Positions 1-64,000 of a stretch of DNA of 64,000 bases are shown one piece after another (positions within the stretch are counted from its first letter, which is position 1; the number at the start of each line of letters is the position of its first letter). The stretch comes from Escherichia coli O127:H6 str. E2348/69. GTDB taxonomy: Bacteria > Pseudomonadota > Gammaproteobacteria > Enterobacterales > Enterobacteriaceae. Made by a program: the position numbers and the translations under genes. The notes under the pieces are model-generated. The model did no database searches. It was given only the letters and a program-made list of their open reading frames with translations, and was not told where the DNA came from. The stretch is taken from the NCBI RefSeq assembly GCF_000026545.1, contig NC_011601.1; one strand, written 5' to 3'.

Positions 1-167
1 TGTACACCATTCAGGACGGTCGCGCCAAAGGCACGATGTTCAAACTGCACTTCACCGAATATGACAACCACTCCGACATCCCAAGCTGGGGCGGCGGTTA
101 CGGTAACATCTTCCAGGATGAGCGCGACGTGAAATTTATGGTAATCGCACCATTCACCATCTTCTGA
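1..167 (+). CDS. chiP: Chitoporin ChiP (OprD-family outer membrane porin), 3' end only; gene starts upstream of the window
   Basis: Frame open from the window edge to TGA at 165-167; translated tail ...[27 protein letters not shown] ends in aromatic residues typical of an OM beta-barrel; sits immediately upstream of chiQ. Confidence 0.6.
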
Positions 168-216
168 TGCCCGACGCGGCAGGTTTTGTGCCTGCCGCAC
201 GTTTGAGGAATTTGCT

Positions 217-543
217 ATGAAAAAACTGATTCTCATCGCCATGATGGCATCGGGGCTGGTAGCTTGTGCGCAATCAACCGCACCGCAGGAAGACAGTCGT
301 CTGAAAGAGGCTTACAGCGCCTGTATCAACACCGCGCAAGGTTCGCCGGAAAAAATTGAAGCCTGCCAGAGCGTGTTAAACGTGCTGAAGAAAGAGAAAC
401 AACATCAGCAGTTTGCCGAGCAGGAAAGTGTCCGCGTACTGGATTATCAGCAGTGTATTCAGGCAACGCAAACCGGAAATGATCAGGCGGTGAAAGCCGA
501 TTGTGATAAGGTCTGGCAGGAAATTCGCAGTAATAACAAATAA
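217..543 (+). CDS. chiQ: Lipoprotein ChiQ (YbfN)
   Basis: 108-aa ORF with lipoprotein signal peptide and lipobox (…LVAC AQ); synteny downstream of chiP. Confidence 0.75.
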   Translation: MKKLILIAMMASGLVACAQSTAPQEDSRLKEAYSACINTAQGSPEKIEACQSVLNVLKKEKQHQQFAEQESVRVLDYQQCIQATQTGNDQAVKADCDKVWQEIRSNNK

Positions 544-581
544 GTGAGAGCTGTAACTCTCGCTTTTCTTATTTCCCTTAT

Positions 582-612
582 ATAAAAAAGCCAACCCGTA
601 GGTTGGCTTTTC
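582..612. terminator. Hairpin plus T-run between convergent chiQ and fur; probable intrinsic terminator, strongest in the fur (minus) direction
   Basis: gccaacc-cgtagg-ttggc inverted repeat flanked by A/T runs on both sides. Confidence 0.5.
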
Positions 613-626
613 TCGTTCAGGCTGGC

Positions 627-1073
627 TTATTTGCCTTCGTGCGCGTGCTCATCTTCGCGGCAATCGCCTTCGGCACAGTGACCGTAAAGATAGAGACTGT
701 GGTTAGTCAGGCGAATGCCATGTTTTGCGGCAATTTCACGCTGACGCGCTTCGATGGAATCATCACTAAATTCGATAACCTTACCGCAGTCGAGGCAGAT
801 CAGGTGATCGTGGTGATGTTGCTGTGTCAGTTCAAATACGGATTTACCGCCTTCAAAATTGTGGCGGGTGACGATACCAGCGTCGTCAAACTGGTTCAGT
901 ACGCGATATACCGTAGCCAGACCAATTTCTTCACCCATATCGATCAGACGTTTGTATAAATCTTCCGCACTGACGTGATGGTTGTCCGGCTCCTGAAGAA
1001 CTTCCAGGATTTTCAAGCGAGGAAGCGTTACTTTCAGGCCAGCTTTCTTTAGGGCGGTATTGTTATCAGTCAT
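627..1073 (-). CDS. fur: Ferric uptake regulator Fur
   Basis: 148-aa ORF; translation matches Fur including the HHHDH and CxxC metal-site motifs. Confidence 0.95.
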   Translation of the reverse strand: MTDNNTALKKAGLKVTLPRLKILEVLQEPDNHHVSAEDLYKRLIDMGEEIGLATVYRVLNQFDDAGIVTRHNFEGGKSVFELTQQHHHDHLICLDCGKVIEFSDDSIEARQREIAAKHGIRLTNHSLYLYGHCAEGDCREDEHAHEGK

Positions 1074-1152
1074 GCGGAATCTGTCCTGTTACTAAGCGGT
1101 TCACTTCATTAGAAGAAGTGACAGAATTTGCTCTTGAGATAATGCGTATCAT
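1066..1152 (-). CDS. uof: uof, 28-codon leader ORF translationally coupled to fur
   Basis: In-frame ATG gives 28 codons (MIRIISRANSVTSSNEVNRLVTGQIPHD) whose stop overlaps the fur start; length and position agree with the described uof, but the exact peptide is not recalled independently. Confidence 0.45.
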   Translation of the reverse strand: MIRIISRANSVTSSNEVNRLVTGQIPHD

Positions 1153-1158
1153 TATAGA
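1137..1158. promoter_or_regulatory. Fur-box-like palindrome upstream of fur (autoregulation site)
   Basis: gagataatgcgtatcattata on the plus strand (reverse complement TATAATGATACGCATTATCTC) resembles the GATAATGATAATCATTATC consensus. Confidence 0.5.
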
Positions 1159-1361
1159 ATTGCCACGCCTAAATGAAAACCACAAGTCCCTGGCAAATAT
1201 TGTTAATAAAAACGTGGCACAGCTTACATTTACAACGGCAAGGCCACTTGAACACCGGGACATTGTACAGGTACAACAGCAAAAGTTACAAATTTGTAGC
1301 AATTATTTTGATTGGCATTATCTATTAATACGGCGTAGACATGAGTCTACGCCGCATCACA

Positions 1362-1892
1362 TCAGGCATTGAGAATTTCGTCGAGATGCAGCTCTTCAGA
1401 AATCTGTTTAACCCATTTTTCTACACGTTCAGCGGTCAGTTCCGGCTGACGGTCTTCGTCGATAGCCAGACCGACAAAGTGGTCATCATCAGCCAGACCT
1501 TTTGATGCTTCGAAGTGGTAGCCCGCGGTTGGCCAGTGACCAACGATAGTTGCGCCGCGCGGTTCAATGATGTCGCGGATGGTGCCCAATGCATCGCAGA
1601 AGTATTCTGCGTAATCTTCCTGGTCGCCACAACCAAACAGCGCAACCAGTTTGCCATTAAAATCAATCTCTTCGAGAGTCGGGAAGAAGTCATCCCAGTC
1701 ACACTGCGCTTCGCCGTAATACCAGGTTGGGATGCCCAGCAGCAGAATGTCATATGCTTCCAGATCTTCTTTGCTGCTTTTTGCAATGTCATGGACATCG
1801 GCAACGTCTTTACCAAGCTGTTTTTGAATCATTTTTGCGATATTTTCGGTATTACCGGTGTCGCTGCCGAAAAAGATGCCAGTGATAGCCAT
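1362..1892 (-). CDS. fldA: Flavodoxin 1
   Basis: 176 aa from the conserved start [16 protein letters not shown]… (flavodoxin FMN-binding signature); the supplied 215-aa ORF is an upstream in-frame extension and was trimmed. Confidence 0.93.
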
Positions 1893-2031
1893 GAGTGAAA
1901 TAACCTCTTGAAACTTATTGAAATGGGGGTGGAAAATTGCCCACGGATAAAGGCAATCATAGCAGAACAGGCAGTCTTGCGGAATCAGCAAACGAGCAGG
2001 ACTGCACACTGTGCTACATGAAAGTGGAAAT

Positions 2032-2325
2032 TTAAACGATGCCCTGACTACGCAGCGCCGCCAGTTGCTGCATTAACATCTCTTCGATCAGCTCGCTACG
2101 GCTCATATTGCGCGATTCCGCCAGCTCGTTCAGTGCCTCGACAGCTTCCGCGTTCAGCTTCAGTTCGACACGCTTAAGGCCACGTACTTTGTCGCGTTTT
2201 AGTTGGTTGCGTTTATTTATACGCAGCTGTTCATCGCGCGAAAGCGGATTAGTTTTCGGTCGTCCCGGTCGACGCTCGTGCGCGAACAGATCTAATGTCG
2301 TACGGTCCGTTTGTTCTTTGGCCAT
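2032..2325 (-). CDS. ybfE: Small uncharacterized protein YbfE (LexA-regulon member in K-12)
   Basis: 97 aa from [10 protein letters not shown]…; ORF trimmed to the conserved start; synteny between fldA and ybfF. Confidence 0.7.
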
Positions 2326-2464
2326 GATCTTGGTGACTTCGGGGGAAACAATCAGCCAGGCGCCTGCCCGGATGGATAGCGCGCCATAATACATCAGCGC
2401 GATGAGTCACGCCAACGTCCACGCGCGGAAAGCGACGCGGACGCTGGGTTTTTAATCAGTTGCG

Positions 2465-3229
2465 TTAATCATTGAGATAGCGACGGATAGCGCGTAATAC
2501 CGCATCCGGTTTTTCAGCATGGACCCAGTGACCCGCGCCAGCAATCACATGCGCCCGTGCCTGTGGAAATTGTGCCAGTAAATCATCGCGGTACTGCTCG
2601 CTAACATACGGAGAATTGCCGCCTGGGATAAACAGGGCAGGGTGATCCCATGCCGGGATTTTCTCCCAACCCACAATATGCGGATACTGATCCCACAATA
2701 CCGGCACGTTAAAGCGCCACTCCCCGTCAACAAAAGATTTCAGCAGAAACTGAATCACCCCTTCTTCATTAAGATGCTGGTGCATTATTGCTGCTGCTTG
2801 CTGGCGAGTTTGTGCGTCCGATTCACTGACTGCGTTGATGGCCGCGAAAATCTCATCATGCCGGCGAACGTGATAATCGACCGGCGCAATATCAATTGCC
2901 ACCAGCTTGTCAATCCGATCGGGGGCCAGTGCAGTAAGTGCCATTACCGCTTTACCGCCCATGGAGTGACCGATAAATGTTGCTTTGTCGATCTGCAGTG
3001 CATCCAGGGTATCAACAAGATCCTGGGCCATCGCCGGGTAATTCATTACCGGATCTCTCGGTGAAAGACCGTGGTTACGCATATCAACCTGGATGATATT
3101 GTGATCGTTTACCAGATCGCGAGCCAGTACGCCAAGGTTGTCGAGGCTACCAAACAGACCATGGACAAGAACGATGGGAGAATTATTGTGCTGGTTTTGT
3201 GCAGTTTGCGCGCGGATATTCAATTTCAT
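2465..3229 (-). CDS. ybfF: Alpha/beta-hydrolase esterase YbfF
   Basis: 254-aa ORF with GHSMGG nucleophile-elbow motif; synteny next to seqA. Confidence 0.9.
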   Translation of the reverse strand: MKLNIRAQTAQNQHNNSPIVLVHGLFGSLDNLGVLARDLVNDHNIIQVDMRNHGLSPRDPVMNYPAMAQDLVDTLDALQIDKATFIGHSMGGKAVMALTALAPDRIDKLVAIDIAPVDYHVRRHDEIFAAINAVSESDAQTRQQAAAIMHQHLNEEGVIQFLLKSFVDGEWRFNVPVLWDQYPHIVGWEKIPAWDHPALFIPGGNSPYVSEQYRDDLLAQFPQARAHVIAGAGHWVHAEKPDAVLRAIRRYLND

Positions 3230-3413
3230 GGCAAAGTTCTTTTTTTCGCGTTGTCGGGTTAGGGTATTATGTTGACCATTGTGCCACAGGGCTGCAACAA
3301 ATAAGGTTTATTCCGAGTTTTTCTGCAAGCCAGGCTTGACGCTATCCGCTGCCGGGATTTATTCATATACTCCTGGCGACTTGTATTCAGCTAAGACACT
3401 GCACTGGATTAAG

Positions 3414-3959
3414 ATGAAAACGATTGAAGTTGATGATGAACTCTACAGCTATATTGCCAGCCACACTAAGCATATCGGCGAGAGCGCATCCGACATTTTA
3501 CGGCGTATGTTGAAATTTTCCGCCGCATCACAGCCTGCTGCTCCGGTGACGAAAGAGGTTCGCGTTGCGTCACCTGCTATCGTCGAAGCGAAGCCGGTCA
3601 AAACGATTAAAGACAAGGTTCGCGCAATGCGTGAACTTCTGCTTTCGGATGAATACGCAGAGCAAAAGCGAGCGGTCAATCGCTTTATGCTGCTGTTGTC
3701 TACACTATATTCTCTTGACGCCCAGGCGTTTGCCGAAGCAACGGAATCGTTGCACGGTCGTACACGCGTTTACTTTGCGGCAGATGAACAAACGCTGCTG
3801 AAAAATGGTAATCAGACCAAGCCGAAACATGTGCCTGGTACGCCGTATTGGGTGATCACCAACACCAACACCGGCCGTAAATGCAGCATGATCGAACACA
3901 TCATGCAGTCGATGCAATTCCCGGCGGAATTGATTGAGAAGGTTTGCGGAACTATCTAA
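3414..3959 (+). CDS. seqA: Replication initiation negative regulator SeqA
   Basis: 181 aa from [17 protein letters not shown]…; the longer supplied ORF was trimmed to the conserved start. Confidence 0.93.
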
Positions 3960-3984
3960 AACGTTGCAGACAAAGGACAAAGCA

Positions 3985-5625
3985 ATGGCAATCCACAATC
4001 GTGCAGGCCAACCTGCACAACAGAGTGATTTGATTAACGTCGCCCAACTGACGGCGCAATATTATGTACTGAAACCAGAAGCAGGGAATGCGGAGCACGC
4101 GGTGAAATTCGGTACTTCCGGTCACCGTGGCAGTGCAGCGCGCCACAGCTTTAACGAGCCGCACATTCTGGCGATCGCTCAGGCAATTGCTGAAGAACGT
4201 GCGAAAAACGGCATCACTGGCCCTTGCTATGTGGGTAAAGATACTCACGCCCTGTCCGAGCCTGCGTTCATTTCCGTACTGGAAGTGCTGGCAGCGAACG
4301 GTGTTGATGTCATTGTGCAGGAAAACAATGGCTTCACTCCGACACCTGCCATTTCCAATGCCATTCTGGTTCACAATAAAAAAGGTGGCCCGCTGGCAGA
4401 CGGTATCGTGATTACACCGTCTCATAACCCGCCGGAAGATGGTGGTATCAAGTACAATCCGCCAAATGGTGGCCCGGCTGATACCAACGTCACTAAAGTG
4501 GTGGAAGACAAGGCCAACGCACTGATGGCTGATGGCCTGAAAGGCGTGAAGCGTATCTCCCTCGACGAAGCGATGGCATCCGGTCATGTGAAAGAGCAGG
4601 ATCTGGTGCAGCCGTTCGTGGAAGGGCTGGCCGATATCGTTGATATGGCAGCGATTCAGAAAGCGGGCCTGACGCTGGGTGTCGATCCGCTGGGCGGTTC
4701 TGGTATCGAATACTGGAAGCGTATTGGCGAGTATTACAACCTCAACCTGACCATCGTTAACGATCAGGTCGATCAAACCTTCCGCTTTATGCACCTAGAT
4801 AAAGACGGTGCGATCCGTATGGACTGCTCCTCCGAGTGTGCGATGGCGGGCCTGCTGGCACTGCGTGATAAGTTCGATCTGGCGTTTGCTAACGACCCGG
4901 ATTATGACCGTCACGGTATCGTCACTCCGGCAGGTTTGATGAATCCGAACCACTACCTGGCGGTGGCGATCAACTACCTGTTCCAGCATCGTCCGCAGTG
5001 GGGCAAAGATGTTGCTGTCGGTAAAACGCTGGTTTCATCTGCGATGATCGACCGTGTGGTCAATGATTTGGGCCGTAAGCTGGTAGAAGTACCGGTAGGT
5101 TTCAAATGGTTTGTTGATGGTTTGTTCGATGGCAGCTTCGGCTTTGGCGGCGAAGAGAGTGCAGGCGCTTCCTTCCTGCGTTTCGACGGCACGCCGTGGT
5201 CCACCGATAAAGACGGCATCATTATGTGTCTGCTGGCGGCGGAAATCACCGCTGTCACCGGTAAGAACCCGCAGGAACACTATAACGAACTGGCAAAACG
5301 CTTTGGTGCGCCGAGCTATAACCGTTTGCAGGCAGCAGCGACTTCCGCACAAAAAGCGGCGTTGTCTAAGCTGTCTCCGGAAATGGTGAGCGCCAGCACC
5401 CTGGCAGGTGACCCGATCACCGCGCGTCTGACGGTGGCACCGGGTAATGGCGCTTCTATCGGCGGTCTGAAAGTGATGACTGACAACGGCTGGTTCGCCG
5501 CGCGTCCGTCAGGCACGGAAGACGCATATAAGATCTACTGCGAAAGCTTCCTTGGTGAAGAACATCGCAAGCAGATTGAGAAAGAAGCGGTTGAGATTGT
5601 TAGCGAAGTTCTGAAAAACGCGTAA
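3985..5625 (+). CDS. pgm: Phosphoglucomutase
   Basis: 546 aa from [11 protein letters not shown]…; contains the TPSHNP phosphoserine loop; seqA-pgm operon arrangement. Confidence 0.95.
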
Positions 5626-5640
5626 ACATATCAAATAAGA

Positions 5641-5672
5641 AAAAGGGCGGTCGGAAGATCGCCCTTTTTTGC
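5641..5672. terminator. Intrinsic terminator between convergent pgm and potE
   Basis: gggcggtcggaagatcgccc hairpin followed by TTTTTT. Confidence 0.7.
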
Positions 5673-5681
5673 TTTGCTTAA

Positions 5682-7001
5682 TTAACCGTGTTTATTTTTC
5701 AGTTCAAAGCGTGGTGAGACCAGACCATACAGTGTCCAACCGAGGAAGGTCACGATGGAACCGTATAGCATGGCTTCTTCCCCGGATGAGTACAGCGCAT
5801 AAAAGCTGTACATCGCGCCAACAAAAGCAACAAAGTTTGCAACTTTCGCTTTTGAGGGGGGCACATTAGCGACCTTCTGAATAATGACTAATGCCGCCAT
5901 TGACAGAATATACGGAATGATATTGGTCACCACGGCCAGGTTAACCAGCACGTTGAACTGACTGTTTAGCGACGGGCTAATCGTCATCAGCGCCAACCCG
6001 CTCTGGATAATCACAATGGTCAACATTCCCTGCACCGGTGCATCCACTTTGGTTACACGGGAGAAAATTTTAGGGAAGTAGCCTTCATCAGATGAAGATT
6101 TAAACACCTGGGCAATGGTGAACTGCCAGCCAAGCAGCGAACCGCAGCAGGACATCACCATCAGCGCCATAATGACTTTACCCACTTCCGGCGTGAACAT
6201 CTGCGCGAAGGCCAGACCAAATGGTGCCGTTGAATTTGCCAGCTCCATATTTGGCACAATCCCGGCAATCACGTTGGTGGAGACGATATAAATCACCGCC
6301 GCACCTAACGTACCGCCGAGTACCGCGATTGGCACATTACGTTCCGGGTTTTCCACTACATCAGTATTCGCACACGCAGACTCCAGACCAAGAAAAGCCC
6401 ACAGCGTCATAGCGATGGAAGAACCTACCGCACTGAAGAAGGGTGCATGATGCGGATTCCAGGAATCAACGTAAAGCGTCGGGCTAAACCAGAACCAGCC
6501 GATAATGCACAGGCCTACCACCGGAATAATGACCCCCCACACGGTAATGCTACTGATTTGCCCGGTAATGCGCGCACCACCAAAGTTAGCCACGGTACAA
6601 ATCCACAGCACCCCGATGGTCGCAAGACCAATCTGCACTGGCGACAAACTCGCGCCGAGCAGTTCGGTGCCGTAACCAACCGCCGAAATAGCAATCGCGA
6701 CGTTAGCAATCAGCAGCGAGACGCCGTAGGTATAGTTCGCCATAAAGTTACCGGATTTACCGAAAGCATACTCGGCATAACCGCCCATACCTCCTGATTT
6801 ACGGCTGAACATACCGCATTTTGCGAATGCCCATGCCAGTGCCATTGAGCCTACGGCTGTCACCAACCAGGAGATTATTGAGATTGTCCCAACTTCGGCA
6901 AGCTTTGTCGGCAGCATGATGATGCCGGAGCCCATCATGTTGACCATCGTCAGTATGGTTAACTGAACGACGCCCATCTTGTTCGATTTAGCCTGACTCA
7001 T
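5682..7001 (-). CDS. potE: Putrescine-ornithine antiporter
   Basis: 439-aa polytopic APC-family transporter; speF-potE operon synteny. Confidence 0.93.
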   Translation of the reverse strand: MSQAKSNKMGVVQLTILTMVNMMGSGIIMLPTKLAEVGTISIISWLVTAVGSMALAWAFAKCGMFSRKSGGMGGYAEYAFGKSGNFMANYTYGVSLLIANVAIAISAVGYGTELLGASLSPVQIGLATIGVLWICTVANFGGARITGQISSITVWGVIIPVVGLCIIGWFWFSPTLYVDSWNPHHAPFFSAVGSSIAMTLWAFLGLESACANTDVVENPERNVPIAVLGGTLGAAVIYIVSTNVIAGIVPNMELANSTAPFGLAFAQMFTPEVGKVIMALMVMSCCGSLLGWQFTIAQVFKSSSDEGYFPKIFSRVTKVDAPVQGMLTIVIIQSGLALMTISPSLNSQFNVLVNLAVVTNIIPYILSMAALVIIQKVANVPPSKAKVANFVAFVGAMYSFYALYSSGEEAMLYGSIVTFLGWTLYGLVSPRFELKNKHG

Positions 7002-9196
7002 AATTTTTCCCCTTTCAGCAGGGTGCTTTGCGCATCACGAGGCTTGATGACATAGCACCAAACTTGCTTACGACCATCATGTTCTTCGATATAGACACCC
7101 TGCAGCTCCGGTGCAAAACCTGGCAGCAGGTTGATGCCTTCTTCCAGAGCGCTGAAGTAACGCAGAACAGCACCACCCCAGATTTCACCAGGAACAACAC
7201 ACAGCACACCCGGAGGATAAGGAAGCGCACCTTCGGCAGCGATACGGCCTTCTGCATCCGGCAGACGAACCAGCTCCACTTCACCGCGTAAGTAGGCGTA
7301 GTTGGCTTCTTGCGGATTCATGCTGACGCGTGGGAAGTGTTCCTTACGGAACATCTCTTTTTGCAGTTGTTTCACGTTGTGGCGGGCATACAAATCATGC
7401 ATTTCCTGGCACAACTGACGAAGGGTATAACCGGCGTAGCGCTCTTCATGCTGTTTGTAGATGGAAGGCAGTACTTCTGATAATGGCGCGTCGGACTCAA
7501 GCAGTTTTTCGAAGCGTACCAGCAGAGCAGCAAGTTGCTGAAGTTTGGCCATATCTTCTGCCGGAGTCAGCAGAAAGAGGATGGAGTTAAGATCGCATTT
7601 TTCCGGCACTACGCCATTTTCGCGCAGGAAGTTAGTAAGAATCGTCGCGGGTACACCGAACGCTTCATATTCGCCGTTACGTGCATCAATACCTGGGGTT
7701 GTCAGCAACAGTTTGCACGGATCGACAAAGTATTGATTCTCTGCATAGCCTTCAAAAGAATGCCAGTGCTCACCTGGTACAAACTGGAAGAAGCGCAGAT
7801 CAACCGCAATTTGCGCTGTTTCATACGACTGCCAGGGTTTACCATCCACCAGTTCAGGTACGAATGGACGAATATGCTGACAGTTATCGAGGATCAGTTT
7901 GCGGGCATTAATGCCATTTACCACACAATCCATCCACATATTACGACCGCTGACACCTTCATGCATTTTGGCGTTGATATCCAGTGCGGCAAACAGCGGA
8001 TAGAACGGGCTGGTGGAGGCATGCATCATAAAGGCGTTGTTCATGCGTTTGTGCGATACATAACGCTGTTGCCCTTTGATATGGCTGTCTTTTTTATGGA
8101 TTTGTGAAGTCTGGGAAAAACCAGCCTGCTGTTTATGCACAGATTGCGTAACCAGAATACCCGGATCGTTCTCATTAAGATCCAGCAACAGTGGTGAACA
8201 GTCCGCCATCATCGGGATAAACTGCTCATAGCCGACCCATGCGGAGTCAAAGAGGATGTAGTCACACAGATGACCAATTTTATCCACCACCTGACGGGCG
8301 TTATAAATCGTACCGTCGTAAGTGCCTAGCTGAATAACGGCGAGGCGGAAAGGACGCGCCTCTTTTGCCCGCTGCGGTGCGACTTCCGCGATCAGTTCAC
8401 GCAGGTAACTTTCTTCAAAACAGTGAGCGTCAATACCACCGATAAAACCATACGGGTTACGTGCGGTTTCCAGATAAACCGGTGTCGCGCCAGCCTGTAG
8501 CAACGCTCCGTGGTGGTTAGATTTGTGGTTATTGCGGTCAAACAGCACCAGATCACCCGGTGTCAGCAGGGCGTTTAAAACCACTTTGTTAGAAGATGAA
8601 GTGCCATTTAGAACGAAGTATGTTTTATCGGCATTAAACACTTTTGCCGCATGTTGCTGTGCAATGCATGGCGCGCCTTCGTGAATCAGCAGATCGCCCA
8701 TTGCCACATCCGCGTTGCACAAGTCAGCACGGAACAGCGCCTCACCAAAGTATTCCACAAACTGATTCCCCGCCGGATGGCGACGGAAAAATTCGCCGCC
8801 CTGATGACCGGGGCAATCAAACGCGCTGTTACCCTGATTGACATAATCGACCAGTGCGCGGAAGAAGGGCGGGCGCAGTTGAGTTTCATAATGGCTGGCT
8901 GCGGTTTCTAACTGACGACCATAAAATTCTCGTCGCGATTCGCAATTCTCAAAGACACCCGAAATACGGGGCAAATACTCTGCGGGTACACGTTCTTGAT
9001 TTTCAGTAGCAATAAATACCGGGATGCCATAACCCGTGGCATCGATTTCATCGAGTTTTCCGCGTGTAACATCGTTGAGCGATAAAACTATTGCCGCCAC
9101 ATCGATATTACTGTTTTCATTAATATCGATACATTTTCGCTGCGTGGTAAAACAGTCCGGGCAAGAATCACTAACCGCAATTTTTAATTTTGACAT
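6998..9196 (-). CDS. speF: Inducible ornithine decarboxylase
   Basis: 732 aa from MSKLKIAVSDSCPDCF…; fold-III PLP decarboxylase; the supplied ORF has an N-terminal extension that was trimmed. Confidence 0.93.
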   Translation of the reverse strand: MSKLKIAVSDSCPDCFTTQRKCIDINENSNIDVAAIVLSLNDVTRGKLDEIDATGYGIPVFIATENQERVPAEYLPRISGVFENCESRREFYGRQLETAASHYETQLRPPFFRALVDYVNQGNSAFDCPGHQGGEFFRRHPAGNQFVEYFGEALFRADLCNADVAMGDLLIHEGAPCIAQQHAAKVFNADKTYFVLNGTSSSNKVVLNALLTPGDLVLFDRNNHKSNHHGALLQAGATPVYLETARNPYGFIGGIDAHCFEESYLRELIAEVAPQRAKEARPFRLAVIQLGTYDGTIYNARQVVDKIGHLCDYILFDSAWVGYEQFIPMMADCSPLLLDLNENDPGILVTQSVHKQQAGFSQTSQIHKKDSHIKGQQRYVSHKRMNNAFMMHASTSPFYPLFAALDINAKMHEGVSGRNMWMDCVVNGINARKLILDNCQHIRPFVPELVDGKPWQSYETAQIAVDLRFFQFVPGEHWHSFEGYAENQYFVDPCKLLLTTPGIDARNGEYEAFGVPATILTNFLRENGVVPEKCDLNSILFLLTPAEDMAKLQQLAALLVRFEKLLESDAPLSEVLPSIYKQHEERYAGYTLRQLCQEMHDLYARHNVKQLQKEMFRKEHFPRVSMNPQEANYAYLRGEVELVRLPDAEGRIAAEGALPYPPGVLCVVPGEIWGGAVLRYFSALEEGINLLPGFAPELQGVYIEEHDGRKQVWCYVIKPRDAQSTLLKGEKL

Positions 9197-9318
9197 TTTC
9201 CAACTCTTTATTTTTGGTAATAGCAGGTCCTCAATTTCTCGAATGAGAAATTGATCGTGCCGGAAAAAAAGCAAAGTTGCCCCGCTGATAAATTAATCAG
9301 AAGTTTGCTTTTTTCAGA

Positions 9319-9576
9319 ATGCAGAAACCCTTATCAGTCTGGTGGCTGATAATACAAGGGTTAACAGAGAATGAGCACTGCGGAATACAGGCATATGCCT
9401 GTAATACAGAGAGTCAGGAAGACCTGTACGCTGAAGTGCCCTTAGTCGGTAGACTAACGGGCATTGAAGAAGTGAAAGTCGAAGCTATTGCGATGAGCAA
9501 ACTTCATAATATGAGTTGTCCGCCTTATATGGGGCATAGTGCGGCTGTTATTTTCCATTTAATTTACCTTTCCTGA
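9319..9576 (+). CDS. Hypothetical 85-aa ORF (possibly the one annotated ybfK in K-12), antisense to speFL
   Basis: ORF-track only; no recognisable motif; overlaps speFL on the opposite strand, so it may be non-coding. Confidence 0.2.
   Translation: MQKPLSVWWLIIQGLTENEHCGIQAYACNTESQEDLYAEVPLVGRLTGIEEVKVEAIAMSKLHNMSCPPYMGHSAAVIFHLIYLS
9454..9558 (-). CDS. speFL: speFL ornithine-sensing leader peptide (34 aa) controlling the speF-potE operon
   Basis: Minus-strand ORF ATGGAAAATAACAGCCGCACTATGCCCCATATAAGGCGG… encodes MENNSRTMPHIRRTTHIMKFAHRNSFDFHFFNAR, upstream of speF. Confidence 0.8.
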   Translation of the reverse strand: MENNSRTMPHIRRTTHIMKFAHRNSFDFHFFNAR

Positions 9577-9791
9577 TGTGAATGAAGGTGAAGGTATTCT
9601 ATCCAGGAAATACGGTTGAACTGTGAAGGTGATCAATAAAAAATGATCAATCTTAATTTATTTAATGATGAGCTTTTTACTCAGTAATATAAAATATTGA
9701 ATTGTTATTTTTGTGTGTTATTTAAGATAAAAAGCCGTATTTATTATTACGGCTTTAATTAATAAAAGGCAGGATGTATTAAAATTAATAT

Positions 9792-10469
9792 TCAAAGCAT
9801 AAACCGATACCCAATACCGGTTTCAGTAATGAAATGGCGGGGGCGGGCGGGATCTTGCTCCAGTTTTTGTCGCAGATGCCCCATATAAATACGCAAATAA
9901 TGACTGTGTTCGACCGCGTTTGGTCCCCACACCTGGTTGAGGAGCTGGCGCTGGGTGAGCACTTTTCCCGCATTATTAAGCAACACTGCCAGCAGGCGGA
10001 ACTCAATCGGGGTGAGATGCACCTCTTCCTCGCCCCGATGGATCACACGAGCTGCTAAATCGACGGTAACATCGGAAAATTTCACCAGCGGATCGGGCGC
10101 GGCGGTGGCGGAGTGGCGACGTAAAGCGACGCGCAGACGGGCCTGCAATTCGCCAATGCCAAACGGCTTACTCAGATAATCATCCGCTCCGGCATCCAGC
10201 GCGGCGATTTTGTCGCTCTCTTCGCTACGTGCGGAAAGCACAATCACCGGCACCGCGCTCCACTGGCGCAGGTCGCGGATAAACTCAATCCCATCACCAT
10301 CGGGCAGGCCGAGATCGAGAATAATCAAATCTGGCTTACGGGTAGCCGCTTCCAGCAAGCCGCGTTGCAGCGTTTCGGCCTCAAAGACGCGCATCCCATC
10401 GCCCTCCAGCGCCGTGCGCAGAAAGCGACGAATAGCCTGTTCATCTTCAACAATCAGAACGTTTGTCAC
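9792..10469 (-). CDS. kdpE: Response regulator KdpE (OmpR family)
   Basis: 225-aa ORF with receiver domain and winged-helix domain; overlaps the kdpD stop. Confidence 0.95.
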   Translation of the reverse strand: MTNVLIVEDEQAIRRFLRTALEGDGMRVFEAETLQRGLLEAATRKPDLIILDLGLPDGDGIEFIRDLRQWSAVPVIVLSARSEESDKIAALDAGADDYLSKPFGIGELQARLRVALRRHSATAAPDPLVKFSDVTVDLAARVIHRGEEEVHLTPIEFRLLAVLLNNAGKVLTQRQLLNQVWGPNAVEHSHYLRIYMGHLRQKLEQDPARPRHFITETGIGYRFML

Positions 10470-13150
10470 ATATCCTCATGAAATTCTTCAAGTTCAGGGG
10501 CTGTTTGCTGGGGAAGTGTAACACGAAAACAGGCACCACCTTCCGGTCGGTTGAATGCGGTAATGGTGCCGCCGTGTACATCCACTATCGCCCGACAAAT
10601 TGCCAACCCAAGCCCTACACCCGGTACCGCCGACTCTTTATTCCCGCGAGCAAACTTATCAAATATCGTCTGCTCCTGGCCTGGTGGAAGACCGGGGCCG
10701 TTATCCCAGACATCCAGTTGTAGATTTTCGCCCTCAACGTGGGCATTGATACCAATTTCGGCCTGCGCCCCCGCATATTTCACCGCGTTCTCCAGCAGGT
10801 TAATCAGCACCCGTTCAAAGAGTGGCCCGTCAACGTGGATTAAGGTCAGCGGCTCTGGCAGAGAAAGATTGATGGGCGACGATAAACCCGGTTCCAGCAT
10901 TTGCAGCGCGCTGCCGACCACTTCTTCCAGCGTTAACCACTCTTTCTTCAAATTAAAGCCGCCGGACTGAATTCGCGCCATATCCAGTAGATTATTCACC
11001 AGTCGGGTGGTGTTCAGCACATGCTGACGAATCTCGCTGGCCTGGCGGGCGTGGGGCGATCCTTCGCTTGCCAGATCGAGCGTTAAGATTTCTGCCTGAC
11101 CGAACAGCACCGTAAGCGGCGTGCGTAAATCATGCGAAAGCGCCGCCAGCAGGGCGTTGCGGATCTGTTCACGTTCGCTTGCCATCCGCGCCTGTTCTTC
11201 GCTGGCGGTCAGTGTCAGTCGCTCAAGGGCATTGGCGACTAACAGCGTAAACGTCTCCAGCAGGCGCTGCTGTTCCGGGATCATCAACTGGCGCAGATTC
11301 CCCGGTTCCACCACCACCAGTCCGTAGGTTTTCTCGCCGCTTTTTAGCGGCAAAATCTGGTACGGTACACCGGGTAACGTGTCGGTGCCCGCGCCCGCAG
11401 GCAGGCCTTTATCAAAACTCCACTGCGCGATGGCATCGTCCCACGGCGTCATTCCTTGCGGATGTGTTAAAGGCTGCAATTTACCGTTGTCATCAGGCAG
11501 CAACACCTGGCTACGGGCATGAAACGTGGAGGCAATAAACTGTTCGCTGGTGGCGGCGATATCCTGCGAACTACGGCCCACAGCCAGAGCTTTGGACATT
11601 TCATATAAGTGCCGTGTGCGTTGTTCGCGGTAACGGGCTACCCGCGCCTGATAACGCACGCCAGCAGTAAGGTTCCCGATCACCAGCCCGACGGTTAACA
11701 TCACCGCGAAGGTCAGCAGATATTGCACATCAGAGACGGCGAGCGTGCCGCGTGGGGCGATAAAAAAGAGATCGAAACTCACCACATTAATGACGGTGGC
11801 AACCACCGAAGGCCAGCGTCCGTAAAATAGTGCCACCACCACGACGCCAAGCAGATACAGCATCACCAGGTTGGCGGCATCAAACGCCATCAGCCACTGC
11901 ATGGCAATTAAGGTGATAACGGCGCATAACGCGGCGGCAACCACGCATCCCTGAATCTGTACCCGCCACTTGTCTTTAAAAGAGCGGCTATCCGGCGCGT
12001 TGTTAATCGTGCGGGCGGGTGGTTCATCAAGCGCGACCAGCACCTGATCGAGATCGGGGGCGATGCGTGCCAGCCGGTCAGCAAATGTTTCCCGACGCCA
12101 CCAGCGGCGCGAAGCCGGGCGACCGAGAATAATCTTGCCGAGATTATGTTCACGGGCATAACGCACTACCGCTTTCTCTTCCGCTGGATCAGAAAGTGTT
12201 GCCGTCTCCGCGCCCAGCTCCTGCGCCAGACGTAAGGCGCTGAGAATTGCCCGACGTTTTTTCTCCGGTAAGCGATGCAGGGCAGGGGTTTCAACATACA
12301 CCGCGTGCCAGACACTGCCCAGGCGCGAGGCCAACCGCGCCGCCGCGCGGACCAGTTTCTCACTGCCGGTGTTATGCCCGATGCATAATAGGATCGCGTC
12401 GCGTGTGTGCCAGACTTTCTCTTCGCCAGGATGCCCCCGCCAGGCGCGCATTTGCTCATCTACGCGATCGGCAGTACGGCGCAGTGCCAGTTCGCGCAGG
12501 GCGATCAGATTGCCTTTGCGAAAAAAATGTTCAATGGCGCGCTCCGCTTGCCCGGCAATATAGACTTTGCCTTCTTTCAGCCGCTGGCGCAGATCGTCCG
12601 GGGGCAAGTCCACCAGTACTACGTCGTCGGCGGCATCAAAAAAAGGATCGGGCACGGTCTCCCGTACCTGAATTCCGGTGACGCCGCTGACCACATCATT
12701 CAGACTTTCCAGATGCTGAACGTTGACGGTAGTGAAAACATCAATGCCAGCTTCCAGCAGCTCTTCGATGTCCTGCCAGCGTTTAGGATGACGTGAACCT
12801 GGCGCATTACTGTGCGCCAGTTCGTCCATTAAGATCAGTGCCGGACGGCGGGCGAGGGCGGCATCGAGATCAAACTCGCTGATGTGCCGCCCACGGTACG
12901 CCTGGCGTTTTAACGGCAGAACAGCCAGACCTTTCAGCATGGCGGCGGTATCTTTCCGACCGTGGGTTTCTACCACGCCAACCACAATATCCAGCCCTTG
13001 CGCCCGCAGTCGCTGGGCTTCCGCCAGCATCGCCCAAGTCTTCCCGACGCCTGCGCAGGCACCGAAGAATACTTTCAGCTTCCCCCGATGCGGCGCGGCA
13101 GCTTGTTCCAGCAGACGATCGGGGTCGGGACGTAAGGGTTCGTTATTCAT
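10466..13150 (-). CDS. kdpD: Sensor histidine kinase KdpD
   Basis: 894 aa from [16 protein letters not shown]…; N-terminal KdpD domain with Walker A (GACAGVGKT), TM segments, HisKA/HATPase domains; start trimmed from the supplied ORF. Confidence 0.95.
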
Positions 13151-13715
13151 CAAGCTTATCCAGTGCCAGATTGAGTTCGACAATGTTGACGACCGGCTGG
13201 CCGATATATTTCACCAGCGGTTGTTGGCTGTATTTTGCGATCAGTTGCGTGAGCTGTTCAACGCTGAGATTACGCGCTTTCGCCACGCGTGGGATCTGCC
13301 AGGCCGCCGCTTGCGGGGTGATGTTATTGTCCAGCCCGCTTGCTGACGCCGTCACCAGTTCAACCGGAACGTTCGTGCTGGCATCCGGGTTAGCAGCCCG
13401 TAATTCAGCAACGCGTGCGGCTATCTGTTTATCCAGCTCCGGGTTACTGACCGCCAGGTTGCTCCCGCCAGAAGCCTGTGGATTATAGGGCATTTCTGCT
13501 GTTGCCGACGGGCGACCATGAAAATAGCCGTTGCCGGTAAAATTTTGCCCGATTAATGCCGAACCGCGCACCGTATCACCTTCACGAATCAATGAACCGT
13601 TGGCCTGCCAGGGAAACCACCATTGCCCCAGTGCGGTGGTCAGCAGCGGGTAAACGCCGCCAGTAATCAATAACAGAAAGAGAAATGTCGATAATGCCGG
13701 ACGTAATCCACGCAT
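13143..13715 (-). CDS. kdpC: K+-transporting ATPase subunit C
   Basis: 190 aa from [11 protein letters not shown]…; kdpFABC operon synteny. Confidence 0.9.
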
Positions 13716-13723
13716 GGTAAACC

Positions 13724-15772
13724 TCACACCAGACCGCAAACGGTTAGCAGTAAATCAATGACTTTGATACCAATAAACGGCACCAGCAGCCCACCCAGAC
13801 CGTAAATCCATAAGTTACGGCGCAACATGGCAGAAGCGGTAAGCGGTTTATAACTCACGCCTTTTAACGCCAGGGGAATCAAAAAGACGATAATCAAGGC
13901 GTTGAAAATGACCGCACTGAGAATGGCGGAGTCGGGCGAATGCAGGCGCATGATGTTCAGCGCATTTAACTGCGGATACGTTGCCGCGAACGCCGCTGGA
14001 ATAATGGCGAAGTATTTCGCCACATCGTTGGCAATGCTGAAGGTGGTCAACGAGCCACGGGTCATCAGCATCTGTTTGCCAATGTGCACTACCTCGATCA
14101 ACTTGGTCGGGTTGGAGTCGAGATCCACCATATTGCCCGCTTCTTTCGCCGCCTGGGTGCCGGAGTTCATCGCCACCGCAACATCGGCCTGTGCCAGCGC
14201 CGGAGCATCGTTGGTGCCATCGCCGGTCATCGCCACTAAACGGCCTTCCGCCTGATACTGACGAATCAGTGCCAGCTTGGCCTCCGGTGTTGCTTCGGCG
14301 AGAAAATCATCGACACCCGCTTCCGCAGCTATCGCGGCGGCAGTCAGGCGGTTATCGCCGGTAATCATCACCGTTTTAATGCCCATTTTACGCAGCTGCG
14401 CGAAGCGCTCTTTAATACCGCCTTTGACGATATCTTTCAGCGCAATAACGCCCAGCACACGAGAACCTTCCACCACCACCAGCGGCGTGGCTCCCTGACG
14501 CGCAACCTGATCGACTTTTTGATCAACATCGGCAGGGAAGTGACCGCCGTTAGCCTCAACATGGCGGCGAATGGCATCGACAGAACCTTTACGGATCATG
14601 CGGTTGTCGATGTTGATCCCGCTCATCCGGCTTTGTGCAGTAAAAGGTACAAAGGTGGCATGGAGCGACTGCACATCGCGCTCGCGCAGGTTAAAACGCT
14701 GCTTGGCGAGGATCACAATACTGCGGCCTTCCGGCGTTTCATCAGCCAGCGAAGCCAGTTGTGCGGCGTCGGCCAGCGCTTTTTCCTCCACGCCTTGTGC
14801 GGGGATAAACTCTGACGCCTGACGGTTACCGAGGGTGATGGTGCCGGTTTTATCCAGCAGCAGAACGTCAACATCACCCGCTGCTTCAACTGCTCGCCCG
14901 CTGGTGGCAATCACATTCGCGCCCAGCATCCGACTCATCCCGGCGACGCCAATCGCTGACAACAGGCCGCCAATAGTGGTTGGGATCAGACAGACCAGCA
15001 GTGCCACCAGTACCGTTACGCTGACTGCATTACCGCCCCACGCGGAAAACGGCCACAGCGTGGCGGTTGCCAGTAAAAAGACGATAGTCAGGGCAATCAG
15101 GAGAATGGTCAGGGCAATCTCGTTCGGCGTTTTACGTCGCTGCGCACCTTCCACCATCGCGATCATCCGATCCAGAAATGTCTCGCCGGGGTTAACGCTG
15201 CACTCAATCACCAGCCAGTCAGAAAGAATACGCGTGCCGCCAGTGACGGAGGCAAAATCACCGCCGGATTCACGGATCACCGGAGCCGATTCCCCGGTGA
15301 TGGCGCTTTCATCGACCGATGCGCCGCCTTCAATGACTTCACCATCGCAGGGGATAATATCGCCAGCTTCTACCAGTACGATATCGCCTTTACGCAGTTG
15401 ATCGGCAGGAACTTTGTCTGCCGCAGCGCCATATTTCGGTTCGCGCAGCTTGCGAGCAAAAGCGGTTTTTTTCACCCCTTTCAGACTGTTGGCCTGCGCT
15501 TTACTGCGGCCTTCTGCCAACGCCTCGGCGAAATTAGCGAACAGTACGGTGACCCACAGCCAGCCGCTAATTGCCGCGCTAAACAGCGCATTGCCAGGCA
15601 TCACACCGCTTGCCATCGCGATGCTAATACAGGTGGTCAGCAGACTGCCGATCCAGACGATAAACATCACCGGATTGCGCCATTGCGCCTGCGGGTTTAA
15701 TTTTTTCACCGCTTCTTTCAGCGCCTGAACGACAAGTGTTGGTTCGAATAGCGCCAGTTGTTTACGACTCAT
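13724..15772 (-). CDS. kdpB: K+-transporting P-type ATPase subunit B
   Basis: 682-aa ORF with P-type ATPase motifs DKTGTIT and [12 protein letters not shown]. Confidence 0.96.
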
Positions 15773-15794
15773 ATTCAGTGCTCACTCAATATCA

Positions 15795-17468
15795 TCAGGA
15801 GAGATATTCCGCCACCGGACCAAGCGCCAGGGCAGGGATAAAGGTCAGTGCGCCAACCAGCAACACGGTGCCGATTAACAGGCCAACAAACAGCGGGCCG
15901 TGCGTTGGCAATGTGCCGGAGCTGGCGGGTTGGCTCTTTTTACTCACCAGCGAACCGGCAATTGCCATCACCGGGATAATCACCCCGAAGCGCCCGACAA
16001 ACATGCACAACGCCAGTAAACAGTTCCAGAATGGAGAGTTGGCGCTTAATCCGGCAAAGGCGCTGCCGTTGTTGTTAGCGGCGGATGACACGGCATACAG
16101 CACTTCGCTAAAACCATGCGGGCCAGGGTTGAGCATGGCGCTACGTCCGGCGTCGGTCATCATTGCCAGCGCCGCGCCCATCAGCACCAGCGTCGGGGTG
16201 ACCAGAATCGCCAGTGCAGTCAGTTTCATCTCGCGTACGTCGATTTTTTTACCCAGATATTCCGGTGTACGACCAATCATCAGCCCGGCAATAAACACCG
16301 CCAGCAGGACAAACAGCATCATGCCGTAAAGGCCTGAACCGACGCCGCCGAATACCACTTCACCAATTTGCATCAACCACATCGGCACCATGCCACCAAG
16401 AGCGGTAAACGAATCATGCATCGCAATCACCGCGCCGCAGGAAGCCGCCGTAGTCACGACCGCAAACAGGCTACTGACCAGCACGCCGAAACGGCTCTCT
16501 TTACCTTCCATATTGATGCTGCTGTCCGCGCCGAGCGCCAGCAGATGAGGATTACCCTGAACTTCTGCCCACATCACTACGCCTACGCAGATGACAAAAA
16601 TCACTGACATCGCCCACAGCAACATGCGCCCCTGGCGACGATCGCCCGCCACTTCACCAAAGGCAAAGCACAGCGCTGTTGGGATCAAGAAGATCGCCAG
16701 CATTTGCACGAAGTTGGTCAGTGCGGTTGGGTTTTCAAACGGATGCGACGAGTTGGCATTAAAAAAGCCACCGCCGTTAGTTCCGAGCATTTTGATCGCT
16801 TCCTGAGAAGCTACTGGCCCCATTGGTAATAGCTGTTGCGCTCCTTCAATGGTCGTCACAGCCTGATAAGGCAAAAAGTTTTGCAGCACACCTTGTTGTA
16901 TAAAAAACAGTGCGATCAGCAATGCTACGGGGGTTAACACCCATAACGTAATCCGCAACAGGTCTACCCACGCATTACCCAGCGTGTTCATGCTCTGGCG
17001 GGTAAACGCGCGAATAAGCGCAAAAATCACCGCAATCCCGCTGGCGGCAGAAAGAAAGTTTTGCACCGTTAAGCCCGCCATCTGGCTGAAATAGCTCAAC
17101 GTGGTTTCACCGCTATAAGATTGCCAGTTGGTATTCGTGACAAAGCTGACGGCGGTATTGAGCGCCAGATCCCACGACAGCCCCGGCAACTGCTGTGGAT
17201 TAAGCGGCAGATAGTGCTGACCGAGCAACATAAAAAACAGCACCGCCAGCCCCAGTATATTCAGGCCAAGAATGGCTGAGAGATACTGCTTCCAGTTCAT
17301 CTCGCGGTCAGAGACGCCAAGCGTGCTAAAGAGTACGCGTTCAACGCCCGTCGTACCAGGAAGAGGTATATCATTAATCAGCCGCGCCAGCCCGCTACCT
17401 AAGGGACGCGCCAGCACCATTAATACCAGTAAAAACGTGGCAATCAGTAAGAACCCTTGCGCAGCCAT
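15795..17468 (-). CDS. kdpA: K+-transporting ATPase subunit A
   Basis: 557 aa from [12 protein letters not shown]…; the supplied ORF has a 48-codon in-frame upstream extension that was trimmed. Confidence 0.93.
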
Positions 17469-17557
17469 CAGAACGCCTCCGCATTGATCAGGGCATAAAC
17501 CAGATAACCCAGTAATAAAAACACCAGCAACACGCCGGTTATCACGCCTGCACTCAC
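17468..17557 (-). CDS. kdpF: KdpF, 29-aa membrane peptide of the Kdp complex (GTG start)
   Basis: GTG-initiated [29 protein letters not shown]; stop overlaps the kdpA ATG. Confidence 0.8.
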
Positions 17558-17621
17558 AGTGCACCTCCAGTGGCCTAAAAGTGATACCGGAAGGGTAGAG
17601 TTCTGGCTGCAAAGATTTCGC

Positions 17622-17660
17622 AAAAATCTGCGGGCGTGGTGTAAAAAAAGTATAAAAATG
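17622..17660 (-). promoter_or_regulatory. KdpE operator / kdpFABC promoter region
   Basis: Minus-strand sequence TTTTTATACTTTTTTTACACCACGCCCGCAG upstream of kdpF matches the T-rich direct-repeat KdpE binding site as I recall it. Confidence 0.55.
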
Positions 17661-17869
17661 GCAAAAGCCATGGTTTAACTAATGTTTAGTATTAATTTAA
17701 CTTTTATGTAACTTAATTACACGGTGAATGTAAATAAACCATCAATAAGCAAAAATAAGTGGTCGGATGAGTAGTAAAATTACACAAACAGCGGTACTAT
17801 TTTCATCAGATAAACGAATTCATTTTTCCGGTGCTATTCACCGGGTAGATACAAAAGGGGGAGAAAAGT

Positions 17870-18076
17870 ATGGAACTCTACAAAGAATATCCTGCATGGC
17901 TTATCTTTTTACGCCGTACTTGTGCGGTTGCAGCGGGCGTTCTGGCGCTGCCTTTCATGCTTTTCTGGAAAGACCGCGCCCGCTTTTATAGCTACCTGCA
18001 CCGCGTCTGGTCGAAAACCAGCGATAAACCGGTGTGGATGGATCAGGCCGAAAAGGCAACCGGTGATTTTTATTGA
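17870..18076 (+). CDS. ybfA: Small membrane protein YbfA (DUF2517)
   Basis: 68-aa [20 protein letters not shown]…; synteny upstream of the kdp promoter. Confidence 0.8.
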
Positions 18077-18099
18077 TTGCTAAACATGACGTTCAAAGA

Positions 18100-18135
18100 A
18101 AACCGCCAGCGGAGACGCTGGCGATTTTCTTTTTT
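18100..18135 (+). terminator. Intrinsic terminator after ybfA
   Basis: ccgccagcg-gagac-gctggcg hairpin followed by ATTTTCTTTTTT. Confidence 0.7.
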
Positions 18136-18176
18136 CGGCGTCTACACTTACTCCTGTAAACCGTTCAGGAGCAGTA

Positions 18177-18686
18177 ATGAATCAACAACTTTTTGATGAC
18201 AGCACCCTTATCCGCATTTTTGCTTTGCATGAGTTACACAATCTCAAAGATCGAGGACTAACGCGCGGGGCGCTTCTCGATTATCACAGCCGCTATAAAC
18301 TCGTCTTTCTGGCGCATTCTCAGCCGGAGTACCGCAAACTTGGCCCGTTTGTGGCTGATATTCACCGGTGGCAAAGTCTGGATGACTATTACAACCAGTA
18401 CCGCCAACGCGTAATTGTTTTGCTTTCTCACCCTGCCAACCGGCGTGATCATACTAACGTTTTGATGCACGTTCAGGGATATTTTCGCCCACATATTGAT
18501 TCCACAGAACGCCAGCAGCTGGCAGCGCTTATCGACAGTTATCGCCGTGGCGAGCAACCGCTTCTTGCGCCGCTGATGCGTATCAAACACTATATGGCGC
18601 TTTATCCTGACGCCTGGCTTTCAGGGCAGCGTTATTTCGAACTTTGGCCGCGTGTGATTAACTTGCGCCATGCAGGAGTTTTATGA
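18177..18686 (+). CDS. ybgA: DUF1722 protein YbgA
   Basis: 169-aa ORF; stop overlaps the phr start (ybgA-phr operon). Confidence 0.85.
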   Translation: MNQQLFDDSTLIRIFALHELHNLKDRGLTRGALLDYHSRYKLVFLAHSQPEYRKLGPFVADIHRWQSLDDYYNQYRQRVIVLLSHPANRRDHTNVLMHVQGYFRPHIDSTERQQLAALIDSYRRGEQPLLAPLMRIKHYMALYPDAWLSGQRYFELWPRVINLRHAGVL

Positions 18687-20101
18687 CTACCCATCTGGTC
18701 TGGTTTCGCCAGGATTTACGTCAGCACGATAATCTCGCGCTGGCTGCCGCCTGCCGCAATTCGTCTGCGCGCGTGCTGGCGTTGTATATCGCTACACCAC
18801 GCCAGTGGGCGGTGCATAATGTGTCGCCGCGTCAGGCTGAACTTATCAATACACAACTTAATGCGCTGCAAAACGCGCTGGCGGAAAAAGGCATTCCTTT
18901 ATTGTTCCGCGAAGTGGATGACTTTGCCGCCAGCGTCGAAATAGTTAAACAGGTGTGCGCGGAAAATCGTGTTACCCATCTGTTTTATAACTATCAGTAT
19001 GAGGTGAATGAGCGGGCGCGGGATGTGCAGGCTGAGAGGGCGCTGCGTAACGTGGTGTGTGAAGGATTTGACGACGGCGTGATCCTGCCGCCGGGGGCGG
19101 TGATGACTGGCAATCATGAGATGTACAAAGTCTTTACGCCATTTAAAAACGCCTGGCTTAAACGGCTGCGAGAAGGGATGCCGGAGTGCGTCGCTGCGCC
19201 AAAAGTACGTAGTAGCGGATCGATAGATCCCGCGCCATCCATTACGCTGAATTATCCTCGTCAGCCTTTCGATACTGCGCATTTCCCGGTGGAAGAGAAA
19301 GCGGCGATTGCGCAATTACGCCAGTTTTGCCAGAACGGTGCCGGAGAGTATGAGCAACAGCGAGATTTCCCTGCGGTAGAAGGCACCAGCCGTTTGTCCG
19401 CCAGCCTGGCAACGGGCGGGTTATCGCCTCGCCAGTGTTTGCATCGCCTGTTGGCGGAACAGCCGCAGGCGCTGGACGGTGGGGCCGGTAGTATCTGGCT
19501 TAATGAGCTGATCTGGCGCGAGTTTTACCGTCATCTGATAACGTATTACCCCTCGCTGTGTAAACATCGTCCGTTTATTGTCTGGACCGACCGCGTGCAG
19601 TGGCAGAGCAATTCCGCGCATTTAAAGGCCTGGCAGGAAGGCAAAACGGGATACCCGATTGTTGATGCTGCCATGCGTCAGCTTAACAGCACCGGCTGGA
19701 TGCATAACCGGCTACGGATGATTACAGCCAGTTTTTTGGTGAAAGATTTATTGATCGACTGGCGCGAAGGTGAGCGATATTTCATGTCGCAGCTGATTGA
19801 TGGTGATTTGGCAGCCAATAACGGTGGCTGGCAGTGGGCCGCTTCAACCGGAACCGATGCAGCGCCGTATTTTCGTATTTTTAACCCGACAACCCAGGGC
19901 GAGAAATTTGACCGTGAGGGCGAGTTTATCCGCCAGTGGCTACCGGAACTGCGCGATGTGCCAGGGAAAGTGGTGCATGAGCCGTGGAAGTGGGCGCAGA
20001 AAGCAGGTGTGACGCTGGATTATCCGCAACCGATAGTTGATCACAAAGAGGCAAGGCTGCGAACGCTGGCAGCGTACGAAGAAGCGAGGAAAGGAGCCTG
20101 A
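18683..20101 (+). CDS. phr: Deoxyribodipyrimidine photolyase
   Basis: 472-aa ORF with photolyase/cryptochrome FAD-binding C-terminal signature (…WREFY…, …GGWQW…). Confidence 0.95.
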   Translation: MTTHLVWFRQDLRQHDNLALAAACRNSSARVLALYIATPRQWAVHNVSPRQAELINTQLNALQNALAEKGIPLLFREVDDFAASVEIVKQVCAENRVTHLFYNYQYEVNERARDVQAERALRNVVCEGFDDGVILPPGAVMTGNHEMYKVFTPFKNAWLKRLREGMPECVAAPKVRSSGSIDPAPSITLNYPRQPFDTAHFPVEEKAAIAQLRQFCQNGAGEYEQQRDFPAVEGTSRLSASLATGGLSPRQCLHRLLAEQPQALDGGAGSIWLNELIWREFYRHLITYYPSLCKHRPFIVWTDRVQWQSNSAHLKAWQEGKTGYPIVDAAMRQLNSTGWMHNRLRMITASFLVKDLLIDWREGERYFMSQLIDGDLAANNGGWQWAASTGTDAAPYFRIFNPTTQGEKFDREGEFIRQWLPELRDVPGKVVHEPWKWAQKAGVTLDYPQPIVDHKEARLRTLAAYEEARKGA

Positions 20102-20142
20102 TAAAACGCAGCGAGCGTTTTATCAGGCATGGTGCTGGCTTA

Positions 20143-21807
<1,665 letters not shown>

Positions 21808-21894
21808 TTAATATGTCAAAAGATTGGCTATCGACGAACAGGCGAGGTAACGCTATGTTAACGGTGTAGCTATCAGAATACGGAAGGCGCGAAG

Positions 21895-22638
21895 ATGAAA
21901 AACACCGAACTGGAACAACTGATTAACGAAAAACTGAACAGCGCGGCGATTAGTGATTACGCGCCGAATGGTTTGCAGGTGGAAGGCAAAGAGACAGTGC
22001 AAAAAATTGTTACCGGTGTCACTGCCAGCCAGGCTTTGCTCGATGAGGCAGTGCGTTTGGGCGCGGATGCGGTCATTGTACATCATGGCTACTTCTGGAA
22101 AGGTGAATCTCCGGTCATTCGCGGAATGAAGCGTAACCGTTTAAAAACGTTGCTGGCGAATGATATCAACCTGTATGGCTGGCATTTGCCGCTTGACGCA
22201 CATCCTGAGCTGGGCAATAACGCACAGCTGGCGGCGTTACTGGGGATCACGGTCATGGGCGAAATTGAGCCGTTGGTGCCGTGGGGCGAACTGACCATGC
22301 CTGTGCCGGGACTGGAACTGGCCTCCTGGATTGAAGCGCGTCTGGGACGTAAGCCGTTATGGTGTGGCGATACCGGGCCTGAGGTGGTTCAGCGCGTCGC
22401 CTGGTGCACGGGGGGCGGGCAAAGTTTTATCGATAGCGCCGCGCGTTTTGGCGTGGATGCTTTTATTACTGGCGAAGTTTCTGAACAGACCATTCATTCA
22501 GCCCGCGAGCAGGGATTGCATTTTTATGCTGCGGGTCACCATGCCACTGAACGCGGTGGTATTCGCGCATTGAGCGAGTGGCTGAATGAAAATACCGATC
22601 TTGATGTGACCTTTATTGATATTCCTAATCCTGCATAA
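21895..22638 (+). CDS. ybgI: Nif3-family metal-binding protein YbgI
   Basis: 247-aa ORF; synteny upstream of pxpBCA. Confidence 0.9.
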   Translation: MKNTELEQLINEKLNSAAISDYAPNGLQVEGKETVQKIVTGVTASQALLDEAVRLGADAVIVHHGYFWKGESPVIRGMKRNRLKTLLANDINLYGWHLPLDAHPELGNNAQLAALLGITVMGEIEPLVPWGELTMPVPGLELASWIEARLGRKPLWCGDTGPEVVQRVAWCTGGGQSFIDSAARFGVDAFITGEVSEQTIHSAREQGLHFYAAGHHATERGGIRALSEWLNENTDLDVTFIDIPNPA

Positions 22639-22660
22639 CGAATAATCAGAGGGATCGAAA

Positions 22661-23317
22661 GTGCAACGAGCGCGTTGTTATCTGATAGGTGAAACGGCGG
22701 TAGTACTGGAACTGGAACCGCCGGTGACGCTGGCCAGCCAGAAACGGATCTGGCGACTGGCACAGCGTCTGGTGGATATGCCGAATGTGGTTGAAGCCAT
22801 TCCTGGCATGAACAATATCACGGTGATTTTGCGTAATCCTGAGTCGCTGGCGCTGGATGCCATAGAGCGTTTGCAACGCTGGTGGGAGGAGAGTGAGGCG
22901 CTGGAGCCGGAGTCTCGCTTTATTGAAATTCCGGTAGTTTACGGTGGCGCAGCCGGACCGGATTTGGCGGTGGTCGCGGCGCATTGTGGATTGAGCGAAA
23001 AACAGGTTGTTGAATTGCACTCCTCCGTGGAATACGTGGTCTGGTTTTTAGGCTTTCAACCGGGCTTCCCGTATCTCGGGAGTTTGCCGGAACAACTACA
23101 CACGCCACGGCGCGCTGAACCGCGCTTGCACGTTCCGGCAGGTTCTGTCGGGATCGGCGGGCCGCAGACCGGTGTTTATCCGCTGGCAACGCCGGGTGGC
23201 TGGCAGTTGATTGGTCATACCTCACTCAGCCTGTTTGATCCGGCGTGTGACGAACCCATCTTATTACGTCCGGGAGACAGCGTGCGCTTTGTACCCCAGA
23301 AGGAGGGAGTATGCTGA
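22661..23317 (+). CDS. pxpB: 5-oxoprolinase subunit B (YbgJ)
   Basis: 218-aa ORF; overlapping-gene operon ybgJ-ybgK-ybgL. Confidence 0.88.
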
Positions 23318-24243
23318 AGATTATTCGTGCGGGCATGTATACCACTGTGCAGGATGGCAGTCGTCACGGTTTTCGCCAGTCGGGTATCAGCCACTGCGGC
23401 GCACTGGATATGCCTGCGCTGCGCATTGCTAACCTGCTGGTGGGTAATGACGCCAACGCCCCCGCGCTGGAGATCACGCTCGGTCAGTTAACGGTTGAGT
23501 TCGAAACTGATGGGTGGTTTGCCCTGACGGGGGCTGGTTGCGAAGCGCGGCTGGATGATAACGCCGTCTGGACCGGCTGGCGATTGCCAATGAGAGCAGG
23601 CCAGCGTTTAACGCTTAAACGCCCGCAGCACGGGATGCGCAGTTATCTGGCGGTCGCGGGTGGTATTGATGTTCCGCCGGTAATGGGATCATGCAGCACC
23701 GATCTCAAAGTGGGGATTGGCGGGTTGGAAGGCCGTTTACTGAGGGATGGTGACCGACTCCCGATTGGCAAAGCGAAGCGTGATTTTATGGAAGCGCAGG
23801 GCGTTAAACAGCTGCTGTGGGGCAACCGCATTCGCGCCTTGCCGGGGCCGGAATATCATGAGTTCGATCGCGCCTCGCAGGATGCATTCTGGCGTTCGCC
23901 CTGGCAGCTTAGCTCGCAAAGTAACCGGATGGGCTATCGCTTACAGGGGCAAATTTTAAAACGCACCACCGATCGCGAACTGTTATCTCACGGTTTGTTA
24001 CCAGGTGTGGTGCAGGTGCCGCATAACGGGCAGCCCATTGTGTTGATGAACGATGCGCAAACCACCGGTGGTTACCCGCGTATTGCCTGTATCATTGAGG
24101 CTGATATGTACCATCTGGCGCAAATTCCGCTCGGTCAGCCGATTCATTTTGTCCAGTGTTCACTGGAAGAGGCACTGAAAGCACGGCAAGATCAACAACG
24201 TTATTTCGAACAATTAGCGTGGCGGCTGCACAATGAAAATTGA
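23311..24243 (+). CDS. pxpC: 5-oxoprolinase subunit C (YbgK)
   Basis: 310-aa ORF overlapping pxpB and pxpA. Confidence 0.88.
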
Positions 24244-24967
24244 CCTGAACGCCGATCTGGGCGAAGGCTGCGCCAGCGACGCAGAGCTATTAACGCTGGT
24301 TTCCTCTGCCAATATTGCCTGTGGATTTCATGCAGGCGATGCGCAAACCATGCAGGCTTGCGTGCGTGAAGCAATAAAAAACGGTGTCGCGATTGGCGCG
24401 CACCCGAGTTTTCCCGACAGGGAAAATTTTGGTCGCAGCGCCATGCAGCTGCCGCCAGAAACCGTTTTCGCCCAGACGCTGTATCAAATTGGCGCGCTGG
24501 CAGCGATTACCCGTGCGCAAGGCGGCGTAATGTGTCATGTCAAACCGCACGGCATGTTATACAACCAGGCGGCGAAAGAGGCACAACTGGCAGACGCCAT
24601 CGCCAGAGCGGTATACGCTTGCGATCCGGCATTGATTCTCGTCGGGCTGGCAGGAAGCGAGCTGATTCGTGCAGGCGAACGATATGGCCTGGTAACGCGC
24701 GAGGAAGTGTTTGCCGATCGCGGTTATCAGGCAGACGGTTCGCTGGTGCCGCGAAGCCAGCCAGGCGCGTTGATTGAAAACGAAGAACAGGCGCTGGCGC
24801 AAACGTTGGAGATGGTGCAATACGGCAGAGTCAAAAGTATCACCGGCGAATGGGCAATGGTCACGGCGCAAACGGTCTGCCTACATGGCGATGGCGAGCA
24901 CGCACTGGCGTTCGCCCGCCGATTACGAGCTACATTTGCTGAAAAGGGGATTGTTGTCGCAGCATAA
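24233..24967 (+). CDS. pxpA: 5-oxoprolinase subunit A (YbgL, LamB/YcsF family)
   Basis: 244-aa ORF; LamB/YcsF family. Confidence 0.88.
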
Positions 24968-25002
24968 CCCCGCTTAATAAAGAATGAAAAAAGGATATCA
25001 CC

Positions 25003-25794
25003 ATGCCTGAAGGCCCGGAGATCCGCCGTGCAGCGGATAACCTGGAGGCGGCGATCAAAGGCAAACCACTAACTGATGTCTGGTTTGCCTTCCCGCAGTT
25101 AAAATCTTATCAATCACGACTTATCGGTCAACACGTTACCCATGTGGAAACGCGTGGTAAGGCGTTGTTAACTCATTTTTCCAACGACTTAACGCTCTAC
25201 AGCCATAATCAGCTTTACGGCGTCTGGCGCGTGGTTGATACCGGCGAAGAGCCGCAGACCACGCGAGTACTGCGGGTAAAACTGCAAACGGCTGACAAAA
25301 CCATTCTGCTTTATAGCGCCTCGGATATTGAGATGTTGACCCCGGAACAATTGACCACGCATCCGTTTTTACAACGCGTTGGTCACGATGTGCTGGATCC
25401 GAATCTGACGCCGGAGGTGGTAAAGGAACGATTATTGTCGCCGCGCTTTCGTAACCGTCAGTTTGCTGGATTACTGCTCGATCAGGCGTTTCTGGCAGGA
25501 CTTGGCAATTATTTGCGGGTGGAGATCCTCTGGCAGGTTGGGTTGACCGGAAATCATAAAGCGAAAGATCTCAATGCGGCGCAACTGGATGCACTCGCAC
25601 ACGCGTTACTGGATATTCCGCGACTTTCTTACGCTACGCGGGGCCAGGTGGATGAAAACAAATATCATGGGGCGCTGTTTCGCTTTAAGGTTTTTCATCG
25701 TGATGGCGAACCGTGCGAACGCTGTGGCGGCATCATTGAGAAAACCACGCTGTCATCGCGCCCGTTTTACTGGTGCCCTGGCTGCCAGCACTAG
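25003..25794 (+). CDS. nei: Endonuclease VIII (Fpg/Nei DNA glycosylase)
   Basis: 263-aa ORF with N-terminal MPEGPEI catalytic motif and C-terminal zinc finger (CERCGG…CPGCQ). Confidence 0.95.
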
Positions 25795-26837
25795 GCCGAA
25801 CGCTTCGGCGCATAGGTTGAAATAAACCGTGCGATGGCAGGCCCCGTCAGCAAAATACTGAACAGGCGCAGGGTTTGCATCGCCATTATGAGCGCCATAT
25901 CGGCATTGCTCCCTGCGGCGATGACCGCCACGGTATCAAGCCCGCCGGGGCTGGTGGCGAGGTAGGCGGTCATAAAATCAATATGCATAAACCGGGTCAG
26001 CCCCCACGCCATACCCGCACAAATAGCCAGCAGAGCAAAAATCGACAGCAGGATTTGCGGTAGCGGGCGCAATGCCCGCAGTAATATTTGCTTATCGAAA
26101 CCAAGACCAATCCGCCAGCCAATTGCCATATATGCCATCGCCAGCAGCCATTCCGGGAGTTCGATGGTGATGAGCTGACCAGACTGGAGCACTGCGCCCG
26201 CCAGCATCGGGATGAGCATCGTGCCGGAAGGAAGACGTAGCAAGCATCCCGCCGTACCGGCAACGACCGCGAGCAAAATCGTAAGCAGGAGATTAATGCT
26301 CACTGGCGGGAACCAGACGATCTGCTGGTTAACCGCTTCAGCGTTATCGCCCAGCATCATGCGGGTGACCAGAACAGCGGCCCCCGCGACGAACAGCACT
26401 CGCAGATATTGCATAAACGCCACCAGGCGAATATCTGCGCCGTAATCTTGCGCCATAGCGACCATTGCCGCCGCGCCGCCAGGAGAAGAACCCCAGGCAC
26501 CGGTATTTCCAGGCAGTGAGCTATAGCGCACCAATAACCAACCCACGATGGCGCTGGAAAGCAGCGTCACCAGTAAAATCGCAAGCACGATCGGCCAGTT
26601 GACGGCCAGCGTGGTGAGAATCGAACCAGTGAGGTTTTGTGCAATCATGCAGCCAAGAATGGCTTGGGCAGCGAGAAAAGCGGAGCGGGGAAGTTGCAGA
26701 GTGACTCCGCGCATACTGAAGATGATCCCCGCGATCATCGGGCCAAGCAGGAGTGCCGCCGGGAGATGTAAAGCGAGGAAGCCAATAGAAAGGAGAAGTG
26801 ACAGAACACATAACATTCCCCACTGCAATACAGGCAT
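25791..26837 (-). CDS. abrB: AbrB-family putative membrane transporter/regulator
   Basis: 348 aa from [12 protein letters not shown]…; polytopic membrane protein; start trimmed from the 363-aa supplied ORF. Confidence 0.8.
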
Positions 26838-27120
26838 TCTTCGCTTCCTCATTATTTTATCTTTGGTGTATCGATACAGCATAAAGAAAGCTGGGTCTGG
26901 AAAAAATAACGGTAATCAAGGAAAAGGGGAAAATCAGCAATAATCTGAATACGTTGCCCTTTCCGGCTGAAAAGGGCGTCGTGTTAAATCAGTTATAGTT
27001 AATCTTAAAAAGTACCACTGTATCGAAGGGACCCACCGCGATGGGAGTGCCAGGTGTGGACGATAATTCAGCCGTATAGATTTTTTCGTAGATCAGCATA
27101 TCACTGGTGAAATCGGCGTA

Positions 27121-27363
27121 TTAAGCATATTTATTGAATGTATAAGGCGAGGCGTTTTCATCCAGTATACGTAGCTTCAGACCATTACCAATCAACAATG
27201 CTTTATCTTCTTCAACCAACGTTTTTTCGGTATAAAACGAGGAGCTGACCTTAAATCCGTCGGTACACTGGTCATTTTGCGATTTTGTTGTCTTGATACT
27301 GAATGTTTTCGACATTGTGTGGCGGCGAATATCCAGTAAGTTAAATTTACCCAAATCAATCAC
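27121..27363 (-). pseudogene. Short ORF in the abrB-gltA gap, possibly a remnant of the ybgOPQD fimbrial operon
   Basis: 80-aa ORF with no signal peptide or usher/chaperone motif; the whole gap is about 630 bp where K-12 (from memory) carries a roughly 5 kb fimbrial operon. Confidence 0.25.
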
Positions 27364-27448
27364 CAGTGTTTCCGGTGAAATATTTTTTCACCATTATTAA
27401 TGGGTATTTGCATCTGGTTTAATTTTTACAATTTTTTATGTTCAGCCA

Positions 27449-27482
27449 TATAAAAAGAACCCGCTCTATTAAAGGCGGGTCC
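27449..27482 (-). terminator. gltA intrinsic terminator
   Basis: Hairpin acccgc…gcgggt followed by a T-run on the minus strand, just downstream of the gltA stop. Confidence 0.6.
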
Positions 27483-27510
27483 GGAAAGTGAACGGCTTAG
27501 CAATCAACCA

Positions 27511-28794
27511 TTAACGCTTGATATCGCTTTTAAAGTCGCGTTTTTCATATCCTGTATACAGCTGACGCGGACGGGCAATCTTCATACCGTCACTGTGCAT
27601 TTCGCTCCAGTGGGCGATCCAGCCAACCGTACGTGCCATAGCGAAGATCACGGTGAACATAGAAGACGGAATACCCATCGCTTTCAGGATGATACCAGAG
27701 TAGAAATCGACGTTCGGGTACAGTTTTTTCTCGATAAAGTACGGGTCGTTCAGCGCGATGTTTTCCAGCTCCATAGCCACTTCCAGCAGGTCATCTTTGG
27801 TGCCCAGCTCTTTCAGCACTTCATGGCAGGTTTCACGCATTACGGTGGCGCGCGGGTCGTAGTTTTTGTACACGCGATGACCGAAGCCCATCAGGCGGAA
27901 AGAATCATTTTTGTCTTTCGCACGACGAACAAATTCCGGAATGTGTTTAACGGAGCTGATTTCTTCCAGCATTTTCAGCGCCGCTTCGTTAGCACCACCG
28001 TGCGCAGGTCCCCACAGTGAAGCAATACCTGCTGCGATACAGGCAAACGGGTTCGCACCCGAAGAGCCAGCGGTACGCACGGTGGAGGTGGAGGCGTTCT
28101 GTTCATGGTCAGCGTGCAGGATCAGAATACGGTCCATAGCACGTTCCAGAATCGGATTAACTTCATACGGTTCGCACGGCGTGGAGAACATCATATTCAG
28201 GAAGTTACCGGCGTAGGAGAGATCGTTGCGCGGGTAAACAAATGGCTGACCAATGGAATACTTGTAACACATCGCGGCCATGGTCGGCATTTTTGACAGC
28301 AGGCGGAACGCGGCAATTTCACGATGACGAGGATTGTTAACATCCAGCGAGTCGTGATAGAACGCTGCCAGCGCGCCGGTAATACCACACATGACTGCCA
28401 TTGGATGCGAGTCGCGACGGAAAGCATGGAACAGACGGGTAATCTGCTCGTGGATCATAGTATGGCGGGTCACCGTAGTTTTAAATTCGTCATACTGTTC
28501 CTGAGTCGGTTTTTCACCATTCAGCAGGATGTAACAAACTTCCAGGTAGTTAGAATCGGTCGCCAGCTGATCGATCGGGAAACCGCGGTGCAGCAAAATA
28601 CCTTCATCACCATCAATAAAAGTAATTTTAGATTCGCAGGATGCGGTTGAAGTGAAGCCTGGGTCAAAGGTGAACACACCTTTTGAACCGAGAGTACGGA
28701 TATCAATAACATCTTGACCCAGCGTGCCTTTCAGCACATCCAGTTCAACAGCTGTGTCCCCGTTGAGGGTGAGTTTTGCTTTTGTATCAGCCAT
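27511..28794 (-). CDS. gltA: Citrate synthase
   Basis: 427-aa [36 protein letters not shown]…. Confidence 0.97.
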
Positions 28795-29502
28795 TTAAGG
28801 TCTCCTTAGCGCCTTATTGCGTAAGACTGCCGGAACTTAAATTTGCCTTCGCACATCAACCTGGCTTTACCCGTTTGTTATTTGGCTCGCCGCTCTGTGA
28901 AAGAGGGGAAAACCTGGGTACAGAGCTCTGGGCGCTTGCAGGTAAAGGATTTATTGATGACGAATAAATGGCGAATCAAGTACTTAGCAATCCGAATTAT
29001 TAAACTTGTCTACCACTAATAACTGTCCCGAATGAATTGGTCAATACTTCCACACTGTTACATAAGTTAATCTTAGGTGAAATACCGACTTCATAACTTT
29101 TACGCATTATATGCTTTTCCTGGTAATGTTTGTAACAACTTTGTTGAATGATTGTCAAATTAGATGATTAAAAATTAAATAAATGTTGTTATCGTGACGC
29201 AGATCACTGTTCGGGATAAAAACCGACAAACTATATGTAGGTTAATTGTAATGATTTTGTGAACAGCCTATACTGCCGCCAGGTCTCCGGAACACCCTGC
29301 AATCCCGAGCCACCCAGCGTTGTAACGTGTCGTTTTCGCATCTGGAAGCAGTGTTTTGCATGACGCGCAGTTATAGAAAGGACGCTGTCTGACCCGCAAG
29401 CAGACCGGAGGAAGGAAATCCCGACGTCTCCTGGTAACAGAAAGTTAACCTCTGTGCCCGTAGTCCCCAGGGAATAATAAGAACAGCATGTGGGCGTTAT
29501 TC

Positions 29503-29892
29503 ATGATAAGAAATGTGAAAAAACAAAGACCTGTTAATCTGGACCTACAGACCATCCGGTTCCCCGTCACGGCGATAGCGTCCATTCTCCATCGCGTTTC
29601 CGGTGTGATCACCTTTGTTGCAGTGGGCATCCTGCTGTGGCTTCTGGGTACCAGCCTCTCTTCCCCTGAAGGTTTCGAGCAAGCTTCCGCGATTATGGGC
29701 AGCTTCTTCGTCAAATTTATCATGTGGGGCATCCTTACCGCTCTGGCATATCACGTCGTCGTAGGTATTCGCCACATGATGATGGATTTTGGCTATCTGG
29801 AAGAAACATTCGAAGCGGGTAAACGCTCCGCCAAAATCTCCTTTGTTATTACTGTCGTGTTTTCACTTCTCGCAGGAGTCCTCGTATGGTAA
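29503..29892 (+). CDS. sdhC: Succinate dehydrogenase cytochrome b556 subunit
   Basis: 129 aa from [15 protein letters not shown]…; the supplied ORF begins 5 codons upstream. Confidence 0.93.
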
Positions 29893-30233
29893 GCAACGCC
29901 TCCGCATTAGGACGCAATGGCGTACATGATTTCATCCTCGTTCGTGCTACCGCTATCGTCCTGACGCTCTACATCATTTATATGGTCGGTTTTTTCGCTA
30001 CCAGTGGCGAACTGACATATGAAGTCTGGATTGGTTTCTTCGCCTCTGCGTTCACCAAAGTGTTCACCCTGCTGGCGCTGTTTTCTATCTTGATCCATGC
30101 CTGGATCGGCATGTGGCAGGTGTTGACCGACTACGTTAAACCGCTGGCCTTGCGCCTGATGCTGCAACTGGTGATTGTCGTTGCACTGGTGGTTTACGTG
30201 ATTTATGGATTCGTTGTGGTGTGGGGTGTGTGA
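29886..30233 (+). CDS. sdhD: Succinate dehydrogenase membrane anchor subunit
   Basis: 115-aa ORF overlapping the sdhC stop and the sdhA start. Confidence 0.95.
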
Positions 30234-31999
30234 TGAAATTGCCAGTCAGAGAATTTGATGCAGTTGTGATTGGTGCTGGCGGCGCAGGTATGCGCGCGGC
30301 GCTGCAAATTTCCCAGAGTGGCCAGACCTGTGCGCTGCTCTCTAAAGTCTTCCCGACCCGTTCCCATACCGTTTCTGCGCAAGGTGGTATTACCGTTGCG
30401 CTGGGTAATACCCATGAAGATAACTGGGAATGGCATATGTACGACACCGTAAAAGGGTCGGACTATATCGGTGACCAGGACGCGATTGAATATATGTGTA
30501 AAACCGGGCCGGAAGCGATTCTGGAACTGGAACATATGGGCCTGCCGTTCTCGCGTCTTGATGATGGTCGTATCTATCAACGTCCGTTTGGCGGCCAGTC
30601 GAAAAACTTCGGCGGCGAGCAGGCGGCACGTACTGCTGCGGCTGCCGACCGTACCGGTCACGCACTGCTGCACACGCTTTATCAGCAGAACCTGAAAAAC
30701 CACACCACTATTTTCTCCGAGTGGTATGCGTTGGATCTGGTGAAAAACCAGGATGGCGCAGTGGTCGGTTGTACCGCACTGTGCATCGAAACTGGTGAAG
30801 TGGTTTACTTTAAAGCTCGCGCGACAGTGCTGGCGACTGGCGGGGCAGGGCGTATTTATCAGTCCACCACCAACGCCCACATTAACACTGGCGACGGTGT
30901 CGGCATGGCTATCCGTGCAGGCGTACCGGTACAGGATATGGAAATGTGGCAGTTCCACCCGACCGGTATTGCCGGTGCGGGCGTACTGGTCACCGAAGGT
31001 TGCCGTGGTGAAGGCGGTTATCTGCTGAACAAACATGGCGAACGCTTTATGGAGCGTTATGCGCCGAACGCCAAAGACCTGGCGGGCCGTGACGTGGTGG
31101 CGCGTTCCATCATGATCGAAATCCGTGAAGGCCGCGGCTGTGATGGTCCGTGGGGGCCACACGCAAAACTGAAACTTGACCATCTGGGGAAAGAAGTTCT
31201 CGAATCCCGTCTGCCGGGTATTCTGGAACTCTCCCGCACCTTCGCTCACGTTGATCCGGTGAAAGAGCCGATTCCGGTAATTCCAACCTGTCACTACATG
31301 ATGGGCGGTATTCCGACCAAAGTGACCGGTCAGGCGCTGACTGTGAATGAGAAAGGCGAAGATGTGGTTGTTCCGGGGCTGTTTGCCGTTGGTGAAATCG
31401 CTTGTGTATCGGTACACGGCGCTAACCGTCTGGGCGGCAACTCGCTGCTGGACCTGGTCGTATTTGGTCGAGCGGCAGGTCTGCATCTGCAAGAATCCAT
31501 CGCCGAGCAGGGCGCACTGCGCGATGCCAGCGAGTCTGATGTAGAAGCGTCTCTGGATCGCCTGAACCGCTGGAACAGTAACCGTAACGGTGAAGATCCG
31601 GTGGCGATCCGTAAAGCACTGCAAGAATGTATGCAGCATAACTTCTCGGTCTTCCGTGAAGGTGATGCGATGGCGAAAGGGCTTGAGCAGTTGAAAGTTA
31701 TCCGCGAGCGTTTGAAAAATGCCCGTCTGGATGACACTTCCAGTGAGTTCAATACCCAGCGCGTTGAGTGCCTGGAACTGGATAACCTGATGGAAACGGC
31801 GTATGCAACGGCTGTTTCTGCCAACTTCCGTACCGAAAGCCGTGGCGCGCATAGCCGCTTCGACTTCCCGGATCGCGATGATGAAAACTGGCTGTGCCAC
31901 TCCCTGTATCTGCCAGAGTCGGAATCCATGACGCGCCGAAGCGTCAACATGGAACCGAAACTGCGCCCGGCATTCCCGCCGAAGATTCGTACTTACTAA
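30233..31999 (+). CDS. sdhA: Succinate dehydrogenase flavoprotein subunit
   Basis: 588 aa from [23 protein letters not shown]… (FAD dinucleotide-binding fold, covalent-FAD histidine region). Confidence 0.97.
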
Positions 32000-32014
32000 T
32001 GCGGAGACAGGAAA

Positions 32015-32731
32015 ATGAGACTCGAGTTTTCAATTTATCGCTATAACCCGGATGTTGATGATGCTCCGCGTATGCAGGATTACACCCTGGAAGCGGAAGA
32101 AGGTCGCGACATGATGCTGCTGGATGCGCTTATTCAGCTGAAAGAGAAAGATCCCAGCCTGTCGTTCCGCCGCTCCTGCCGTGAAGGTGTGTGCGGTTCC
32201 GATGGTCTGAACATGAACGGTAAGAATGGTCTGGCCTGTATTACCCCGATTTCGGCACTCAACCAGCCGGGCAAGAAGATTGTGATTCGCCCGCTGCCAG
32301 GTTTACCGGTGATCCGCGATTTGGTGGTAGACATGGGACAATTCTATGCGCAATATGAGAAAATTAAGCCTTACCTGTTGAATAATGGACAAAATCCGCC
32401 AGCTCGCGAGCATTTACAGATGCCAGAGCAGCGCGAAAAACTCGACGGGTTGTATGAATGTATTCTCTGCGCATGTTGTTCAACCTCTTGTCCGTCTTTC
32501 TGGTGGAATCCCGATAAGTTTATCGGCCCGGCAGGCTTGCTAGCGGCATATCGTTTCCTGATCGATAGCCGTGATACCGAGACTGACAGCCGCCTCGACG
32601 GTTTGAGCGATGCATTCAGTGTATTCCGCTGTCACAGCATCATGAACTGCGTCAGTGTATGTCCGAAGGGGCTGAACCCGACGCGCGCCATCGGCCATAT
32701 CAAGTCGATGTTGTTGCAACGTAATGCGTAA
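32015..32731 (+). CDS. sdhB: Succinate dehydrogenase iron-sulfur subunit
   Basis: 238-aa ORF with three Cys clusters (CREGVCGSDG, CILCACCSTSCP, CHSIMNCVSVCP). Confidence 0.97.
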   Translation: MRLEFSIYRYNPDVDDAPRMQDYTLEAEEGRDMMLLDALIQLKEKDPSLSFRRSCREGVCGSDGLNMNGKNGLACITPISALNQPGKKIVIRPLPGLPVIRDLVVDMGQFYAQYEKIKPYLLNNGQNPPAREHLQMPEQREKLDGLYECILCACCSTSCPSFWWNPDKFIGPAGLLAAYRFLIDSRDTETDSRLDGLSDAFSVFRCHSIMNCVSVCPKGLNPTRAIGHIKSMLLQRNA

Positions 32732-32734
32732 ACC

Positions 32735-32855
<121 letters not shown>

Positions 32856-33042
32856 ACAAAGAAATGCAGGAAATCTTTAAAAACTGCCCCTGACACTAAG
32901 ACAGTTTTTAAAGGTTCCTTAGCGGACGCAGAAAACACGACAAGTCCGCAACAAGTGAACCCCGGCACGCACATCAGATATGAAATGTGCGTGGTAGTAT
33001 CCACGGCGAAGTAAGCATAAAAAAGATGCTTAAGGGATCACG

Positions 33043-35844
33043 ATGCAGAACAGCGCTTTGAAAGTCTGGTTGGACTCTTCTTACCTCTCTGGCGCAAACC
33101 AGAGCTGGATAGAACAGCTCTATGAAGACTTCTTAACCGATCCTGACTCGGTTGACGCTAACTGGCGTTCGACGTTCCAGCAGTTACCTGGTACGGGAGT
33201 CAAACCGGATCAATTCCACTCTCAAACGCGTGAATATTTCCGCCGCCTGGCGAAAGACGCTTCACGTTACTCTTCAACGATCTCCGACCCTGACACCAAT
33301 GTGAAGCAGGTTAAAGTCCTGCAGCTCATTAACGCATACCGCTTCCGTGGTCACCAGCATGCGAATCTCGATCCGCTGGGACTGTGGCAGCAAGATAAAG
33401 TGGCCGATCTGGATCCGTCTTTCCACGATCTGACCGAAGCAGACTTCCAGGAGACCTTCAACGTCGGTTCATTTGCCAGCGGCAAAGAGACCATGAAACT
33501 CGGCGAACTGCTGGAAGCCCTCAAGCAAACCTACTGCGGCCCGATTGGTGCCGAGTATATGCACATCACCAGCACCGAAGAAAAACGCTGGATCCAACAG
33601 CGTATCGAGTCTGGTCGCGCGACTTTCAATAGCGAAGAGAAAAAACGCTTCTTAAGCGAACTGACCGCCGCTGAAGGCCTTGAACGTTACCTCGGCGCAA
33701 AATTCCCTGGCGCAAAACGCTTCTCGCTGGAAGGCGGTGACGCGTTAATCCCGATGCTTAAAGAGATGATCCGCCACGCTGGCAACAGCGGCACCCGCGA
33801 AGTGGTTCTCGGGATGGCGCACCGTGGTCGTCTGAACGTGCTGGTGAACGTGCTGGGTAAAAAACCGCAAGACTTGTTCGACGAGTTTGCCGGTAAACAT
33901 AAAGAACACCTCGGCACGGGCGACGTGAAATACCACATGGGCTTCTCGTCTGACTTCCAGACCGATGGCGGCCTGGTGCACCTGGCGCTGGCGTTTAACC
34001 CGTCTCACCTTGAGATTGTAAGCCCGGTCGTTATCGGTTCTGTTCGTGCCCGTCTGGACAGACTCGATGAGCCGAGCAGCAACAAAGTGCTGCCAATCAC
34101 CATTCATGGTGACGCCGCAGTGACCGGGCAGGGCGTGGTTCAGGAAACCCTGAACATGTCGAAAGCGCGTGGTTATGAAGTTGGCGGTACGGTACGTATC
34201 GTTATCAACAACCAGGTTGGCTTCACCACCTCTAACCCGCTGGATGCCCGTTCGACGCCGTACTGTACTGATATCGGTAAGATGGTTCAGGCACCGATTT
34301 TCCACGTTAATGCGGATGATCCGGAAGCCGTTGCCTTTGTTACCCGTCTGGCGCTCGATTTCCGTAACACCTTTAAACGTGATGTCTTCATCGACCTGGT
34401 ATGCTACCGCCGTCACGGCCACAACGAAGCCGACGAGCCGAGCGCAACCCAGCCGCTGATGTATCAGAAAATCAAAAAACATCCGACGCCGCGCAAAATC
34501 TACGCTGACAAGCTGGAGCAGGAAAAAGTTGCGACGCTGGAAGATGCCACCGAGATGGTTAACGTGTACCGCGATGCGCTGGATGCTGGCGATTGCGTTG
34601 TAGCAGAGTGGCGTCCGATGAACATGCACTCTTTCACCTGGTCGCCGTACCTCAACCACGAATGGGACGAAGAGTACCCGAACAAAGTTGAGATGAAGCG
34701 CCTGCAGGAACTGGCTAAACGCATCAGCACGGTGCCGGAAGCGGTTGAAATGCAGTCTCGCGTTGCCAAAATTTATGGCGATCGCCAGGCGATGGCAGCC
34801 GGTGAGAAACTGTTCGACTGGGGCGGCGCGGAAAACCTCGCTTACGCCACGTTGGTTGACGAAGGCATTCCGGTTCGCCTGTCGGGTGAAGACTCCGGTC
34901 GCGGTACCTTCTTCCACCGCCACGCGGTGATCCACAACCAGTCTAACGGTTCCACTTACACGCCGCTGCAACATATCCATAACGGCCAGGGCGCGTTCCG
35001 CGTCTGGGACTCTGTACTGTCTGAAGAAGCCGTACTGGCGTTTGAATACGGTTATGCCACCGCAGAACCACGCACCCTGACCATCTGGGAAGCACAGTTC
35101 GGTGACTTCGCCAATGGTGCACAGGTGGTTATCGACCAGTTCATCTCCTCTGGCGAACAGAAATGGGGCCGGATGTGTGGCTTGGTGATGTTGCTGCCGC
35201 ACGGTTACGAAGGGCAGGGGCCGGAGCACTCCTCCGCGCGTCTGGAACGTTATCTGCAACTTTGTGCTGAGCAAAACATGCAGGTTTGCGTACCTTCTAC
35301 CCCGGCACAGGTTTACCACATGCTGCGTCGTCAGGCGTTGCGCGGGATGCGTCGTCCACTGGTCGTGATGTCGCCGAAATCCCTGCTGCGTCATCCGCTG
35401 GCGGTATCCAGCCTCGAAGAACTGGCGAACGGCACCTTCCTGCCAGCCATCGGTGAAATCGACGAGCTTGATCCGAAGGGCGTGAAGCGCGTAGTGATGT
35501 GTTCTGGTAAGGTTTATTACGACCTGCTGGAACAACGTCGTAAGAACAATCAACACGATGTCGCCATTGTGCGTATCGAGCAACTCTACCCGTTCCCGCA
35601 TAAAGCGATGCAGGAAGTGTTGCAGCAGTTTGCTCACGTCAAGGATTTTGTCTGGTGCCAGGAAGAGCCGCTCAACCAGGGCGCATGGTACTGCAGCCAG
35701 CATCATTTCCGTGAAGTGATTCCGTTTGGGGCTTCTCTGCGTTATGCAGGCCGCCCAGCCTCCGCCTCTCCGGCGGTAGGGTATATGTCCGTTCACCAGA
35801 AACAGCAACAAGATCTGGTTAATGACGCGCTGAACGTCGAATAA
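33043..35844 (+). CDS. sucA: 2-oxoglutarate dehydrogenase E1 component
   Basis: 933-aa [34 protein letters not shown]…. Confidence 0.97.
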
Positions 35845-35858
35845 ATAAAGGATACACA

Positions 35859-37076
35859 ATGAGTAGCGTAGATATTCTGGTCCCTGACCTGCCTGAATCC
35901 GTAGCCGATGCCACCGTCGCAACCTGGCATAAAAAACCCGGCGACGCAGTCGTACGTGATGAAGTGCTGGTAGAAATCGAAACTGACAAAGTGGTACTGG
36001 AAGTACCGGCATCAGCAGACGGCATTCTGGATGCGGTTCTGGAAGATGAAGGTACAACGGTAACGTCTCGTCAGATCCTTGGTCGCCTGCGTGAAGGCAA
36101 CAGCGCGGGTAAAGAAACCAGCGCGAAATCTGAAGAGAAAGCGTCCACTCCGGCGCAACGCCAGCAGGCGTCTCTGGAAGAGCAAAACAACGATGCGTTA
36201 AGCCCGGCGATCCGTCGCCTGCTGGCTGAACATAACCTCGACGCCAGCGCTATTAAAGGCACGGGTGTGGGTGGTCGTCTGACCCGTGAAGATGTGGAAA
36301 AACATCTGGCGAAAGCCCCGGCGAAAGAGTCTGCTCCGGCAGCGGCTGCTCCGGCGGCGCAACCGGCCCTGGCTGCACGTAGCGAAAAACGTGTGCCGAT
36401 GACTCGCCTGCGTAAGCGTGTGGCAGAGCGTCTGCTGGAAGCGAAAAACTCCACCGCCATGCTGACCACGTTCAACGAAGTCAACATGAAGCCGATTATG
36501 GATCTGCGTAAGCAGTACGGTGAAGCGTTTGAAAAACGCCACGGCATCCGTCTGGGCTTTATGTCCTTCTACGTGAAAGCGGTGGTTGAAGCCCTGAAAC
36601 GTTACCCGGAAGTGAATGCGTCTATCGACGGTGATGATGTGGTCTACCACAACTATTTCGACGTCAGTATGGCGGTTTCTACGCCGCGCGGCCTGGTGAC
36701 GCCGGTTCTGCGTGATGTCGATACCCTCGGCATGGCAGACATCGAGAAGAAAATCAAAGAGCTGGCTGTTAAAGGCCGTGACGGCAAGCTGACGGTTGAA
36801 GATCTGACCGGTGGTAACTTCACCATCACCAACGGTGGTGTGTTCGGTTCCCTGATGTCAACGCCTATCATCAACCCACCGCAGAGCGCAATTCTGGGTA
36901 TGCACGCTATCAAAGATCGTCCGATGGCAGTGAATGGTCAGGTTGAGATCCTGCCGATGATGTACCTGGCGCTGTCCTACGATCACCGTTTGATCGATGG
37001 TCGCGAATCCGTGGGCTTCCTGGTAACGATCAAAGAGTTGCTGGAAGATCCGACGCGTCTGCTGCTGGACGTTTAG
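35859..37076 (+). CDS. sucB: Dihydrolipoyllysine-residue succinyltransferase (E2)
   Basis: 405-aa ORF with lipoyl-attachment motif ([11 protein letters not shown]) and catalytic DHRLIDG motif. Confidence 0.97.
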
Positions 37077-37097
37077 TAGTTTAAGCTTCACCTGCAC

Positions 37098-37127
37098 TGT
37101 AGACCGACGTGGATAGGGTGTCGGTCT
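37098..37127 (+). other. Stem-loop in the sucB-sucC intergenic region (possible partial terminator or processing site)
   Basis: Perfect 10-bp inverted repeat gtagaccgac…gtcggtctac with a 10-nt loop. Confidence 0.45.
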
Positions 37128-37169
37128 ACGGTTTAAAAGATAACGATTACTGAAGGATGGACAGAACAC

Positions 37170-38336
37170 ATGAACTTACATGAATATCAGGCAAAACAAC
37201 TTTTTGCCCGCTATGGCTTACCAGCACCGGTGGGTTATGCCTGTACTACTCCGCGCGAAGCAGAAGAAGCCGCTTCAAAAATCGGTGCCGGTCCGTGGGT
37301 AGTGAAATGTCAGGTTCACGCTGGTGGCCGCGGTAAAGCGGGCGGTGTGAAAGTTGTAAACAGCAAAGAAGACATCCGTGCTTTTGCAGAAAACTGGCTG
37401 GGCAAGCGTCTGGTAACGTATCAAACAGATGCCAATGGCCAACCGGTTAACCAGATTCTGGTTGAAGCAGCGACCGATATCGCTAAAGAGCTGTATCTCG
37501 GTGCCGTTGTTGACCGTAGTTCCCGTCGCGTGGTCTTTATGGCCTCCACCGAAGGCGGCGTGGAAATCGAAAAAGTGGCGGAAGAAACTCCGCACCTGAT
37601 CCACAAAGTTGCGCTTGATCCGCTGACTGGCCCGATGCCGTATCAGGGACGCGAACTGGCGTTTAAACTGGGTCTGGAAGGTAAACTGGTTCAGCAGTTC
37701 ACCAAAATCTTCATGGGCCTGGCGACCATTTTCCTGGAGCGCGACCTTGCGCTTATCGAAATCAACCCGCTGGTTATTACCAAACAGGGCGATCTGGTTT
37801 GCCTCGACGGCAAACTGGGTGCTGATGGCAACGCACTGTTCCGCCAGCCTGATCTGCGTGAAATGCGTGACCAGTCGCAGGAAGATCCGCGTGAAGCACA
37901 AGCTGCACAGTGGGAACTGAACTACGTTGCGCTGGACGGTAACATCGGTTGTATGGTTAACGGCGCAGGTCTGGCGATGGGTACGATGGACATCGTTAAA
38001 CTGCACGGCGGCGAACCGGCTAACTTCCTGGACGTTGGCGGCGGCGCAACCAAAGAACGTGTAACCGAAGCGTTCAAAATCATCCTCTCTGACGACAAAG
38101 TGAAAGCCGTTCTGGTTAACATCTTCGGCGGTATCGTTCGTTGCGACCTGATCGCTGACGGTATCATCGGCGCGGTAGCAGAAGTGGGTGTTAACGTACC
38201 GGTCGTGGTACGTCTGGAAGGTAACAACGCCGAACTTGGCGCGAAGAAACTGGCTGACAGCGGCCTGAATATTATTGCAGCAAAAGGTCTGACGGATGCA
38301 GCTCAGCAGGTTGTTGCCGCAGTGGAGGGGAAATAA
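37170..38336 (+). CDS. sucC: Succinyl-CoA synthetase beta subunit
   Basis: 388-aa [21 protein letters not shown]…. Confidence 0.97.
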
Positions 38337-39205
38337 TGTCCATTTTAATTGATAAAAACACCAAGGTTATCTGCCAGGGCTTTACCGGTAGCCAGGGGAC
38401 TTTCCACTCAGAACAGGCCATTGCATACGGCACTAAAATGGTTGGCGGCGTAACCCCAGGTAAAGGCGGTACTACCCACCTCGGCCTGCCGGTGTTCAAC
38501 ACCGTGCGTGAAGCTGTTGCTGCTACTGGCGCTACCGCCTCTGTTATCTACGTACCAGCACCGTTCTGCAAAGACTCCATTCTGGAAGCTATCGATGCAG
38601 GCATCAAACTGATTATCACCATCACTGAAGGCATCCCGACGCTGGATATGCTGATTGTGAAAGTGAAACTGGATGAAGCAGGCGTTCGTATGATCGGCCC
38701 GAACTGCCCAGGCGTTATCACCCCGGGGGAATGCAAAATCGGTATCCAGCCGGGTCACATTCACAAACCAGGTAAAGTGGGTATCGTTTCCCGTTCCGGT
38801 ACGCTGACCTATGAAGCGGTTAAACAGACCACGGATTACGGTTTCGGTCAGTCGACCTGTGTTGGTATCGGCGGCGACCCGATCCCTGGCTCTAACTTTA
38901 TCGACATCCTCGAAATGTTCGAAAAAGATCCGCAGACCGAAGCGATCGTGATGATCGGTGAGATCGGCGGTAGCGCTGAAGAAGAAGCAGCGGCGTACAT
39001 CAAGGAGCACGTTACCAAGCCAGTTGTGGGTTACATCGCTGGTGTGACTGCGCCGAAAGGCAAACGTATGGGTCACGCAGGTGCGATCATTGCCGGTGGT
39101 AAAGGGACTGCGGATGAGAAATTCGCAGCTCTGGAAGCCGCAGGCGTGAAAACCGTTCGCAGCCTGGCGGATATCGGTGAAGCACTGAAAACTGTTCTGC
39201 AATAA
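38336..39205 (+). CDS. sucD: Succinyl-CoA synthetase alpha subunit
   Basis: 289-aa ORF; ATG overlaps the sucC stop; CoA-binding fold, phospho-His region. Confidence 0.97.
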
Positions 39206-39305
39206 ATATCTGTAATAAGAAATAGCCCTCGCCGCTTCCCTCTACAGGAATGGCGAAGGGCTGTCGGTTTCGACATGGTTGGCCATCATATGATGGCCTT
39301 TTTTA
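39206..39305 (+). ncRNA. sdhX: SdhX (RybD) sRNA derived from the sucD 3'UTR
   Basis: About 100 nt between the sucD stop and the intrinsic terminator (ggccatcatatgatggcc plus TTTTTTAT); position matches the described 3'UTR-derived sRNA. Confidence 0.6.
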
Positions 39306-39308
39306 TGC

Positions 39309-40031
39309 TTATCGCGATGATTTTCGCTGCGCTATCAGGGTAAATTTATAGTCATCGGTATTAAAAGCGTTGCGGCTATATTCAAACACCCGGCCATCAA
39401 CTAAATATCCACGCGATACTTTTTCAAGAATCGGCTTAGTCTGGCTGATATTAAGCAGACGGCTCATTTCTTCGGTTGGCATCAGAGGAATGATTTCCTG
39501 TTCGCTACGATCGATAACCATTTTCTTCACTTCTTCAATAAAGTGATATTTCGAATTTTCCATGACCTGCCAGGTGAGATCCGGGAACAACGCAAGCGGC
39601 ATCCAGGTTTCTTCCAGCGCCATTGGCTTTTGCTTGCGATAGCGCACGCGCTTCACATGCCACACACGATCCTGTGGGGTGATTTGTAGCTGTTGCTGAA
39701 GAAAATCGTCAGCCGGAATCACTTCGAATATCAGAACTTCACTGTGTGTATCGACGTGACGGTCCGTCAGTTTTTCATCAAAACTGGTTAACTGAAAAAT
39801 ATCGTAATTGACCCGCTCTTCTTTTACGTAAGTCCCGCTGCCCTGAATACTTTCGAGGATCTGCTGTTCAACTAACTGGCGCAAAGCCTGACGCACCGTA
39901 ACCCGGCTGACGCCAAACTCTGTTTGTAGCGCTGATTCAGTGGGTAACGCATCGCCAGGTTTAAGCTCGCCACGCGCAATTTGCTCACGAATGCGATCAG
40001 CAATCTGTCGGTATAAGGGTTTCCGTCCCAT
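39309..40031 (-). CDS. mngR: GntR-family repressor MngR (FarR)
   Basis: 240-aa ORF with N-terminal GntR helix-turn-helix and UTRA-type effector domain. Confidence 0.93.
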   Translation of the reverse strand: MGRKPLYRQIADRIREQIARGELKPGDALPTESALQTEFGVSRVTVRQALRQLVEQQILESIQGSGTYVKEERVNYDIFQLTSFDEKLTDRHVDTHSEVLIFEVIPADDFLQQQLQITPQDRVWHVKRVRYRKQKPMALEETWMPLALFPDLTWQVMENSKYHFIEEVKKMVIDRSEQEIIPLMPTEEMSRLLNISQTKPILEKVSRGYLVDGRVFEYSRNAFNTDDYKFTLIAQRKSSR

Positions 40032-40140
40032 GATTTAGCATCTCATTAATACGAATTTAGCCATTATGCCCGATAAATTCATCCTGCAAATAATACAAAT
40101 ACAATACAAATAATTTCAATAAAGTGAAATTGATCACATA

Positions 40141-40531
40141 ATGGTGTTGTTTTATCGGGCACACTGGCGCGACTATAAAAACGATCAAGTGAGGATCATG
40201 ATGAATCTGACGACTCTGACCCACCGCGATGCGTTGTGTCTGAATGCGCGCTTTACCAGCCGTGAAGAGGCCATCCACGCGTTGACTCAACGTCTTGCTG
40301 CTCTGGGGAAAATTTCCAGTACTGAGCAATTTCTGAAAGAAGTGTATTGCCGTGAAAGCCTTGGCCCGACCGCCTTAGGTGAAGGGCTGGCTGTGCCGCA
40401 TGGCAAAACTGCTGCGGTAAAAGAAGCGGCGTTTGCGGTCGCCACACTCAGCGAGCCGCTTCAGTGGGAAGGCGTGGATGGCCCGGAAGCGGTTGATTTA
40501 GTGGTGTTGCTGGCGATTCCCCCCAATGAAG
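40141..40531 (+). pseudogene. mngA: mngA 5' fragment (PTS EIIA domain of the mannosylglycerate permease), truncated by the IS50-like element
   Basis: About 131 codons of the PTS fructose-type EIIA domain (…GLAVPHGKTAA… phospho-His region) run directly into the IS left end at 40532, where the frame continues into IS sequence and stops. Confidence 0.8.
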
Positions 40532-42081
40532 CTGTCTCTTATACACAAATCCCCACCCGGGGATTTGTGATGTCTGTCAGTCTGCTTTAGGGGGACTCTT
40601 TCCATCCGGTAGTTTCCTTCCTCCCCGGCAGCGATTTTTTGAACTTTTTCCTCACCCGTTGATCTTCTCTTATATTTCATTTTCTTCGGGTCTGTTATGG
40701 TACTTTCTGATTGTTATTCATGGGCTAACGAGCAGTTTGGACATGCCCGTCTCGGTGATCCGCGTCGTACACGACGCCTTGTGTCACTGGCCTCTTCTCT
40801 CGCTCAGCATGCAGGTCTTTCTATTGTGAAATCATCCCAGTCCACTGCTCAGGTTGAAGGTGCGTACCGCCTGATACGTAACCCGTCTGTGTCCCCGCAA
40901 GCCATTGCCGAAGCCGGATTTACCGCCACTGTAAGGGCATGTGAGGCTCATCCGCTGCTCCTCGCGCTGGAAGACACCACCACCATTAACTTCAGTCACA
41001 GTACGGCATCTGATGACCTGGGGAATACCACCACTAACCCGAAGACGCGCGGGCTGCTGGCTCACTCTGTCCTGATGTACGCCCCCGACAGCGCCCTGCC
41101 AGTCGGTCTTATCGAACAGCAGCGCTGGAGTCGTGCCACGGACACCTACGGTGTTAAGCACCAGCGAAAAGAACGTCCCTATGAAGAAAAAGAAAGTTAC
41201 CGCTGGCAGCAGGCTTCGGAGCGCATGGCCGAACGGCTGGGGGAGATACAGAAACGGGTAATCACTGTCTGTGACCGGGAAGCGGATATCTGGCATTACC
41301 TGCATTATAAAGTCAGCCACGGGCAGCGCTTCGTGGTGCGTGCAGCACAGAATCGCCGGCTGGAAGAAGCACCCGGCAAGCTCTTCGAACTGCCGGAAGT
41401 CCTGGCAACCGCGGGAAGCCACACGCTGAATGTGATGCAAAAAGGCGGGCGGGCAGCCCGCCAGGCCCGGATGTTCATCAGTTACAGCGAAGTCAGCATA
41501 AAAAATCCCGACAACAGCGGCCAGGCGCTCCCGCTCACGTATGTCTGTTGCCGGGAGCAGGCAGAGGACGGCGCCTGCTGGCATCTGCTGACGTCAGAAA
41601 AAGTGGCGAGTGCCGCCGATGCGCGACGTATCGTCAGCCATTACGAGCGACGCTGGCTGATAGAGGAATACCACAAGGCGTGGAAAAGTGGTGGTACATG
41701 TGTGGAATCGCTGCGAATGCAGACCCGGGATAACCTCGAGCGCATGGTGGTTATCAAGGCGTTTATCGCGGTGCGGGTGCTGGGCCTGCGGCAGGGCGGT
41801 ATCAGTGAAGAAACACAAAATGACAGCTGTGAGAAAATACTGACGCCGACAGAGTGGAAACTGCTGTGGGTTAAGCTGGAAGGAAAACCGCTTCCGTCAC
41901 AGATGCCGACACTGAAATGGGCCTGTCTGAAACTGGCGAAACTGGGGCGATGGCATGACAGCAAACGCACCGGTCGCCCCGGTTGGGTAGTCATGTGGGA
42001 TGGCTGGTTCAGACTTCAGGATATGGTTGAGGGTTACCTGGTGATGAAGTCTCTTGATCAGGAGATCTGATCAAGAGACAG
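40532..42081 (+). mobile_element. IS50-like insertion sequence (IS4 family), about 1.55 kb, with asymmetric OE-like and IE-like termini
   Basis: Left terminus CTGTCTCTTATACACAAAT (IS50 outside-end-like); right terminus on the complementary strand CTGTCTCTTGATCAGATCT (IS50 inside-end-like, two GATC sites); one 457-aa DDE transposase ORF fills the element; the 9 bp flanking the two ends differ (ccaatgaag vs cccgggcga), so there is no target-site duplication. Confidence 0.85.
40697..42070 (+). CDS. IS4-family (IS50/Tn5-like) DDE transposase
   Basis: 457-aa ORF; clear similarity to Tn5 transposase as recalled (LGDPRRT…, …LEDTT…, …VCDREADI…, …RWLIEEYHKAWKSG…), with all three DDE catalytic-residue contexts present. 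Confidence 0.85.
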   Translation: MVLSDCYSWANEQFGHARLGDPRRTRRLVSLASSLAQHAGLSIVKSSQSTAQVEGAYRLIRNPSVSPQAIAEAGFTATVRACEAHPLLLALEDTTTINFSHSTASDDLGNTTTNPKTRGLLAHSVLMYAPDSALPVGLIEQQRWSRATDTYGVKHQRKERPYEEKESYRWQQASERMAERLGEIQKRVITVCDREADIWHYLHYKVSHGQRFVVRAAQNRRLEEAPGKLFELPEVLATAGSHTLNVMQKGGRAARQARMFISYSEVSIKNPDNSGQALPLTYVCCREQAEDGACWHLLTSEKVASAADARRIVSHYERRWLIEEYHKAWKSGGTCVESLRMQTRDNLERMVVIKAFIAVRVLGLRQGGISEETQNDSCEKILTPTEWKLLWVKLEGKPLPSQMPTLKWACLKLAKLGRWHDSKRTGRPGWVVMWDGWFRLQDMVEGYLVMKSLDQEI

Positions 42082-42142
42082 CCCGGGCGAAGAGGGCTGC
42101 TTTGGTCCACGTCGATCCAATATCGACAGAGACGATTTGCAT
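42082..42142 (-). pseudogene. 20-codon 5' stub of a glmL/mutL-like gene (glutamate mutase reactivase component), cut by the IS right end
   Basis: Minus-strand ATG overlapping the glmS-like stop (TGATG) opens [20 protein letters not shown], an ASKHA-type N-terminal phosphate-1 motif, and runs directly into the IS end. Confidence 0.55.
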
Positions 42143-42591
42143 CAGATTGCCTCTTCAAGAATACGAGTATCAACGTCATGACGTTGGTTGATATCGTGGG
42201 CCATCAGCTGACAAACATCTTCTAAGTCATGACTTGGGGCAAAGACGCGATCAAATCCCATCTCTTTGAATTTGGTTTCCACGTCAGCGAAGTCATGTTT
42301 TCCGACCACCAGGTTACCGCCCACATAGAGCAGGATGTCCCCCAGTCCACGCTCGATGCAGCGTTCGCGCATGCCCAGACAGTCGATATCGCCATGCCCA
42401 TAGATAGAGGAGACGACAATCGCGTCAGCGCCAGTTTCAATGGCCGCATCAATATATTCGTCCTGGCTGACCATTACGCCCAGATTAATGACTCTGAAGC
42501 CATGGTTGCTAAAAACGCGGTCCAGAACTTTATTGCCTACTGCATGGCAGTCCGCGCCAATAACGCCAATCACAAGTGTTGCTTTCTTCAT
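42142..42591 (-). CDS. Methylaspartate (glutamate) mutase S-subunit-like cobalamin-binding protein
   Basis: 149 aa from [21 protein letters not shown]… with an AAGGA ribosome-binding site 7 nt upstream; carries the DxHxxG B12-binding motif (DCHAVG) and is closely similar to the clostridial GlmS/MutS S chain as I recall it. Confidence 0.75.
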
Positions 42592-43137
42592 GGGTAATCC
42601 TTTGTAAGACAGAGAGTAAAATAAGTTACACACGTCGTATTTATGGCCGTTCATAACGGCACAGGTTTAATATCACAGGAGTGTCTTTATCTGACCGTAA
42701 TGTTGCAATTGATCTATTTTCAAAATGTCTTTCGGGAAATGATTGTTTAAAGTATGTTGTTAAATTCTCATGTTAATTCAGTGTGTTATGTCAACTAATG
42801 TCATGAATGTTAAATTTTTAAAATTAACTTGATTTGGTGTATTGAGGTATTTGTGATCTACTTCTAATTTGCATTTTAGTGATATGGGTTTAGCCATGAG
42901 TAAATGCATTTCATAAAATTTAAGTCGAATTTCACTGCAATTCATCTCTGCTTAATGTAAAAATAATGTTGAAAATAACAAATGGTTAATGATTCATGCG
43001 AATTATGACCTTAGTTAGCTCTTTTGATTTTTCGTAAAAAAGAGAGGTACATGAAGGTGCTACCAGTATGAGTAACGTTAATCAAAGGTTTTATTACCTC
43101 TGGCAATAACGCAGGCCATTTTCGCGACTGGGTGGAT

Positions 43138-43560
43138 TTAATCAGTATAATCCTCATACAATAGTTCACGATTAACTGAACCGTTAACGGGGATTTGGTG
43201 TTGAAATTTAGAAATGGCGGAGTCAATTAATGAAGACAATATCGAAAAAATGACAGTGTCAGAATTAATTTCAATTAATCCTTCTCGTTGTTGACCAAAA
43301 AAGATATTTATCTTGATTTCATTTGTACTACGGCAATCAATATGTAGTAATTTTTGATCGCTGAGATTTTCTGTTTCATAAATGTTTTTGGCGATAGTCG
43401 GATGAATTGATGCCAGACATCTGCTCAGATAAGCCAGTTCCTTTAGGGAACACCCCGCTGAGTAGAGGATGTCAGAGAATTTTTGTGTGTCAACTGTTGT
43501 CTCTGAAGCGTATGTTGCATTGACAGGAAGGGTGTTGAAAGAGATTTGAGATGGGATCAT
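43138..43560 (-). CDS. Hypothetical protein, 140 aa, no recognisable domain; downstream gene of the AT-rich two-gene cassette
   Basis: ORF-track ORF MIPSQISFNTLPVNATYASE…; GGAAAG about 10 nt upstream; AT-rich codon usage unlike the flanking core genes; no signal peptide or TM segment apparent. Confidence 0.5.
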   Translation of the reverse strand: MIPSQISFNTLPVNATYASETTVDTQKFSDILYSAGCSLKELAYLSRCLASIHPTIAKNIYETENLSDQKLLHIDCRSTNEIKINIFFGQQREGLIEINSDTVIFSILSSLIDSAISKFQHQIPVNGSVNRELLYEDYTD

Positions 43561-43640
43561 TATTTAAATCTTTCCGTGAGTAATAAAAATTAATCCCCGG
43601 GCATTGTTTAGCAATATTTGCCACAGGGAATATATAAAAA

Positions 43641-44585
43641 TTAAAGTATTTGATTGGCATCGGTTAACTGATCAATAACCAGTGCCAGATTGGTAAACAT
43701 TTTGAAAAAGCGATACTGGCTCGGAATATCTCTTTCAAAGACGAAACATTCAATGTCATTGTTTGAAAAATAAAGGACTAGTGTTGCTGATTCGTCAGGA
43801 AAAATATGGAAATATATCTGGTTACCAGAAGGAGGATAGTCCAGAAGAAGGGTATCTTTGCCCGTCACATACCTGTTGTGGTCGTGGATGCTGCGCTCAC
43901 ACTTCATCAGAGGTGTCATGATACTCATGTATTCATCTGATGTTAATATATTAAAATCACCATCCATTTTAAAGAAACGATAAAGTAACAGTACATCCTC
44001 TTGCGTAACCGGTTCGTTTGTTTTTAGAGGGAAATAAGTGGGAACCAGAAGATGAGGTTCTAATCTATTTTGTTGAGCGCTATAACTAAATTTGAACATA
44101 AATTCCGGATCGCTCATCAATTGAGCGACATAATTATGCCTGGCTTCAAAAATTTTAACTTTTATCAGGTTAAATAAGTCTGTTTCGTCATCCTGTATTA
44201 AAAGACATTGGCCATAGCAGTCAGGCTTTTTTTCATTATAAGCAGAAACGGTTATTCTGTCAGGAGTGTCAACGTTATATCCAAAAGCCAGATAGTGACC
44301 GTCCTCATCGAGATTTGTTTCCAGGTTATTTAAATTTATCACATGAAGTGTTTGCAATGCTGATTCAATGAGCTGTTGACTCTCTGAGGTAAATGTTTCG
44401 CGCTGCGTTGTATAAAGTGTATCGATTCCAACGACTATCCGATATGGGTCAAGGATGGCGGCAATCATCTTTATTACCTGCACAGTCACGGGTGATGTCA
44501 TTGATTCGTTATCTGTTTTTAGAGGATCATTAGATGGCCAACCTGAGAAGCGATTGACAGCCGAACCGATATTATCAGGACTCAT
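43641..44585 (-). CDS. Hypothetical protein, 314 aa, no recognisable domain; upstream gene of the AT-rich two-gene cassette
   Basis: ORF-track ORF MSPDNIGSAVNRFSGWPSNDPL…; GAGG 8 nt upstream of the ATG; AT-rich; acidic, no TM segments; 80-bp gap to the 140-aa ORF on the same strand. Confidence 0.55.
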   Translation of the reverse strand: MSPDNIGSAVNRFSGWPSNDPLKTDNESMTSPVTVQVIKMIAAILDPYRIVVGIDTLYTTQRETFTSESQQLIESALQTLHVINLNNLETNLDEDGHYLAFGYNVDTPDRITVSAYNEKKPDCYGQCLLIQDDETDLFNLIKVKIFEARHNYVAQLMSDPEFMFKFSYSAQQNRLEPHLLVPTYFPLKTNEPVTQEDVLLLYRFFKMDGDFNILTSDEYMSIMTPLMKCERSIHDHNRYVTGKDTLLLDYPPSGNQIYFHIFPDESATLVLYFSNNDIECFVFERDIPSQYRFFKMFTNLALVIDQLTDANQIL

Positions 44586-45039
44586 AGCAGCAACCTCATT
44601 GTAATCAAGCGAGGCGCTGAGCGTACTCGGCTATAGAAAAACTAACTTGCAAAAATCGCTCATTTTTCATTTATCAGGCGAAAGTGGTCTCTGTTCACTC
44701 AGAAACAATCACTCCCGCTAAGTCATACCTGTTTCATCGATACATTTAAGTGATTATTACTAATGAAACAATAACATAACGGGCTTACGGCCGGTGCTCA
44801 TAAAGGCAACAATCAATTAACTTTGATAAAAATATGTTATGTAAAATAGCAACAAATTGGCTAATCTAATCAATTGGTATTATAAAAAGTGGATAAGGCG
44901 GTTCTGTTAAATAAAACACTGGTTTTTTATCTATACCTTTTCATTGTAATAATTGTGTTGCATAAATATTTCACAATAAATTAACAATAAAATCACCAAT
45001 GATCTATGGTTTATACATAATTAACATATTTGGTTGGTT

Positions 45040-45053
45040 TTGATATAAATCAA
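45040..45053. promoter_or_regulatory. FNR-box-like site (TTGAT-N4-ATCAA) in the cydAB upstream regulatory region
   Basis: ttgatataaatcaa is an exact match to the FNR half-site consensus spacing, within the long AT-rich cydA upstream region. Confidence 0.45.
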
Positions 45054-45390
45054 TTTTTAATTCTTGAAAAAAATCTGCAAAACACGATAAATTGTCGTAG
45101 ATCAAATTGGTGAGATCGTGACAATTTCGCTATAAATTGATCACTGTCGAAAAATGCAAATTTGCTCAATAAAAACCTGTTTATTGTAAGGATTTTGCGG
45201 CGTAATATAATTACGGGATCAATTTGGTTTATTCATTAACATATTTGTAACTTTTTTATCATTGTCTTTTCCTCTTTTGATGAAATGGCAACGATAGAGG
45301 CGAGCAAATAATTTTGTATTGGGGCATGCGTGTGACCCTTTCTAACGGGGTTCACTCTCGGAGTCTTCATGCGATGAGCAAGGAGTCATG

Positions 45391-46959
45391 ATGTTAGATA
45401 TAGTCGAACTGTCGCGCTTACAGTTTGCCTTGACCGCGATGTACCACTTCCTTTTTGTGCCACTGACGCTCGGTATGGCGTTCCTGCTGGCCATTATGGA
45501 AACGGTCTACGTCCTTTCCGGCAAACAGATTTATAAAGATATGACCAAGTTCTGGGGCAAGTTGTTTGGTATCAACTTCGCTCTGGGTGTGGCTACCGGT
45601 CTGACCATGGAGTTCCAGTTCGGGACTAACTGGTCTTACTATTCCCACTATGTAGGGGATATCTTCGGTGCGCCGCTGGCAATCGAAGGTCTGATGGCCT
45701 TCTTCCTCGAATCCACCTTTGTAGGTCTGTTCTTCTTCGGTTGGGATCGTCTGGGTAAAGTTCAGCATATGTGTGTCACCTGGCTGGTGGCGCTCGGTTC
45801 AAACCTGTCCGCACTGTGGATTCTGGTTGCGAACGGCTGGATGCAAAACCCAATCGCGTCCGATTTCAACTTTGAAACTATGCGTATGGAGATGGTGAGC
45901 TTCTCCGAGCTGGTGCTTAACCCGGTTGCTCAGGTGAAATTCGTTCACACTGTAGCGTCTGGTTATGTGACTGGCGCGATGTTCATCCTCGGTATCAGCG
46001 CATGGTATATGCTGAAAGGTCGTGACTTCGCCTTCGCTAAACGCTCCTTTGCTATCGCTGCCAGCTTCGGTATGGCTGCCGTTCTGTCTGTTATTGTTCT
46101 GGGTGATGAATCTGGTTACGAAATGGGCGACGTGCAGAAAACCAAACTGGCTGCTATTGAAGCCGAGTGGGAAACGCAACCTGCGCCTGCTGCCTTTACT
46201 CTGTTCGGCATTCCTGATCAGGAAGAGGAGACGAACAAATTTGCGATCCAGATCCCTTACGCGCTGGGCATCATTGCAACGCGTTCCGTGGATACTCCAG
46301 TTATCGGCCTGAAAGAACTGATGGTGCAGCATGAAGAACGCATTCGTAACGGGATGAAGGCGTACTCTCTGCTCGAGCAACTGCGTTCTGGTTCTACCGA
46401 CCAGGCGGTTCGTGACCAGTTCAATAGCATGAAGAAAGACCTCGGTTACGGTCTGCTGCTGAAACGCTATACGCCAAACGTGGCTGATGCGACTGAAGCG
46501 CAGATTCAACAGGCAACCAAAGACTCCATTCCGCGTGTAGCGCCGCTGTACTTCGCGTTCCGTATTATGGTGGCGTGTGGCTTCCTGCTGCTGGCAATCA
46601 TCGCGCTCTCTTTCTGGAGTGTCATCCGCAACCGCATTGGCGAGAAAAAATGGCTGCTGCGCGCCGCGCTGTACGGTATTCCGCTGCCGTGGATTGCTGT
46701 AGAAGCGGGCTGGTTCGTGGCTGAATATGGCCGCCAACCGTGGGCTATCGGTGAAGTGCTGCCGACAGCTGTGGCGAACTCGTCACTGACCGCAGGCGAT
46801 CTCATCTTCTCAATGGTGCTGATTTGCGGCCTGTATACCCTGTTCCTGGTGGCAGAATTGTTCTTAATGTTCAAGTTTGCACGCCTCGGCCCAAGCAGCC
46901 TGAAAACCGGTCGCTATCACTTTGAGCAGTCTTCCACGACTACTCAGCCGGCACGCTAA
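45391..46959 (+). CDS. cydA: Cytochrome bd-I ubiquinol oxidase subunit I
   Basis: 522 aa from [28 protein letters not shown]…; the supplied ORF starts one Met earlier. Confidence 0.96.
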
Positions 46960-46974
46960 GACAGGAGTCGTCAA

Positions 46975-48114
46975 ATGATCGATTATGAAGTATTGCGTTT
47001 TATCTGGTGGCTGCTGGTTGGCGTTCTGCTGATTGGTTTTGCAGTCACTGACGGTTTCGACATGGGGGTGGGCATGCTCACCCGTTTCCTCGGTCGTAAC
47101 GACACCGAGCGTCGAATTATGATTAACTCCATTGCACCACACTGGGACGGTAACCAGGTTTGGCTGATCACCGCGGGCGGCGCACTCTTTGCTGCCTGGC
47201 CGATGGTCTATGCCGCTGCGTTCTCCGGCTTCTATGTGGCGATGATCCTCGTGCTGGCGTCTTTGTTCTTCCGTCCGGTCGGTTTTGACTACCGCTCCAA
47301 GATTGAAGAAACCCGCTGGCGTAACATGTGGGACTGGGGCATCTTCATTGGTAGCTTCGTTCCGCCGCTGGTGATTGGTGTAGCGTTCGGTAACCTGTTG
47401 CAGGGCGTACCATTCAACGTTGATGAATATCTGCGTCTGTACTACACCGGTAACTTCTTCCAGCTGCTTAACCCGTTCGGCCTGCTGGCAGGTGTGGTGA
47501 GCGTAGGGATGATCATTACTCAGGGCGCAACCTATCTGCAAATGCGTACCGTGGGCGAACTGCACCTGCGTACCCGTGCAACGGCTCAGGTGGCGGCACT
47601 GGTGACGCTGGTCTGCTTCGCACTGGCTGGCGTATGGGTGATGTACGGTATCGATGGTTATGTCGTGAAATCGACAATGGACCATTACGCAGCCTCTAAC
47701 CCGCTGAATAAAGAAGTGGTTCGTGAAGCTGGTGCATGGCTGGTTAACTTCAACAACACGCCAATTCTGTGGGCTATTCCGGCACTGGGTGTGGTTCTGC
47801 CGCTGCTGACCATCCTGACTGCACGTATGGATAAAGCCGCGTGGGCGTTTGTGTTCTCCTCCCTGACGCTGGCCTGCATCATCCTGACTGCCGGTATCGC
47901 AATGTTCCCGTTTGTGATGCCGTCCAGCACCATGATGAACGCAAGTCTGACAATGTGGGATGCAACTTCCAGCCAGCTGACGCTTAACGTCATGACCTGG
48001 GTTGCGGTGGTTCTGGTACCGATCATTCTGCTCTACACCGCCTGGTGTTACTGGAAAATGTTCGGTCGTATCACCAAAGAAGATATTGAACGTAACACCC
48101 ACTCTCTGTACTAA
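46975..48114 (+). CDS. cydB: Cytochrome bd-I ubiquinol oxidase subunit II
   Basis: 379-aa polytopic ORF immediately after cydA. Confidence 0.96.
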   Translation: MIDYEVLRFIWWLLVGVLLIGFAVTDGFDMGVGMLTRFLGRNDTERRIMINSIAPHWDGNQVWLITAGGALFAAWPMVYAAAFSGFYVAMILVLASLFFRPVGFDYRSKIEETRWRNMWDWGIFIGSFVPPLVIGVAFGNLLQGVPFNVDEYLRLYYTGNFFQLLNPFGLLAGVVSVGMIITQGATYLQMRTVGELHLRTRATAQVAALVTLVCFALAGVWVMYGIDGYVVKSTMDHYAASNPLNKEVVREAGAWLVNFNNTPILWAIPALGVVLPLLTILTARMDKAAWAFVFSSLTLACIILTAGIAMFPFVMPSSTMMNASLTMWDATSSQLTLNVMTWVAVVLVPIILLYTAWCYWKMFGRITKEDIERNTHSLY

Positions 48115-48128
48115 GTAAGGAGCTAAAA

Positions 48129-48242
48129 ATGTGGTATTTCGCATGGATTCTGGGAACGCTTCTTGCCTGTTCGTTTGGGGTAATCACCGCGCTGGCGCTT
48201 GAGCACGTCGAATCAGGCAAAGCCGGTCAAGAAGACATCTGA
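48129..48242 (+). CDS. cydX: Cytochrome bd-I small subunit CydX (YbgT), 37 aa
   Basis: ATG-initiated MWYFAWILGTLLACSFGVITALALEHVESGKAGQEDI; stop overlaps the ybgE ATG (TGATG); too short for the ORF track. Confidence 0.8.
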   Translation: MWYFAWILGTLLACSFGVITALALEHVESGKAGQEDI

Positions 48243-48535
48243 TGAGTAAGATTATCGCAACCTTGTATGCGGTAATGGACAAGCGCCCCCTGCGGGCGCT
48301 TTCCTTCGTGATGGCACTTCTGTTAGCAGGATGTATGTTTTGGGACCCATCACGTTTCGCCGCGAAGACCAGTGAACTGGAAATCTGGCATGGTTTATTG
48401 CTTATGTGGGCCGTCTGTGCTGGTGTGATTCACGGCGTGGGCTTTCGTCCGCAGAAGGTTCTCTGGCAAGGGATTTTTTGCCCATTGCTTGCCGATATTG
48501 TTCTCATTATCGGGCTGATTTTCTTCTTCTTTTAA
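48242..48535 (+). CDS. ybgE: Small membrane protein YbgE (cyd operon)
   Basis: 97-aa hydrophobic ORF following cydX. Confidence 0.8.
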   Translation: MSKIIATLYAVMDKRPLRALSFVMALLLAGCMFWDPSRFAAKTSELEIWHGLLLMWAVCAGVIHGVGFRPQKVLWQGIFCPLLADIVLIIGLIFFFF

Positions 48536-48684
48536 ATCAGAATTCTCTTTAAAAATTTATGGGCCGAGTCAGGCCCATAAATTTTTACGCTCCCTTAACT
48601 TGCCCTCATTCCCAAACCTCAATCGCGCGCGTATAGTAGCAGCGTTTAAAAGCTCTAACTTTTGTTGCATTACCGGGATGTAAA

Positions 48685-49778
<1,094 letters not shown>

Positions 49779-49781
49779 GCC

Positions 49782-50210
49782 ATGGCCAGAGCGCGTGGAC
49801 GAGGTCGTCGCGATCTCAAGTCCGAAATCAACATTGTACCGTTGCTGGACGTACTGCTGGTGCTGTTGCTGATCTTTATGGCGACAGCGCCCATCATCAC
49901 CCAGAGCGTGGAGGTCGATCTGCCAGACGCTACTGAATCACAGGCGGTGAGCAGTAATGATAATCCGCCAGTGATTGTTGAAGTGTCTGGTATTGGTCAG
50001 TACACCGTGGTGGTTGAGAAAGATCGCCTGGAGCGTTTACCACCAGAGCAGGTGGTGGCGGAAGTGTCCAGCCGTTTCAAGGCCAACCCGAAAACGGTCT
50101 TTCTGATTGGTGGCGCAAAAGATGTGCCTTACGATGAAATAATTAAAGCACTGAACTTGTTACATAGTGCGGGTGTGAAATCGGTTGGTTTAATGACGCA
50201 GCCTATCTAA
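49782..50210 (+). CDS. tolR: Tol-Pal system protein TolR
   Basis: 142-aa ExbD/TolR-family ORF. Confidence 0.96.
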   Translation: MARARGRGRRDLKSEINIVPLLDVLLVLLLIFMATAPIITQSVEVDLPDATESQAVSSNDNPPVIVEVSGIGQYTVVVEKDRLERLPPEQVVAEVSSRFKANPKTVFLIGGAKDVPYDEIIKALNLLHSAGVKSVGLMTQPI

Positions 50211-50274
50211 ACATCTGCGTTTCCCTTGCTTGAAAGAGAGCGGGTAACAGGCGAACAGTTTTTGGAAACCGAGA

Positions 50275-51477
50275 GTGTCAAAGGCAACCGAACAAAACGA
50301 CAAGCTCAAGCGGGCGATAATTATTTCAGCAGTGCTGCATGTCATCTTATTTGCGGCGCTGATCTGGAGTTCGTTCGATGAGAATATAGAAGCTTCAGCC
50401 GGAGGCGGCGGTGGTTCGTCCATCGACGCTGTCATGGTTGATTCAGGTGCGGTAGTTGAGCAGTACAAACGCATGCAAAGCCAGGAATCAAGCGCGAAGC
50501 GTTCTGATGAGCAGCGCAAGATGAAAGAGCAGCAGGCTGCTGAAGAACTGCGTGAGAAACAAGCGGCTGAACAGGAACGCCTGAAGCAACTTGAGAAAGA
50601 GCGGTTAGCGGCTCAGGAGCAGAAAAAGCAGGCTGAAGAAGCCGCAAAACAGGCCGAGTTAAAGCAGAAGCAAGCGGAAGAGGCGGCAGCGAAAGCGGCG
50701 GCAGATGCTAAAGCGAAGGCCGAAGCGGATGCTAAAGCTGCGGAAGAAGCAGCGAAGAAAGCGGCGGCAGACGCGAAGAAAAAAGCAGAAGCAGAAGCCG
50801 CCAAAGCCGCAGTCGAAGCGCAGAAAAAAGCCGAGGCTGCTGCGGCGGCGCTGAAGAAGAAAGCTGAAGCGGCAGAAGCAGCTGCAGCTGAAGCAAGAAA
50901 GAAAGCGGCAACCGAAGCTGCTGAAAAAGCCAAGGCAGAAGCTGAGAAGAAAGCGGCTGCTGAAAAGGCTGCAGCTGAAAAGGCAGCAGCTGATAAGAAA
51001 GCAGCGGCAGAAAAAGCCGCCGCAGACAAAAAAGCGGCAGCGGCAAAAGCAGCAGCTGAAAAAGCCGCTGCAGCAAAAGCTGCCGCAGAGGCAGATGATA
51101 TTTTCGGTGAGCTAAGCTCTGGTAAGAATGCACCGAAAACGGGGGGAGGGGCGAAAGGGAACAATGCTTCGCCTGCCGGGAGTGGTAATACTAAAAACAA
51201 TGGCGCATCAGGGGCCGATATCAATAACTATGCCGGGCAGATTAAATCTGCTATCGAAAGTAAGTTCTATGACGCATCGTCCTATGCAGGCAAAACCTGT
51301 ACGCTGCGCATAAAACTGGCACCCGATGGTATGTTACTGGATATCAAACCTGAAGGTGGCGATCCCGCACTTTGTCAAGCTGCGTTGGCAGCAGCTAAAC
51401 TTGCGAAGATCCCGAAACCACCAAGCCAGGCAGTATATGAAGTGTTCAAAAACGCGCCATTGGACTTCAAACCGTAA
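50275..51477 (+). CDS. tolA: Tol-Pal system protein TolA (GTG start); 400 aa with a shorter Ala/Lys/Glu repeat domain than I recall for K-12
   Basis: GTG-initiated ORF SKATEQNDKLKRAIIISAVLHVILFAALIW…; long domain II of KAAAE/KKAAA repeats; conserved C-terminal domain. Confidence 0.93.
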   Translation: MSKATEQNDKLKRAIIISAVLHVILFAALIWSSFDENIEASAGGGGGSSIDAVMVDSGAVVEQYKRMQSQESSAKRSDEQRKMKEQQAAEELREKQAAEQERLKQLEKERLAAQEQKKQAEEAAKQAELKQKQAEEAAAKAAADAKAKAEADAKAAEEAAKKAAADAKKKAEAEAAKAAVEAQKKAEAAAAALKKKAEAAEAAAAEARKKAATEAAEKAKAEAEKKAAAEKAAAEKAAADKKAAAEKAAADKKAAAAKAAAEKAAAAKAAAEADDIFGELSSGKNAPKTGGGAKGNNASPAGSGNTKNNGASGADINNYAGQIKSAIESKFYDASSYAGKTCTLRIKLAPDGMLLDIKPEGGDPALCQAALAAAKLAKIPKPPSQAVYEVFKNAPLDFKP

Positions 51478-51609
51478 TCGCGATGTTGACTGTTCCGACG
51501 GTCAACATCAGGCACCGGTTGCCACGGGGTTCTGGTAGTTTTGTGTATTTTAGTTTGTTAACATTCTGCTAAATTATCGTGGGCCATCGGTCCAGATAAG
51601 GGAGATATG

Positions 51610-52902
51610 ATGAAGCAGGCATTACGAGTAGCATTTGGTTTTCTCATACTGTGGGCATCAGTTCTGCATGCTGAAGTCCGCATTGTGATCGACAGCGGTG
51701 TAGATTCCGGTCGTCCTATTGGTGTTGTTCCTTTCCAGTGGGCGGGGCCTGGTGCGGCACCTGAAGATATTGGCGGCATCGTTGCTGCTGACTTGCGTAA
51801 CAGCGGTAAATTTAATCCGTTAGATCGTGCTCGTCTGCCACAGCAGCCGGGTAGTGCGCAGGAAGTACAACCAGCTGCATGGTCCGCGCTGGGCATTGAC
51901 GCTGTGGTTGTCGGTCAGGTCACTCCGAATCCGGATGGTTCTTACAATGTCGCTTATCAACTGGTTGACACTGGCGGCGCACCGGGTACTGTACTTGCTC
52001 AGAACTCGTACAAAGTGAACAAGCAGTGGCTGCGTTATGCTGGTCATACCGCCAGTGACGAAGTGTTTGAAAAACTGACCGGTATTAAAGGTGCGTTCCG
52101 TACCCGTATTGCCTACGTTGTTCAGACTAACGGCGGTCAGTTCCCGTATGAACTGCGCGTATCTGACTATGACGGTTACAACCAGTTTGTCGTTCACCGT
52201 TCACCGCAACCGCTGATGTCTCCGGCGTGGTCACCAGACGGTTCTAAACTGGCTTATGTGACCTTCGAAAGCGGTCGTTCCGCGCTGGTTATTCAGACGC
52301 TGGCAAATGGCGCTGTACGTCAGGTGGCTTCATTCCCGCGTCACAACGGTGCACCTGCATTCTCGCCAGACGGCAGCAAACTGGCATTCGCCTTGTCGAA
52401 AACCGGTAGCCTGAACCTGTACGTAATGGATTTGGCTTCTGGTCAGATCCGCCAGGTAACTGATGGTCGCAGTAACAATACCGAACCGACCTGGTTCCCG
52501 GACAGCCAGAACCTGGCATTTACTTCTGACCAGGCCGGTCGTCCGCAGGTTTATAAAGTGAATATCAACGGCGGTGCGCCACAACGTATTACCTGGGAAG
52601 GTTCGCAGAACCAGGATGCGGATGTCAGCAGCGACGGTAAATTTATGGTAATGGTCAGCTCCAACGGTGGGCAGCAGCACATTGCCAAACAAGATCTGGC
52701 AACGGGAGGCGTACAAGTTCTGTCGTCCACGTTCCTGGATGAAACGCCAAGTCTGGCACCTAACGGCACTATGGTAATCTACAGCTCTTCTCAGGGGATG
52801 GGATCCGTGCTGAATTTGGTTTCTACAGATGGGCGTTTCAAAGCGCGTCTTCCGGCAACTGATGGACAGGTCAAATTCCCTGCCTGGTCGCCGTATCTGT
52901 GA
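51610..52902 (+). CDS. tolB: Tol-Pal system periplasmic protein TolB
   Basis: 430 aa from [21 protein letters not shown] (signal peptide), beta-propeller. Confidence 0.96.
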
Positions 52903-52912
52903 TAATAATTAA

Positions 52913-53458
<546 letters not shown>

Positions 53459-53467
53459 GAGAATTGC

Positions 53468-54259
53468 ATGAGCAGTAACTTCAGACATCAACTATTGAGT
53501 CTGTCGTTACTGGTTGGTATAGCGGCCCCCTGGGCCGCTTTTGCTCAGGCACCAATCAGTAGTGTCGGCTCAGGCTCGGTCGAAGACCGCGTCACTCAAC
53601 TTGAGCGTATTTCTAATGCTCACAGCCAGCTTTTAACCCAACTCCAGCAACAACTCTCTGATAATCAATCCGATATTGATTCCCTGCGTGGTCAGATTCA
53701 GGAAAATCAGTATCAACTGAATCAGGTCGTGGAGCGGCAAAAGCAGATCCTGTTGCAGATCGACAGCCTCAGCAGCGGTGGTGCAGCGGCGCAATCAACC
53801 AGCGGCGATCAAAACGGTGTGGCGGCATCAACGACGCCGACAGCTGATGCTGGTACTGCGAATGCTGGCGCGCCGGTGAAAAGCGGTGATGCAAACACGG
53901 ATTACAATGCAGCTATTGCGCTGGTGCAGGATAAATCCCGCCAGGATGACGCAATGGTGGCATTTCAGAATTTCATCAAAAATTACCCTGATTCAACTTA
54001 CCTGCCAAACGCCAATTATTGGCTGGGTCAGTTAAACTACAACAAGGGTAAAAAAGATGATGCGGCGTATTATTTTGCTTCGGTAGTGAAAAACTATCCG
54101 AAGTCACCGAAGGCTGCAGATGCGATGTTTAAAGTCGGCGTCATCATGCAGGACAAAGGTGACACCGCAAAAGCGAAAGCCGTATACCAGCAGGTTATCA
54201 GTAAATACCCTGGTACTGATGGCGCTAAACAGGCGCAAAAACGTCTGAACGCTATGTAA
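53468..54259 (+). CDS. cpoB: Cell division coordinator CpoB (YbgF), TPR protein
   Basis: 263-aa ORF with signal peptide, coiled-coil and C-terminal TPR repeats. Confidence 0.93.
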   Translation: MSSNFRHQLLSLSLLVGIAAPWAAFAQAPISSVGSGSVEDRVTQLERISNAHSQLLTQLQQQLSDNQSDIDSLRGQIQENQYQLNQVVERQKQILLQIDSLSSGGAAAQSTSGDQNGVAASTTPTADAGTANAGAPVKSGDANTDYNAAIALVQDKSRQDDAMVAFQNFIKNYPDSTYLPNANYWLGQLNYNKGKKDDAAYYFASVVKNYPKSPKAADAMFKVGVIMQDKGDTAKAKAVYQQVISKYPGTDGAKQAQKRLNAM

Positions 54260-54422
54260 TGCATAACACACGACCAGAAGTCGCATTATTTCTGGTCGTG
54301 TCGTGCGAATCATAAGCAGTTGAGTGATCTACATCGAAATTTTTGTTGCGCTCAAGTCTGAAATCAGTAATATATGCCGCCGTTGCCACGGGATATCAAA
54401 CAAACCGAAGCAACGAAAAAGT

Positions 54423-54498
54423 GGGTCGTTAGCTCAGTTGGTAGAGCAGTTGACTTTTAATCAATTGGTCGCAGGTTCGAATCCTGCACGACCCACCA
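54423..54498 (+). tRNA. lysT: tRNA-Lys (anticodon UUU)
   Basis: 76-nt GGGTCGTTAGCTCAGTTGGTAGAGCAGTTGACTTTTAATCAATTGGTCGCAGGTTCGAATCCTGCACGACCCACCA with encoded CCA. Confidence 0.95.
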
Positions 54499-54533
54499 CT
54501 AACATAGTTAGTTGTAGTATCCAGCGTAGTATC

Positions 54534-54609
54534 GGGTGATTAGCTCAGCTGGGAGAGCACCTCCCTTACAAGGAGGGGGTCGGCGGTTCGATCCCGTCAT
54601 CACCCACCA
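54534..54609 (+). tRNA. valT: tRNA-Val (anticodon UAC)
   Basis: 76-nt GGGTGATTAGCTCAGCTGGGAGAGCACCTCCCTTACAAGGAGGGGGTCGGCGGTTCGATCCCGTCATCACCCACCA. Confidence 0.95.
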
Positions 54610-54611
54610 CC

Positions 54612-54687
54612 GGGTCGTTAGCTCAGTTGGTAGAGCAGTTGACTTTTAATCAATTGGTCGCAGGTTCGAATCCTGCACGACCCACCA
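54612..54687 (+). tRNA. lysW: tRNA-Lys (UUU)
   Basis: Identical 76-nt tRNA-Lys sequence. Confidence 0.95.
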
Positions 54688-54738
54688 CTAATGACGGTGG
54701 GTTCGGTGGAAGTAGTTTGTAGTATCCAGCGCAGTATC

Positions 54739-54814
54739 GGGTGATTAGCTCAGCTGGGAGAGCACCTCCCTTACAAGGAGGGGGTCGGCGGTTCGATCCC
54801 GTCATCACCCACCA
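54739..54814 (+). tRNA. valZ: tRNA-Val (UAC)
   Basis: Identical 76-nt tRNA-Val sequence. Confidence 0.95.
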
Positions 54815-54817
54815 CTC

Positions 54818-54893
54818 GGGTCGTTAGCTCAGTTGGTAGAGCAGTTGACTTTTAATCAATTGGTCGCAGGTTCGAATCCTGCACGACCCACCA
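54818..54893 (+). tRNA. lysY: tRNA-Lys (UUU)
   Basis: Identical 76-nt tRNA-Lys sequence. Confidence 0.95.
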
Positions 54894-54941
54894 ATTTTAA
54901 ACATTGGTTCCGAGTAGAAATCTTTCAGGTAACACCCGTAT

Positions 54942-55017
54942 GGGTCGTTAGCTCAGTTGGTAGAGCAGTTGACTTTTAATCAATTGGTCGCAGGTTCGAA
55001 TCCTGCACGACCCACCA
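54942..55017 (+). tRNA. lysZ: tRNA-Lys (UUU)
   Basis: Identical 76-nt tRNA-Lys sequence. Confidence 0.95.
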
Positions 55018-55050
55018 TCCTGAATGATTAAAGCAGCATAATCCCGCAAG

Positions 55051-55126
55051 GGGTCGTTAGCTCAGTTGGTAGAGCAGTTGACTTTTAATCAATTGGTCGC
55101 AGGTTCGAATCCTGCACGACCCACCA
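55051..55126 (+). tRNA. lysQ: tRNA-Lys (UUU)
   Basis: Identical 76-nt tRNA-Lys sequence; first copy of the 109-bp tandem unit. Confidence 0.95.
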
Positions 55127-55159
55127 TCCTGAATGATTAAAGCAGCATAATCCCGCAAG

Positions 55160-55235
55160 GGGTCGTTAGCTCAGTTGGTAGAGCAGTTGACTTTTAATCA
55201 ATTGGTCGCAGGTTCGAATCCTGCACGACCCACCA
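55160..55235 (+). tRNA. tRNA-Lys (UUU), extra eighth gene of the array (second copy of the 109-bp tandem unit)
   Basis: Identical 76-nt tRNA-Lys sequence preceded by the same 33-nt spacer as the previous gene. Confidence 0.93.
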
Positions 55236-55239
55236 ATGT

Positions 55240-55268
55240 AAAAAAGCGCCCTAAAGGCACTTTTTTGC
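55240..55268 (+). terminator. Intrinsic terminator of the lys/val tRNA operon
   Basis: aaaaaagcgccctaaaggcac hairpin followed by TTTTTT; a near-identical second copy lies at 55395-55423. Confidence 0.7.
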
Positions 55269-55394
55269 TATCTGCGATACTCAAAGATTCGAACCTGCAG
55301 CAGGTTTGAGTTGAGCGCAGCGAAACAACGGAGCCGCTCGCGGCGACGGCCCGAAGGGCAAGCGAAGCGAGTCATCCTGCACGACCCACCAATG

Positions 55395-55423
55395 CAAAAA
55401 AGCGCCCTAAAGGCGCTTTTTTG
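55395..55423 (+). terminator. Second copy of the tRNA-operon terminator, preceded by a tRNA-Lys 3'-end fragment (55372-55391)
   Basis: aaaaaagcgccctaaaggcgc hairpin followed by TTTTTT; preceded by tcatcctgcacgacccacca. Confidence 0.6.
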
Positions 55424-55577
55424 CTATTCAGGCATCTCTCAATTTCAATTCTTGACCCTGATGACATACTCCGCGTTTGCTGCGTAAACAACTCTACGTC
55501 GGAGGAATAAGACGCAAAGTGTGGCATTCGGCATCTCATACGTAATTCGAGTGACTTTTCCCCACCATTCGACTATC

Positions 55578-55597
55578 TTGTTTAGTATACAAAACAA
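55578..55597. promoter_or_regulatory. Possible NadR operator (NAD box) in the nadA promoter
   Basis: ttgtttagtatacaaaacaa is a near-palindrome containing a TGTTTA half-site, about 70 bp upstream of nadA. Confidence 0.3.
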
Positions 55598-55668
55598 ATT
55601 ACGCCGATAATAGCGAATATCACGCTTAAGTCGGTTTTAACGTTAAGCCTGTAGAACGAGATGGTAAG

Positions 55669-56712
55669 ATGAGCGTGATGTTTGATCCAGACACGGCGAT
55701 TTATCCTTTCCCCCCGAAGCCGACGCCGTTAAGCATTGATGAAAAAGCGTATTACCGCGAGAAGATAAAACGTCTACTAAAAGAACGTAATGCGGTGATG
55801 GTTGCCCACTACTATACCGATCCCGAAATTCAACAACTGGCAGAAGAAACCGGTGGCTGTATTTCTGATTCTCTGGAAATGGCGCGCTTCGGTGCAAAGC
55901 ATCCCGCTTCTACGTTGTTAGTCGCTGGGGTGAGATTTATGGGAGAAACCGCCAAAATTCTCAGTCCGGAAAAAACAATTCTGATGCCGACACTTCAGGC
56001 TGAATGTTCACTGGATCTCGGCTGCCCTGTTGAAGAATTTAACGCATTTTGCGATGCCCATCCCGATCGTACTGTCGTCGTCTACGCCAACACTTCTGCT
56101 GCGGTAAAAGCGCGTGCAGATTGGGTGGTAACTTCAAGCATTGCCGTCGAACTTATTGATCATCTGGATAGTTTGGGTGAAAAAATCATCTGGGCACCTG
56201 ACACACATCTGGGGCGTTACGTGCAAAAACAGACGGGCGCAGACATTTTATGCTGGCAGGGTGCCTGCATTGTGCATGATGAGTTTAAGACTCAGGCGTT
56301 AACCCGCTTGCAAGAAGAATACCCGGATGCTGCCATACTGGTGCATCCAGAATCACCGCAAGCTATTGTAGAGATGGCGGATGCGGTCGGTTCCACCAGT
56401 CAACTGATAGCTGCTGCGAAAACATTGCAACATCAGCGGCTTATCGTGGCAACCGATCGGGGCATTTTCTACAAAATGCAGCAGGCGGTGCCAGATAAAG
56501 AGTTACTGGAAGCACCAACCGCGGGGGAGGGCGCAACCTGTCGCAGCTGCGCGCATTGCCCGTGGATGGCCATGAATGGCCTTCAGGCCATCGCAGAGGC
56601 ATTAGAACAGGAAGGAAGCAATCACGAGGTTTATGTTGATGAAAGGCTGCGAGAGAGGGCGCTGGTGCCGCTCAATCGTATGCTGGATTTTGCGGCTACA
56701 CTACGTGGATAA
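55669..56712 (+). CDS. nadA: Quinolinate synthase A
   Basis: 347-aa [32 protein letters not shown]…. Confidence 0.96.
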
Positions 56713-56749
56713 TTGATAATAAGGCGTCACATTACGCTTTGGGGGAACG

Positions 56750-57469
56750 ATGGATTTTTTTAGTGTGCAGAATATCCTGGTACATATACCAATAGGGGCA
56801 GGCGGTTATGATCTCTCATGGATCGAAGCGGTAGGCACGATCGCCGGGTTGCTGTGTATTGGCCTTGCCAGTCTGGAGAAGATCAGTAACTACTTCTTTG
56901 GCCTGATCAACGTCACTTTGTTTGGCATTATTTTCTTTCAGATTCAGCTGTATGTCAGCCTGCTATTACAGGTGTTTTTCTTTGCCGCGAATATTTACGG
57001 CTGGTATGCGTGGTCGCGACAAACCAGTCAGAACGAGGCGGAGTTGAAAATTCGCTGGTTGCCATTGCCGAAGGCGCTAATCTGGTTGGCGGTTTGCGTT
57101 GTTTCGATTGGTCTGATGACGGTATTTATCAATCCGGTGTTTGTATTTTTGACCCGCGTGGCAGTCATGATCATGCAAGCATTAGGATTACAGGTTGCGA
57201 TGCCTGAACTACAGCCGGACGCTTTCCCGTTCTGGGATTCATGCATGATGGTGTTATCTATCGTGGCAATGATTCTGATGACACGTAAGTATGTGGAAAA
57301 CTGGCTGTTGTGGGTGATTATTAACGTGATTAGCGTCGTTATTTTTGCACTTCAGGGCGTTTACGCCATGTCTCTGGAGTACATCATTCTGACCTTTATT
57401 GCGCTCAACGGCAGCCGGATGTGGATCAAAAGCGCACGCGAAAGAGGTTCACGTGCGCTGTCCCATTAA
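56750..57469 (+). CDS. pnuC: Nicotinamide riboside transporter PnuC
   Basis: 239-aa polytopic ORF downstream of nadA. Confidence 0.93.
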
Positions 57470-58407
57470 TGATGATGATGTGAATGGCCAGACACCCCTC
57501 TATTCAGGTGGCAGTCTGGCCCATGACAAGGTTGATATTCCATCTGAATGGTGGCGTGCTCAATCTGATAGTGATCCATCAGGTAGTGTTGGATCTGATC
57601 CAACAAGGCATCGTGATCGTGTGGCGGGATCACCTGCACATGCAGCGTCATCACCGGCTTCTCGCCTACCATCCATACATGCACATGGTGCACATTGCGG
57701 ACTTCCGGGATTTCCCGGCACATGCGACGCTTCAGTTCAGCGATATCCAGCGATACCGGTGCACCTTCAAGTAATTCATTCACACTATCTTTCAACAGTC
57801 TCCACGCGCTACGCAGAACCAGAAGCGACACCAGTATTGAGAGAATGGGGTCAGCAGGTGTCCAGCCGGTCCAGATAATAATCAACGCGGCAATAATAGC
57901 CCCAACCGAACCCAGCAGGTCCCCGAGCACATGCAGTGCCGCTGCTCGCACGTTGAGGTTTTTCTCTTCGCTGCCGTGATGAAGTAACCAGAAAGAAAGT
58001 ATATTTGCCAACAGCCCAGCCACGGCAATTGCCATCATCATGCCGCCCTCGACCGGACGCGGCGTGCGGAAGCGTTCTATCGCCTCCCAGACAATCAAAA
58101 TGGTAATTACCACCAGGGCGATGGCATTCACAAACGCCGCGAGCGTGGTCAATCTTAGCCAACCGAAAGTGTGGCGAATGGTGGGAGGACGACGTGAAAA
58201 TTGCACGGCGAGTAGGGCGAAAAGCAGGGCGGCAGTATCGGTCAACATATGACCCGCATCGGCCAGCAATGCCAGAGAACCGGAAAGAAAACCACCAATG
58301 ACTTCTACGAGCATAAACCCGGCAGTCACGCCGAAAGCATACAACAAGCGACGAGCATTATTATCTTCTGGCAGGTGTGAGGAAGTGTGTGAGTGTGAGT
58401 GCGCCAT
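57466..58407 (-). CDS. zitB: Zinc efflux transporter ZitB (cation diffusion facilitator)
   Basis: 313-aa CDF-family ORF with His-rich N- and C-termini; converges on pnuC with a 4-bp overlap. Confidence 0.93.
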
Positions 58408-58520
58408 GACGAGTCATCCCTTAATTATTCTCACTTAACTTTATGACATCATACTGCTTTTAGAAGGGAAAAATTAAAAGGGAGAGACTCCGCTCTCCCA
58501 TTATTGGCTATTTCGCAGGG

Positions 58521-58901
58521 TTACTGCGTGGTACCGTCGGTTTTGGTATCGACATCATTGTTGATGCCATCACCGGTTTGGACTTTTTTATTGATATCCG
58601 GACAGCGACCATCTTTGCACATGGTGTTCTTGTGCTCTTCATCTTTGGTCATTCCGTCATTGTTCATTGAAGAACCATCCGAATGCAGCATTGTGCCACC
58701 AGAACCGGTATTTACCCCGTTATTGTCGACGTTATTTGGCGCGACATTTTCACGGGCGTCAGGGGCTACCTGGCCCGCATCAGCGGCGGCGTTTGCCTGG
58801 CCGTTATTGCTTTGCGCTCCGCTATCGGCAGCCAGTGCGGCACCGCTGGCAAGGCTTAGAGTGGCAGTCAAAAATAGTGTGGCCAGTTTTGTCATTTTCA
58901 T
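58521..58901 (-). CDS. ybgS: Secreted low-complexity protein YbgS
   Basis: 126-aa ORF with signal peptide and Asn/Gly/Asp-rich mature region. Confidence 0.85.
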
Positions 58902-59128
58902 AGGATGCTCCTGTTATGGTCGTTATGTCGGATAACCTCTTCCAACAGTGCATTTGCAGGTGAATATCAGGCAATGGTTTAAGATTTCAGCCAGGCAAAG
59001 ATACCCAGCAGAGAATCTTGAAATAATTAACAAACAAAGGAGTTACAGTTAGAAATTGTAGGAGAGATCTCGTTTTTCGCGACAATCTGGCGTTTTTCTT
59101 GCTAATTCCAGGATTAATCCGTTCATAG

Positions 59129-59146
59129 TGTAAAACCCCGTTTACA
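59129..59146. promoter_or_regulatory. TyrR box in the aroG promoter
   Basis: TGTAAAACCCCGTTTACA matches the TGTAAA-N6-TTTACA TyrR consensus, about 70 bp upstream of the aroG ATG. Confidence 0.7.
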
Positions 59147-59216
59147 CATTCTGACGGAAGATATAGATTGGAAGTATTGCATTCACTAAGATAAGTATGG
59201 CAACACTGGAACAGAC

Positions 59217-60269
59217 ATGAATTATCAGAACGACGATTTACGCATCAAAGAAATCAAAGAGTTACTTCCTCCTGTCGCATTGCTGGAAAAATTCCCCGCT
59301 ACTGAAAATGCCGCGAATACGGTCGCCCATGCCCGAAAAGCGATCCATAAAATCCTGAAAGGTAATGATGATCGCCTGTTGGTGGTGATTGGCCCATGCT
59401 CAATTCATGATCCTGTCGCGGCTAAAGAGTATGCCGCTCGCTTGCTGACGCTGCGTGAAGAGCTGCAAGATGAGCTGGAAATCGTGATGCGCGTCTATTT
59501 TGAAAAGCCGCGTACTACGGTGGGCTGGAAAGGGCTGATTAACGATCCGCATATGGATAACAGCTTCCAGATCAACGACGGTCTGCGTATTGCCCGCAAA
59601 TTGCTGCTCGATATTAACGACAGCGGTCTGCCAGCGGCGGGTGAATTCCTGGATATGATCACCCCACAATATCTCGCTGACCTGATGAGCTGGGGCGCAA
59701 TTGGCGCACGTACTACGGAATCGCAGGTGCACCGCGAACTGGCATCAGGGCTTTCTTGCCCGGTAGGCTTCAAAAATGGCACTGATGGTACGATTAAAGT
59801 GGCTATCGATGCCATTAATGCCGCCGGTGCGCCGCACTGCTTCCTGTCCGTAACGAAATGGGGGCATTCGGCGATTGTGAATACCAGCGGTAACGGCGAT
59901 TGCCATATCATTCTGCGCGGCGGTAAAGAGCCTAACTACAGCGCGAAGCACGTTGCTGAAGTGAAAGAAGGGCTGAACAAAGCAGGCCTGCCAGCGCAGG
60001 TGATGATCGATTTCAGCCATGCTAACTCGTCAAAACAATTCAAAAAGCAGATGGATGTTTGTACTGACGTTTGCCAGCAGATTGCCGGTGGCGAAAAGGC
60101 CATTATTGGCGTGATGGTGGAAAGCCATCTGGTGGAAGGCAATCAGAGCCTCGAGAGCGGGGAACCGCTGGCCTACGGTAAGAGCATCACCGATGCCTGC
60201 ATTGGCTGGGATGATACCGATGCTCTGTTACGTCAACTGGCGAATGCAGTAAAAGCGCGTCGCGGGTAA
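59217..60269 (+). CDS. aroG: Phe-sensitive 3-deoxy-7-phosphoheptulonate (DAHP) synthase
   Basis: 350-aa ORF MNYQNDDLRIKEIKELLPPVALLEKFPATENAANTVAHARKAIHKILKG…. Confidence 0.96.
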   Translation: MNYQNDDLRIKEIKELLPPVALLEKFPATENAANTVAHARKAIHKILKGNDDRLLVVIGPCSIHDPVAAKEYAARLLTLREELQDELEIVMRVYFEKPRTTVGWKGLINDPHMDNSFQINDGLRIARKLLLDINDSGLPAAGEFLDMITPQYLADLMSWGAIGARTTESQVHRELASGLSCPVGFKNGTDGTIKVAIDAINAAGAPHCFLSVTKWGHSAIVNTSGNGDCHIILRGGKEPNYSAKHVAEVKEGLNKAGLPAQVMIDFSHANSSKQFKKQMDVCTDVCQQIAGGEKAIIGVMVESHLVEGNQSLESGEPLAYGKSITDACIGWDDTDALLRQLANAVKARRG

Positions 60270-60280
60270 AGTTTAATTGT

Positions 60281-60355
60281 CGGATGCGCCGTCAGAGTGG
60301 CGTATCCGATTAATCACCGGAGGCCTGATAAAACGCGCAGCGTCGCATCAGGCAA
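60281..60355. repeat. REP-type palindromic element downstream of aroG
   Basis: cggatgcgcc…ggcgtatccg and GCCTGATAAAACGCGCAGCGTCGCATCAGGC imperfect palindromes. Confidence 0.7.
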
Positions 60356-60385
60356 TGTGCTCCATTGTTAGCAACGACAAACAAA

Positions 60386-60423
60386 AAAGCCGACTCACTT
60401 GCAGTCGGCTTTCTCATTTTTAA
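60386..60423. terminator. Bidirectional intrinsic terminator between convergent aroG and gpmA
   Basis: gccgactcacttgcagtcggc hairpin flanked by an A-run on the 5' side and a T-run on the 3' side. Confidence 0.7.
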
Positions 60424-60434
60424 ACGAATGACGT

Positions 60435-61187
60435 TTACTTCGCTTTACCCTGGTTAGCAACCGCCGCTGCTTTCGCCGCGATCTCGTCAGCATTACCCAG
60501 ATAATAGCGTTTCAGCGGTTTGAAGTTCTCGTCAAACTCATAAACCAGCGGCACGCCGGTCGGGATATTCAGCTCAAGAATCTCTTCTTCGCTCATGTTA
60601 TCGAGATATTTCACCAGCGCACGTAACGAGTTACCGTGTGCGGCGATGATGACGCGCTCACCGCTCTTCATACGCGGCAGAATGGTTTCATTCCAGTAAG
60701 GGATCACGCGGTCAATGGTCAGCGCCAGGCTTTCCGTCAGCGGCAGTTCTTTCTCGCTCAGTTTCGCGTAACGCGGATCGTGACCCGGATAACGCTCATC
60801 ATCTTTAGTCAGTTCCGGCGGAGTCACCGCAAAACCACGACGCCACTGTTTCACCTGCTCGTCGCCATACTTTTCAGCGGTTTCCGCTTTGTTCAGACCC
60901 TGCAACGCACCGTAGTGACGTTCGTTCAGTTTCCAGGATTTCTCAACGGGCAGCCATGCCTGATCCAGTTCGTCCAGCACATTCCACAGGGTATGAATAG
61001 CGCGTTTCAGCACAGAGGTGTAAGCAAAGTCAAAGCTGTAACCTTCCTCTTTCAGCAGCTTACCTGCTGCTTTTGCTTCGCTTACGCCTTTCTCAGACAG
61101 ATCCACGTCGTACCAACCGGTGAAACGGTTTTCTTTGTTCCACTGACTTTCGCCATGACGAACCAGAACCAGCTTAGTTACAGCCAT
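60435..61187 (-). CDS. gpmA: 2,3-bisphosphoglycerate-dependent phosphoglycerate mutase
   Basis: 250 aa from [17 protein letters not shown]… (RHGE phospho-His motif); start trimmed by 5 codons. Confidence 0.96.
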
Positions 61188-61212
61188 ATACTTACTCCTC
61201 AAATCATCTTTT

Positions 61213-61233
61213 AATGATAATAATTCTCATTAT
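61213..61233. promoter_or_regulatory. Fur-box-like sequence in the gpmA promoter
   Basis: aatgataataattctcattat resembles the Fur consensus, immediately upstream of the gpmA start. Confidence 0.45.
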
Positions 61234-61389
61234 ATTGCCGTGACGAAGCAACAGCAATGCTTACGCATAACCATAGCGAAAATAGTGTCGCAGTGTAAGG
61301 TTGTTGTGAATATTGAGTTGCAAATATGTCGGTGTTTGCTGGTGATTTGAACAATATGAGGATAAAGCCCTCGTGACGAGGGCTTAACA

Positions 61390-62430
61390 TTACTGAGCAA
61401 TAAACTGATATTCTGTCAGGCTGGAATACTCTTCGCCAGGACGCAGGAAGCAGTCCGGTTGCGGCCATTCAGGGTGGTTCGGGCTGTCCGGCAGAAATTC
61501 GCTTTCCAGAGCCAGCCCTTGCCAGTCGGCGTAAGGTTCGGTTCCCCGCGACGGTGTGCCGCCGAGGAAGTTGCCGGAGTAGAATTGCAGAGCCGGAGCG
61601 GTGGTGTAGACCTTCAGCTGCAATTTTTCATCTGCTGACCAGACATGCGCCGCCACTTTCTTGCCATCGCCTTTGGCCTGTAACAAGAACGCGTGATCGT
61701 AACCTTTCACTTTGCGCTGATCGTCGTCGGCAAGAAACTCACTGGCGATGATTTTGGCGTTGCGGAAATCAAAAGAGGTTCCGGCGACAGATTTCAGGCC
61801 GTCGTGCGGAATGCCGCCTTCATCAACCGGCAGATATTCTTCCGCCAGAATCTGCAACTTATGATTGCGCACGTCAGACTGCTCGCCGTCAAGATTGAAA
61901 TAGACGTGATTAGTCATATTCACCGGGCAAGGTTTATCAACTGTGGCGCGATAAGTAATGGAGATACGGTTATCGTCGGTCAGACGATATTGCACCGTCG
62001 CGCCGAGATTACCCGGGAAACCCTGATCGCCATCATCTGAACTCAGAGCAAACAGCACCTGACGATCGTTCTGGTTCACAATCTGCCAGCGACGTTTGTC
62101 GAACCCTTCCGGGCCGCCGTGCAGCTGGTTAACGCCCTGACTTGGTGAAAGCGTCACGGTTCCACCGTCAAAGGTATAACGGCTATTGGCGATGCGGTTG
62201 GCATAACGACCAATAGAGGCCCCCAGAAATGCGGCCTGATCCTGATAGCATTCCGGGCTGGCGCAGCCAAGCAGCGCCTCGCGGACGCTGCCATCGGAAA
62301 GCGGAATACGGGCGGAAAGTAAAGTCGCACCCCAGTCCATCAGCGTGACTACCATCCCTGCGTTGTTACGCAAAGTTAACAGTCGGTACGGCTGACCATC
62401 GGGTGCCAGTGCGGGAGTTTCGTTCAGCAC
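61390..62430 (-). CDS. galM: Aldose 1-epimerase (galactose mutarotase)
   Basis: 346-aa ORF; last gene of the gal operon. Confidence 0.95.
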
Positions 62431-63572
62431 TGTCCTGCTCCTTGTGATGGTTTACAAACGTAAAAAGTCTCTTTAATACCTGTTTTTGCTTCATATTGTT
62501 CAGCGACAGCTTGCTGTACGGCAGGCACCAGTTCTTCCGGGATCAACGCGACGATACAGCCACCAAATCCGCCGCCGGTCATGCGTACGCCACCTTTGTC
62601 GCCAATCACAGCTTTGACGATTTCTACCAGAGTGTCAATTTGCGGTACGGTGATTTCGAAATCATCGCGCATAGAGGCATGAGACTCCGCCATCAACTCG
62701 CCCATACGTTTCAGGTCGCCTTGCTCCAGTGCGCTGGCAGCTTCAACGGTGCGGGCGTTTTCAGTCAGGATATGACGCACGCGTTTCGCCACGATTGGGT
62801 CCAGTTCATGCGCAACAGCGTTGAACTCTTCAATGGTGACATCGCGCAGGGCTGGCTGCTGGAAGAAACGCGCACCGGTTTCGCACTGTTCACGACGGGT
62901 GTTGTATTCGCTGCCAACCAGGGTACGTTTGAAGTTACTGTTGATGATGACGACAGCCACACCTTTGGGCATGGAAACTGCTTTGGTCCCCAGTGAGCGG
63001 CAGTCAATCAGCAAGGCATGATCTTTCTTGCCGAGTGCGGAAATTAGCTGATCCATGATCCCGCAGTTACAGCCAACAAACTGGTTTTCTGCTTCCTGAC
63101 CGTTAAGCGCGATTTGTGCGCCGTCCAGCGGCAGATGATAAAGCTGCTGCAATACGGTTCCGACCGCGACTTCCAGTGAAGCGGAAGAACTTAACCCGGC
63201 CCCCTGCGGCACATTGCCGCTGATCACCATATCCACACCGCCGAAGCTGTTGTTACGCAGTTGCAGATGTTTCACCACGCCACGAACGTAGTTCGCCCAT
63301 TGATAGTTTTCATGCGCGACAATGGGCGCATCGAGGGAAAACTCGTCGAGCTGATTTTCATAATCGGCTGCCATTACGCGAACTTTACGGTCATCGCGTG
63401 GCGCACAGCTGATCACGGTTTGATAATCAATCGCGCAGGGCAGAACGAAACCGTCGTTGTAGTCGGTGTGTTCACCAATCAAATTCACGCGGCCAGGCGC
63501 CTGAATGGTGCGAGTGGCAGGGTAGCCAAATGCGTTGGCAAACAGAGATTGTGTTTTTTCTTTCAGACTCAT
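62424..63572 (-). CDS. galK: Galactokinase
   Basis: 382-aa GHMP-kinase ORF (PxGSGLSSSA motif). Confidence 0.96.
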
Positions 63573-63575
63573 TTC

Positions 63576-64000
<425 letters not shown>

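Follow-up and report, generated by a model that had tools for sequence, protein, structure and literature searches.

Bidirectional terminators are a class familiar in E. coli from full-length RNA profiling. Bidirectional intrinsic terminators between convergent bacterial genes have been described as a class (bioRxiv 10.1101/2022.10.23.513370). The junction between pgm and potE in E. coli O127:H6 strain E2348/69, the subject of this work, resembles these terminators in having one G+C-rich hairpin, preceded by an A-run and followed by a T-run, between convergent stop codons 56 bp apart. It differs from them in that the stem on the - strand has one A.C mismatch, and its action as a terminator is a prediction from sequence. 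Another close comparison is with the corresponding interval of E. coli K-12 MG1655 (b0688-b0692), where pgm, potE, speF, speFL and kdpE have the same order and orientation and the pgm-side hairpin is of the same type. K-12 differs in having, in addition, a BIME, ybfP, a ybfG pseudogene, the kdpE relic ybfI and a second hairpin beside potE. The DNA that we analyzed is a stretch of 64,000 nucleotides of the E2348/69 genome (RefSeq NC_011601.1), referred to below as the window; positions are those of the window unless stated otherwise, and the features of the locus are collected in Table 1.

Table 1. Features of the pgm-potE junction and its surroundings in the window
Feature	Position	Strand	Size or content	Basis
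pgm, phosphoglucomutase	3985..5625	+	546 aa plus stop	TIGR01132, 1070 bits (NCBIfam); RefSeq annotation
Spacer, convergent intergenic	5626..5681		56 bp; without ORF, REP/BIME or ybfP/ybfG/ybfI	Sequence, K-12 alignment, tblastn
Single hairpin, candidate bidirectional intrinsic terminator	5639..5670		For pgm (+) and the speFL-speF-potE operon (-)	Terminator scan, folds of both strands
potE, putrescine-ornithine antiporter	5682..7001	-	439 aa	NF007938, 857 bits (NCBIfam); RefSeq annotation
speF, inducible ornithine decarboxylase	6998..9196	-	732 aa	TIGR04301, 1428 bits; tblastn match 7001-9196
speFL leader peptide ORF	9454..9558	-	34 aa; translation MENNSRTMPHIRRTTHIMKFAHRNSFDFHFFNAR
kdpE response regulator	9792..10469	-		ORF

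In the RefSeq annotation of E2348/69, pgm and potE are direct neighbours, and over 2,056 bp with the spacer at their centre the window matches this EPEC strain at 100% identity. The TAA stop codon of pgm occupies 5623-5625 and that of potE 5682-5684 (TTA on the + strand), and everything that separates them is the sequence ACATATCAAATAAGAAAAAGGGCGGTCGGAAGATCGCCCTTTTTTGCTTTGCTTAA. The end of speF and the start of potE overlap by 4 bases, and the annotations of E2348/69 and K-12 agree on the relative position of speFL. The initial annotation had described pgm and potE as convergent, 56 bp apart and separated by a single hairpin, and this is borne out by the stop coordinates, the NCBIfam identities and the terminator scan. 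It had also reported ybfP and ybfG as absent from this place. Indeed, tblastn with YbfP and YbfG gave no match in positions 1-20000 of the window, the spacer measures only 56 bp, and no segment of the K-12 type (ybfP, ybfG, which encodes a DUF2625 protein, and the kdpE relic ybfI) lies between pgm and potE. Neither REP palindromes of the GCCGGATGCGGC or GCCTGATGCGCTACGCTTATCAGGCCTAC type nor a promoter-like site was found in 5626-5681. Two transcription units, seqA-pgm (+ strand) and speFL-speF-potE (- strand), converge on the spacer, which is very likely their junction in complete and undamaged form.

The hairpin (GAAAAAGGGCGGTCGGAAGATCGCCCTTTTTT) begins 13 nt past the pgm stop codon and ends 11 nt short of that of potE on the + strand. 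Its stem comprises 14 pairs, 6 of which are G-C; the G+C core (5645-5652 paired with 5657-5664) closes a GGAA loop (5653-5656) and is flanked by an A-run at 5640-5644 and by a T-run (TTTTTT, 5665-5670) placed directly 3' of the + strand stem. The + strand folded with an energy of -22.9 kcal/mol (z = -4.4), and none of 200 shuffled sequences was as stable. The - strand, which reads ...GACCGCCC TTTTTCTTATTT, folded with -17.5 kcal/mol (z = -3.5) and presents a stem followed by TTTTTCTTATTT. One G.U pair in the + strand stem corresponds to an A.C mismatch in its - strand counterpart, and for this reason the consensus scan made its call on the + strand only. Because of this mismatch and of the missing call, termination of the potE transcript may be the weaker of the two.

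Since the G+C stem lies between an A-run and a T-run, an RNA polymerase arriving from either direction would transcribe a stem-loop and then a U-run. The single hairpin would in this way serve as the terminator of both the pgm and the potE unit, and we consider that one element probably ends transcription of both. The hairpin is kept across the compact alleles of E. coli (those with the short spacer of the window) and in E. albertii, where a change from G.U to A-U preserves the pairing. Other genera have, at the equivalent place, hairpins of unrelated sequence that are also built from an A-run, a GC stem and a T-run: in Atlantibacter, Cedecea, Huaxiibacter and several Citrobacter species the spacers measure 46-74 bp and contain hairpins of the same architecture but of different sequence. 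This turnover of the sequence with retention of the form is the best available comparative evidence for a functional two-way terminator.

It may be asked whether the spacer holds more than a terminator, for instance a small RNA or a regulatory site standing in for the functions of ybfP and ybfG. An Rfam search of 5000-10500 gave nothing except matches to MicX at the hairpin, on both strands (5612-5695; 23 and 21 bits). They lie far below the gathering score of 75 bits for this family and span the hairpin only, as generic terminators do. Furthermore, the spacer has no promoter-like site, the hairpin takes up 32 of its 56 bp and leaves no room for another element, and its pgm-side part outside the hairpin differs between E. 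coli and E. albertii without apparent constraint. We therefore rejected a further RNA element, which is highly improbable. MicX itself is a Vibrio sRNA, and the resemblance of 5612-5695 to it is that of a generic terminator rather than of an sRNA.

The initial annotation placed ybfP and ybfG between pgm and potE in K-12, which is correct. In MG1655, 1,747 bp lie between the stop codons of pgm and potE, and this interval is annotated with ybfP (a lipoprotein gene) and the pseudogenes ybfG and ybfI. The alignment to K-12 proposed as a check did not show the 56-bp spacing there, so the claim stands, as does its description as a minor difference in gene content, ybfP, ybfG' and ybfI' being present in K-12 and all missing from the window. 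The order in K-12 is pgm, hairpin 1, a BIME made of two REP palindromes, a short 'tail', ybfP (+), ybfG' (-), ybfI, a REP remnant, a second copy of the tail, hairpin 2 and potE. Since there is a second hairpin beside potE, pgm and potE each have their own terminator hairpin in K-12. Hairpin 1, on the pgm side (GGGCGGTCGCAAGATCGCCC), and hairpin 2, on the potE side (GGGCGATCATTCAATCGCCC), lie at 3713-3743 and 5407-5435 of the K-12 locus (L001 numbering); they bracket the insert and have diverged from each other. When the window junction was compared with K-12 by BLAST, homology extended from pgm through the hairpin and resumed at the second hairpin, just before the potE stop codon; the window spacer thus corresponds to hairpin 1 plus the flank to the right of hairpin 2. 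REP palindromes follow the pgm hairpin in K-12 and in three other loci (L004, L005 and L083). The G+C content of the insert is 0.38-0.47 versus 0.54-0.61 for pgm, and the DNA identity between the window and K-12 amounts to 98.3% for potE and 97.0% for pgm. Towards the 3' end of pgm (window 5420-5450), about 180-200 bp before the stop codon, there is a tight cluster of synonymous-looking differences from K-12. One 110-bp bin near this end contains 9 mismatches, which looks like a recombination boundary near a polymorphic junction.

The distribution of these layouts was determined in 5,426 complete E. coli genomes. The compact allele was found in 3,201 of them with a 2-kb query and in 3,163 with a strict query of 356 bp spanning the junction, which leaves out insertions of IS size, i.e. 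in 58-59%, making it the majority form. It is present in strains E2348/69, ATCC 25922, O157:H7, ETEC-2265 and the divergent E57. The segment of the K-12 type was covered over at least 80% of its length in 1,851 genomes. An allele reading pgm-hairpin 1-BIME-ybfP-BIME-kdpE, which lacks speFL-speF-potE and ybfG, was observed in 254 genomes, and two genomes had hairpin 1, BIME, tail and hairpin 2 with nothing more. One of these, R32_14_1F, is an ordinary E. coli as judged from the identity of its pgm and potE. A further form, pgm-hairpin 1-BIME-kdpE, was seen in locus L005.

The census also bears on the idea that the short spacer results from a collapse between repeated hairpins during assembly, the K-12 segment being present in reality. 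Such a collapse is conceivable in principle, two similar 29-bp hairpins flanking the segment in K-12. But the same junction occurs in more than 3,100 independently finished complete genomes, including those of O157:H7 and, with 100% identity, of E2348/69; compact junctions are also found in E. albertii and in other genera; and a 29-bp repeat is far too short to fold away 1.7 kb of unique sequence. An assembly artefact is thus refuted by the genome census and retains practically no probability.

Information on the history of the K-12 segment came from ybfI. This is a decayed 3' end of kdpE, 144 bp long (5222-5365 in L001, corresponding to kdpE 9792-9935 in the window), which is situated between ybfG and the potE-side hairpin. 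The fragment begins at a kdpE-like stop codon and is 84% identical to the kdpE 3' end at the protein level and about 90% at the DNA level. Its identity with kdpE was about 89-91% for the window and for four E. coli-lineage loci (L004, L005, L083 and L085), while no match was obtained with kdpE of E. albertii. An attempt to trace the source lineage of the relic through the kdpE comparison was dropped, the fragment being too decayed to inform on this point.

Because ybfI is the 3' end of kdpE directly upstream of ybfG, an allele with the order pgm-ybfP-ybfG-kdpE was predicted. Searching with a synthetic query, in which ybfG-ybfI of K-12 was joined to the remaining part of kdpE, retrieved this allele from three genomes (CUWW10, GF4-3 and KL53). 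CUWW10 (L091) has an intact ybfG and no speF-potE. Over the last ~450 bp of pgm, K-12 and CUWW10 differ at a single position, which links the left-hand part of the allele in K-12 to the pgm-ybfP-ybfG-kdpE haplotype. Altogether, the speFL-speF-potE cassette is missing from about 257 complete E. coli genomes. The alleles without it (pgm-ybfP-kdpE in S1-ESP-03-A, and the CUWW10 allele) share with the window the pgm-side hairpin and the site between pgm and the kdp operon; they differ from it in carrying ybfP, with or without an intact ybfG, and in lacking the entire cassette. A 77.9-kb plasmid of E. coli EC100 (NZ_CP182310.1, 25573-25927) was also noticed to bear potE, with about 90% identity to the gene on the chromosome.

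The K-12 layout consists of a segment of lower G+C content, comprising REP/BIME sequences, the E. coli-restricted orphan lipoprotein gene ybfP, ybfG and the kdpE relic, set between two diverged copies of the hairpin. The relic indicates that this segment once sat in a pgm-ybfP-ybfG-kdpE haplotype devoid of speF-potE, which survives in a few strains. That haplotype would then have combined with the speF-potE haplotype through one homologous exchange and one illegitimate, REP-adjacent exchange. One joint in K-12 is visible, at which kdpE is cut 144 bp from its stop codon and abuts the REP remnant. Both the direction and the mechanism of this exchange are what we infer from the arrangement of the sequences.

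As to the genes of the segment, pan-genome work has listed ybfP among the accessory genes and reports its enrichment in phylogroup A (PMC5422975). YbfP had no Pfam match, and its homologues formed 27 clusters in a collection of 5.8 billion proteins, all of them E. coli-like. A distant homologue or an outside donor was considered and rejected, since the most divergent clusters, P0017 (63%) and P0021 (71%), sit in E. coli-like loci in which ybfP is frameshifted or noisy. Intact YbfG, as found in strain KN12-1, is a DUF2625 protein of 216 aa. In the same strain (L086, 3686-6004), potE is 93.5% identical to that of the window, as compared with 98.3% for potE of K-12, and the differences are grouped in blocks, a pattern suggestive of a potE that is imported or mosaic and is linked to the segment of the K-12 type. 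IS1 copies were observed inside ybfG and beside ybfI in VL7S7 (L092, 5184-7139), H31 and H73, indicating that the accessory segment is undergoing further degradation.

For comparison with other species, six proteins were mapped in 80 loci, taken from one genome per species with Pgm; two of these genomes are GTDB species representatives titled E. coli. The gene next to pgm was potE in 38 of the 80 loci (with a spacer shorter than 100 bp in 16 of the 38) and kdpE in 30; a lone SpeF-like decarboxylase was found in 3, and 9 were uninformative. No tblastn match to YbfP or YbfG was found next to pgm in any of the 80. Across Enterobacteriaceae, the speFL-speF-potE cassette (window 5682-9558) is either present or missing between pgm and kdpE, always at exactly this site; Citrobacter includes loci of both kinds. 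In Pseudocitrobacter species and 'Escherichia sp. ESNIH1' (L006, L008, L067), a SpeF-like ornithine decarboxylase (~80% identical) adjoins pgm without potE. Longer distances from pgm to potE were seen in Salmonella enterica subsp. diarizonae and arizonae (664-679 bp; L012, L022) and in Kluyvera (about 1,085 bp; L034, L042, L046). These intervals do not contain YbfP or YbfG and include a pgm-side terminator hairpin and REP-like sequence.

The compact form is thus that of most E. coli strains, of E. albertii and of many Enterobacteriaceae, and in none of the 80 loci did ybfP or ybfG adjoin pgm; this argues that compact is the ancestral type. We conclude with good confidence that the compact layout represents the ancestral architecture type as well as the E. 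coli majority form, that K-12 is a derived composite, and that the lack of ybfP, ybfG and ybfI does not reflect a loss specific to this strain. An ancestral state had been offered in the initial annotation as one of two options. This holds for the type of architecture; the proposal needs to be refined for the allele itself, whose hairpin is the K-12 pgm-side copy and for which an origin by deletion deserves a minor share of the probability.

The question of the allele arises from a comparison of the hairpins. E. albertii NBRC 107761 (L003) has a 57-bp spacer between convergent pgm and potE genes, with one hairpin (GGGCGATCATTCGATCGCCC) that, as in the window, consists of an A-run, a GC stem with arms GGGCG...CGCCC and a T-run. 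It differs from the window hairpin by an A in place of a G at one position of the stem and by its loop, ATTC versus GGAA; on the pgm side, the flanks of the two are unrelated. It is the potE-side copy of the K-12 type alleles, and not the window hairpin, that it corresponds to: between the potE-side hairpin of two-hairpin alleles (loop type GATCATTCRATC) and the single hairpin of E. albertii, 19-20 of 20 core bases are identical, making this copy look the older one. All five compact E. coli alleles that we inspected have instead a hairpin of the pgm-side type, with a GGAA, GCAA or AGAA loop. The mismatch profiles of pgm and potE are mosaic, from recombination.

On the basis of the census and of parsimony, we favour direct descent of the E. 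coli compact allele from the ancestral junction, with drift of its hairpin, and we regard this as reasonably likely. The hairpin types point in the other direction, namely to a secondary origin of the compact allele. In that scheme, a two-hairpin ancestor (either hairpin 1-BIME-hairpin 2 or the K-12 type) would have lost its interior through recombination within the right arm and T-run shared by the two hairpins (GATCGCCCTTTTTTAC), leaving the pgm-side hairpin fused to the potE-side flank. This is exactly what the window spacer is, a hairpin of the pgm-side type followed by the potE-side flank of two-hairpin alleles. In addition, the potE-side hairpin of K-12, L004 and R32_14_1F equals that of E. 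albertii in stem and loop and yet is missing from compact E. coli alleles, and BIME-only two-hairpin alleles do exist in genuine E. coli. They are, however, very rare (2 of the 5,426 genomes), whereas the compact allele is the majority form and is found in strains as unlike as E2348/69, ATCC 25922, O157:H7, ETEC-2265 and E57. A deletion also requires an extra event, and the reciprocal product of such a crossover, with the potE-side loop, was not seen among the five compact alleles inspected. Moreover, all E. coli alleles, even those that lack potE, have one and the same type of hairpin beside pgm, which may simply be the form that the single hairpin takes in E. coli. The presence of the pgm-side type in all compact alleles would fit a hairpin-to-hairpin deletion about as well as direct descent, and overall we hold a deletion to be possible though rather unlikely.

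Our preference for direct descent is a moderate one. A wider and still more tentative proposal is that the interval between pgm and the kdp operon is a small recombination hot spot, where hairpins and REP elements act as joints for swapping speFL-speF-potE, ybfP and ybfG cassettes and where the window allele arose by a hairpin-to-hairpin deletion. If this were true, terminator hairpins would have a second role as short substrates for recombination, by which convergent junctions are brought back to a minimal form.

The difference in gene content described here is already visible in the public annotation of K-12 and E2348/69. It is real but ordinary and already known, and the pgm-potE junction is of little importance in itself and opens no long-standing question. 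What it means for E. coli is that K-12 is not the reference state at pgm-potE and that ybfP, ybfG and ybfI are accessory or decayed DNA of part of the species, which calls for caution when annotation is transferred from K-12. ybfI also provides a small example of a pseudogene fragment that records the history of a locus.

Follow-up and report, generated by a model that had tools for sequence, protein, structure and literature searches.

The 64-kb stretch of DNA analysed here (64,000 nucleotides; hereafter, the window) matches the genome of Escherichia coli E2348/69 at 100% identity, and the RefSeq record of that strain places potE, speF, speFL, kdpE and kdpD side by side on the minus strand. 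speFL is a 34-codon open reading frame (ORF) with the product MENNSRTMPHIRRTTHIMKFAHRNSFDFHFFNAR. An ATG-initiated ORF of 85 amino acids runs across the same DNA on the plus strand. It spans the whole of speFL, extends for 135 nt into the speFL–speF leader and, at the other end, reaches 18 nt upstream of the start codon of speFL. The codons on the two strands are in register: the speFL ATG is the complement of codon 80 of the plus-strand ORF (CAT, 9556–9558). The stop codon of the antisense ORF (9574–9576) sits at the upstream edge of the Shine–Dalgarno region of speFL, with base 9574 common to both. The first-pass annotation had described an intact 34-codon speFL on the minus strand at 9454–9558, overlapped by an antisense 85-aa ORF. 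The list of ORFs agrees with that description on both counts, with an ATG ORF at 9319–9576 covering all of speFL, and the intact state of the leader gene is further confirmed by a match to known structures at 34 of 34 residues.

Table 1. Coordinates of the features of the speFL–speF control region in the window
Feature	Position	Strand	Basis
potE, after speF	5682–7001	−	RefSeq annotation, ORFs
speF, inducible ornithine decarboxylase, regulated gene; ATG at 9196	6998–9196	−	RefSeq annotation, ORFs
Structured speFL–speF leader, 257 nt	9197–9453	−	fold, terminator scan
85-aa ATG ORF, almost certainly a non-coding chance ORF	9319–9576	+	ORF list
Predicted hairpin GCCCGUUAGUC-UACC-GACUAAGGGC including the final two sense codons of speFL and its UAG stop	9438–9462	−	predicted minimum-free-energy fold
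speFL, 34-codon ornithine-sensing arrest (leader) peptide gene, UAG stop	9454–9558	−	ORF list, RefSeq, structure match
Codons I11-R12-R13 (AUA AGG CGG), within the HIRRXXH motif	9520–9528	−	sequence
Shine–Dalgarno region of speFL, AGGAAAGG, 8 nt upstream of the ATG	9567–9574	−	sequence
−10-like hexamer TAGAAT (9601–9596) and putative speF operon transcription start near 9589	9589–9601	−	inferred
kdpE intrinsic terminator, upstream boundary of the speF control region	9729–9756	−	terminator scan, coordinates
kdpE	9792–10469	−	RefSeq annotation, ORFs

The identity of the minus-strand gene is clear from several sources. All 34 residues are identical to those of the SpeFL chain of PDB entries 6TBV and 6TC3 (E = 7.6e-20), the UniProt name SPEFL_ECOLI is attached to the exact sequence and RefSeq labels 9454–9558 as 'leader peptide SpeFL'. 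The peptide can be laid out by domain as MENNSRTMP-HIRRTTH-IMKF-AHRNSF-DFHFF-NAR. It has the HIRRXXH sensor motif, as defined by Herrero del Valle et al. (bioRxiv 10.1101/604074), at residues 10–16 (H10-I11-R12-R13-x-x-H16) and a Phe-rich C-terminal effector domain (F20, F26, F28, F30 and F31). R12 and R13 are encoded by the consecutive rare arginine codons AGG CGG (9525–9520), which have been reported to keep a Rho-binding (rut) site exposed (bioRxiv 10.1101/604074; PMC6386406). The Shine–Dalgarno sequence of the Salmonella orthologue, orf34, is AGGA (PMC6386406).

The sole Pfam match of SpeFL is to PF10940 (SpeFL, formerly DUF2618), at 23.8 bits and E = 4e-5, under the gathering cut-off of 25 even though the 34-aa query is the founding member of the family; the shortfall is a threshold artefact owing to the very short length of the peptide. 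Neither SpeFL nor the product of the 85-aa ORF has a match in NCBIfam. An annotation built solely on profiles would therefore overlook E. coli SpeFL, the founding member, with PF10940 sub-threshold and NCBIfam silent.

A genome scan with a SpeFL alignment retrieved 80 loci from different enterobacterial species, giving 81 loci with the window. SpeFL is 34 codons long in all 81, and speF lies 191–381 nt downstream on the same strand in all 78 loci that have enough sequence. The family alignment shows no variation at residues H10, I11, R13, H16, R23, F26 and F31. Among the 77 distinct nucleotide sequences of speFL, the numbers of variable sites at codon positions 1, 2 and 3 are 13, 10 and 30 of 34, respectively, and the pooled pN/pS is 0.08 (dN/dS 0.033). 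speFL lies far beyond chance expectation, as judged from the identity to the solved structure and from the 80 species. With strong purifying selection, a fixed length and a fixed synteny with speF, it is the sole gene-like frame at this locus.

Some speFL loci are unusual in other respects. A T14K variant of SpeFL (WP_212736113.1, labelled 'hypothetical protein'; L002 1758–1862, L089 3136–3240 and L090 2741–2845, with codon 14 corresponding to window positions 9517–9519) accompanies a speF pseudogene in the 3 of 3 genomes inspected; the pseudogene is 1,969 nt in length and has a frameshift and an internal stop. Such co-occurrence fits a relaxation of constraint on the leader after the loss of speF. 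Two enterobacterial speFL–speF contigs are labelled as a Collinsella sp. metagenome-assembled genome (MAG; L004) and as Chryseobacterium sp. 18061 (L018), probably owing to contamination or mislabelling in public genomes. The Collinsella-labelled contig encodes the same SpeFL peptide as the window and has the same 85-aa antisense ORF too.

Two published studies describe how such a leader operates: Herrero del Valle et al. (bioRxiv 10.1101/604074), on a SpeFL sequence identical to that of the window, and Ben-Zvi et al. (PMC6386406), on Salmonella. For this exact peptide the mechanism is established: ribosomes translate the 34-codon speFL and, at low ornithine, terminate and depart at its UAG stop codon. 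Slow decoding of the rare AGG–CGG pair holds back the ribosomes that follow, leaving a C-rich rut site that overlaps speFL exposed, and Rho ends transcription before speF, just after a pause hairpin. At high ornithine, the amino acid is captured by the nascent SpeFL together with the ribosome exit tunnel via the HIRRXXH motif (residues 10–16). The Phe-rich C-terminal domain then prevents release of the peptide and the ribosome stalls at the stop codon, with queued ribosomes masking the rut site and allowing transcription to proceed into speF–potE. [quoted passage not shown] Ornithine-dependent stalling and Rho-dependent attenuation come from experiments on the identical K-12 sequence (bioRxiv 10.1101/604074) and on the Salmonella orthologue (PMC6386406). 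In published data, ornithine induction is affected when the speFL ATG is mutated. All of the sequence requirements of the published attenuation model were found in the window, and by analogy with K-12 the speFL of E2348/69 is expected to attenuate speF by ornithine-dependent stalling.

The correspondence with K-12 is close. K-12 SpeFL (b4803; bioRxiv 10.1101/604074) has the identical 34 amino acids, the UAG stop, AGG–CGG at codons 12–13 and the same 257-nt spacing to speF. Its leader belongs to the same allele as that of the window, with 97.5% DNA identity over 595 nt; a few leader single-nucleotide polymorphisms lie outside speFL and nothing functional differs. Salmonella orf34 (Ben-Zvi et al. 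2019, PMC6386406) is the orthologous 34-codon leader ORF upstream of speF, with a HIRRT-HIM core and consecutive rare arginine codons, and its reported mechanism combines Rho-dependent attenuation with sequestration of the speF ribosome-binding site. SpeFL is intact in both Salmonella loci of our set (L052 and L053). The Salmonella leader differs from that of the window in length (378–379 nt versus 257 nt) and is around 58% identical to it, and the longest in-register antisense ORF that overlaps speFL there is 37 aa, compared with 85 aa in the window. A functional parallel is found in TnaC of tnaCAB, in which a leader peptide and the ribosome likewise sense a free amino acid, release is blocked at the stop codon and the stalled ribosome masks a rut site from Rho (bioRxiv 10.1101/604074). 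TnaC is unrelated to SpeFL in sequence, however, with no homology, and senses tryptophan rather than ornithine to control another operon.

The leader RNA itself is highly structured. The 257-nt spacing between speFL and speF, which is also given by the earlier study (bioRxiv 10.1101/604074), includes a palindromic hairpin (9387–9402), a terminator-like hairpin with a U-run (9264–9286), a further hairpin (9231–9254) and the speF ribosome-binding region. A 401-nt leader fold has a predicted free energy of −107.3 kcal/mol (z = −3.78 relative to shuffled controls). The C/G ratio of the sense RNA is 1.4–1.7 over speFL and the proximal leader, a bias of C over G that is as expected for a putative Rho-binding (rut) region. 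The hairpin at 9438–9462 is kept in an alignment of 40 species, in which its closing pair covaries between C-G, U-A and U-G (14, 12 and 10 sequences, respectively); in the published model, this is the hairpin at which RNA polymerase pauses (bioRxiv 10.1101/604074). As a side observation, the terminator-like hairpin (AGCGGGGCAACUUUGCU followed by U7, minus strand) lies approximately 70 nt upstream of the start of speF, and might be an intrinsic attenuator or part of a structure that sequesters the ribosome-binding site.

This structure is relevant to one alternative reading of the plus strand. The plus strand might yield an antisense RNA, non-coding, which would act on speF expression by pairing with the speFL leader, with the ORF being incidental. 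Essentially nothing speaks for such an RNA beyond the high degree of structure in the region and the fact that antisense transcripts are common in E. coli. A scan of 8800–10200 against Rfam returned no match on either strand at E ≤ 1, for the speF leader or for an antisense RNA. No promoter-like site was found on the plus strand, although the consensus promoter scan is insensitive: it found no site on either strand and thus missed the presumed speF promoter too. The ten U-G pairs at the covarying position of the hairpin would be C-A mismatches in an antisense RNA, which indicates that the structural constraint acts on the sense RNA. We consider a regulatory antisense RNA extremely unlikely.

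Upstream of speFL, the start of the speF transcript can be placed provisionally. The orf34 ATG of Salmonella lies at +32 of its mRNA (PMC6386406), and the same spacing in the window would put the speF start at an A that is 7 nt after the −10-like hexamer TAGAAT. Around 30–55 nt upstream of this hexamer (9596–9601) is a direct repeat, ATTGATCA-N6-ATTGATCA, at 9630–9651 on the minus strand, with the palindrome TGATCA in each copy; this repeat may be a binding site for a regulator.

The antisense ORF lacks the properties that mark speFL as a gene. Its length is no more than is expected by chance: the window contains 150 ORFs of at least 85 aa, 78 of which are overlain by a far longer ORF; of the 78, 62 are antisense to it and 34 occupy the in-register antisense frame. 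That frame is the poorest in stops, and in using it the plus-strand ORF resembles shadow ORFs generally, although most of its length covers not a long gene but a 34-codon leader gene and non-coding leader RNA. Opposite speFL it is open because in-register stops would need TTA, CTA or TCA in the sense strand, all of which are absent here. The SpeFL of the window has no leucine and both of its serines are encoded by AGC, so that the 35 codons opposite speFL are open. The remainder is a 45-codon stop-free run (135 nt) in the leader, a length that a handful of the 81 lineages match. Across the 81 loci, the longest in-register antisense ORF that overlaps speFL has a median length of 37 aa (range, 22–128); full coverage of speFL is seen in just 19 of the 81, and a stop falls within the speFL span of this frame in 31, mostly opposite a TTA codon for Leu7.

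The first-pass annotation had proposed a conservation analysis of each frame, and had held that at most one of the two ORFs was likely to be a real gene. The comparison separates them sharply: over the 102-nt overlap with speFL, the plus-strand frame has a pN/pS of 1.80 and a dN/dS of 1.9 in the same 77 distinct sequences for which the speFL frame is constrained at a dN/dS of around 0.03. The value of 1.80 arises because the variable third positions of speFL are the first positions of the plus-strand ORF. The claim of a single gene is borne out, with 34 fixed codons under selection on one strand and, on the other, a frame without purifying selection, conserved boundaries or homologues named outside E. 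coli and Shigella. A low pN/pS (0.20) in the frame termed 'antisense +1' was rejected as a coding signal: this frame has its third positions in common with those of speFL, and it contains 1–4 stops inside speFL in 79 of the 81 loci.

Database comparisons place the ORF within a single lineage. A search of its product against 5.8 billion proteins returned 14 clusters, with no named organism outside E. coli and Shigella and no Pfam domain; the clusters are near-identical or chimeric fragments, with identities of 78–100%. A Pfam match to 'Doppel' (E = 0.069 over 11 residues) was dismissed as noise. In E. albertii, a 1-nt indel directly past the stop codon of speFL puts the upstream part of the antisense frame into another frame, and in Citrobacter braakii the antisense frame has a stop at the junction just past the end of speFL.

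The 85-aa ORF could be a young protein-coding gene restricted to one lineage, having emerged de novo on the strand opposite speFL in the allele of the K-12/E2348 type, with translation at a low level. In favour of this are its ATG start, its 85 codons and its intact state in the genomes with this allele (allele A) that we read: the window, K-12 and CRE78. Gene callers report it widely, it was once annotated in K-12 and it has been flagged for fitness despite expression below 1 ppm. However, the intact copies are at least 98.8% identical and so carry little weight as evidence of constraint, and both of the differences between the window and K-12 in this ORF are non-synonymous (S6P and W8R). None of the Shine–Dalgarno-like motifs AGGA, GGAG and GAGG occurs in the 19 nt (9300–9318) before the ATG at 9319. 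Codon usage is that of a noise ORF, with a log-odds of −0.07 per codon compared with 0.34 ± 0.13 for window ORFs of at least 300 aa, and 59% of the window's ORFs of 85–149 aa score as high or higher. The N-terminal 45 codons overlie the conserved hairpins of the leader RNA. The ORF is absent from E. albertii, from other genera and from around 62% of E. coli genomes, it has been dropped from the curated MG1655 record, and chance alone yields many ORFs as long as this one. On this evidence we regard a young gene as very unlikely, and judge from the sequence that the plus-strand ORF is almost certainly a non-coding chance reading frame.

The ORF has an annotation history of its own, as it almost certainly corresponds to the former K-12 gene 'ybfK'. 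A K-12 table lists ybfK on the plus strand ('>') directly before kdpE ('<'), at 720,060 in older coordinates. Allowing for a 779-nt offset between genome versions, this position matches the end of the plus-strand ORF, and ybfK, like that ORF, ends just before the spacer to kdpE. YbfK presumably has 85 aa; the equation is drawn from this length, the table position and coordinate arithmetic, and the name is absent from the database matches. A literature search for 'b4590' produced irrelevant matches only. The K-12 literature lists an 'uncharacterized protein YbfK', and Price et al. place YbfK at less than 1 ppm of protein monomers, yet describe it as 'important for fitness', a claim that a later paper repeats. 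It is cited as weakly expressed and important for fitness in bioRxiv 10.1101/038851 and PMC9927249.

The simplest reading is that the fitness effect assigned to 'YbfK' is probably due to insertions that disrupt the speFL–speF–potE leader or cause read-through into it. A very young de novo protein, made at a few copies per cell, could also account for the effect if its own disruption, rather than that of the speF leader, were responsible, but we hold this to be highly improbable.

The first-pass annotation had further stated that annotation pipelines often call the longer antisense ORF and miss speFL. This is true of part of the public record, where callers are older or biased towards length. 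The exact 85-aa product has been called, as a 'hypothetical protein', on at least 1,000 public contigs; of the eight GenBank places that we inspected, five have both ORFs called and three have the antisense ORF alone; and ybfK itself is a case in point. The preference of callers for the antisense ORF results from length bias, set against a 34-codon leader gene and a non-coding leader RNA. The statement does not hold for current reference annotation: speFL is annotated in all of the RefSeq/PGAP records inspected and the antisense ORF in none, and the curated MG1655 record contains speFL (b4803) and no ybfK, as does that of W3110.

Within E. coli, the region occurs in two deeply divergent forms. 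Sequence of the window type (≥95% identical) is present in 1,701 of 5,426 complete genomes (about 31%), and another allele, approximately 82% identical, is present in 3,338; the region is missing in around 380. A megablast search had suggested that the locus is confined to 1,706 of the 5,426 genomes, a result that we discarded, as the second, divergent allele lay below the sensitivity of megablast. In the majority allele (found in ST131, O157:H7 and G3/10), SpeFL is intact (MENNNRLMPHIRR...), but the antisense ORF has another start, meets a stop opposite Leu7 and is just 45 aa in length. When the window is compared with an ST131 genome, both of phylogroup B2, the flanks are 99–100% identical, and a patch at approximately 7400–9800 diverges progressively, with its non-coding parts down to 51–63% identity. 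This patch comprises the 5′ 1.8 kb of speF, the leader and the promoter (genomes compared: L088 and L084, ST131; L085, O157:H7; and L086). The leader of the window type shares 82–83% identity with the leaders of Citrobacter braakii and of a Raoultella MAG, but only 63% with its counterpart in the other E. coli allele, which in turn is 85–86% identical to the leader of E. albertii. speFL and speF are 257 nt apart in the window type; the other allele has 309 nt between them, 52 nt more. The split into two alleles appears to be either a recombination patch or a long-standing balanced polymorphism in regulatory DNA.

The majority allele also carries a 44-aa ORF, called by PGAP as a 'hypothetical protein' on the same strand as speFL, which shares the first 22 nt of speFL but reads them in a different frame, and which is absent from the allele of the window (L084 2390–2524, L085 2379–2513 and L086 2391–2525, all on the minus strand). 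Some genomes label it 'TonB-dependent receptor, frameshifted'. It is probably a spurious call or the remnant of a gene in the speF promoter region.

We conclude that the real element at this locus is, very probably, the speFL–speF–potE attenuator on the minus strand, and that the 85-aa plus-strand ORF is a by-product of it and not a gene. A SpeFL attenuator accompanied by a shadow ORF of this type is already known: structural and genetic studies have characterised speFL, which current reference annotation already favours over the antisense ORF. The practical value of the present analysis is in annotation hygiene, as the antisense product persists in public data, sometimes without speFL, and functional genomics has at least once treated 'YbfK' as a protein that affects fitness. 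The published mechanistic work on the speF leader in E. coli has all been on the minority allele. The two-allele split of this leader is a by-product of our analysis that may prove more useful than the verdict on the shadow ORF.

Follow-up and report, generated by a model that had tools for sequence, protein, structure and literature searches.

The ybfA-ybgA spacer of Escherichia coli E2348/69 is probably the uninterrupted ancestral allele of the RhsC site

The genes ybfA and ybgA lie 100 bp apart in Escherichia coli O127:H6 str. E2348/69, at the place where K-12 carries the RhsC element. We propose that this spacer is the ancestral allele of the RhsC site, one that was never interrupted, and not the scar of a deletion, a reading to which we assign a probability of roughly 0.85. 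The two genes are adjacent, the point at which the island enters in other strains can be placed exactly within the spacer, no remnant of the island is found, the same empty architecture occurs in outgroups, and empty and occupied alleles are both frequent among complete E. coli genomes. The sequence analysed is a 64,000-nucleotide stretch of contig NC_011601.1 (assembly GCF_000026545.1), referred to here as the window, and coordinates are window positions unless another source is named.

Results

The spacer extends from the TGA stop codon of ybfA (18074-18076) to the ATG of ybgA and measures exactly 100 bp (18077-18176). No open reading frame in the list compiled for the window lies inside it. 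It is bordered by kdpB, kdpA and kdpF on the minus strand, by ybfA (the orthologue of K-12 b0699), ybgA and phrB on the plus strand, and then by dtpD (minus) and ybgI (plus). The entire window is 100.000% identical to the finished chromosome NZ_CP059840.2 of E2348/69, an enteropathogenic strain; the RefSeq annotation of that record has ybfA and ybgA side by side and nothing in between. The parts of the spacer and its flanking genes are listed in Table 1.

Table 1. Features of the ybfA-ybgA region in the window, with sequences across the insertion point of the RhsC island
Feature	Position	Strand	Description
ybfA	17870..18076	+	68 aa, DUF2517/YbfA family; left flank gene of the site; from ORF list and RefSeq name
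Variable short stretch, ybfA stop to terminator	18077..18103	+	window haplotype AAACATGACGTTCAAAG; K-12 GAGTTTTGAATACATTG
Predicted intrinsic (rho-independent) ybfA terminator	18104..18135	+	stem-loop CGCCAGCG-GAGA-CGCTGGCG at 18104-18123; T-run at 18125-18135
RhsC island insertion point, unoccupied (rhs 'position 5')	18128..18139	.	from blastn breakpoints, three-way junction alignment and megablast splits
Conserved box CGTCTACACTTA	18139..18150	+	directly right of insertion point
ybgA translation-initiation region	18151..18176	+	inverted repeat CTCCTG...CAGGAG (18151-18156, 18166-18171), read from the sequence
ybgA	18177..18686	+	169 aa, DUF1722/YbgA family; right flank; first gene of ybgA-phrB
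phrB (photolyase)	18683..20101	+	4-bp overlap with ybgA
Sequence across insertion point, window (empty)			GGCGATTTTCTTTTTTCGGCGTCTACACTTA
Sequence across insertion point, divergent 'E. coli' SCPM-O-B-8794 (empty)			GGCGGTTTTTTTATGTACGCCGTCTAAACTTA
Sequence across insertion point, Citrobacter			GGCGGTTTTTTTATGCACGGACGTCTACACTTA

Immediately after the ybfA stop codon, alignment distinguishes two forms of a short variable stretch. The form of the window, AAACATGACGTTCAAAG, is found nearly unchanged in IAI39 and E69 (1 and 3 mismatches over 17 nt), and the K-12 form, GAGTTTTGAATACATTG, occurs exactly in FDAARGOS_944 and O145 and as a close variant in SCPM-O-B-8794. Next comes a hairpin that begins 27 nt past the stop codon, with a stem of 8 pairs, 7 of which are G-C, followed by ATTTTCTTTTTT. 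A G+C-rich hairpin running directly into a T-run, downstream of the stop and on the same strand, is what is expected of an intrinsic terminator, and in a scan of the plus strand from 17600 to 18300 this hairpin was the sole terminator-like site. RNA spanning 18070-18185 folds at -42.1 kcal/mol, with a z-score of -5.9 against shuffled sequences.

To the right of the insertion point lies the box CGTCTACACTTA, which alignments place in empty and occupied alleles alike, namely all Escherichia alleles as well as Citrobacter, Enterobacter and Trabulsiella. The TACACT hexamer within it may be the -10 element of a ybgA-phrB promoter, a suggestion made from the sequence. A scan of the spacer for sigma-70 consensus promoters scored none for ybgA, and a literature search on the ybgA-phr promoter returned nothing relevant. 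The Shine-Dalgarno sequence of ybgA, AGGAG (18167-18171), sits within the right arm of an inverted repeat, the hairpin of which belongs to the minimum-free-energy fold; the outgroups keep the Shine-Dalgarno sequence, but not the repeat. Comparison of 17500-18400 with known RNA families gave just sub-threshold chance matches. In function the 100-bp region is an ordinary intergenic spacer: structure and conservation support its predicted role in terminating ybfA, and it also bears the translation start signals of ybgA-phrB.

In the K-12 strain MG1655 (NC_000913.3), ybfA is located at 729134-729340 and ybgA at 739001-739510, and seven features separate them: rhsC, ybfB, the pseudogene ybfO, ybfC, ybfQ, the pseudogene ybfL and ybfD. 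By blastn, window 5642-18128 corresponds to K-12 716906-729392 and window 18128-20094 to K-12 738952-740918, so that the 9,559 extra bases of K-12 (729393-738951) map to window 18128/18129, right after the first four T's of the terminator. Homology of the left flank to K-12 stops at 18128 in the T-run, and unambiguous homology of the right flank resumes with CGTCTACAC at 18139; megablast matches in occupied genomes split at query 829/840, which are these same two window positions. The island begins with GTATCAGGAAG on the left, giving the left breakpoint GGCGGTTTTTT/GTATCAGGAAG (a slash marks the junction here and below), and ends with CACAAATATCATTTCTCAA on the right; GTATCAGGAAG and CACAAATATCA are examples of island-derived bases. 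Window and K-12 therefore share the chromosomal site, the ybfA terminator and ybgA leader of the window being the exact flanks of the island, and differ in that all 9,559 bp, with rhsC, ybfB, ybfO, ybfC, ybfQ, ybfL and ybfD, are missing from the window. The original prediction, that about 100 bp containing the ybfA terminator separate the two genes, was right to the base (18077-18176, with the hairpin at 18104-18123 and its T-run), and its statement that K-12 carries the RhsC element at this position is borne out by the MG1655 annotation and by alignment, which place the element here and not elsewhere in K-12.

The K-12 island, of about 9.6 kb, contains an rhs core gene, an immunity gene, orphan toxin tips and H-repeat transposase genes of the ISAs1 type. 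Rhs proteins are described in Poole et al. (2011; PMC3150448) and Koskiniemi et al. (2013) as polymorphic toxins associated with type VI secretion (T6SS) that have cognate immunity proteins. In O157:H7 the site is occupied by a variant island: besides ybfC, it has genes for an RHS core protein, an NTF2-fold immunity protein and a DUF6258 protein, as well as an ISAs1 pseudogene. In the O157:H7 strain TR01, the 3' flank of ybfA (locus L028, 12163-12230) has the K-12-type stretch and hairpin (...GAAAACCGCCAGCGGAAACGCTGGCGG) swapped for a hairpin AGCCAGCCTCGTATCAGGGGGCTGG, and carries a second copy of GTATCAGG, a motif at the left edge of the island. As a candidate target-site duplication we considered a 5-bp TATCA near both K-12 boundaries and rejected it: it does not bracket the insert, and O157, E1V33 and E. 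albertii do not share it at their right boundary. The island is thus without a demonstrable target duplication.

No Rhs or H-repeat remnant is present in the window. When the 1,397-aa K-12 RhsC protein was compared with the whole window by tblastn, the best match covered 14 aa at an E value of 0.16, and the large YD-repeat core reading frame is absent. Corresponding searches of the window gave E values of at least 0.85 for YbfB and YbfC and a best E value of 0.39 for YbfD, the H-repeat/ISAs1-family transposase, and blastn with the full 9,559-bp insert gave E values of at least 0.52.

Outside Escherichia, the genes are arranged as in the window. A scan for YbgA in one genome per species yielded 21 loci; their titles do not include E. 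fergusonii, Salmonella or E. marmotae, and standard E. coli references are likewise not among them. The genes kdpA, ybfA, ybgA and phrB are contiguous, with a spacer of 82-162 bp, in six Citrobacter genomes and in one genome each of Enterobacter and Trabulsiella; in Dickeya, Erwinia, Pragia, Budvicia and Samsonia, a distance of 0.7-2.2 kb separates ybgA from ybfA, which is again upstream. Because the genes are contiguous in the former group and near one another in the latter, adjacency of ybfA and ybgA appears to be the ancestral state of the family. The Citrobacter, Enterobacter and Trabulsiella spacers resemble that of the window in gene order and in the succession of terminator hairpin, T-run, about 8-10 nt, (C)GTCTACACTTA, Shine-Dalgarno sequence and ATG, but differ from it in the sequence of the hairpin and in the region from the box to the Shine-Dalgarno sequence. 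In Citrobacter the start of ybgA appears to lie further upstream, and the distance to the aligned residue is 147-162 bp.

Within Escherichia, all the empty alleles inspected, those of E2348/69, IAI39 (group F), FDAARGOS_944, O145 RM11626-C1, E69 and SCPM-O-B-8794, have a spacer of this ancestral type, 100-101 bp long, with no flanking sequence lost. In the empty junctions that were read base by base, only seven in number, the bases at the junction (CTTTTTTCGG, CTTATCGC, ATGTACGC) match the outgroup spacer and neither K-12 boundary. The original prediction had described the site as unoccupied or cleanly deleted and had proposed inspection of the junction for Rhs core remnants or direct repeats. 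That inspection revealed no remnant and no conserved direct repeats flanking the K-12 insert, and together with the outgroup-like architecture this favours an unoccupied site.

Both states of the site are common in the species. The uninterrupted junction is present in 1,310 of 5,424-5,426 complete E. coli genomes, the K-12-type left junction (ybfA joined to the 5' end of rhs) in 3,675 and the K-12-type right junction (an ISAs1/H-repeat end joined to ybgA) in 3,758. Like K-12, about two thirds of E. coli strains carry the RhsC island; other complete genomes have different arrangements at the site, for example IS1 insertions. The empty alleles include those of strains in groups B2 (E2348/69), F (IAI39), D (042) and in part E, and occupied alleles belong mostly to A/B1/E-type strains. 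Groups B2, F and D are early-branching in E. coli.

The empty alleles fall into two classes by their flanks. About 1,135-1,225 genomes are window-like, among them the B2 and F strains E2348/69 and IAI39, and in about 100-175, including 042 (group D), FDAARGOS_944 and O145 RM11626-C1, the flanks match those of K-12 or O157 at 98% identity although the junction is of the ancestral type. FDAARGOS_944 (locus L026, 6778-6878) and O145 RM11626-C1 (locus L030, 16208-16307) combine an ancestral-type empty junction with flanks that are 97-98% identical to the occupied K-12/O157 haplotype, the likeness in RM11626-C1 being judged from identical YbfA protein and spacer sequences. Such alleles either represent the likely progenitor haplotype, into which the island was inserted, or arose by very local recombination. 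In strain 042 (H105) the ybfA-ybgA region is uninterrupted and, by region-level alignment, 98.1% identical to that of FDAARGOS_944.

This locus is not new to the Rhs literature. In the part of Jackson et al. (2009; PMC2935791) that concerns it, the interval kdpA...phr is designated rhs 'position 5', and Table 1 of that survey gives zero rhs genes for E2348/69, 536, APEC O1, CFT073, UTI89 and SMS-3-5; the window comes from one of these Rhs-free strains. Their survey, in the sections relevant here, scores presence or absence per locus, whereas here junction-level sequence is compared with outgroup spacers. A literature search for ybfA and ybgA together with Rhs found nothing on the junction.

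Four Escherichia lineages other than E. coli (E. albertii, E. whittamii, Escherichia sp. E1V33 and Escherichia sp. MOD1-EC7003) have foreign DNA directly upstream of ybgA and share the right junction ...CACAAAnnTCATTTnnnAn/CGTCTACAC. In these genomes the evidence concerns the right junction, as the contigs end on the ybfA side; those of E. albertii and MOD1-EC7003 stop 123 and 397 bp upstream of ybgA, as is typical of a repeat. The E. whittamii cargo (locus L010, 72-8831) comprises a DUF4123 adaptor, two unassigned reading frames, a C-terminal fragment of VgrG, an N-acetylmuramidase and an intact-looking ISAs1-family transposase, and that of E1V33 an RHS-domain tip and an IS200 transposase. 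These T6SS effector islands resemble the K-12 island in having their right junction beside CGTCTACAC, with an ISAs1/H-repeat-type end abutting ybgA, but their cargo is different from that of K-12, and none of it is in the window. The right junction shared by the four lineages implies either an old island or one that recombination has carried from lineage to lineage.

Divergence of the window from K-12 is uneven. Overall identity by blastn is 97.0%, but it is 92-94% at 18001-21000, and 18001-19000, which contains ybgA, is the most K-12-divergent part of the window at 92.3%. In the 900 bp that begin at the ybgA start, K-12 and E1V33 share 95-96.7% identity, but K-12 and E2348/69 only 90-97%; over ybgI-pxpBCA, the corresponding values are about 92% and 97.5%. 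In a neighbour-joining tree of ybgI-pxpBCA, E. coli forms one group on a well-supported species-level backbone with several 100% nodes, whereas a tree of ybgA with 5' phrB sequence does not recover it as one group, although the conflicting nodes have only 23-28% bootstrap, which makes the result suggestive at most. The pattern in the flanks is compatible with an old presence/absence polymorphism and also with exchange of the island and short flanks by homologous recombination, and it would fit a gain in A/B1/E-type lineages as well as a loss, through allelic replacement, in B2, F and D.

Several other differences from K-12 were seen in the window. At 5642-5670, between pgm and potE, it is without ybfP, ybfG and ybfI (about 1.66 kb, K-12 715243-716905). 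The K-12 ybgOPQD fimbrial operon (about 4.8 kb, 748314-753091) is missing at 26989-27418, between abrB and gltA, where only the remnant of a 'type 1 fimbrial protein' pseudogene is annotated in E2348/69. About 4.5 kb at 40532-45015 has no K-12 match; here mngA is truncated and mngB missing, and in their place are an IS4-like ISEc13 transposase, a 'methylaspartate mutase subunit S' and two hypothetical genes. The tRNA array downstream of cpoB (54500-55300) has 6 tRNA-Lys and 2 tRNA-Val genes, compared with 5 and 2 in K-12. Two short intergenic segments of K-12, one of about 108 bp from between phr and dtpD (missing at 20094-20096) and one of about 196 bp from between sucB and sucC (missing at 37106-37121), probably correspond to putative REP-type repeats. 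Identity to K-12 falls to 91-95% at 16000-21000, 27000-28000, 45000-46000 and 55000-56000, and these four dips adjoin four large indels (the RhsC site, the ybgOPQD site, the mngAB replacement and the tRNA array), which suggests that the haplotypes around presence/absence sites are locally old or imported. The ybfP-ybfG-ybfI difference and the two short intergenic gaps are not accompanied by such a dip.

Discussion

We favour the interpretation that the spacer of E2348/69 was never interrupted because a deletion could have produced it only with base-level precision, and with no repeats to guide it. In occupied strains, the island of about 9.6 kb sits between the terminator T-run and the conserved box, a position that leaves the signals of both flanking genes intact. 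Its distribution probably reflects a single insertion event, followed by spread or loss of the island through homologous recombination in the flanks. The distribution to be explained is one in which outgroups outside Escherichia and the B2, F and D groups of E. coli are empty, four non-coli Escherichia lineages are occupied, and the trees of the flanks are weakly resolved.

An artefact of assembly, in which a repeated Rhs element was collapsed out, is next to negligible as an explanation. Multi-copy Rhs cores and H-repeats do break draft assemblies, as the E. albertii and MOD1-EC7003 contigs that end near ybgA illustrate, but the window is identical to a finished chromosome, 1,309 further complete genomes have the same uninterrupted junction, and the zero count of rhs genes for E2348/69 in Table 1 of Jackson et al. 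(2009; PMC2935791) was obtained independently. Loss of exactly the 9.6-kb island from a K-12-like allele, by excision or by recombination between direct repeats, we consider highly improbable. Rhs elements are known substrates of recA-dependent rearrangements, according to the relevant part of the same survey, and TATCA could be imagined as the repeat involved; however, its imperfect placement and lack of conservation at the right boundary speak against this, the junction bases fit the outgroup spacer and not the K-12 boundaries, no remnant was left behind, and the flanks in the window are the most K-12-divergent of the region, not K-12-like.

A further alternative is that the ancestor of E. 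coli or of group B2 was occupied and that homologous recombination, with crossovers in kdp/ybfA and ybgA/phrB, later brought in an empty allele from another lineage, in which case the DNA now present would itself never have been interrupted although the lineage was once occupied. Several observations agree with such a replacement. The same right junction is seen in E. albertii and three further Escherichia lineages outside E. coli; the flanks are where the window diverges most from K-12; E. coli is non-monophyletic in ybgA and 5' phrB, but monophyletic in ybgI-pxpBCA; and empty alleles occur on both classes of flank haplotype, those of FDAARGOS_944, 042 and O145 being K-12-like. In addition, the portion of Jackson et al. 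(2009; PMC2935791) on this locus reports a complete gene at 'position 5' in E. albertii and concludes that ancestral E. coli carried rhs there, which would make the B2 state a loss. The incongruent nodes, however, have bootstrap values of just 23-28%, and gain of the island accounts equally well or better for a distribution in which B2, F, D and non-Escherichia genomes are empty and the occupied ones mostly of A/B1/E type. Replacement of an occupied allele is unlikely in our estimation, but the sequence alone would look the same in either case, and it is for the DNA allele, more than for the B2 lineage, that we favour a history free of interruption.

One tentative suggestion, which we think somewhat more doubtful than probable, is that the RhsC-site island, instead of being long established and vertically inherited in Escherichia as in the published model, is a cassette that has been moved between Escherichia species by homologous recombination together with a few hundred bases of ybgA flank, the lineages concerned being E. 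coli A/B1/E-type, E1V33, E. albertii and others, and that the empty allele of B2, F and D is the original E. coli state. Should this be true, it would revise the conclusion, as given in the part of Jackson et al. (2009; PMC2935791) that treats 'position 5', that occupation of the site predates E. coli.

The empty RhsC site of E2348/69 is in itself an ordinary and already published strain polymorphism, and absence of the island means just that the strain is without that toxin/immunity set. Strains of E. coli are well known to differ in whether they carry Rhs elements. What is mildly new is the base-level evidence of a scarless empty allele that is collinear with outgroups. This allele supplies the exact pre-insertion sequence of the RhsC site, which shows that insertion of the island disturbed neither the ybfA terminator on one side nor the conserved box upstream of ybgA on the other. 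Together with the right junction shared across species, the base-level evidence leaves the published model of ancestral presence questionable. Since that junction is shared and empty alleles are found on both flank haplotypes, the site may serve as a handy small test case for the exchange of T6SS toxin islands by flanking homologous recombination.

Follow-up and report, generated by a model that had tools for sequence, protein, structure and literature searches.

Gene content between abrB and gltA

The window (the whole stretch of 64,000 nt from Escherichia coli O127:H6 str. E2348/69, contig NC_011601.1) has a gap between the genes abrB and gltA; its length is 628 bp if counted from the longest abrB ORF, or 673 bp if counted from the abrB start annotated in RefSeq. 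The longest abrB ORF reaches position 26882; this boundary was adopted in a preliminary description of the window, made from the sequence alone. A 2.3-kb stretch around the gap (25700–28000) matched the E2348/69 chromosome with 100% identity. Coordinates of the features are given in Table 1. The GC content was 0.36–0.41 over positions 26850–27600 versus 0.52–0.59 in the flanking genes, and the hairpin of the gltA terminator had dG of −23.2 kcal/mol (z = −2.95). Coordinates, GC content and hairpin bore out what had been reported for the gap: a short AT-rich interval with an 80-aa ORF on the minus strand and with the terminator of gltA.

Table 1. Features of the abrB–gltA region (coordinates in the window)
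Feature	Coordinates	Strand	Comment
abrB (AbrB-family regulator)	25791..26837	-	intact left flank; RefSeq start codon at 26837
abrB–ybgO intergenic spacer, retained	26838..26988	.	collinear with the K-12 spacer, 88% identity
ybgO' pseudogene remnant	26989..27384	-	YbgO residues 223–353 and native stop; ybgO homology ends at 27381/27382
36-aa ORF	26989..27099	-	ybgO frame past the nonsense codon, residues 318–353
Premature stop TAA	27121..27123	-	GAA (Glu310) in K-12 and three other genomes, including 06-00048 and Trh52
80-aa ORF	27121..27363	-	YbgO residues 230–309; opens at an internal GTG (Val230), closed by the nonsense codon
Perfect 7-bp inverted repeat GGTGAAA-tattt-TTTCACC	27374..27392	.	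created by the junction; ybgO supplies the left arm, the spacer upstream of ybgD the right
Deletion junction	27380..27382	.	both ancestral flanks abut here
gltA-proximal ybgD–gltA spacer, retained	27382..27510	.	129 bp; 97% identity to 06-00048/G5, 72% to K-12
gltA intrinsic terminator	27452..27482	-	hairpin ∼27457–27482, then U-run
gltA (citrate synthase)	27511..28794	-	intact right flank; stop codon starts at 27511

The abrB gene of the window has 95.5% nucleotide identity to K-12-type abrB, and the gltA protein product (WP_000785834.1) has the same sequence in K-12-type genomes. The gene order nei-abrB-[ybg]-gltA-sdhCDAB is common to the window and to genomes with the operon intact; the chromosomal position of Ybg is conserved. 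On the other side of gltA, in the gltA–sdhC divergent promoter region, RefSeq has a conserved hypothetical protein of 35 aa, WP_001305582.1 (∼28999–29106, minus strand), which was found in every genome inspected.

The Ybg operon and its remnant

The preliminary description had placed a four-gene chaperone-usher operon here in K-12. Indeed, in the K-12 derivative ER1709 the genes ybgO (353 aa), ybgP (chaperone), ybgQ (usher) and ybgD (subunit) lie between abrB and gltA, on the same strand as gltA. The same order was also seen in strains 06-00048 and G5; in 06-00048 ybgO is frameshifted, with the rest of the operon intact. Wurpel et al. 2013 (PMC3559732) classed the Ybg fimbriae as ‘core-associated’ chaperone-usher fimbriae, described the cluster as ‘not intact in many strains’, and found it mainly in commensal and diarrhoeagenic strains.

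At the same locus the window differs from K-12 in retaining only 131 of the 353 ybgO codons, interrupted by a premature stop. No usher, chaperone or major subunit gene was found within 26883–27510, which contains just the 3′ fragment of ybgO and spacer. Similarity to a fimbrial protein is confined to this fragment: translation of 26989–27381 could be aligned by BLASTP to residues 223–353 of K-12 YbgO without gaps, with 120 of 131 residues identical (92%, E = 5e-88). The match of the remnant to the Pfam family Fimbrial (PF00419) was weak, covering residues 8–131 with 17.7 bits, below the cut-off of 25.6; the intact YbgO itself scored only 25.3 bits against the same family (residues 218–353). 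Judged by sequence, the remnant is the orthologue of the C-terminal pilin domain of YbgO.

In RefSeq the remnant appears as H4J01_RS17830, ‘type 1 fimbrial protein; internal stop; incomplete; missing N-terminus’. With codons 1–222 deleted, it has no start codon in the native frame, no signal peptide and no N-terminal domain; it is a pseudogene and not a functional fimbrial subunit. The premature stop is due to a single altered base at position 27123, A on the plus strand where other genomes have C. The 80-aa ORF had been noted to lack a signal peptide, and this is in line with the missing 222 codons; it had also been considered a possible fusion left behind by a deletion. The latter suggestion was wrong, as the ORF does not reach across the junction: all of its DNA (27121–27363) is derived from ybgO.

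Deletion junction

Alignment with genomes carrying the intact operon placed both endpoints of the missing segment at 27380–27382. On the left side, collinearity with the ybgO 3′-end extends as far as 27381/27382 (seen in BLASTN alignments as well as in direct comparison of register); on the right side, collinearity with the ybgD–gltA spacer, in its gltA-proximal part, sets in at 27380/27382. The missing segment has a length of 4,742–4,748 bp (∼4.74 kb); it comprised ybgO codons 1–222, ybgP, ybgQ, ybgD and ∼257 bp upstream of ybgD.

We did not find an intact operon with the ybgO allele of the remnant (the closest intact ybgO 3′-end was ∼91% identical); therefore, the ancestral sequence was reconstructed from related haplotypes. 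The figure for microhomology at the junction, 0–3 bp, depends on which haplotype stands for the ancestor: 3 bp (‘ATA’ in both flanks) in comparison with 06-00048, and 0 bp overlap in comparison with G5. Every base at the junction is accounted for either by ybgO or by the ybgD–gltA spacer: there is neither an IS end nor a target duplication nor filler. As such marks are missing, we infer that simple illegitimate recombination was the likely mechanism.

The 36 bp at 27382–27417 have no match in K-12 and were considered as candidate filler DNA left by a more complex event; this was rejected, since in 06-00048 and G5 the 36 bp are joined directly to the rest of the spacer, at 97% identity. The spacer downstream of gltA exists in two haplotypes (the K-12 type and the 06-00048/G5/B2 type), which are ∼72% identical to each other, with gltA itself at 98%; of the complete genomes, roughly 1,900 have one form and 2,440 the other.

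When junctions were simulated in the intact sequence of 06-00048, 0.19% of them made an inverted repeat such as the one at the junction of the window. The observation was made post hoc, and the repeat may be a chance product, or else a sign that a palindrome assisted the deletion. If the endpoints were not random, situated as they are at the base of the 7-bp inverted repeat and next to the ATA direct repeat, the event would resemble palindrome-assisted slippage models, though acting across 4.7 kb. Separately, the deletion brought gltA, a strongly expressed gene, within 630 bp upstream of abrB; read-through could then alter abrB expression in the genomes with this junction, and the loss would be pathoadaptive rather than neutral. 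To these two ideas we assign a very low probability.

Distribution among genomes and order of events

The same junction was found in ∼545–557 of 5,426 complete E. coli genomes, about a tenth. Its carriers include Nissle 1917, ABU 83972, ATCC 25922, NRG 857C, S88 and MS7163, all of which we take to be phylogroup B2 strains. The pseudogenes of the first five are equivalents of H4J01_RS17830. In ∼77% of complete genomes the ybgO 3′-end is present without the junction (4,763 genomes matched, less the 557 that have the short form).

A 61-mer identical to that of the window and including the TAA codon occurs in 266 of 545 carriers; thus, no more than about half of the carriers have the nonsense codon. 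Unlike H4J01_RS17830, the remnants in S88 and in O84:H7 Trh52 are truncated with no internal stop. Therefore, the deletion preceded the nonsense mutation; the change of GAA to TAA arose later, in a sub-lineage.

The pattern of substitutions is in agreement with this order, though the counts are small. Comparison of the remnant with intact alleles gave 14.5 nonsynonymous and 28.5–29.5 synonymous differences (dN/dS of 0.11), indicating that this divergence was built up while the gene was under constraint. Between the remnants of E2348/69 and Trh52 we counted five nonsynonymous differences (besides the nonsense change) and one synonymous (dN/dS about 1.4); these counts are tiny, and the 5:1 ratio fits relaxed constraint after inactivation.

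All in all, we consider it almost certain that a single ancient deletion of ∼4.74 kb made this interval, a scar in which most of the cryptic Ybg operon is gone and a dead 3′ fragment of ybgO is left. The preliminary description had read the interval as the result of a deletion; the ybgO homology and the mapped endpoints support this reading. The following course of events may be proposed. The operon is read in the direction ybgD, ybgQ, ybgP, ybgO towards abrB. Illegitimate recombination, suggested by the 0–3 bp of microhomology and by a junction free of mobile elements, would have acted once. The deletion removed the genes for the major subunit, the usher and the chaperone as well as the part of ybgO coding for the signal peptide and N-terminal domain; the ∼257 bp lost upstream of ybgD are where the operon promoter would be expected. 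What was left is a non-functional fragment with the pilin domain only, downstream of the gltA terminator. The fragment then drifted as a pseudogene, and the sub-lineage which gained the nonsense codon is the one containing E2348/69. The new stop together with the internal GTG gives rise to the spurious 80-aa ORF.

Alternative explanations

The short interval could in principle be the ancestral state, with ybgOPQD inserted in other lineages. In its favour, the locus is AT-rich and highly variable between strains, with other occupants and other deletions known. However, the window has the 3′ third of ybgO, 131 codons in frame with the native stop, cut in mid-gene at a clean junction; therefore, the short form is derived, as an insertion cannot make such a fragment at an empty site. 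The presence of the ybgO 3′-end with no junction in most complete genomes and the core-associated status of Ybg (Wurpel et al. 2013, PMC3559732) also speak against an ancestral gap. The polarity of the truncated gene effectively refutes this explanation, and we give it practically no weight. It is also conceivable that a mobile element, such as IS1, brought about the deletion and has since been lost. IS1 insertions and one IS1-bounded deletion do occur at this locus in other strains; on the other hand, the junction in the window is seamless, and we regard an element that left neither an end, nor a duplication, nor filler as quite improbable.

A further question is whether the remnant is expressed or has a function. 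The 80-aa ORF, or its 131-codon version with no stop in S88-type strains, might be an expressed orphan peptide with a pilin domain, or else a regulatory element under selection. The remnant persists at 98–100% identity in >500 genomes, and the junction has created a hairpin; both could be taken as signs of function. However, persistence is explained by young, clonal B2 lineages. A peptide with no signal peptide has no entry to the chaperone-usher pathway, of which the chaperone and usher genes of the locus are gone too. The GTG start of the 80-aa ORF has no convincing ribosome-binding site as read from the sequence, and the remnant sits behind the gltA terminator. Carriers of the nonsense mutation tolerate it, and the excess of nonsynonymous differences between remnants points the same way. 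A promoter of its own was rejected, as a single weak sigma-70-like site was seen inside the ORF versus a mean of 2.4 in shuffled sequence. A hidden non-coding RNA was likewise rejected: a scan of 26000–29600 with the Rfam 15 covariance models gave no match at E <= 1. A functional product is thus highly improbable; we infer that the remnant is not expressed, and the best-supported reading is that of a silent pseudogene scar.

Significance for annotation and strain comparison

The feature is ordinary and already known, both from the RefSeq pseudogene annotation and from Wurpel et al. 2013 (PMC3559732). The present analysis adds the junction at base level, shows how often it occurs in complete genomes, and establishes which came first, the deletion or the nonsense mutation. 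Beyond correct annotation its importance is small: neither the 80-aa nor the 36-aa ORF should be called as a gene. Strains with this scar, E2348/69, Nissle 1917, ABU 83972, ATCC 25922 and S88 among them, cannot make Ybg fimbriae from this locus. The loss agrees with published surveys, in which Ybg, often disrupted, was seen chiefly in strains outside B2 that are commensal or diarrhoeagenic. For telling lineages apart within E. coli, the exact common junction could be a simple marker.

Other states of the locus

The abrB–gltA region is a multi-state locus with independent losses of the operon. Strains TBU0218, WB61 and ST131 strain 751 are like the window in having lost the Ybg operon between abrB and gltA. 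They differ from it in endpoints and mechanisms (the junction of the window has no mobile element), and the events are therefore independent. The deletion in WB61 (NZ_CP020025.1) is complete, with 268 bp left between abrB and gltA; the deletion in TBU0218 (NZ_AP027721.1) is bounded by IS1A and left 309 ybgO codons. The 584-bp interval of the window at 26927–27510 had no match in 663 of 5,426 genomes. In ST131 strain 751 (NZ_CP103562.1, 3503085–3511115) neither ybg genes nor the scar are present; an island of ∼8 kb stands in place of the sequence from 26927 onwards and ends 46 bp short of the gltA stop. It carries genes for a GntR/FadR-family regulator, an RraA-family protein, a Zn-dependent alcohol dehydrogenase, an SDR oxidoreductase, a split UxaA-family hydrolase and a TRAP transporter (three genes).

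Follow-up and report, generated by a model that had tools for sequence, protein, structure and literature searches.

The insertion sequence IS50 of Tn5 carries one transposase gene, read from an outside end towards an inside end, and duplicates 9 bp of target DNA. For Tn5, adjacent deletions are documented that start exactly at an IS50/Tn5 end and leave the element intact (PMC2723962). A second point of comparison is offered by the IS-bounded deletions of IS-rich pathogens, in which a lone intact IS, flanked by no target duplication, stands between two truncated genes that relatives carry far from each other.

The locus described here shows the same arrangement and does not differ from those deletions in kind. 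It lies in a window of 64,000 nucleotides from the chromosome of the reference EPEC strain, Escherichia coli O127:H6 E2348/69 (NC_011601.1), where an IS separates a fragment of mngA from a fragment of glmL. A preliminary description of the window had placed an IS50-like element at a deletion junction between these two genes. The finding is an ordinary one, since it concerns a catalogued element in a reference genome studied for many years, and deletions bounded by an IS are routine.

Identity of the element and its likeness to IS50

The element occupies positions 40532-42081 on the plus strand and is a complete, 1,550-bp ISEc13, with a 100% full-length match to annotated ISEc13 copies, others in E2348/69 among them. 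It is thus an already known element, recorded in RefSeq annotation under the ISfinder name as used by NCBI PGAP, and is placed in the IS50 group of the IS4 family. Its place in NZ_LT827011.1 is 680532-682081, at 100% identity, window position 1 corresponding to record position 640001. Searching the literature for the name ISEc13 returned resistome and mobilome surveys as the sole results.

For comparison with IS50, we used the copy located beside aph(3')-IIa on plasmid pMAK2, whose ends, CTGACTCTTATACACAAGT and CTGTCTCTTGATCAGATCT, lie 1,534 bp apart. The left terminal repeat of ISEc13, CTGTCTCTTATACACAAAT (40532-40550, plus strand), resembles the outside end of IS50 and agrees with it at 17 of 19 positions. 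The right terminal repeat, CTGTCTCTTGATCAGATCT (42063-42081, minus strand), is identical to the inside end at all 19 positions, including the GATC sites. The earlier reading of the left end as OE-like and the right end as IE-like is therefore borne out. Terminal inverted repeats of the CTGTCTCTT type are present at both ISEc13 ends. Across the 64-kb window, the end pattern was matched twice, both times at the termini of the element, against 0.11 matches expected by chance.

ISEc13 also shares the architecture of IS50, with one transposase read from the outside-end-like to the inside-end-like terminus. The transposase gene (40697-42070, plus strand) is intact and encodes 457 amino acids, and its product scores 514 bits against the NCBIfam model transpos_IS4_3 (cutoff 160). 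Its identity to Tn5 Tnp is 42.6%, and Tn5 transposase structures are matched at E=6e-84. The catalytic residues D93, D193, and E323 align with D97, D188, and E326 of Tn5, while Y316, R319, and K330 of the YREK motif align with Y319, R322, and K333. The transposase had been described as diverged from Tn5 Tnp with all DDE contexts kept, and the alignment agrees on both counts. The same protein, WP_000244358.1, is encoded by ISEc13 copies in many E. coli strains.

Several features set ISEc13 apart from IS50. At the DNA level, the two are only ~54% identical (relative to the pMAK2 copy), and ISEc13 is the longer element (1,550 bp versus 1,534 bp). The start methionine of the Tn5 inhibitor, Met56, has no counterpart in ISEc13, where Q52 is found instead. 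Near its right end, ISEc13 carries a perfect 13-bp hairpin, GTCTCTTGATCAG / CTGATCAAGAGAC (42049-42079), whereas IS50 has just a shorter palindrome at this place. The right terminal repeat and an inverted copy lying immediately inside it make up this hairpin, which overlaps the final codons of the transposase gene and holds two of the three GATC sites of that stretch. Judged by its sequence, ISEc13 is a relative of IS50, and is neither IS50 itself nor a new IS.

The element is widespread. At least 80% of its length is covered in 873 of 5,426 complete E. coli genomes, and the three E2348/69 chromosome assemblies contain 27, 29, and 30 ISEc13-matching places, a count that the preliminary description had called for. 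The numbers may differ because laboratory lineages are still gaining copies by transposition or losing them, or because of the assemblies themselves. The E2348/69 plasmid pMAR2 has two matching places, one of which is merely a decayed IS4-family fragment. Recent activity of ISEc13 is argued for by the intact transposase together with the identity or near-identity of all its copies.

Many E. coli plasmids carry an ISEc13-like derivative of ~955 bp that is internally deleted but retains both ends, at ~97% identity. Its annotation reads 'IS4/Tn5 family transposase DNA-binding protein' and nothing more. It could be a non-autonomous derivative.

The junction in E2348/69 and the interval lost

In the RefSeq annotation, the gene order around the junction is sucABCD, mngR, the mngA fragment, the ISEc13 transposase gene, glmS, two hypothetical genes, and cydAB. 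Upstream of the element, mngR (39309-40031, minus strand) is intact in both the RefSeq annotation and the ORF list. The mngA 5' fragment (40201-40531, plus strand) retains 331 nt that encode part of the PTS IIA domain, as judged by NCBIfam, RefSeq, and mapping to strain 2022H047. It covers only positions 1-111 of the 639 in the NCBIfam profile PRK09765, and RefSeq labels it 'fructose PTS transporter subunit IIA, incomplete, missing C-terminus'. The gene breaks after nt 331, in codon 111 if numbering begins at the RefSeq start (40201). With the upstream ATG (40141) as the start, the break falls in codon 131, as had been proposed. The reading frame continues into the IS and stops at 40588-40590, which adds 19 IS-encoded residues and gives a predicted product of 129 amino acids.

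On the other side of the element, mapping to 2022H047 identifies the first 61 nt of glmL (42082-42142, minus strand), the gene for the methylaspartate mutase accessory protein. These correspond to 20 codons plus 1 nt, in line with the break at codon 20 of an opposite-strand glmL-like gene given in the preliminary description. The truncated GlmL would consist of 20 residues followed by three IS-encoded codons and a stop. The adjacent glmS (42142-42591, minus strand), encoding the S subunit of methylaspartate (glutamate) mutase, is intact (NCBIfam PRK02261, 253 bits; RefSeq).

Beyond glmS, RefSeq annotates two hypothetical genes on the minus strand, at 43138-43560 (140 amino acids) and 43641-44585 (314 amino acids). 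Neither matched an NCBIfam or Pfam family, and an Rfam search over 39000-45500 gave no match. Both genes form the cydA-proximal end of the glutamate-mutase island in all island-bearing strains.

To define what is missing, we compared both flanks with related genomes. For the left flank, comprising the end of sucD, mngR, and the mngA fragment, the best non-self matches were 2022H047 and 2022H048 (99.8%) and A25 and DCE7 (99.6%), and mngA is intact in all four. Against 2022H047, the ~7.7 kb of left flank nearest the IS show 99.6% identity and the distal 12 kb show 98.9%; against A25, identity is 99.4% over the full 20 kb. The first 6 kb of the right flank are 99.6% identical to 2022H047 and 99.8% identical to A25.

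The sucD-cydA interval of 2022H047 is fully populated. It begins with mngR, mngA, mngB, rtcB, hutU, a gene for a cytosine-type permease, hutD, hutI, and hutG, and proceeds through genes for a HAL-family ammonia-lyase and a LysR regulator, cobO, and a gene for a class I fumarate hydratase. A dicarboxylate/amino-acid symporter gene, a DUF4387 gene, an AtuA-family gene, and a methylaspartate ammonia-lyase gene follow, and the interval ends with glmE, glmL, glmS, and the two hypothetical genes.

The 40-nt ends of both window flanks occur once each in the 2022H047 reference, where their order and orientation are those of the window and 25,025 bp separate them (record positions 3094200-3119224). Relative to this strain, E2348/69 has lost exactly 25,025 bp, beginning at nt 332 of mngA and ending at nt 62 of glmL, and ISEc13 sits exactly between the two ends. 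The proposed deletion junction is thereby established, and the interval is mapped by the flank alignment that had been suggested for it. The loss comprises the remainder of mngA, mngB, rtcB, the hut operon in full, the LysR regulator gene, cobO, the class I fumarate hydratase gene, the symporter gene, the DUF4387 gene, the AtuA-family gene, the methylaspartate ammonia-lyase gene, glmE, and nearly all of glmL. The earlier account had named mngB, what remained of mngA, and a portion of an accessory island. These are indeed gone, but the extent was underestimated, as rtcB and hut are included. Given the colinearity and identity of the flanks, the simplest history is that a 2022H047-type chromosome lost the interval by deletion.

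We then searched 5,426 complete E. coli genomes with a 600-nt query of the two real junctions. Only the three E2348/69 chromosomes matched it at 50% coverage and 100% identity; the next-best matches were internally deleted ISEc13 derivatives on plasmids. The same junctions are found in CP059840.2, LT827011.1, and LT903847.1, which are separate E2348/69 chromosomes, and in GCA_053076565.1. None of the 5,426 genomes has one junction without the other, and none has mngA and glmL joined without the IS, an arrangement that would have pointed to a natural adjacency of the two genes. The truncated MngA protein starting at 40201 is present in 9 public contigs, all with the deleted layout or ending inside the IS, while versions starting at 40141 and 40198 had no match in the public-contig look-up. 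Among the genomes searched, the 25,025-bp loss from mngA to glmL is particular to E2348/69.

The sucD-cydA interval is variable in general, with at least five layouts. mngRAB alone is found in K-12, the island alone in O157:H7 and THO-008, and rtcB, hut, and the island but no mng genes in NRZ96052a; 2022H047 has everything, and E2348/69 and A25 carry two different deletions. K-12-type and island-type sequences are only ~80% identical over the 366 nt that precede cydA. The deletion of A25 is independent; it removes 17.3 kb from just past rtcB into glmE and is bridged by a 281-bp AT-rich filler (27210-27490 of the piece examined) that 2022H047 lacks and that has no relation to ISEc13. We also considered mngRAB and the glutamate-mutase island as alternative alleles brought together by transfer, a reading that we rejected because 2022H047 and A25 carry both.

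Target duplications and target choice of ISEc13

No direct repeat of 7, 8, or 9 bp flanks the window copy. The 9-mers outside the two ends had been reported to differ, and they do; so do the 8-mers, CAATGAAG on the left (40524-40531) and CCCGGGCG on the right (42082-42089). To place this in context, we surveyed the flanks of 24 other ISEc13 copies in 14 records. An 8-bp direct repeat was found at 12 distinct sites, a 9-bp repeat at three copies, and a 7-bp repeat, within an A-run, at one. Two copies had no repeat, three were left unscored because of a variant right end, and the remainder were the same sites again. The missing duplication at the window copy was thus correctly noted, but the 9-bp length expected by analogy with Tn5 and IS50 does not hold for ISEc13, which usually duplicates 8 bp. 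The lack of a duplication here reflects the history of this copy, not its family.

The two copies without a duplication come from different replicons. One lies on pMAR2, the EAF plasmid (15027-16576 of the piece examined), between hok and finO, with flanks TGCAAGGA and GTCATACA; the other is chromosomal, in another strain (CP148541.1). Their existence shows that IS-bounded rearrangements are recurrent for ISEc13, and the pMAR2 copy shows that junctions of this type arise repeatedly where the element is abundant.

Both 8-mers at the window copy could be traced to intact genes. CAATGAAG maps to intact mngA in the ancestral context cccccCAATGAAGcgggt, and CCCGGGCG maps to intact glmL in the ancestral context tccccctCCCGGGCGaagaggg. 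Hence CAATGAAG is the surviving copy of the mngA-site target, used either for insertion or for strand transfer, and CCCGGGCG is the surviving copy of the glmL-site target.

ISEc13 sites have a symmetric target in common, CCCCT-N8-AGGGG, a short palindrome that holds the element with few exceptions in the copies surveyed. A symmetrised position matrix, derived from independent ISEc13 sites, was used to score all positions of a 33-kb intact reference. With a matrix from the first 8 sites, the mngA site ranked 37th and the glmL site 10th of 32,974 positions; with one from the clean 12 distinct sites, the ranks were 31 and 24 of 32,974. Both ancestral breakpoints fall within the top 0.1% of positions and are good ISEc13 target sites. 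This argues against random illegitimate recombination or a misjoin as the origin of the junctions. The quality of the two targets fits two genuine insertion events, although it does not separate the two IS-based routes considered below.

The combination of the CCCCT-N8-AGGGG target with 8-bp duplications, despite ends so close to those of IS50, is the only mildly new point in these data. It raises the possibility, which we put forward tentatively and rate as rather doubtful, that ISEc13 is a natural IS50 relative with a much stricter target choice than Tn5. If so, strict targeting would explain why the same intergenic spots are occupied repeatedly across strains; if it also proves undescribed, ISEc13 would be a helpful counterpart in studies of target measurement and target selection by Tn5-type transposases.

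Many ISEc13 sites resemble hairpins just past gene ends. Copies in different strains occupy three of the same locations, between agp and yccJ, between ybaY and the MGMT gene, and beside ibs toxin genes. The shared spots carry now an 8-bp and now a 9-bp repeat, which suggests independent insertions at hot spots.

Origin and consequences of the deletion

That an IS-associated deletion took place is well supported, as the preliminary description had anticipated. It had offered two mechanisms, an adjacent deletion and recombination between two IS copies. Both would end with a single copy of each target 8-mer beside the IS, and the final sequence is the same for the two.

The reading we put first, at about even odds, is that two ISEc13 copies inserted in the same orientation and then recombined. 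The ancestor of E2348/69 would have had the full 2022H047-type layout from sucD to cydA. As ISEc13 multiplied in the lineage, copies would have inserted in the same orientation at two good targets, CAATGAAG in mngA and CCCGGGCG in glmL. The hypothetical precursor at the mngA site would read GATCAAGAGACAG-CAATGAAG-CGGGTACTACG, with the right end of the IS followed by the rest of mngA, and that at the glmL site GTCCCCCT-CCCGGGCG-CTGTCTCTTATACAC, with the rest of glmL followed by the left end of the IS. Homologous recombination between these 1.55-kb direct repeats would then have excised one IS copy along with the intervening 25,025 bp, and the single remaining IS would have its left flank from the first insertion and its right flank from the second.

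Substrates for such recombination are plentiful, given the 27-30 ISEc13 places per E2348/69 chromosome. We estimate that, with ~29 copies in 4.85 Mb, chance alone would place roughly two pairs in the same orientation within 25 kb, and close pairs of this kind should collapse readily. A single-insertion precursor, either mngA::ISEc13 or glmL::ISEc13 with the rest of the gene, was found in none of the genomes or contigs searched, which makes the two-copy intermediate hypothetical. We infer both the two former copies and the role of recombination, rather than the transposase, in making the deletion.

Nearly as plausible, in our view, is a deletion made by the transposase in one step. Here, a single ISEc13 at either site, inserted with a normal duplication, would have stayed in place while one of its ends was transferred to the second site, with loss of the 25 kb. 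One insertion suffices for this route, and it accords with the lack of any two-copy intermediate in the genomes and contigs searched. The ISEc13 transposase is intact and the copies are identical or nearly so, Tn5 provides the precedent of deletions that run from the exact IS end and spare the element, and the distal breakpoint is a good target, as expected of a site chosen by a transposase. For cut-and-paste elements of the IS50/IS10 type, however, adjacent deletions are much rarer than simple insertion, and the end structure is the same as that left by recombination, so nothing in the sequence favours the one-step route. Our slight lean towards recombination between two copies comes from this rarity and from the pairs expected by chance.

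A horizontal origin is improbable. It would require a chimera between an mng-type chromosome with the IS in mngA and incoming island-type DNA with its IS in glmL, the crossovers falling within the element and further downstream, close to cydA. The high variability of sucD-cydA, and the presence of the island without mng in O157:H7, THO-008, and NRZ96052a, lend this some plausibility, but 2022H047 and A25, the nearest relatives on both flanks, hold both mngRAB and the island. No import is needed when the closest relatives carry the two together.

A misjoin of flanks that are not adjacent in the cell would be the classic error at a 1.55-kb repeat present in ~29 places, but it is very unlikely, since four assemblies have identical junctions, the flanks keep the ancestral order and orientation, which is not expected of a random misjoin, and the concordant E2348/69 assemblies contain no second mngA or glmL fragment, each occurring in one place per record.

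Whichever route was taken, the deletion explains three features of E2348/69, namely its dead mngA, its orphan mngR, and its orphan glmS. MngR is now a repressor whose target operon is destroyed, and GlmS is orphaned because glmE is gone. The locus adds one more example of the erosion of the E2348/69 genome by ISEc13 expansion and poses no new mechanistic question.

Inferring from annotation, E2348/69 should be unable to take up and hydrolyse mannosylglycerate, and should lack both the hut pathway of histidine utilisation and the B12-dependent methylaspartate (mesaconate) route of glutamate breakdown. These predicted losses help in reading the metabolic phenotypes of the strain, as the mng, hut, and methylaspartate-route genes that it has lost are carried by its nearest relatives.

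Follow-up and report, generated by a model that had tools for sequence, protein, structure and literature searches.

ISEc13 of Escherichia coli E2348/69: a Tn5-related element without a counterpart of the Tn5 inhibitor start

Introduction

The transposase frame of Tn5 also gives rise to an inhibitor, Inh, an N-terminally truncated protein whose translation starts at Met56. Control of the Tn5 type relies on a separate promoter, P2, and its transcript T2, which does not contain the transposase AUG; the truncated product, which does not bind DNA, poisons the transposase by heterodimerisation. Upon insertion, Tn5 generates fixed 9-bp duplications at a weak consensus. IS10/Tn10, a cut-and-paste element of the IS4 family, carries a Dam-regulated transposase promoter and a Dam-regulated inner end, and is not known to make an inhibitor protein. 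Instead, IS10 uses an antisense RNA, RNA-OUT.

IS4-family elements encode a DDE transposase with the signature Y-(2)-R-(3)-E-(6)-K, and those of the IS50 subgroup share the end consensus CW------Y---CA-A--W- (PMC2266710). In IS50 itself, Dam down-regulates P1, the promoter of the transposase, via GATC sites contained in it, but not the promoter of the inhibitor (PMC4265352). As for target choice, IS231A and elements of the IS4/IS4Sa subgroups (e.g., ISRm22, found in REP sequences) insert into symmetric, structured targets (PMC2266710; PMC1525189).

Here we analysed a 64,000-nucleotide stretch of E. coli O127:H6 strain E2348/69 DNA (hereafter, the window) that harbors a complete copy of ISEc13, an already catalogued insertion sequence (ISfinder name; IS4 family, IS50 subgroup) and a distant relative of Tn5's IS50, which in the literature searched received passing mentions only. 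Our focus was the start of translation from which an Inh-type inhibitor would be made.

Results and Discussion

An intact ISEc13 copy between mngA and glmS

By megablast, the window DNA was 100% identical to the E2348/69 chromosome records, which at the same position carry the RefSeq label 'IS4-like element ISEc13 family transposase' (WP_000244358.1). The element occupies positions 40532-42081 of the plus strand, starting with CTGTCTCTTATACACAAAT at 40532 and running up to AGATCTGATCAAGAGACAG at 42081. Its 1550 bp, within the IS50-subgroup range of 1350-1550 bp, represent the complete ISEc13; the same length and identical ends were observed in the ISEc13 copies at four further E. coli loci, and the whole window contains just two occurrences of the end motifs. 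Both 19-bp ends match every specified position of the IS50-subgroup consensus. For comparison with IS50, we took a complete IS50L that retains its outside end (L003), leaving out a record in which the outside end is lost (L001). The left end resembles the IS50 outside end (OE) and the right one is identical to its inside end (IE), including both Dam sites (GATC at 42064-67 and 42069-72; Table 1). The transposase stop codon, TGA (42068-70), lies inside the right end, and the final transposase codons together with the IE-like end build a perfect palindrome. Since these ends are nearly those of Tn5, tools based on Tn5 transposase might also act on the ISEc13 ends present in strains such as E2348/69.

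The protein encoded by the element aligned with the Tn5 Tnp chains in PDB over nearly its whole length (phmmer, E = 6e-84), and shared 39% whole-length identity with wild-type IS50 Tnp (BLASTP, E = 3e-90), placing the two in the same fold family. Pfam recognized the N-terminal DNA-binding domain (Tnp_DNA_bind, PF14706, 70.1 bits with a cut-off of 24) and DDE_Tnp_1, and the NCBIfam IS4 transposase model scored 514 bits. The Tn5 dimerisation domain (PF02281) scored 24.1 bits over residues 377-452, slightly under its cut-off of 26.7, and HMMER aligned the C-terminal dimerisation region with that of Tn5. The catalytic residues D93, D193 and E323 aligned with Tn5 D97, D188 and E326, and the YREK residues Y316, R319, E323 and K330 with Tn5 Y319, R322, E326 and K333, presenting the single-ORF DDE transposase with YREK that characterizes the IS4 family. 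By homology to Tn5, this transposase would bind the 19-bp end on either side and mobilize the element in cut-and-paste fashion. The initial annotation, which had described the ORF as IS50/Tn5-transposase-like and the GATC sites as kept in an IE-like end, was thereby borne out on both points.

Table 1. Features of the ISEc13 copy and its flanks (window positions)
Feature	Position	Strand	Basis or remark
Left flank, CCCC-ccaatgaag, a different half-site	40519..40531	+	in truncated mngA
Left 19-bp end, CTGTCTCTTATACACAAAT, OE-like	40532..40550	+	17/19 identical to IS50 OE CTGACTCTTATACACAAGT (read in L003)
Perfect 11-bp hairpin, CACAAATCCCC-accc-GGGGATTTGTG, overlapping the left end	40544..40569	+	inverted repeat I16
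Structured part of the leader with T6 at its end, similar to an inward-facing terminator	40582..40640	+	fold
Promoter-like TTGAAC-N16-GATCTT (TTGAAC 40639-44, GATCTT 40661-66)	40639..40666	+	leader alignment
Transposase gene, 457 aa	40697..42070	+	first-start ORF
GTG, Val44, with SD-like gcAGGtctttctattGTG; weak candidate for a truncated product	40826..40828	+	dG -3.7 kcal/mol
CAG, Gln52, partner of Tn5 Met56 (Inh start); no initiation codon	40850..40852	+	HMMER, BLASTP, MAFFT
GTT, Val53, codon chosen in the initial annotation; partner of Tn5 Gln57	40853..40855	+	BLASTP, MAFFT
Perfect 13-bp palindrome, GTCTCTTGATCAG-gagat-CTGATCAAGAGAC	42049..42079	+	inverted repeat I5
Right 19-bp end, equal to the IS50 inside end CTGTCTCTTGATCAGATCT	42063..42081	-	19/19 identical
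Right target half-site, cccgggcga-AGAGGG	42082..42096	+	first 20 codons of glmL

The copy is flanked by glmS and by a truncated mngA that carries the annotation of a partial pseudogene. An intact glmL locus (L126) reads CCCCCT-cccgggcga-AGAGGG, matching the target pattern of the clade, and the right half of this site directly follows the element. As the left flank is a different half-site, this copy has no target-site duplication (ccaatgaag versus cccgggcga), of the 8-9 bp that characterize the IS50 subgroup; in all other respects, it is identical to the named element. The simplest reading would be recombination between an ISEc13 copy in mngA and another in glmL, with loss of mngB, the remainder of mngA and the bulk of the methylaspartate cluster.

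A copy without a target-site duplication at a deletion junction could be seen as a dead relic, rendering the question of its regulation moot, and the wider record offers some material for this view: ISEc13-like copies are mostly degraded, both in metagenomes and in E. coli genomes, a full-length ORF was found in ~9 of 63 metagenome-derived elements, and just 871 of the 3206 genomes with a match have one that spans 80% or more of the query. However, the ORF examined here is uninterrupted, and both ends and the DDE/YREK residues are intact. Moreover, its protein (WP_000244358.1) has identical copies in other strains and on plasmid pMAR2, and the E2348/69 assemblies contain 27-30 places matching ISEc13, their number varying between isolates. 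We regard it as very unlikely that this copy is dead. ISEc13 has spread to about 30 places in E2348/69, the prototype strain of EPEC.

The Inh start codon and its ribosome-binding site have no counterpart in ISEc13

To align the ISEc13 transposase with that of Tn5, we employed HMMER with the PDB chains, BLASTP with wild-type Tn5 Tnp, and MAFFT with 224 relatives; the wild-type Tn5 Tnp sequence was verified over its 245 N-terminal residues by a 100% match in more than 200 plasmid records. All three alignments placed SSQ-STAQVEGAYR of ISEc13 against SSEGSEAMQEGAYR of Tn5, and the crystallised Inh chain (1b7e), whose residue 3 corresponds to ISEc13 residue 54, gave the same register. The conserved Ala55 and the EGAYR block fix this register without a gap, such that Met56 of Tn5 faces Gln52 of ISEc13. 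The alignment to the solved Tn5 structures settles this correspondence.

The initial annotation had assigned the Inh-equivalent position to a GTT valine codon. This assignment was one codon off, as it is the CAG of Gln52 that aligns with Met56, yet its observation that no start codon is present there was correct. Since neither CAG52 nor GTT53 can initiate translation, the conclusion drawn from it holds, and formal alignment to Tn5 Tnp revealed no in-frame start codon at the Inh position. Its estimate that the N-terminus is about three residues shorter than that of Tn5 agrees with BLASTP, which pairs residue 3 of ISEc13 with residue 6 of Tn5; a further one-residue deletion, at Tn5 Gly52, lies ahead of EGAYR.

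We next considered the ribosome-binding site. The Inh ATG of IS50 is preceded by cagAGGGtagtgaagccATG, whose duplex with the 3' end of 16S rRNA (-8.1 kcal/mol, computed, like all SD energies given here, with spacing not enforced) is the strongest within the first 140 codons, and whose GAGGG is formed by the codons GAG-GGT of Glu51-Gly52. At this position, ISEc13 reads TCC CAG TCC ACT GCT, with a one-codon deletion and no GAGGG. Thus, with Gln48 and a deletion in place of Tn5 Glu51-Gly52, the Inh ribosome-binding site is missing along with the ATG, and ISEc13, unlike IS50/Tn5, has no Inh-type start.

Met56 is rare among relatives of both elements

To place this absence in context, we gathered 120 clusters of ISEc13-related proteins (49-100% identity) and another 120 of Tn5-related ones, of which 115 full-length ISEc13-clade clusters and 109 Tn5-clade clusters entered the column counts. 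At the Met56 column, the ISEc13 clade presented D (56 clusters), E (43), S (7), Q (6) and A, G and C (one each), with Met in 0 of 115. Even in the Tn5 clade, Met56 was present in only 11 of the 109 clusters, the remainder carrying L, A, K and other residues; of these 11 clusters, eight share 78% or more identity with Tn5, and the other three ~60%. Met56 relatives with DNA keep an SD, as seen in an Aeromonas element (GAGGGC, -7.1) and in cluster P0168 (GAAGGA, -5.7). ORF calls of Inh length are frequent in the IS50 clade (P0125, with 612 members, P0126-28 and P0130), while the ISEc13 clade yielded one (P0029).

Given these counts (0/115 and 11/109), Inh is the exception and its absence the rule. 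The combination of Met56 and GAGGG looks confined to IS50 and a few relatives, which would make Inh a speciality of the IS50 lineage rather than something that ISEc13 lost. Judged by the aligned relatives, the lack of an Inh start in ISEc13 is ordinary, as nearly every one of them is likewise without it. Since Inh appears special to IS50 and its nearest relatives, what is concluded on autoregulation in Tn5 should not be carried over to ISEc13.

These same alignments bear on the possibility that the earlier register was right after all, i.e., that Val53 corresponds to the Inh methionine and that ISEc13 lost an ancestral start that its relatives keep just before EGAYR. Met is found at the Val53 column in 28 of the 115 ISEc13-clade clusters (…SPADMEGAYR…), and a single change, GTT to GTG or GTT to ATG, would create a start at this codon. 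However, the column as a whole is merely hydrophobic (I 54, V 29, M 28), the 17 nt upstream contain no SD in four of four Met-bearing relatives with DNA (dG +1.2 to +1.9 kcal/mol), and Ala55 and EGAYR anchor Met56 to Gln52. We consider this scenario very improbable, and retain the Gln52 register. The Met preceding EGAYR in V. fluvialis, V. owensii, Flocculibacter and Xenorhabdus was itself examined as an Inh start and dismissed, being just a hydrophobic residue with no preceding SD.

A weak in-frame GTG is the only nearby alternative start

An inhibitor could also be translated from a different internal codon. In-frame ATG, GTG or TTG codons within codons 1-140 of ISEc13 comprise GTG29, GTG44, GTG65 and ATG127, with SD duplexes of +0.4, -3.7, +0.5 and -1.5 kcal/mol, respectively. 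GTG44 is the sole canonical start nearby that is in frame and has any SD-like sequence, and this sequence is weak in comparison to that of Inh (-3.7 versus -8.1 kcal/mol). A product initiated at GTG44 would be without residues 1-43, including the LGDPRRT DNA-binding motif, and would keep the catalytic core and the C-terminal dimerisation region.

Several observations speak for such an Inh-like inhibitor. GTG44 is preceded by AGG at a distance of 11-13 nt, and its SD score equals that of the annotated transposase start (-3.7 kcal/mol). Moreover, GTG is kept at the Val44 codon in ISEc13, P0002, P0018, L089, ISPlu9, ISPpr3 and P0111, and is found in seven of nine relatives with Val at codon 44, though these lineages are not independent. 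In the V. owensii element, a GTG lies one codon earlier, behind AGGAG (dG -6.9), and one database ORF call, in cluster P0029, begins exactly at GTG44. On the other hand, the SD is weak and about 10 nt away, and its AGG derives from a conserved Gly codon. GTG is also the commonest Val codon: with ~5 independent lineages sampled, about four of five have it at codon 44 (P about 0.05), and two relatives have GTA or GTT instead. The consensus scan found no internal promoter for a GTG44 product, and gene callers chose the full-length start in 114 of the 115 ISEc13-clade clusters. The conservation of GTG at Val44 is thus a hint, not evidence, and although a low-level truncated product from GTG44 is possible, we find it unlikely that ISEc13 makes an Inh-like inhibitor in this way. 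Of the other codons inspected, ATG60 was rejected as a start: many relatives carry it, as does an ISEc13 variant with 98% identity (L008), but the window codon is ATA (Ile), and GAAGG is 13 nt away.

Our preferred reading is that an intact ISEc13, having neither the Inh AUG nor its SD, in all likelihood produces full-length transposase only, the norm of the IS50 subgroup; that no truncated product arises is what we infer from these features. The initial annotation had stated that, if no internal start is used, the element would have no Inh-type autoregulation. As far as can be read from the DNA, this statement is supported, since both the ATG and the SD are absent and the sigma-70 consensus scan detected no promoter within the gene.

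Putative Dam-related control features shared with IS50, and a longer leader

We then characterized the remaining features by which ISEc13 might be controlled. The sigma-70 consensus scan of 40400-42200 returned 0 sites, missing the P1-like site described below as well, and weighs neither for nor against a P2-like promoter; the promoter assignments in ISEc13 are therefore made solely by positional homology. In an alignment of the leaders of ISEc13, IS50 and three relatives (A1), GAAC and GATC blocks formed invariant columns, and the arrangement xxGAAC-N16-GATC recurred in 11 of 13 elements of the IS50 group, among them IS50 itself, its GATC lying 34-40 nt ahead of the ATG. This shared geometry suggests that TTGAAC-N16-GATCTT of ISEc13 is a Dam-sensitive transposase promoter, equivalent to P1 of IS50.

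Control of ISEc13 would combine several features that the whole group shares: a weak transposase start site; a putative promoter with GATC in its -10 region, which would be Dam-sensitive like IS50 P1; the two GATC sites of the IE-identical right end; and a structured, terminator-like leader. ISEc13 thus probably keeps a P1-type promoter and an inside end that are both Dam-sensitive, without the inhibitor.

The leader that precedes the transposase gene is long and structured. From the left end to the ATG, it measures 165 nt in ISEc13 compared to 92 nt in IS50 and 92-109 nt in 12 relatives, and the terminator-like segment belongs to the ~60 nt of extra leader missing in these relatives, which instead have a simple hairpin and a T-run directly after the left end. 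The RNA fold of 40532-40700 has a dG of -45.1 (z = -3.06), and the 11-bp hairpin that overlaps the left end is present in the minimum-free-energy structure. This structured leader would plausibly block read-through from outside. When both strands of ISEc13 were searched with Rfam (E <= 1), no RNA family was found, nor any sign of an IS10-like antisense RNA; this differs from IS10 with its RNA-OUT, an element whose sequence kinship to ISEc13 is also much more distant.

Insertion sites of the ISEc13 clade

Beyond the missing Inh start, the behaviour of the clade at its target sites would be the better lead. A tentative idea, which we find possible but more doubtful than not, is that the ISEc13 clade, having no trans-inhibitor, limits host damage by letting structure guide its insertion: the target would be the apex of a terminator-like or palindromic hairpin, and the stagger, centred on the dyad, would vary between 8 and 13 bp. 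Less likely than this is the evolution of a truncated inhibitor of the clade's own from GTG44, a semi-conserved codon. Hairpin-apex insertion sites and duplications of 8-13 bp would set the clade apart from Tn5, and bear on how Tn5-family transposases capture target DNA. IS231A, ISRm22 and similar elements are alike in using structured targets, but differ in subgroup, target sequence and duplication length. In the literature searched, which extended neither to the ISfinder entry nor to some key papers, we found no description of hairpin targeting by IS50-subgroup transposases, and no report of a target choice comparable to that of IS231A or ISRm22 for elements of this subgroup.

Because megablast matches extended 15-17 bp past the right end, insertion sites could be compared. 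The sample was assembled from the E. coli matches and from metagenome sequences retrieved with the 24-nt right end; the exact ISEc13 protein, sought in contigs, was found on two short contigs only. It included 28 distinct complete insertions, from E. coli, Salmonella, Serratia, Photorhabdus (ISPlu9), Photobacterium (ISPpr3), Vibrio, Xenorhabdus and Flocculibacter.

Among 51 unique flanks, positions 1-3 outward from either end were C-rich, positions 7-9 were G-rich, and positions 10-13 were purines with 0% C (GRGG). Duplications were observed in 17 of the 28 insertions, with lengths of 8 bp (five insertions), 9 bp (eight), 11 bp (one), 12 bp (two) and 13 bp (one). Other ISEc13 copies (L005, L006, L008, L015 and L027) have duplications of 8 or 9 bp, and those of 11-13 bp also occur in more distant members of the clade. 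Reconstruction of the empty sites yielded strong hairpins (dG -10 to -21 kcal/mol) in ~15 of the 17 cases, the loop lying at the exact centre of the duplication. In several of these sites, the hairpin is preceded by an A-run and followed by a T-run, as in bidirectional intrinsic terminators, and copies without a duplication still have a half-site on each side.

Ends and leader of ISEc13

The transposases of ISEc13 and IS50 are only 39% identical, yet the two elements have near-identical ends, with 19 of 19 positions shared with the IS50 inside end (IE) and 17 of 19 with the outside end (OE). The left end of ISEc13, which like IE has T at position 4, also matches 17 of the 19 positions of the engineered hyperactive 'mosaic end'. 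It is conceivable that Tn5 transposase tools would cross-recognise ISEc13 ends. At the right end, a perfect 13-bp inverted repeat yields a third GATC (42056), as well as a partial copy of the end that points inward.

Upstream of the transposase gene, a promoter-like motif, xxGAAC-N16-GATC, is kept in 11 of the 13 IS50-group elements examined, including IS50, its GATC lying 34-40 nt 5' of the transposase ATG. This conservation points to Dam regulation of the promoter as an ancestral trait of the IS50 group. The ISEc13 leader is ~60 nt longer than those of all 12 relatives examined (165 nt from left end to ATG, vs 92-109 nt), in which a simple hairpin and a T-run immediately follow the left end.

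Features of the ISEc13 locus and loci compared (L, loci; L003, complete IS50L with outside end)
Feature	Window position	Strand	Details or loci compared
mngA remnant	40201-40533		
Target half-sites / insertions	42082-42096, 40519-40531		L005-L008, L015, L027, L089, L093, L108-L111, L117-L123
Element ends	40532-40550, 42063-42081		L003 1409-1427
ISEc13 leader	40544-40640		Perfect 11-bp hairpin, then extra structured segment, then T6
Promoter-like motif	40639-40666		Leaders of L003, L109, L110, L113, L117, L120-L124
Perfect 13-bp inverted repeat	42049-42079		GTCTCTTGATCAG gagat CTGATCAAGAGAC; last transposase codons and IE-like end
glmL, first 20 codons	42082-42142	minus	

The region equivalent to the Tn5 inhibitor start and its footprint in databases

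A 98%-identical ISEc13 variant (WP_001357015.1, locus L008) and many 70-77% relatives encode Met60 (…YRLMRN…, ATG), with GAAGG 13 nt 5' of this ATG (dG -6.2). In the window copy, the codon at this position is ATA (Ile; 40874-40876). The NCBIfam model NF033590 matches residues 55-447 of the ISEc13 ORF, thus beginning at residue 55, the N-terminus equivalent to that of the Tn5 inhibitor (Inh), and for IS50-clade elements a 421-aa ORF of Inh length is very often what automated annotation predicts in place of the full transposase (protein clusters P0125-P0131). The DNA-binding domain is therefore under-represented in databases for the IS50 group.

Insertion targets

Insertions of ISEc13, and of the other IS50-subgroup elements in its clade, lie at the tip of short palindromes or of hairpins that resemble terminators. 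The E. coli targets follow the pattern CCYCY-[duplication]-RGRGG, while those in Vibrio, Photobacterium and Xenorhabdus are laid out as A-run/stem/loop/stem/T-run. C is absent (0%) at positions 10-13 counted outward from either end (51 unique flanks). Whereas Tn5 has a target duplication fixed at 9 bp and a weak target consensus, duplications in the ISEc13 clade are dyad-centred and vary from 8 to 13 bp at these hairpin apices.

Distribution of copies and the mngA-glmL junction

Of 5426 complete E. coli genomes searched, 3206 contain ISEc13-like DNA, but in only 871 does any one place span 80% or more of the query. Among 63 metagenome copies, ~9 have a full-length ORF and the majority are disrupted; E2348/69 assemblies hold 27-30 matching places. 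Overall, in these counts and in loci L011-L106, ISEc13-like copies are old and mostly decayed, with a recent expansion in the E2348/69 lineage.

No target-site duplication flanks the window copy, which connects a truncated mngA with a truncated glmL. Compared with other E. coli (intact locus L126), this locus lacks mngB, the remainder of mngA and the greater part of the methylaspartate mutase/ammonia-lyase cluster, which were probably deleted when two ISEc13 copies recombined.

Follow-up and report, generated by a model that had tools for sequence, protein, structure and literature searches.

The DxHxxG ... SxL ... GG fingerprint marks base-off/His-on cobalamin binding, and the S subunit of glutamate (methylaspartate) mutase, GlmS or MutS, binds cobalamin weakly when isolated from its E subunit. 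Catalysis by glutamate mutase requires an E2S2 complex, in which GlmE holds the active and substrate site and the histidine that ligates cobalamin comes from GlmS (PDB entries 1ccw and 1i9c). The genomic island that carries these genes in Escherichia coli was described, with its gene content, distribution and enzymes, by Kronen and Berg in 2015 (PMC4682846), who reported it in 26.5% of E. coli and in 90.6% of O157:H7, always with fumD. The same paper described for Clostridium kluyveri a 'rudimentary' glutamate-fermentation cluster with a single mutase subunit gene (PMC4682846), and orphan subunits are therefore not unprecedented. As far as can be compared from that description, the C. kluyveri cluster is like the locus examined here in having one glutamate mutase subunit left and differs from it in the content of the remnant and in that no IS junction was reported there.

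The locus lies in a 64-kb stretch of DNA from E. coli O127:H6 strain E2348/69, the whole of which was analysed and is called the window below. With the fumD island of O157:H7 and other Enterobacteriaceae (PMC4682846) it shares the site beside cydA, glmS and two AT-rich hypothetical genes, at about 98-99.9% DNA identity, but it is missing glmL, glmE, mal and the AtuA/DUF1446 and DUF4387 genes, as well as the gltP-like symporter gene, fumD, cobO/cobA and the gene of the LysR regulator. Of the co-localised glmS-glmL-glmE-mal genes with fumD, cobA and LysR that characterise the island, the window thus holds glmS only. The locus is very probably the right-hand stump of an enterobacterial glutamate-to-mesaconate/citramalate (methylaspartate pathway) island, in which an IS-associated deletion of 25,025 bp left glmS as a relic.

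The glmS gene (42142..42591, minus strand; WP_000710397.1) is intact and encodes 149 aa plus a stop, its translation starting with the ATG at 42591 and ending with a codon at 42145, followed by the stop at 42144-42142. A sequence-only reading of this DNA had singled out a 149-aa ORF with a DxHxxG motif and likened it to the clostridial methylaspartate mutase S chain, and both points were borne out. The motif reads D14-C-H16-A-V-G19 in the translation, and the protein passed both NCBIfam equivalogs, NF002612 with 254 bits against a cut-off of 110 (E = 2.8e-76) and TIGR01501 with 246.6 bits against 135.8, in addition to containing the Pfam B12-binding domain PF02310 (E = 1.3e-14). The top PDB matches were S chains of clostridial glutamate mutase, 1i9c, 1ccw, 1b1a and 1be1 (E = 1e-49 to 1e-50), with C. 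cochlearium GlmS (1i9c_A) aligning at E = 1.4e-50 and 62.1% identity over 124 aa, followed by ornithine aminomutase as the second-best family at E = 2.8e-07. On this evidence the protein is a methylaspartate mutase S subunit, and no different B12 family emerged. The methylmalonyl-CoA mutase C-domain and MetH were rejected as identities, as were ornithine and lysine aminomutase, with scores far under the NCBIfam cut-offs.

Compared with the GlmS/MutS of C. cochlearium and C. tetanomorphum (1ccw, 1i9c, 1be1), the protein falls in a similar length class (149 aa against 137) and shares the fingerprint in the form DxHxxG...SxL/I...GG. The B12-binding residues D14, H16, G19, S61, G91 and G92 are identical in the E2348/69 and C. 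cochlearium proteins, whereas position 63 of the fingerprint is I instead of the clostridial L, and the 25-residue C-terminal end has no alignment to the clostridial chain. A further difference is that neither the window nor the assembly NZ_LT903847.1 encodes a GlmE partner for the E2348/69 GlmS, which hence forms no holoenzyme.

Downstream of glmS lies glmL' (42083..42142, minus strand), the opening 20 codons of the gene for the accessory protein (reactivase) of the mutase, whose ATG at 42142-42140 shares a base with the end of the glmS stop codon (TGATG). That the glmS stop overlaps the start of a 20-codon stub, that the stub belongs to a GlmL component and that an IS cuts it off had all been proposed before, and each proved correct: the overlap and the stub at 42142-42083 were read as described, the stub is identical at 20 of 20 residues to the N-terminus of GlmL in strain 2022H047, and the element ISEc13 cuts glmL at junction 42081/42082, base 42082 being the one that opens codon 21. 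Codons 1-20 are all that E2348/69 retains of a full-length GlmL (~462 aa), and the 510 bases 42082-42591 are the exact extent that matches glmS-glmL of intact islands. The open frame of glmL' continues into three IS-derived codons (AVS) before a stop at 42073-42071.

Upstream, a Shine-Dalgarno-like AAGGA read from the sequence (42599..42603, minus strand) precedes the glmS ATG by 7 nt, and the AT-rich intergenic region (42592..43137; 546 bp, 32.6% GC), presumably the promoter region of the operon, is retained. A promoter scan of 41900-43300 gave no consensus sigma-70 site on the minus strand, and no terminator was found in a scan of the same interval. With its ribosome-binding site and upstream region in place, glmS may still be transcribed, possibly along with the coding sequence of a 23-aa peptide that fuses GlmL' to IS residues. 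As modelled, a read-through transcript from glmS would meet a hairpin formed by a perfect 13-bp palindrome in the right end of ISEc13 (42049..42079; arms GTCTCTTGATCAG and CTGATCAAGAGAC); the fold of 42030-42150 on the minus strand had a minimum free energy of -45.5 kcal/mol and a z-score of -4.66.

The left neighbour is the intact gene mngR (39309..40031, minus strand), encoding the repressor of the mannosylglycerate operon, recognised both as an ORF and in RefSeq. It is still intact although its operon is lost. Next to it, mngA' (40201..40531, plus strand) comprises the first 110 codons, the EIIA domain, of the gene of the PTS mannosylglycerate transporter and is cut by ISEc13. NCBIfam model NF007293 covers this piece at model positions 2-111 of 639, RefSeq calls it 'incomplete; missing C-terminus', and homology to 2022H047 on this side stops at 40531/40532; the truncated frame (40141-40590, plus strand) holds the 110 EIIA residues and then 19 IS-derived codons, with a stop at 40588-40590. 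The RefSeq order is mngR, an incomplete 'fructose PTS transporter subunit IIA' gene (mngA'), ISEc13, whose gene is labelled 'IS4-like element ISEc13 family transposase', glmS, two hypothetical genes and cydA. These two genes (43138..44585, both on the minus strand) form the right-hand island end beside cydA and encode proteins of 140 aa (43138-43560) and 314 aa (43641-44585), with 36% and 38% GC, respectively, where the window as a whole has 51%. Every intact island examined, that of O157:H7 included, has both genes together with glmS; neither protein had an NCBIfam or PADLOC match, and a Pfam scan of the 314-aa protein gave no match.

Elsewhere in the window, matches at the Rfam gathering level were obtained for the CpoB/ybgF thermometer (53359-53497, plus strand) and for the REP-derived sRNA naRNA4 (32738-32808, minus strand), situated between sdhB and sucA, and Rfam delineated a cluster of eight tRNA genes (54423-55232, plus strand), one more than the seven annotated in strain CREC-544.

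The extent of the deletion was read against strain 2022H047, the closest complete genome, which is 99.9% identical over odhB-mngA' (99.89% over 37756-40532) and 99.6% identical over glmL'-cydB. The alignment of the window with this strain consists of two collinear blocks, one ending at 40531/40532 and one starting at 42082, and the 25,025 bp that separate them in 2022H047 are absent from E2348/69, the ancestral arrangement being presumed to match that of this one close relative. Between mngR and cydA, 2022H047 carries mngA, mngB, rtcB, hutU, a permease gene, hutD, hutI, hutG and a HAL-family lyase gene, then genes for a LysR regulator, CobO, a class I fumarate hydratase, a dicarboxylate/amino-acid symporter, a DUF4387 protein and an AtuA-family protein, and finally those for methylaspartate ammonia-lyase, GlmE, GlmL, GlmS and two hypothetical proteins. 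This fumarate hydratase is the FumD of the published island (PMC4682846). E2348/69 has therefore lost the 3' part of mngA, mngB, rtcB, the hutU-permease-hutD-hutI-hutG-HAL genes, the island's LysR regulator gene, cobO, fumD, the symporter, DUF4387 and AtuA genes, mal, glmE and all of glmL but its start.

What remains on the right (42082-45400) shares 99.8-99.9% identity with strains that have an intact island and occupies the same site beside cydA, and the GlmS accession WP_000710397.1 is common to E2348/69, 2022H047 and CREC-544, the latter two with an intact island. The sequence-only reading expected related genomes to carry the intact cluster at the mngB-cydA site, which is where it lies in 2022H047; the intact island arrangement also occurs in CREC-544 and O157:H7. 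The sucD-cydA interval as a whole is a hotspot of mosaic structure: mngRAB, rtcB, hut and the glm island are all found in 2022H047, CREC-544 lacks mngRAB, and O157:H7 lacks mngRAB, rtcB and hut.

Partner genes were sought in the window and in the genome. A tblastn search of the 64-kb window with GlmL, GlmE, Mal, AtuA, DUF4387, symporter, FumD and CobO proteins of 2022H047 recovered glmS and the 20-aa stub alone, the remaining hits having E-values of at least 0.08. The earlier statement that the window has no catalytic E subunit or methylaspartate ammonia-lyase thus stands, with nothing better than E = 0.08. In NZ_LT903847.1, one of three E2348/69 assemblies, megablast and word-11 blastn with the mal-glmE-glmL-glmS DNA found one place of 510 bp and no glmE or mal, a result read at the DNA level and covering identities of about 65-70% or more; the genome-wide search for glmE and mal called for on the strength of the sequence therefore yielded none. 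The GlmE that an E2S2 holoenzyme needs in the same genome was accordingly absent both from the window and, in near and distant DNA searches, from this assembly.

Among 5426 complete E. coli genomes the same query had matches in 1135, which spanned 80% or more of the query in 1122; in the remaining 13 of these 1135 genomes with the island, less than 80% of the stretch from mal to glmS is present. The proportion with the longer match (1122/5426, 21%) is in line with the published 26.5% (PMC4682846). In strain MLI121 (NZ_CP117016.1) an IS26 lies inside glmL and 'glutamate mutase L' is annotated twice, which is independent IS damage to the same operon.

ISEc13, of the IS4 family, occupies 40532..42081 (plus strand; 1550 bp), beginning with CTGTCTCTTATACACAAAT and ending with AGATCTGATCAAGAGACAG, and is the single copy in the window. 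Its transposase gene (40697..42070, plus strand) encodes 457 aa and scored 514 bits with the IS4 family model NF033590 of NCBIfam (cut-off 160). The right end reads CTGTCTCTTGATCAGATCT on the other strand, and CTGTCTCTT forms the terminal inverted repeat of the element. The ends at 40532-40550 and 42063-42081 (CTGTCTCTTATACACAAAT and CTGTCTCTTGATCAGATCT) seem to be very similar to the outside and inside ends of IS50/Tn5, the right one apparently being identical to the Tn5 inside end. At the right end the terminal repeat also occurs twice, in inverted order, which gives a strong RNA hairpin from either side.

Simple insertion in the IS group of ISEc13 generates a 9-bp direct target-site duplication. 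The 9-mers that flank the element here, CCAATGAAG and CCCGGGCGA, differ, so there is no such duplication; the element abuts mngA codon 110 on its left and glmL codon 21 on its right. As the flanking 9-mers are unrelated, the structure is not that of a simple insertion but of an IS-associated deletion or recombination. One copy of ISEc13 joins mngA codon 110 to glmL codon 21, and the deletion would have taken place in one step, either as an adjacent deletion promoted by ISEc13 or through homologous recombination between two copies in the same orientation. ISEc13 is highly expanded in E2348/69, with about 27-29 matching places per assembly, which makes both routes plausible, and the two cannot be told apart from this structure. 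Deletions associated with the IS4-family elements IS10 and IS50 are generally known to leave likewise one IS copy that bridges distant points without a target-site duplication, as in E2348/69, where the element is also present at many genomic places; the E2348/69 case differs in that the element is ISEc13 and in that two routes are indistinguishable from the sequence.

The two junctions also bear on the age of the event. The interval 39200-45400 had a full-length 100% match in three E2348/69 or O127:H6 records only among the 5426 complete E. coli genomes, the next-best genome covering at most 54% of it, and both ISEc13 junctions were confined to these three records. Together with a GlmS free of amino-acid changes relative to intact strains, this indicates that the deletion is probably recent and specific to the E2348/69 lineage. 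The description of the locus as a decayed remnant of a methylaspartate island accordingly needs amendment: it is a remnant, 25,025 bp being gone relative to 2022H047, but gradual decay does not fit one clean deletion beside a GlmS identical to that of intact strains.

Because E2348/69 has a long laboratory history, we considered whether the deletion could be a laboratory or assembly artefact of one stock instead of a natural event. The IS population is active, and the number of places matching ISEc13 varies between the three assemblies (27, 28 and 29), a sign that the element is probably still moving in stocks kept in the laboratory. The junctions are nevertheless identical, at 100% identity, in three separate assemblies of 4.79, 4.85 and 4.94 Mb, and that three independently assembled stocks share the deletion argues against a single-stock artefact, leaving this explanation very unlikely.

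We think it very unlikely that the orphan GlmS was kept for a use of its own, for instance as a free-standing protein that binds or sequesters cobalamin or as the partner of another B12 enzyme. In favour of such a role, the ORF is fully intact, its start and Shine-Dalgarno sequence are present, no residue of the B12-binding motif is missing and the upstream region is retained; yet intactness is also expected after a recent deletion, and identity to the GlmS of intact-operon strains gives no sign of adaptation. Both junctions are moreover confined to one strain among the 5426 genomes, NZ_LT903847.1 offers no E-type partner, and the weak cobalamin binding of isolated MutS/GlmS also speaks against this reading. 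More specifically, an orphan glmS that is expressed and newly exapted as a B12 buffer or sequestering protein, or a translationally coupled 23-aa GlmL'-IS peptide that is active, in place of a relic, strikes us as highly improbable.

It is scarcely credible that ISEc13 simply inserted in glmL in a lineage where the rest of the island and mngAB/hut were never adjacent, the ancestral order having been different, since, even though gene order at this site does vary (O157:H7 and CREC-544 without mngRAB, O157:H7 also without hut), a simple insertion, ruled out by the junction sequences, predicts a 9-bp duplication and glmL on both sides where we find mngA codon 110 on the left and differing 9-mers, and both truncated genes run on seamlessly, 25,025 bp apart, in a relative that is 99.6-99.9% identical.

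The IS-associated deletion of the island, with glmS as its relic, sets what the orphan gene can do. With no GlmE and a requirement for E2S2, a lone S subunit cannot catalyse and is not a mutase, and with Mal and FumD missing there is no pathway. Adenosylcobalamin-dependent conversion of L-glutamate to threo-3-methylaspartate would accordingly be expected to be lacking. From the known E2S2 requirement of the family we infer that the lone GlmS is a not-yet-decayed relic without catalysis. Glutamate-to-mesaconate conversion, histidine utilisation and mannosylglycerate utilisation would all have been lost in the same event.

RefSeq already lists the gene under the name glmS, and the island has been described in print (PMC4682846); the remnant is thus not new and represents ordinary genome erosion, and the locus opens no new biological question and is of modest importance. 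For the prototype enteropathogenic strain E2348/69, however, it means that three metabolic capacities, those of the glutamate-to-mesaconate/citramalate island, of the adjacent histidine-utilisation genes and of mannosylglycerate uptake and hydrolysis, appear to have been lost through a single 25-kb deletion associated with ISEc13. This is useful for metabolic models and for users of E2348/69 as a reference, and the RefSeq label 'glmS: methylaspartate mutase subunit S' is not evidence of glutamate mutase activity in this strain. A link between the island and pathogenicity has been proposed (PMC4682846), and for that proposal the E2348/69 locus is a natural negative control.
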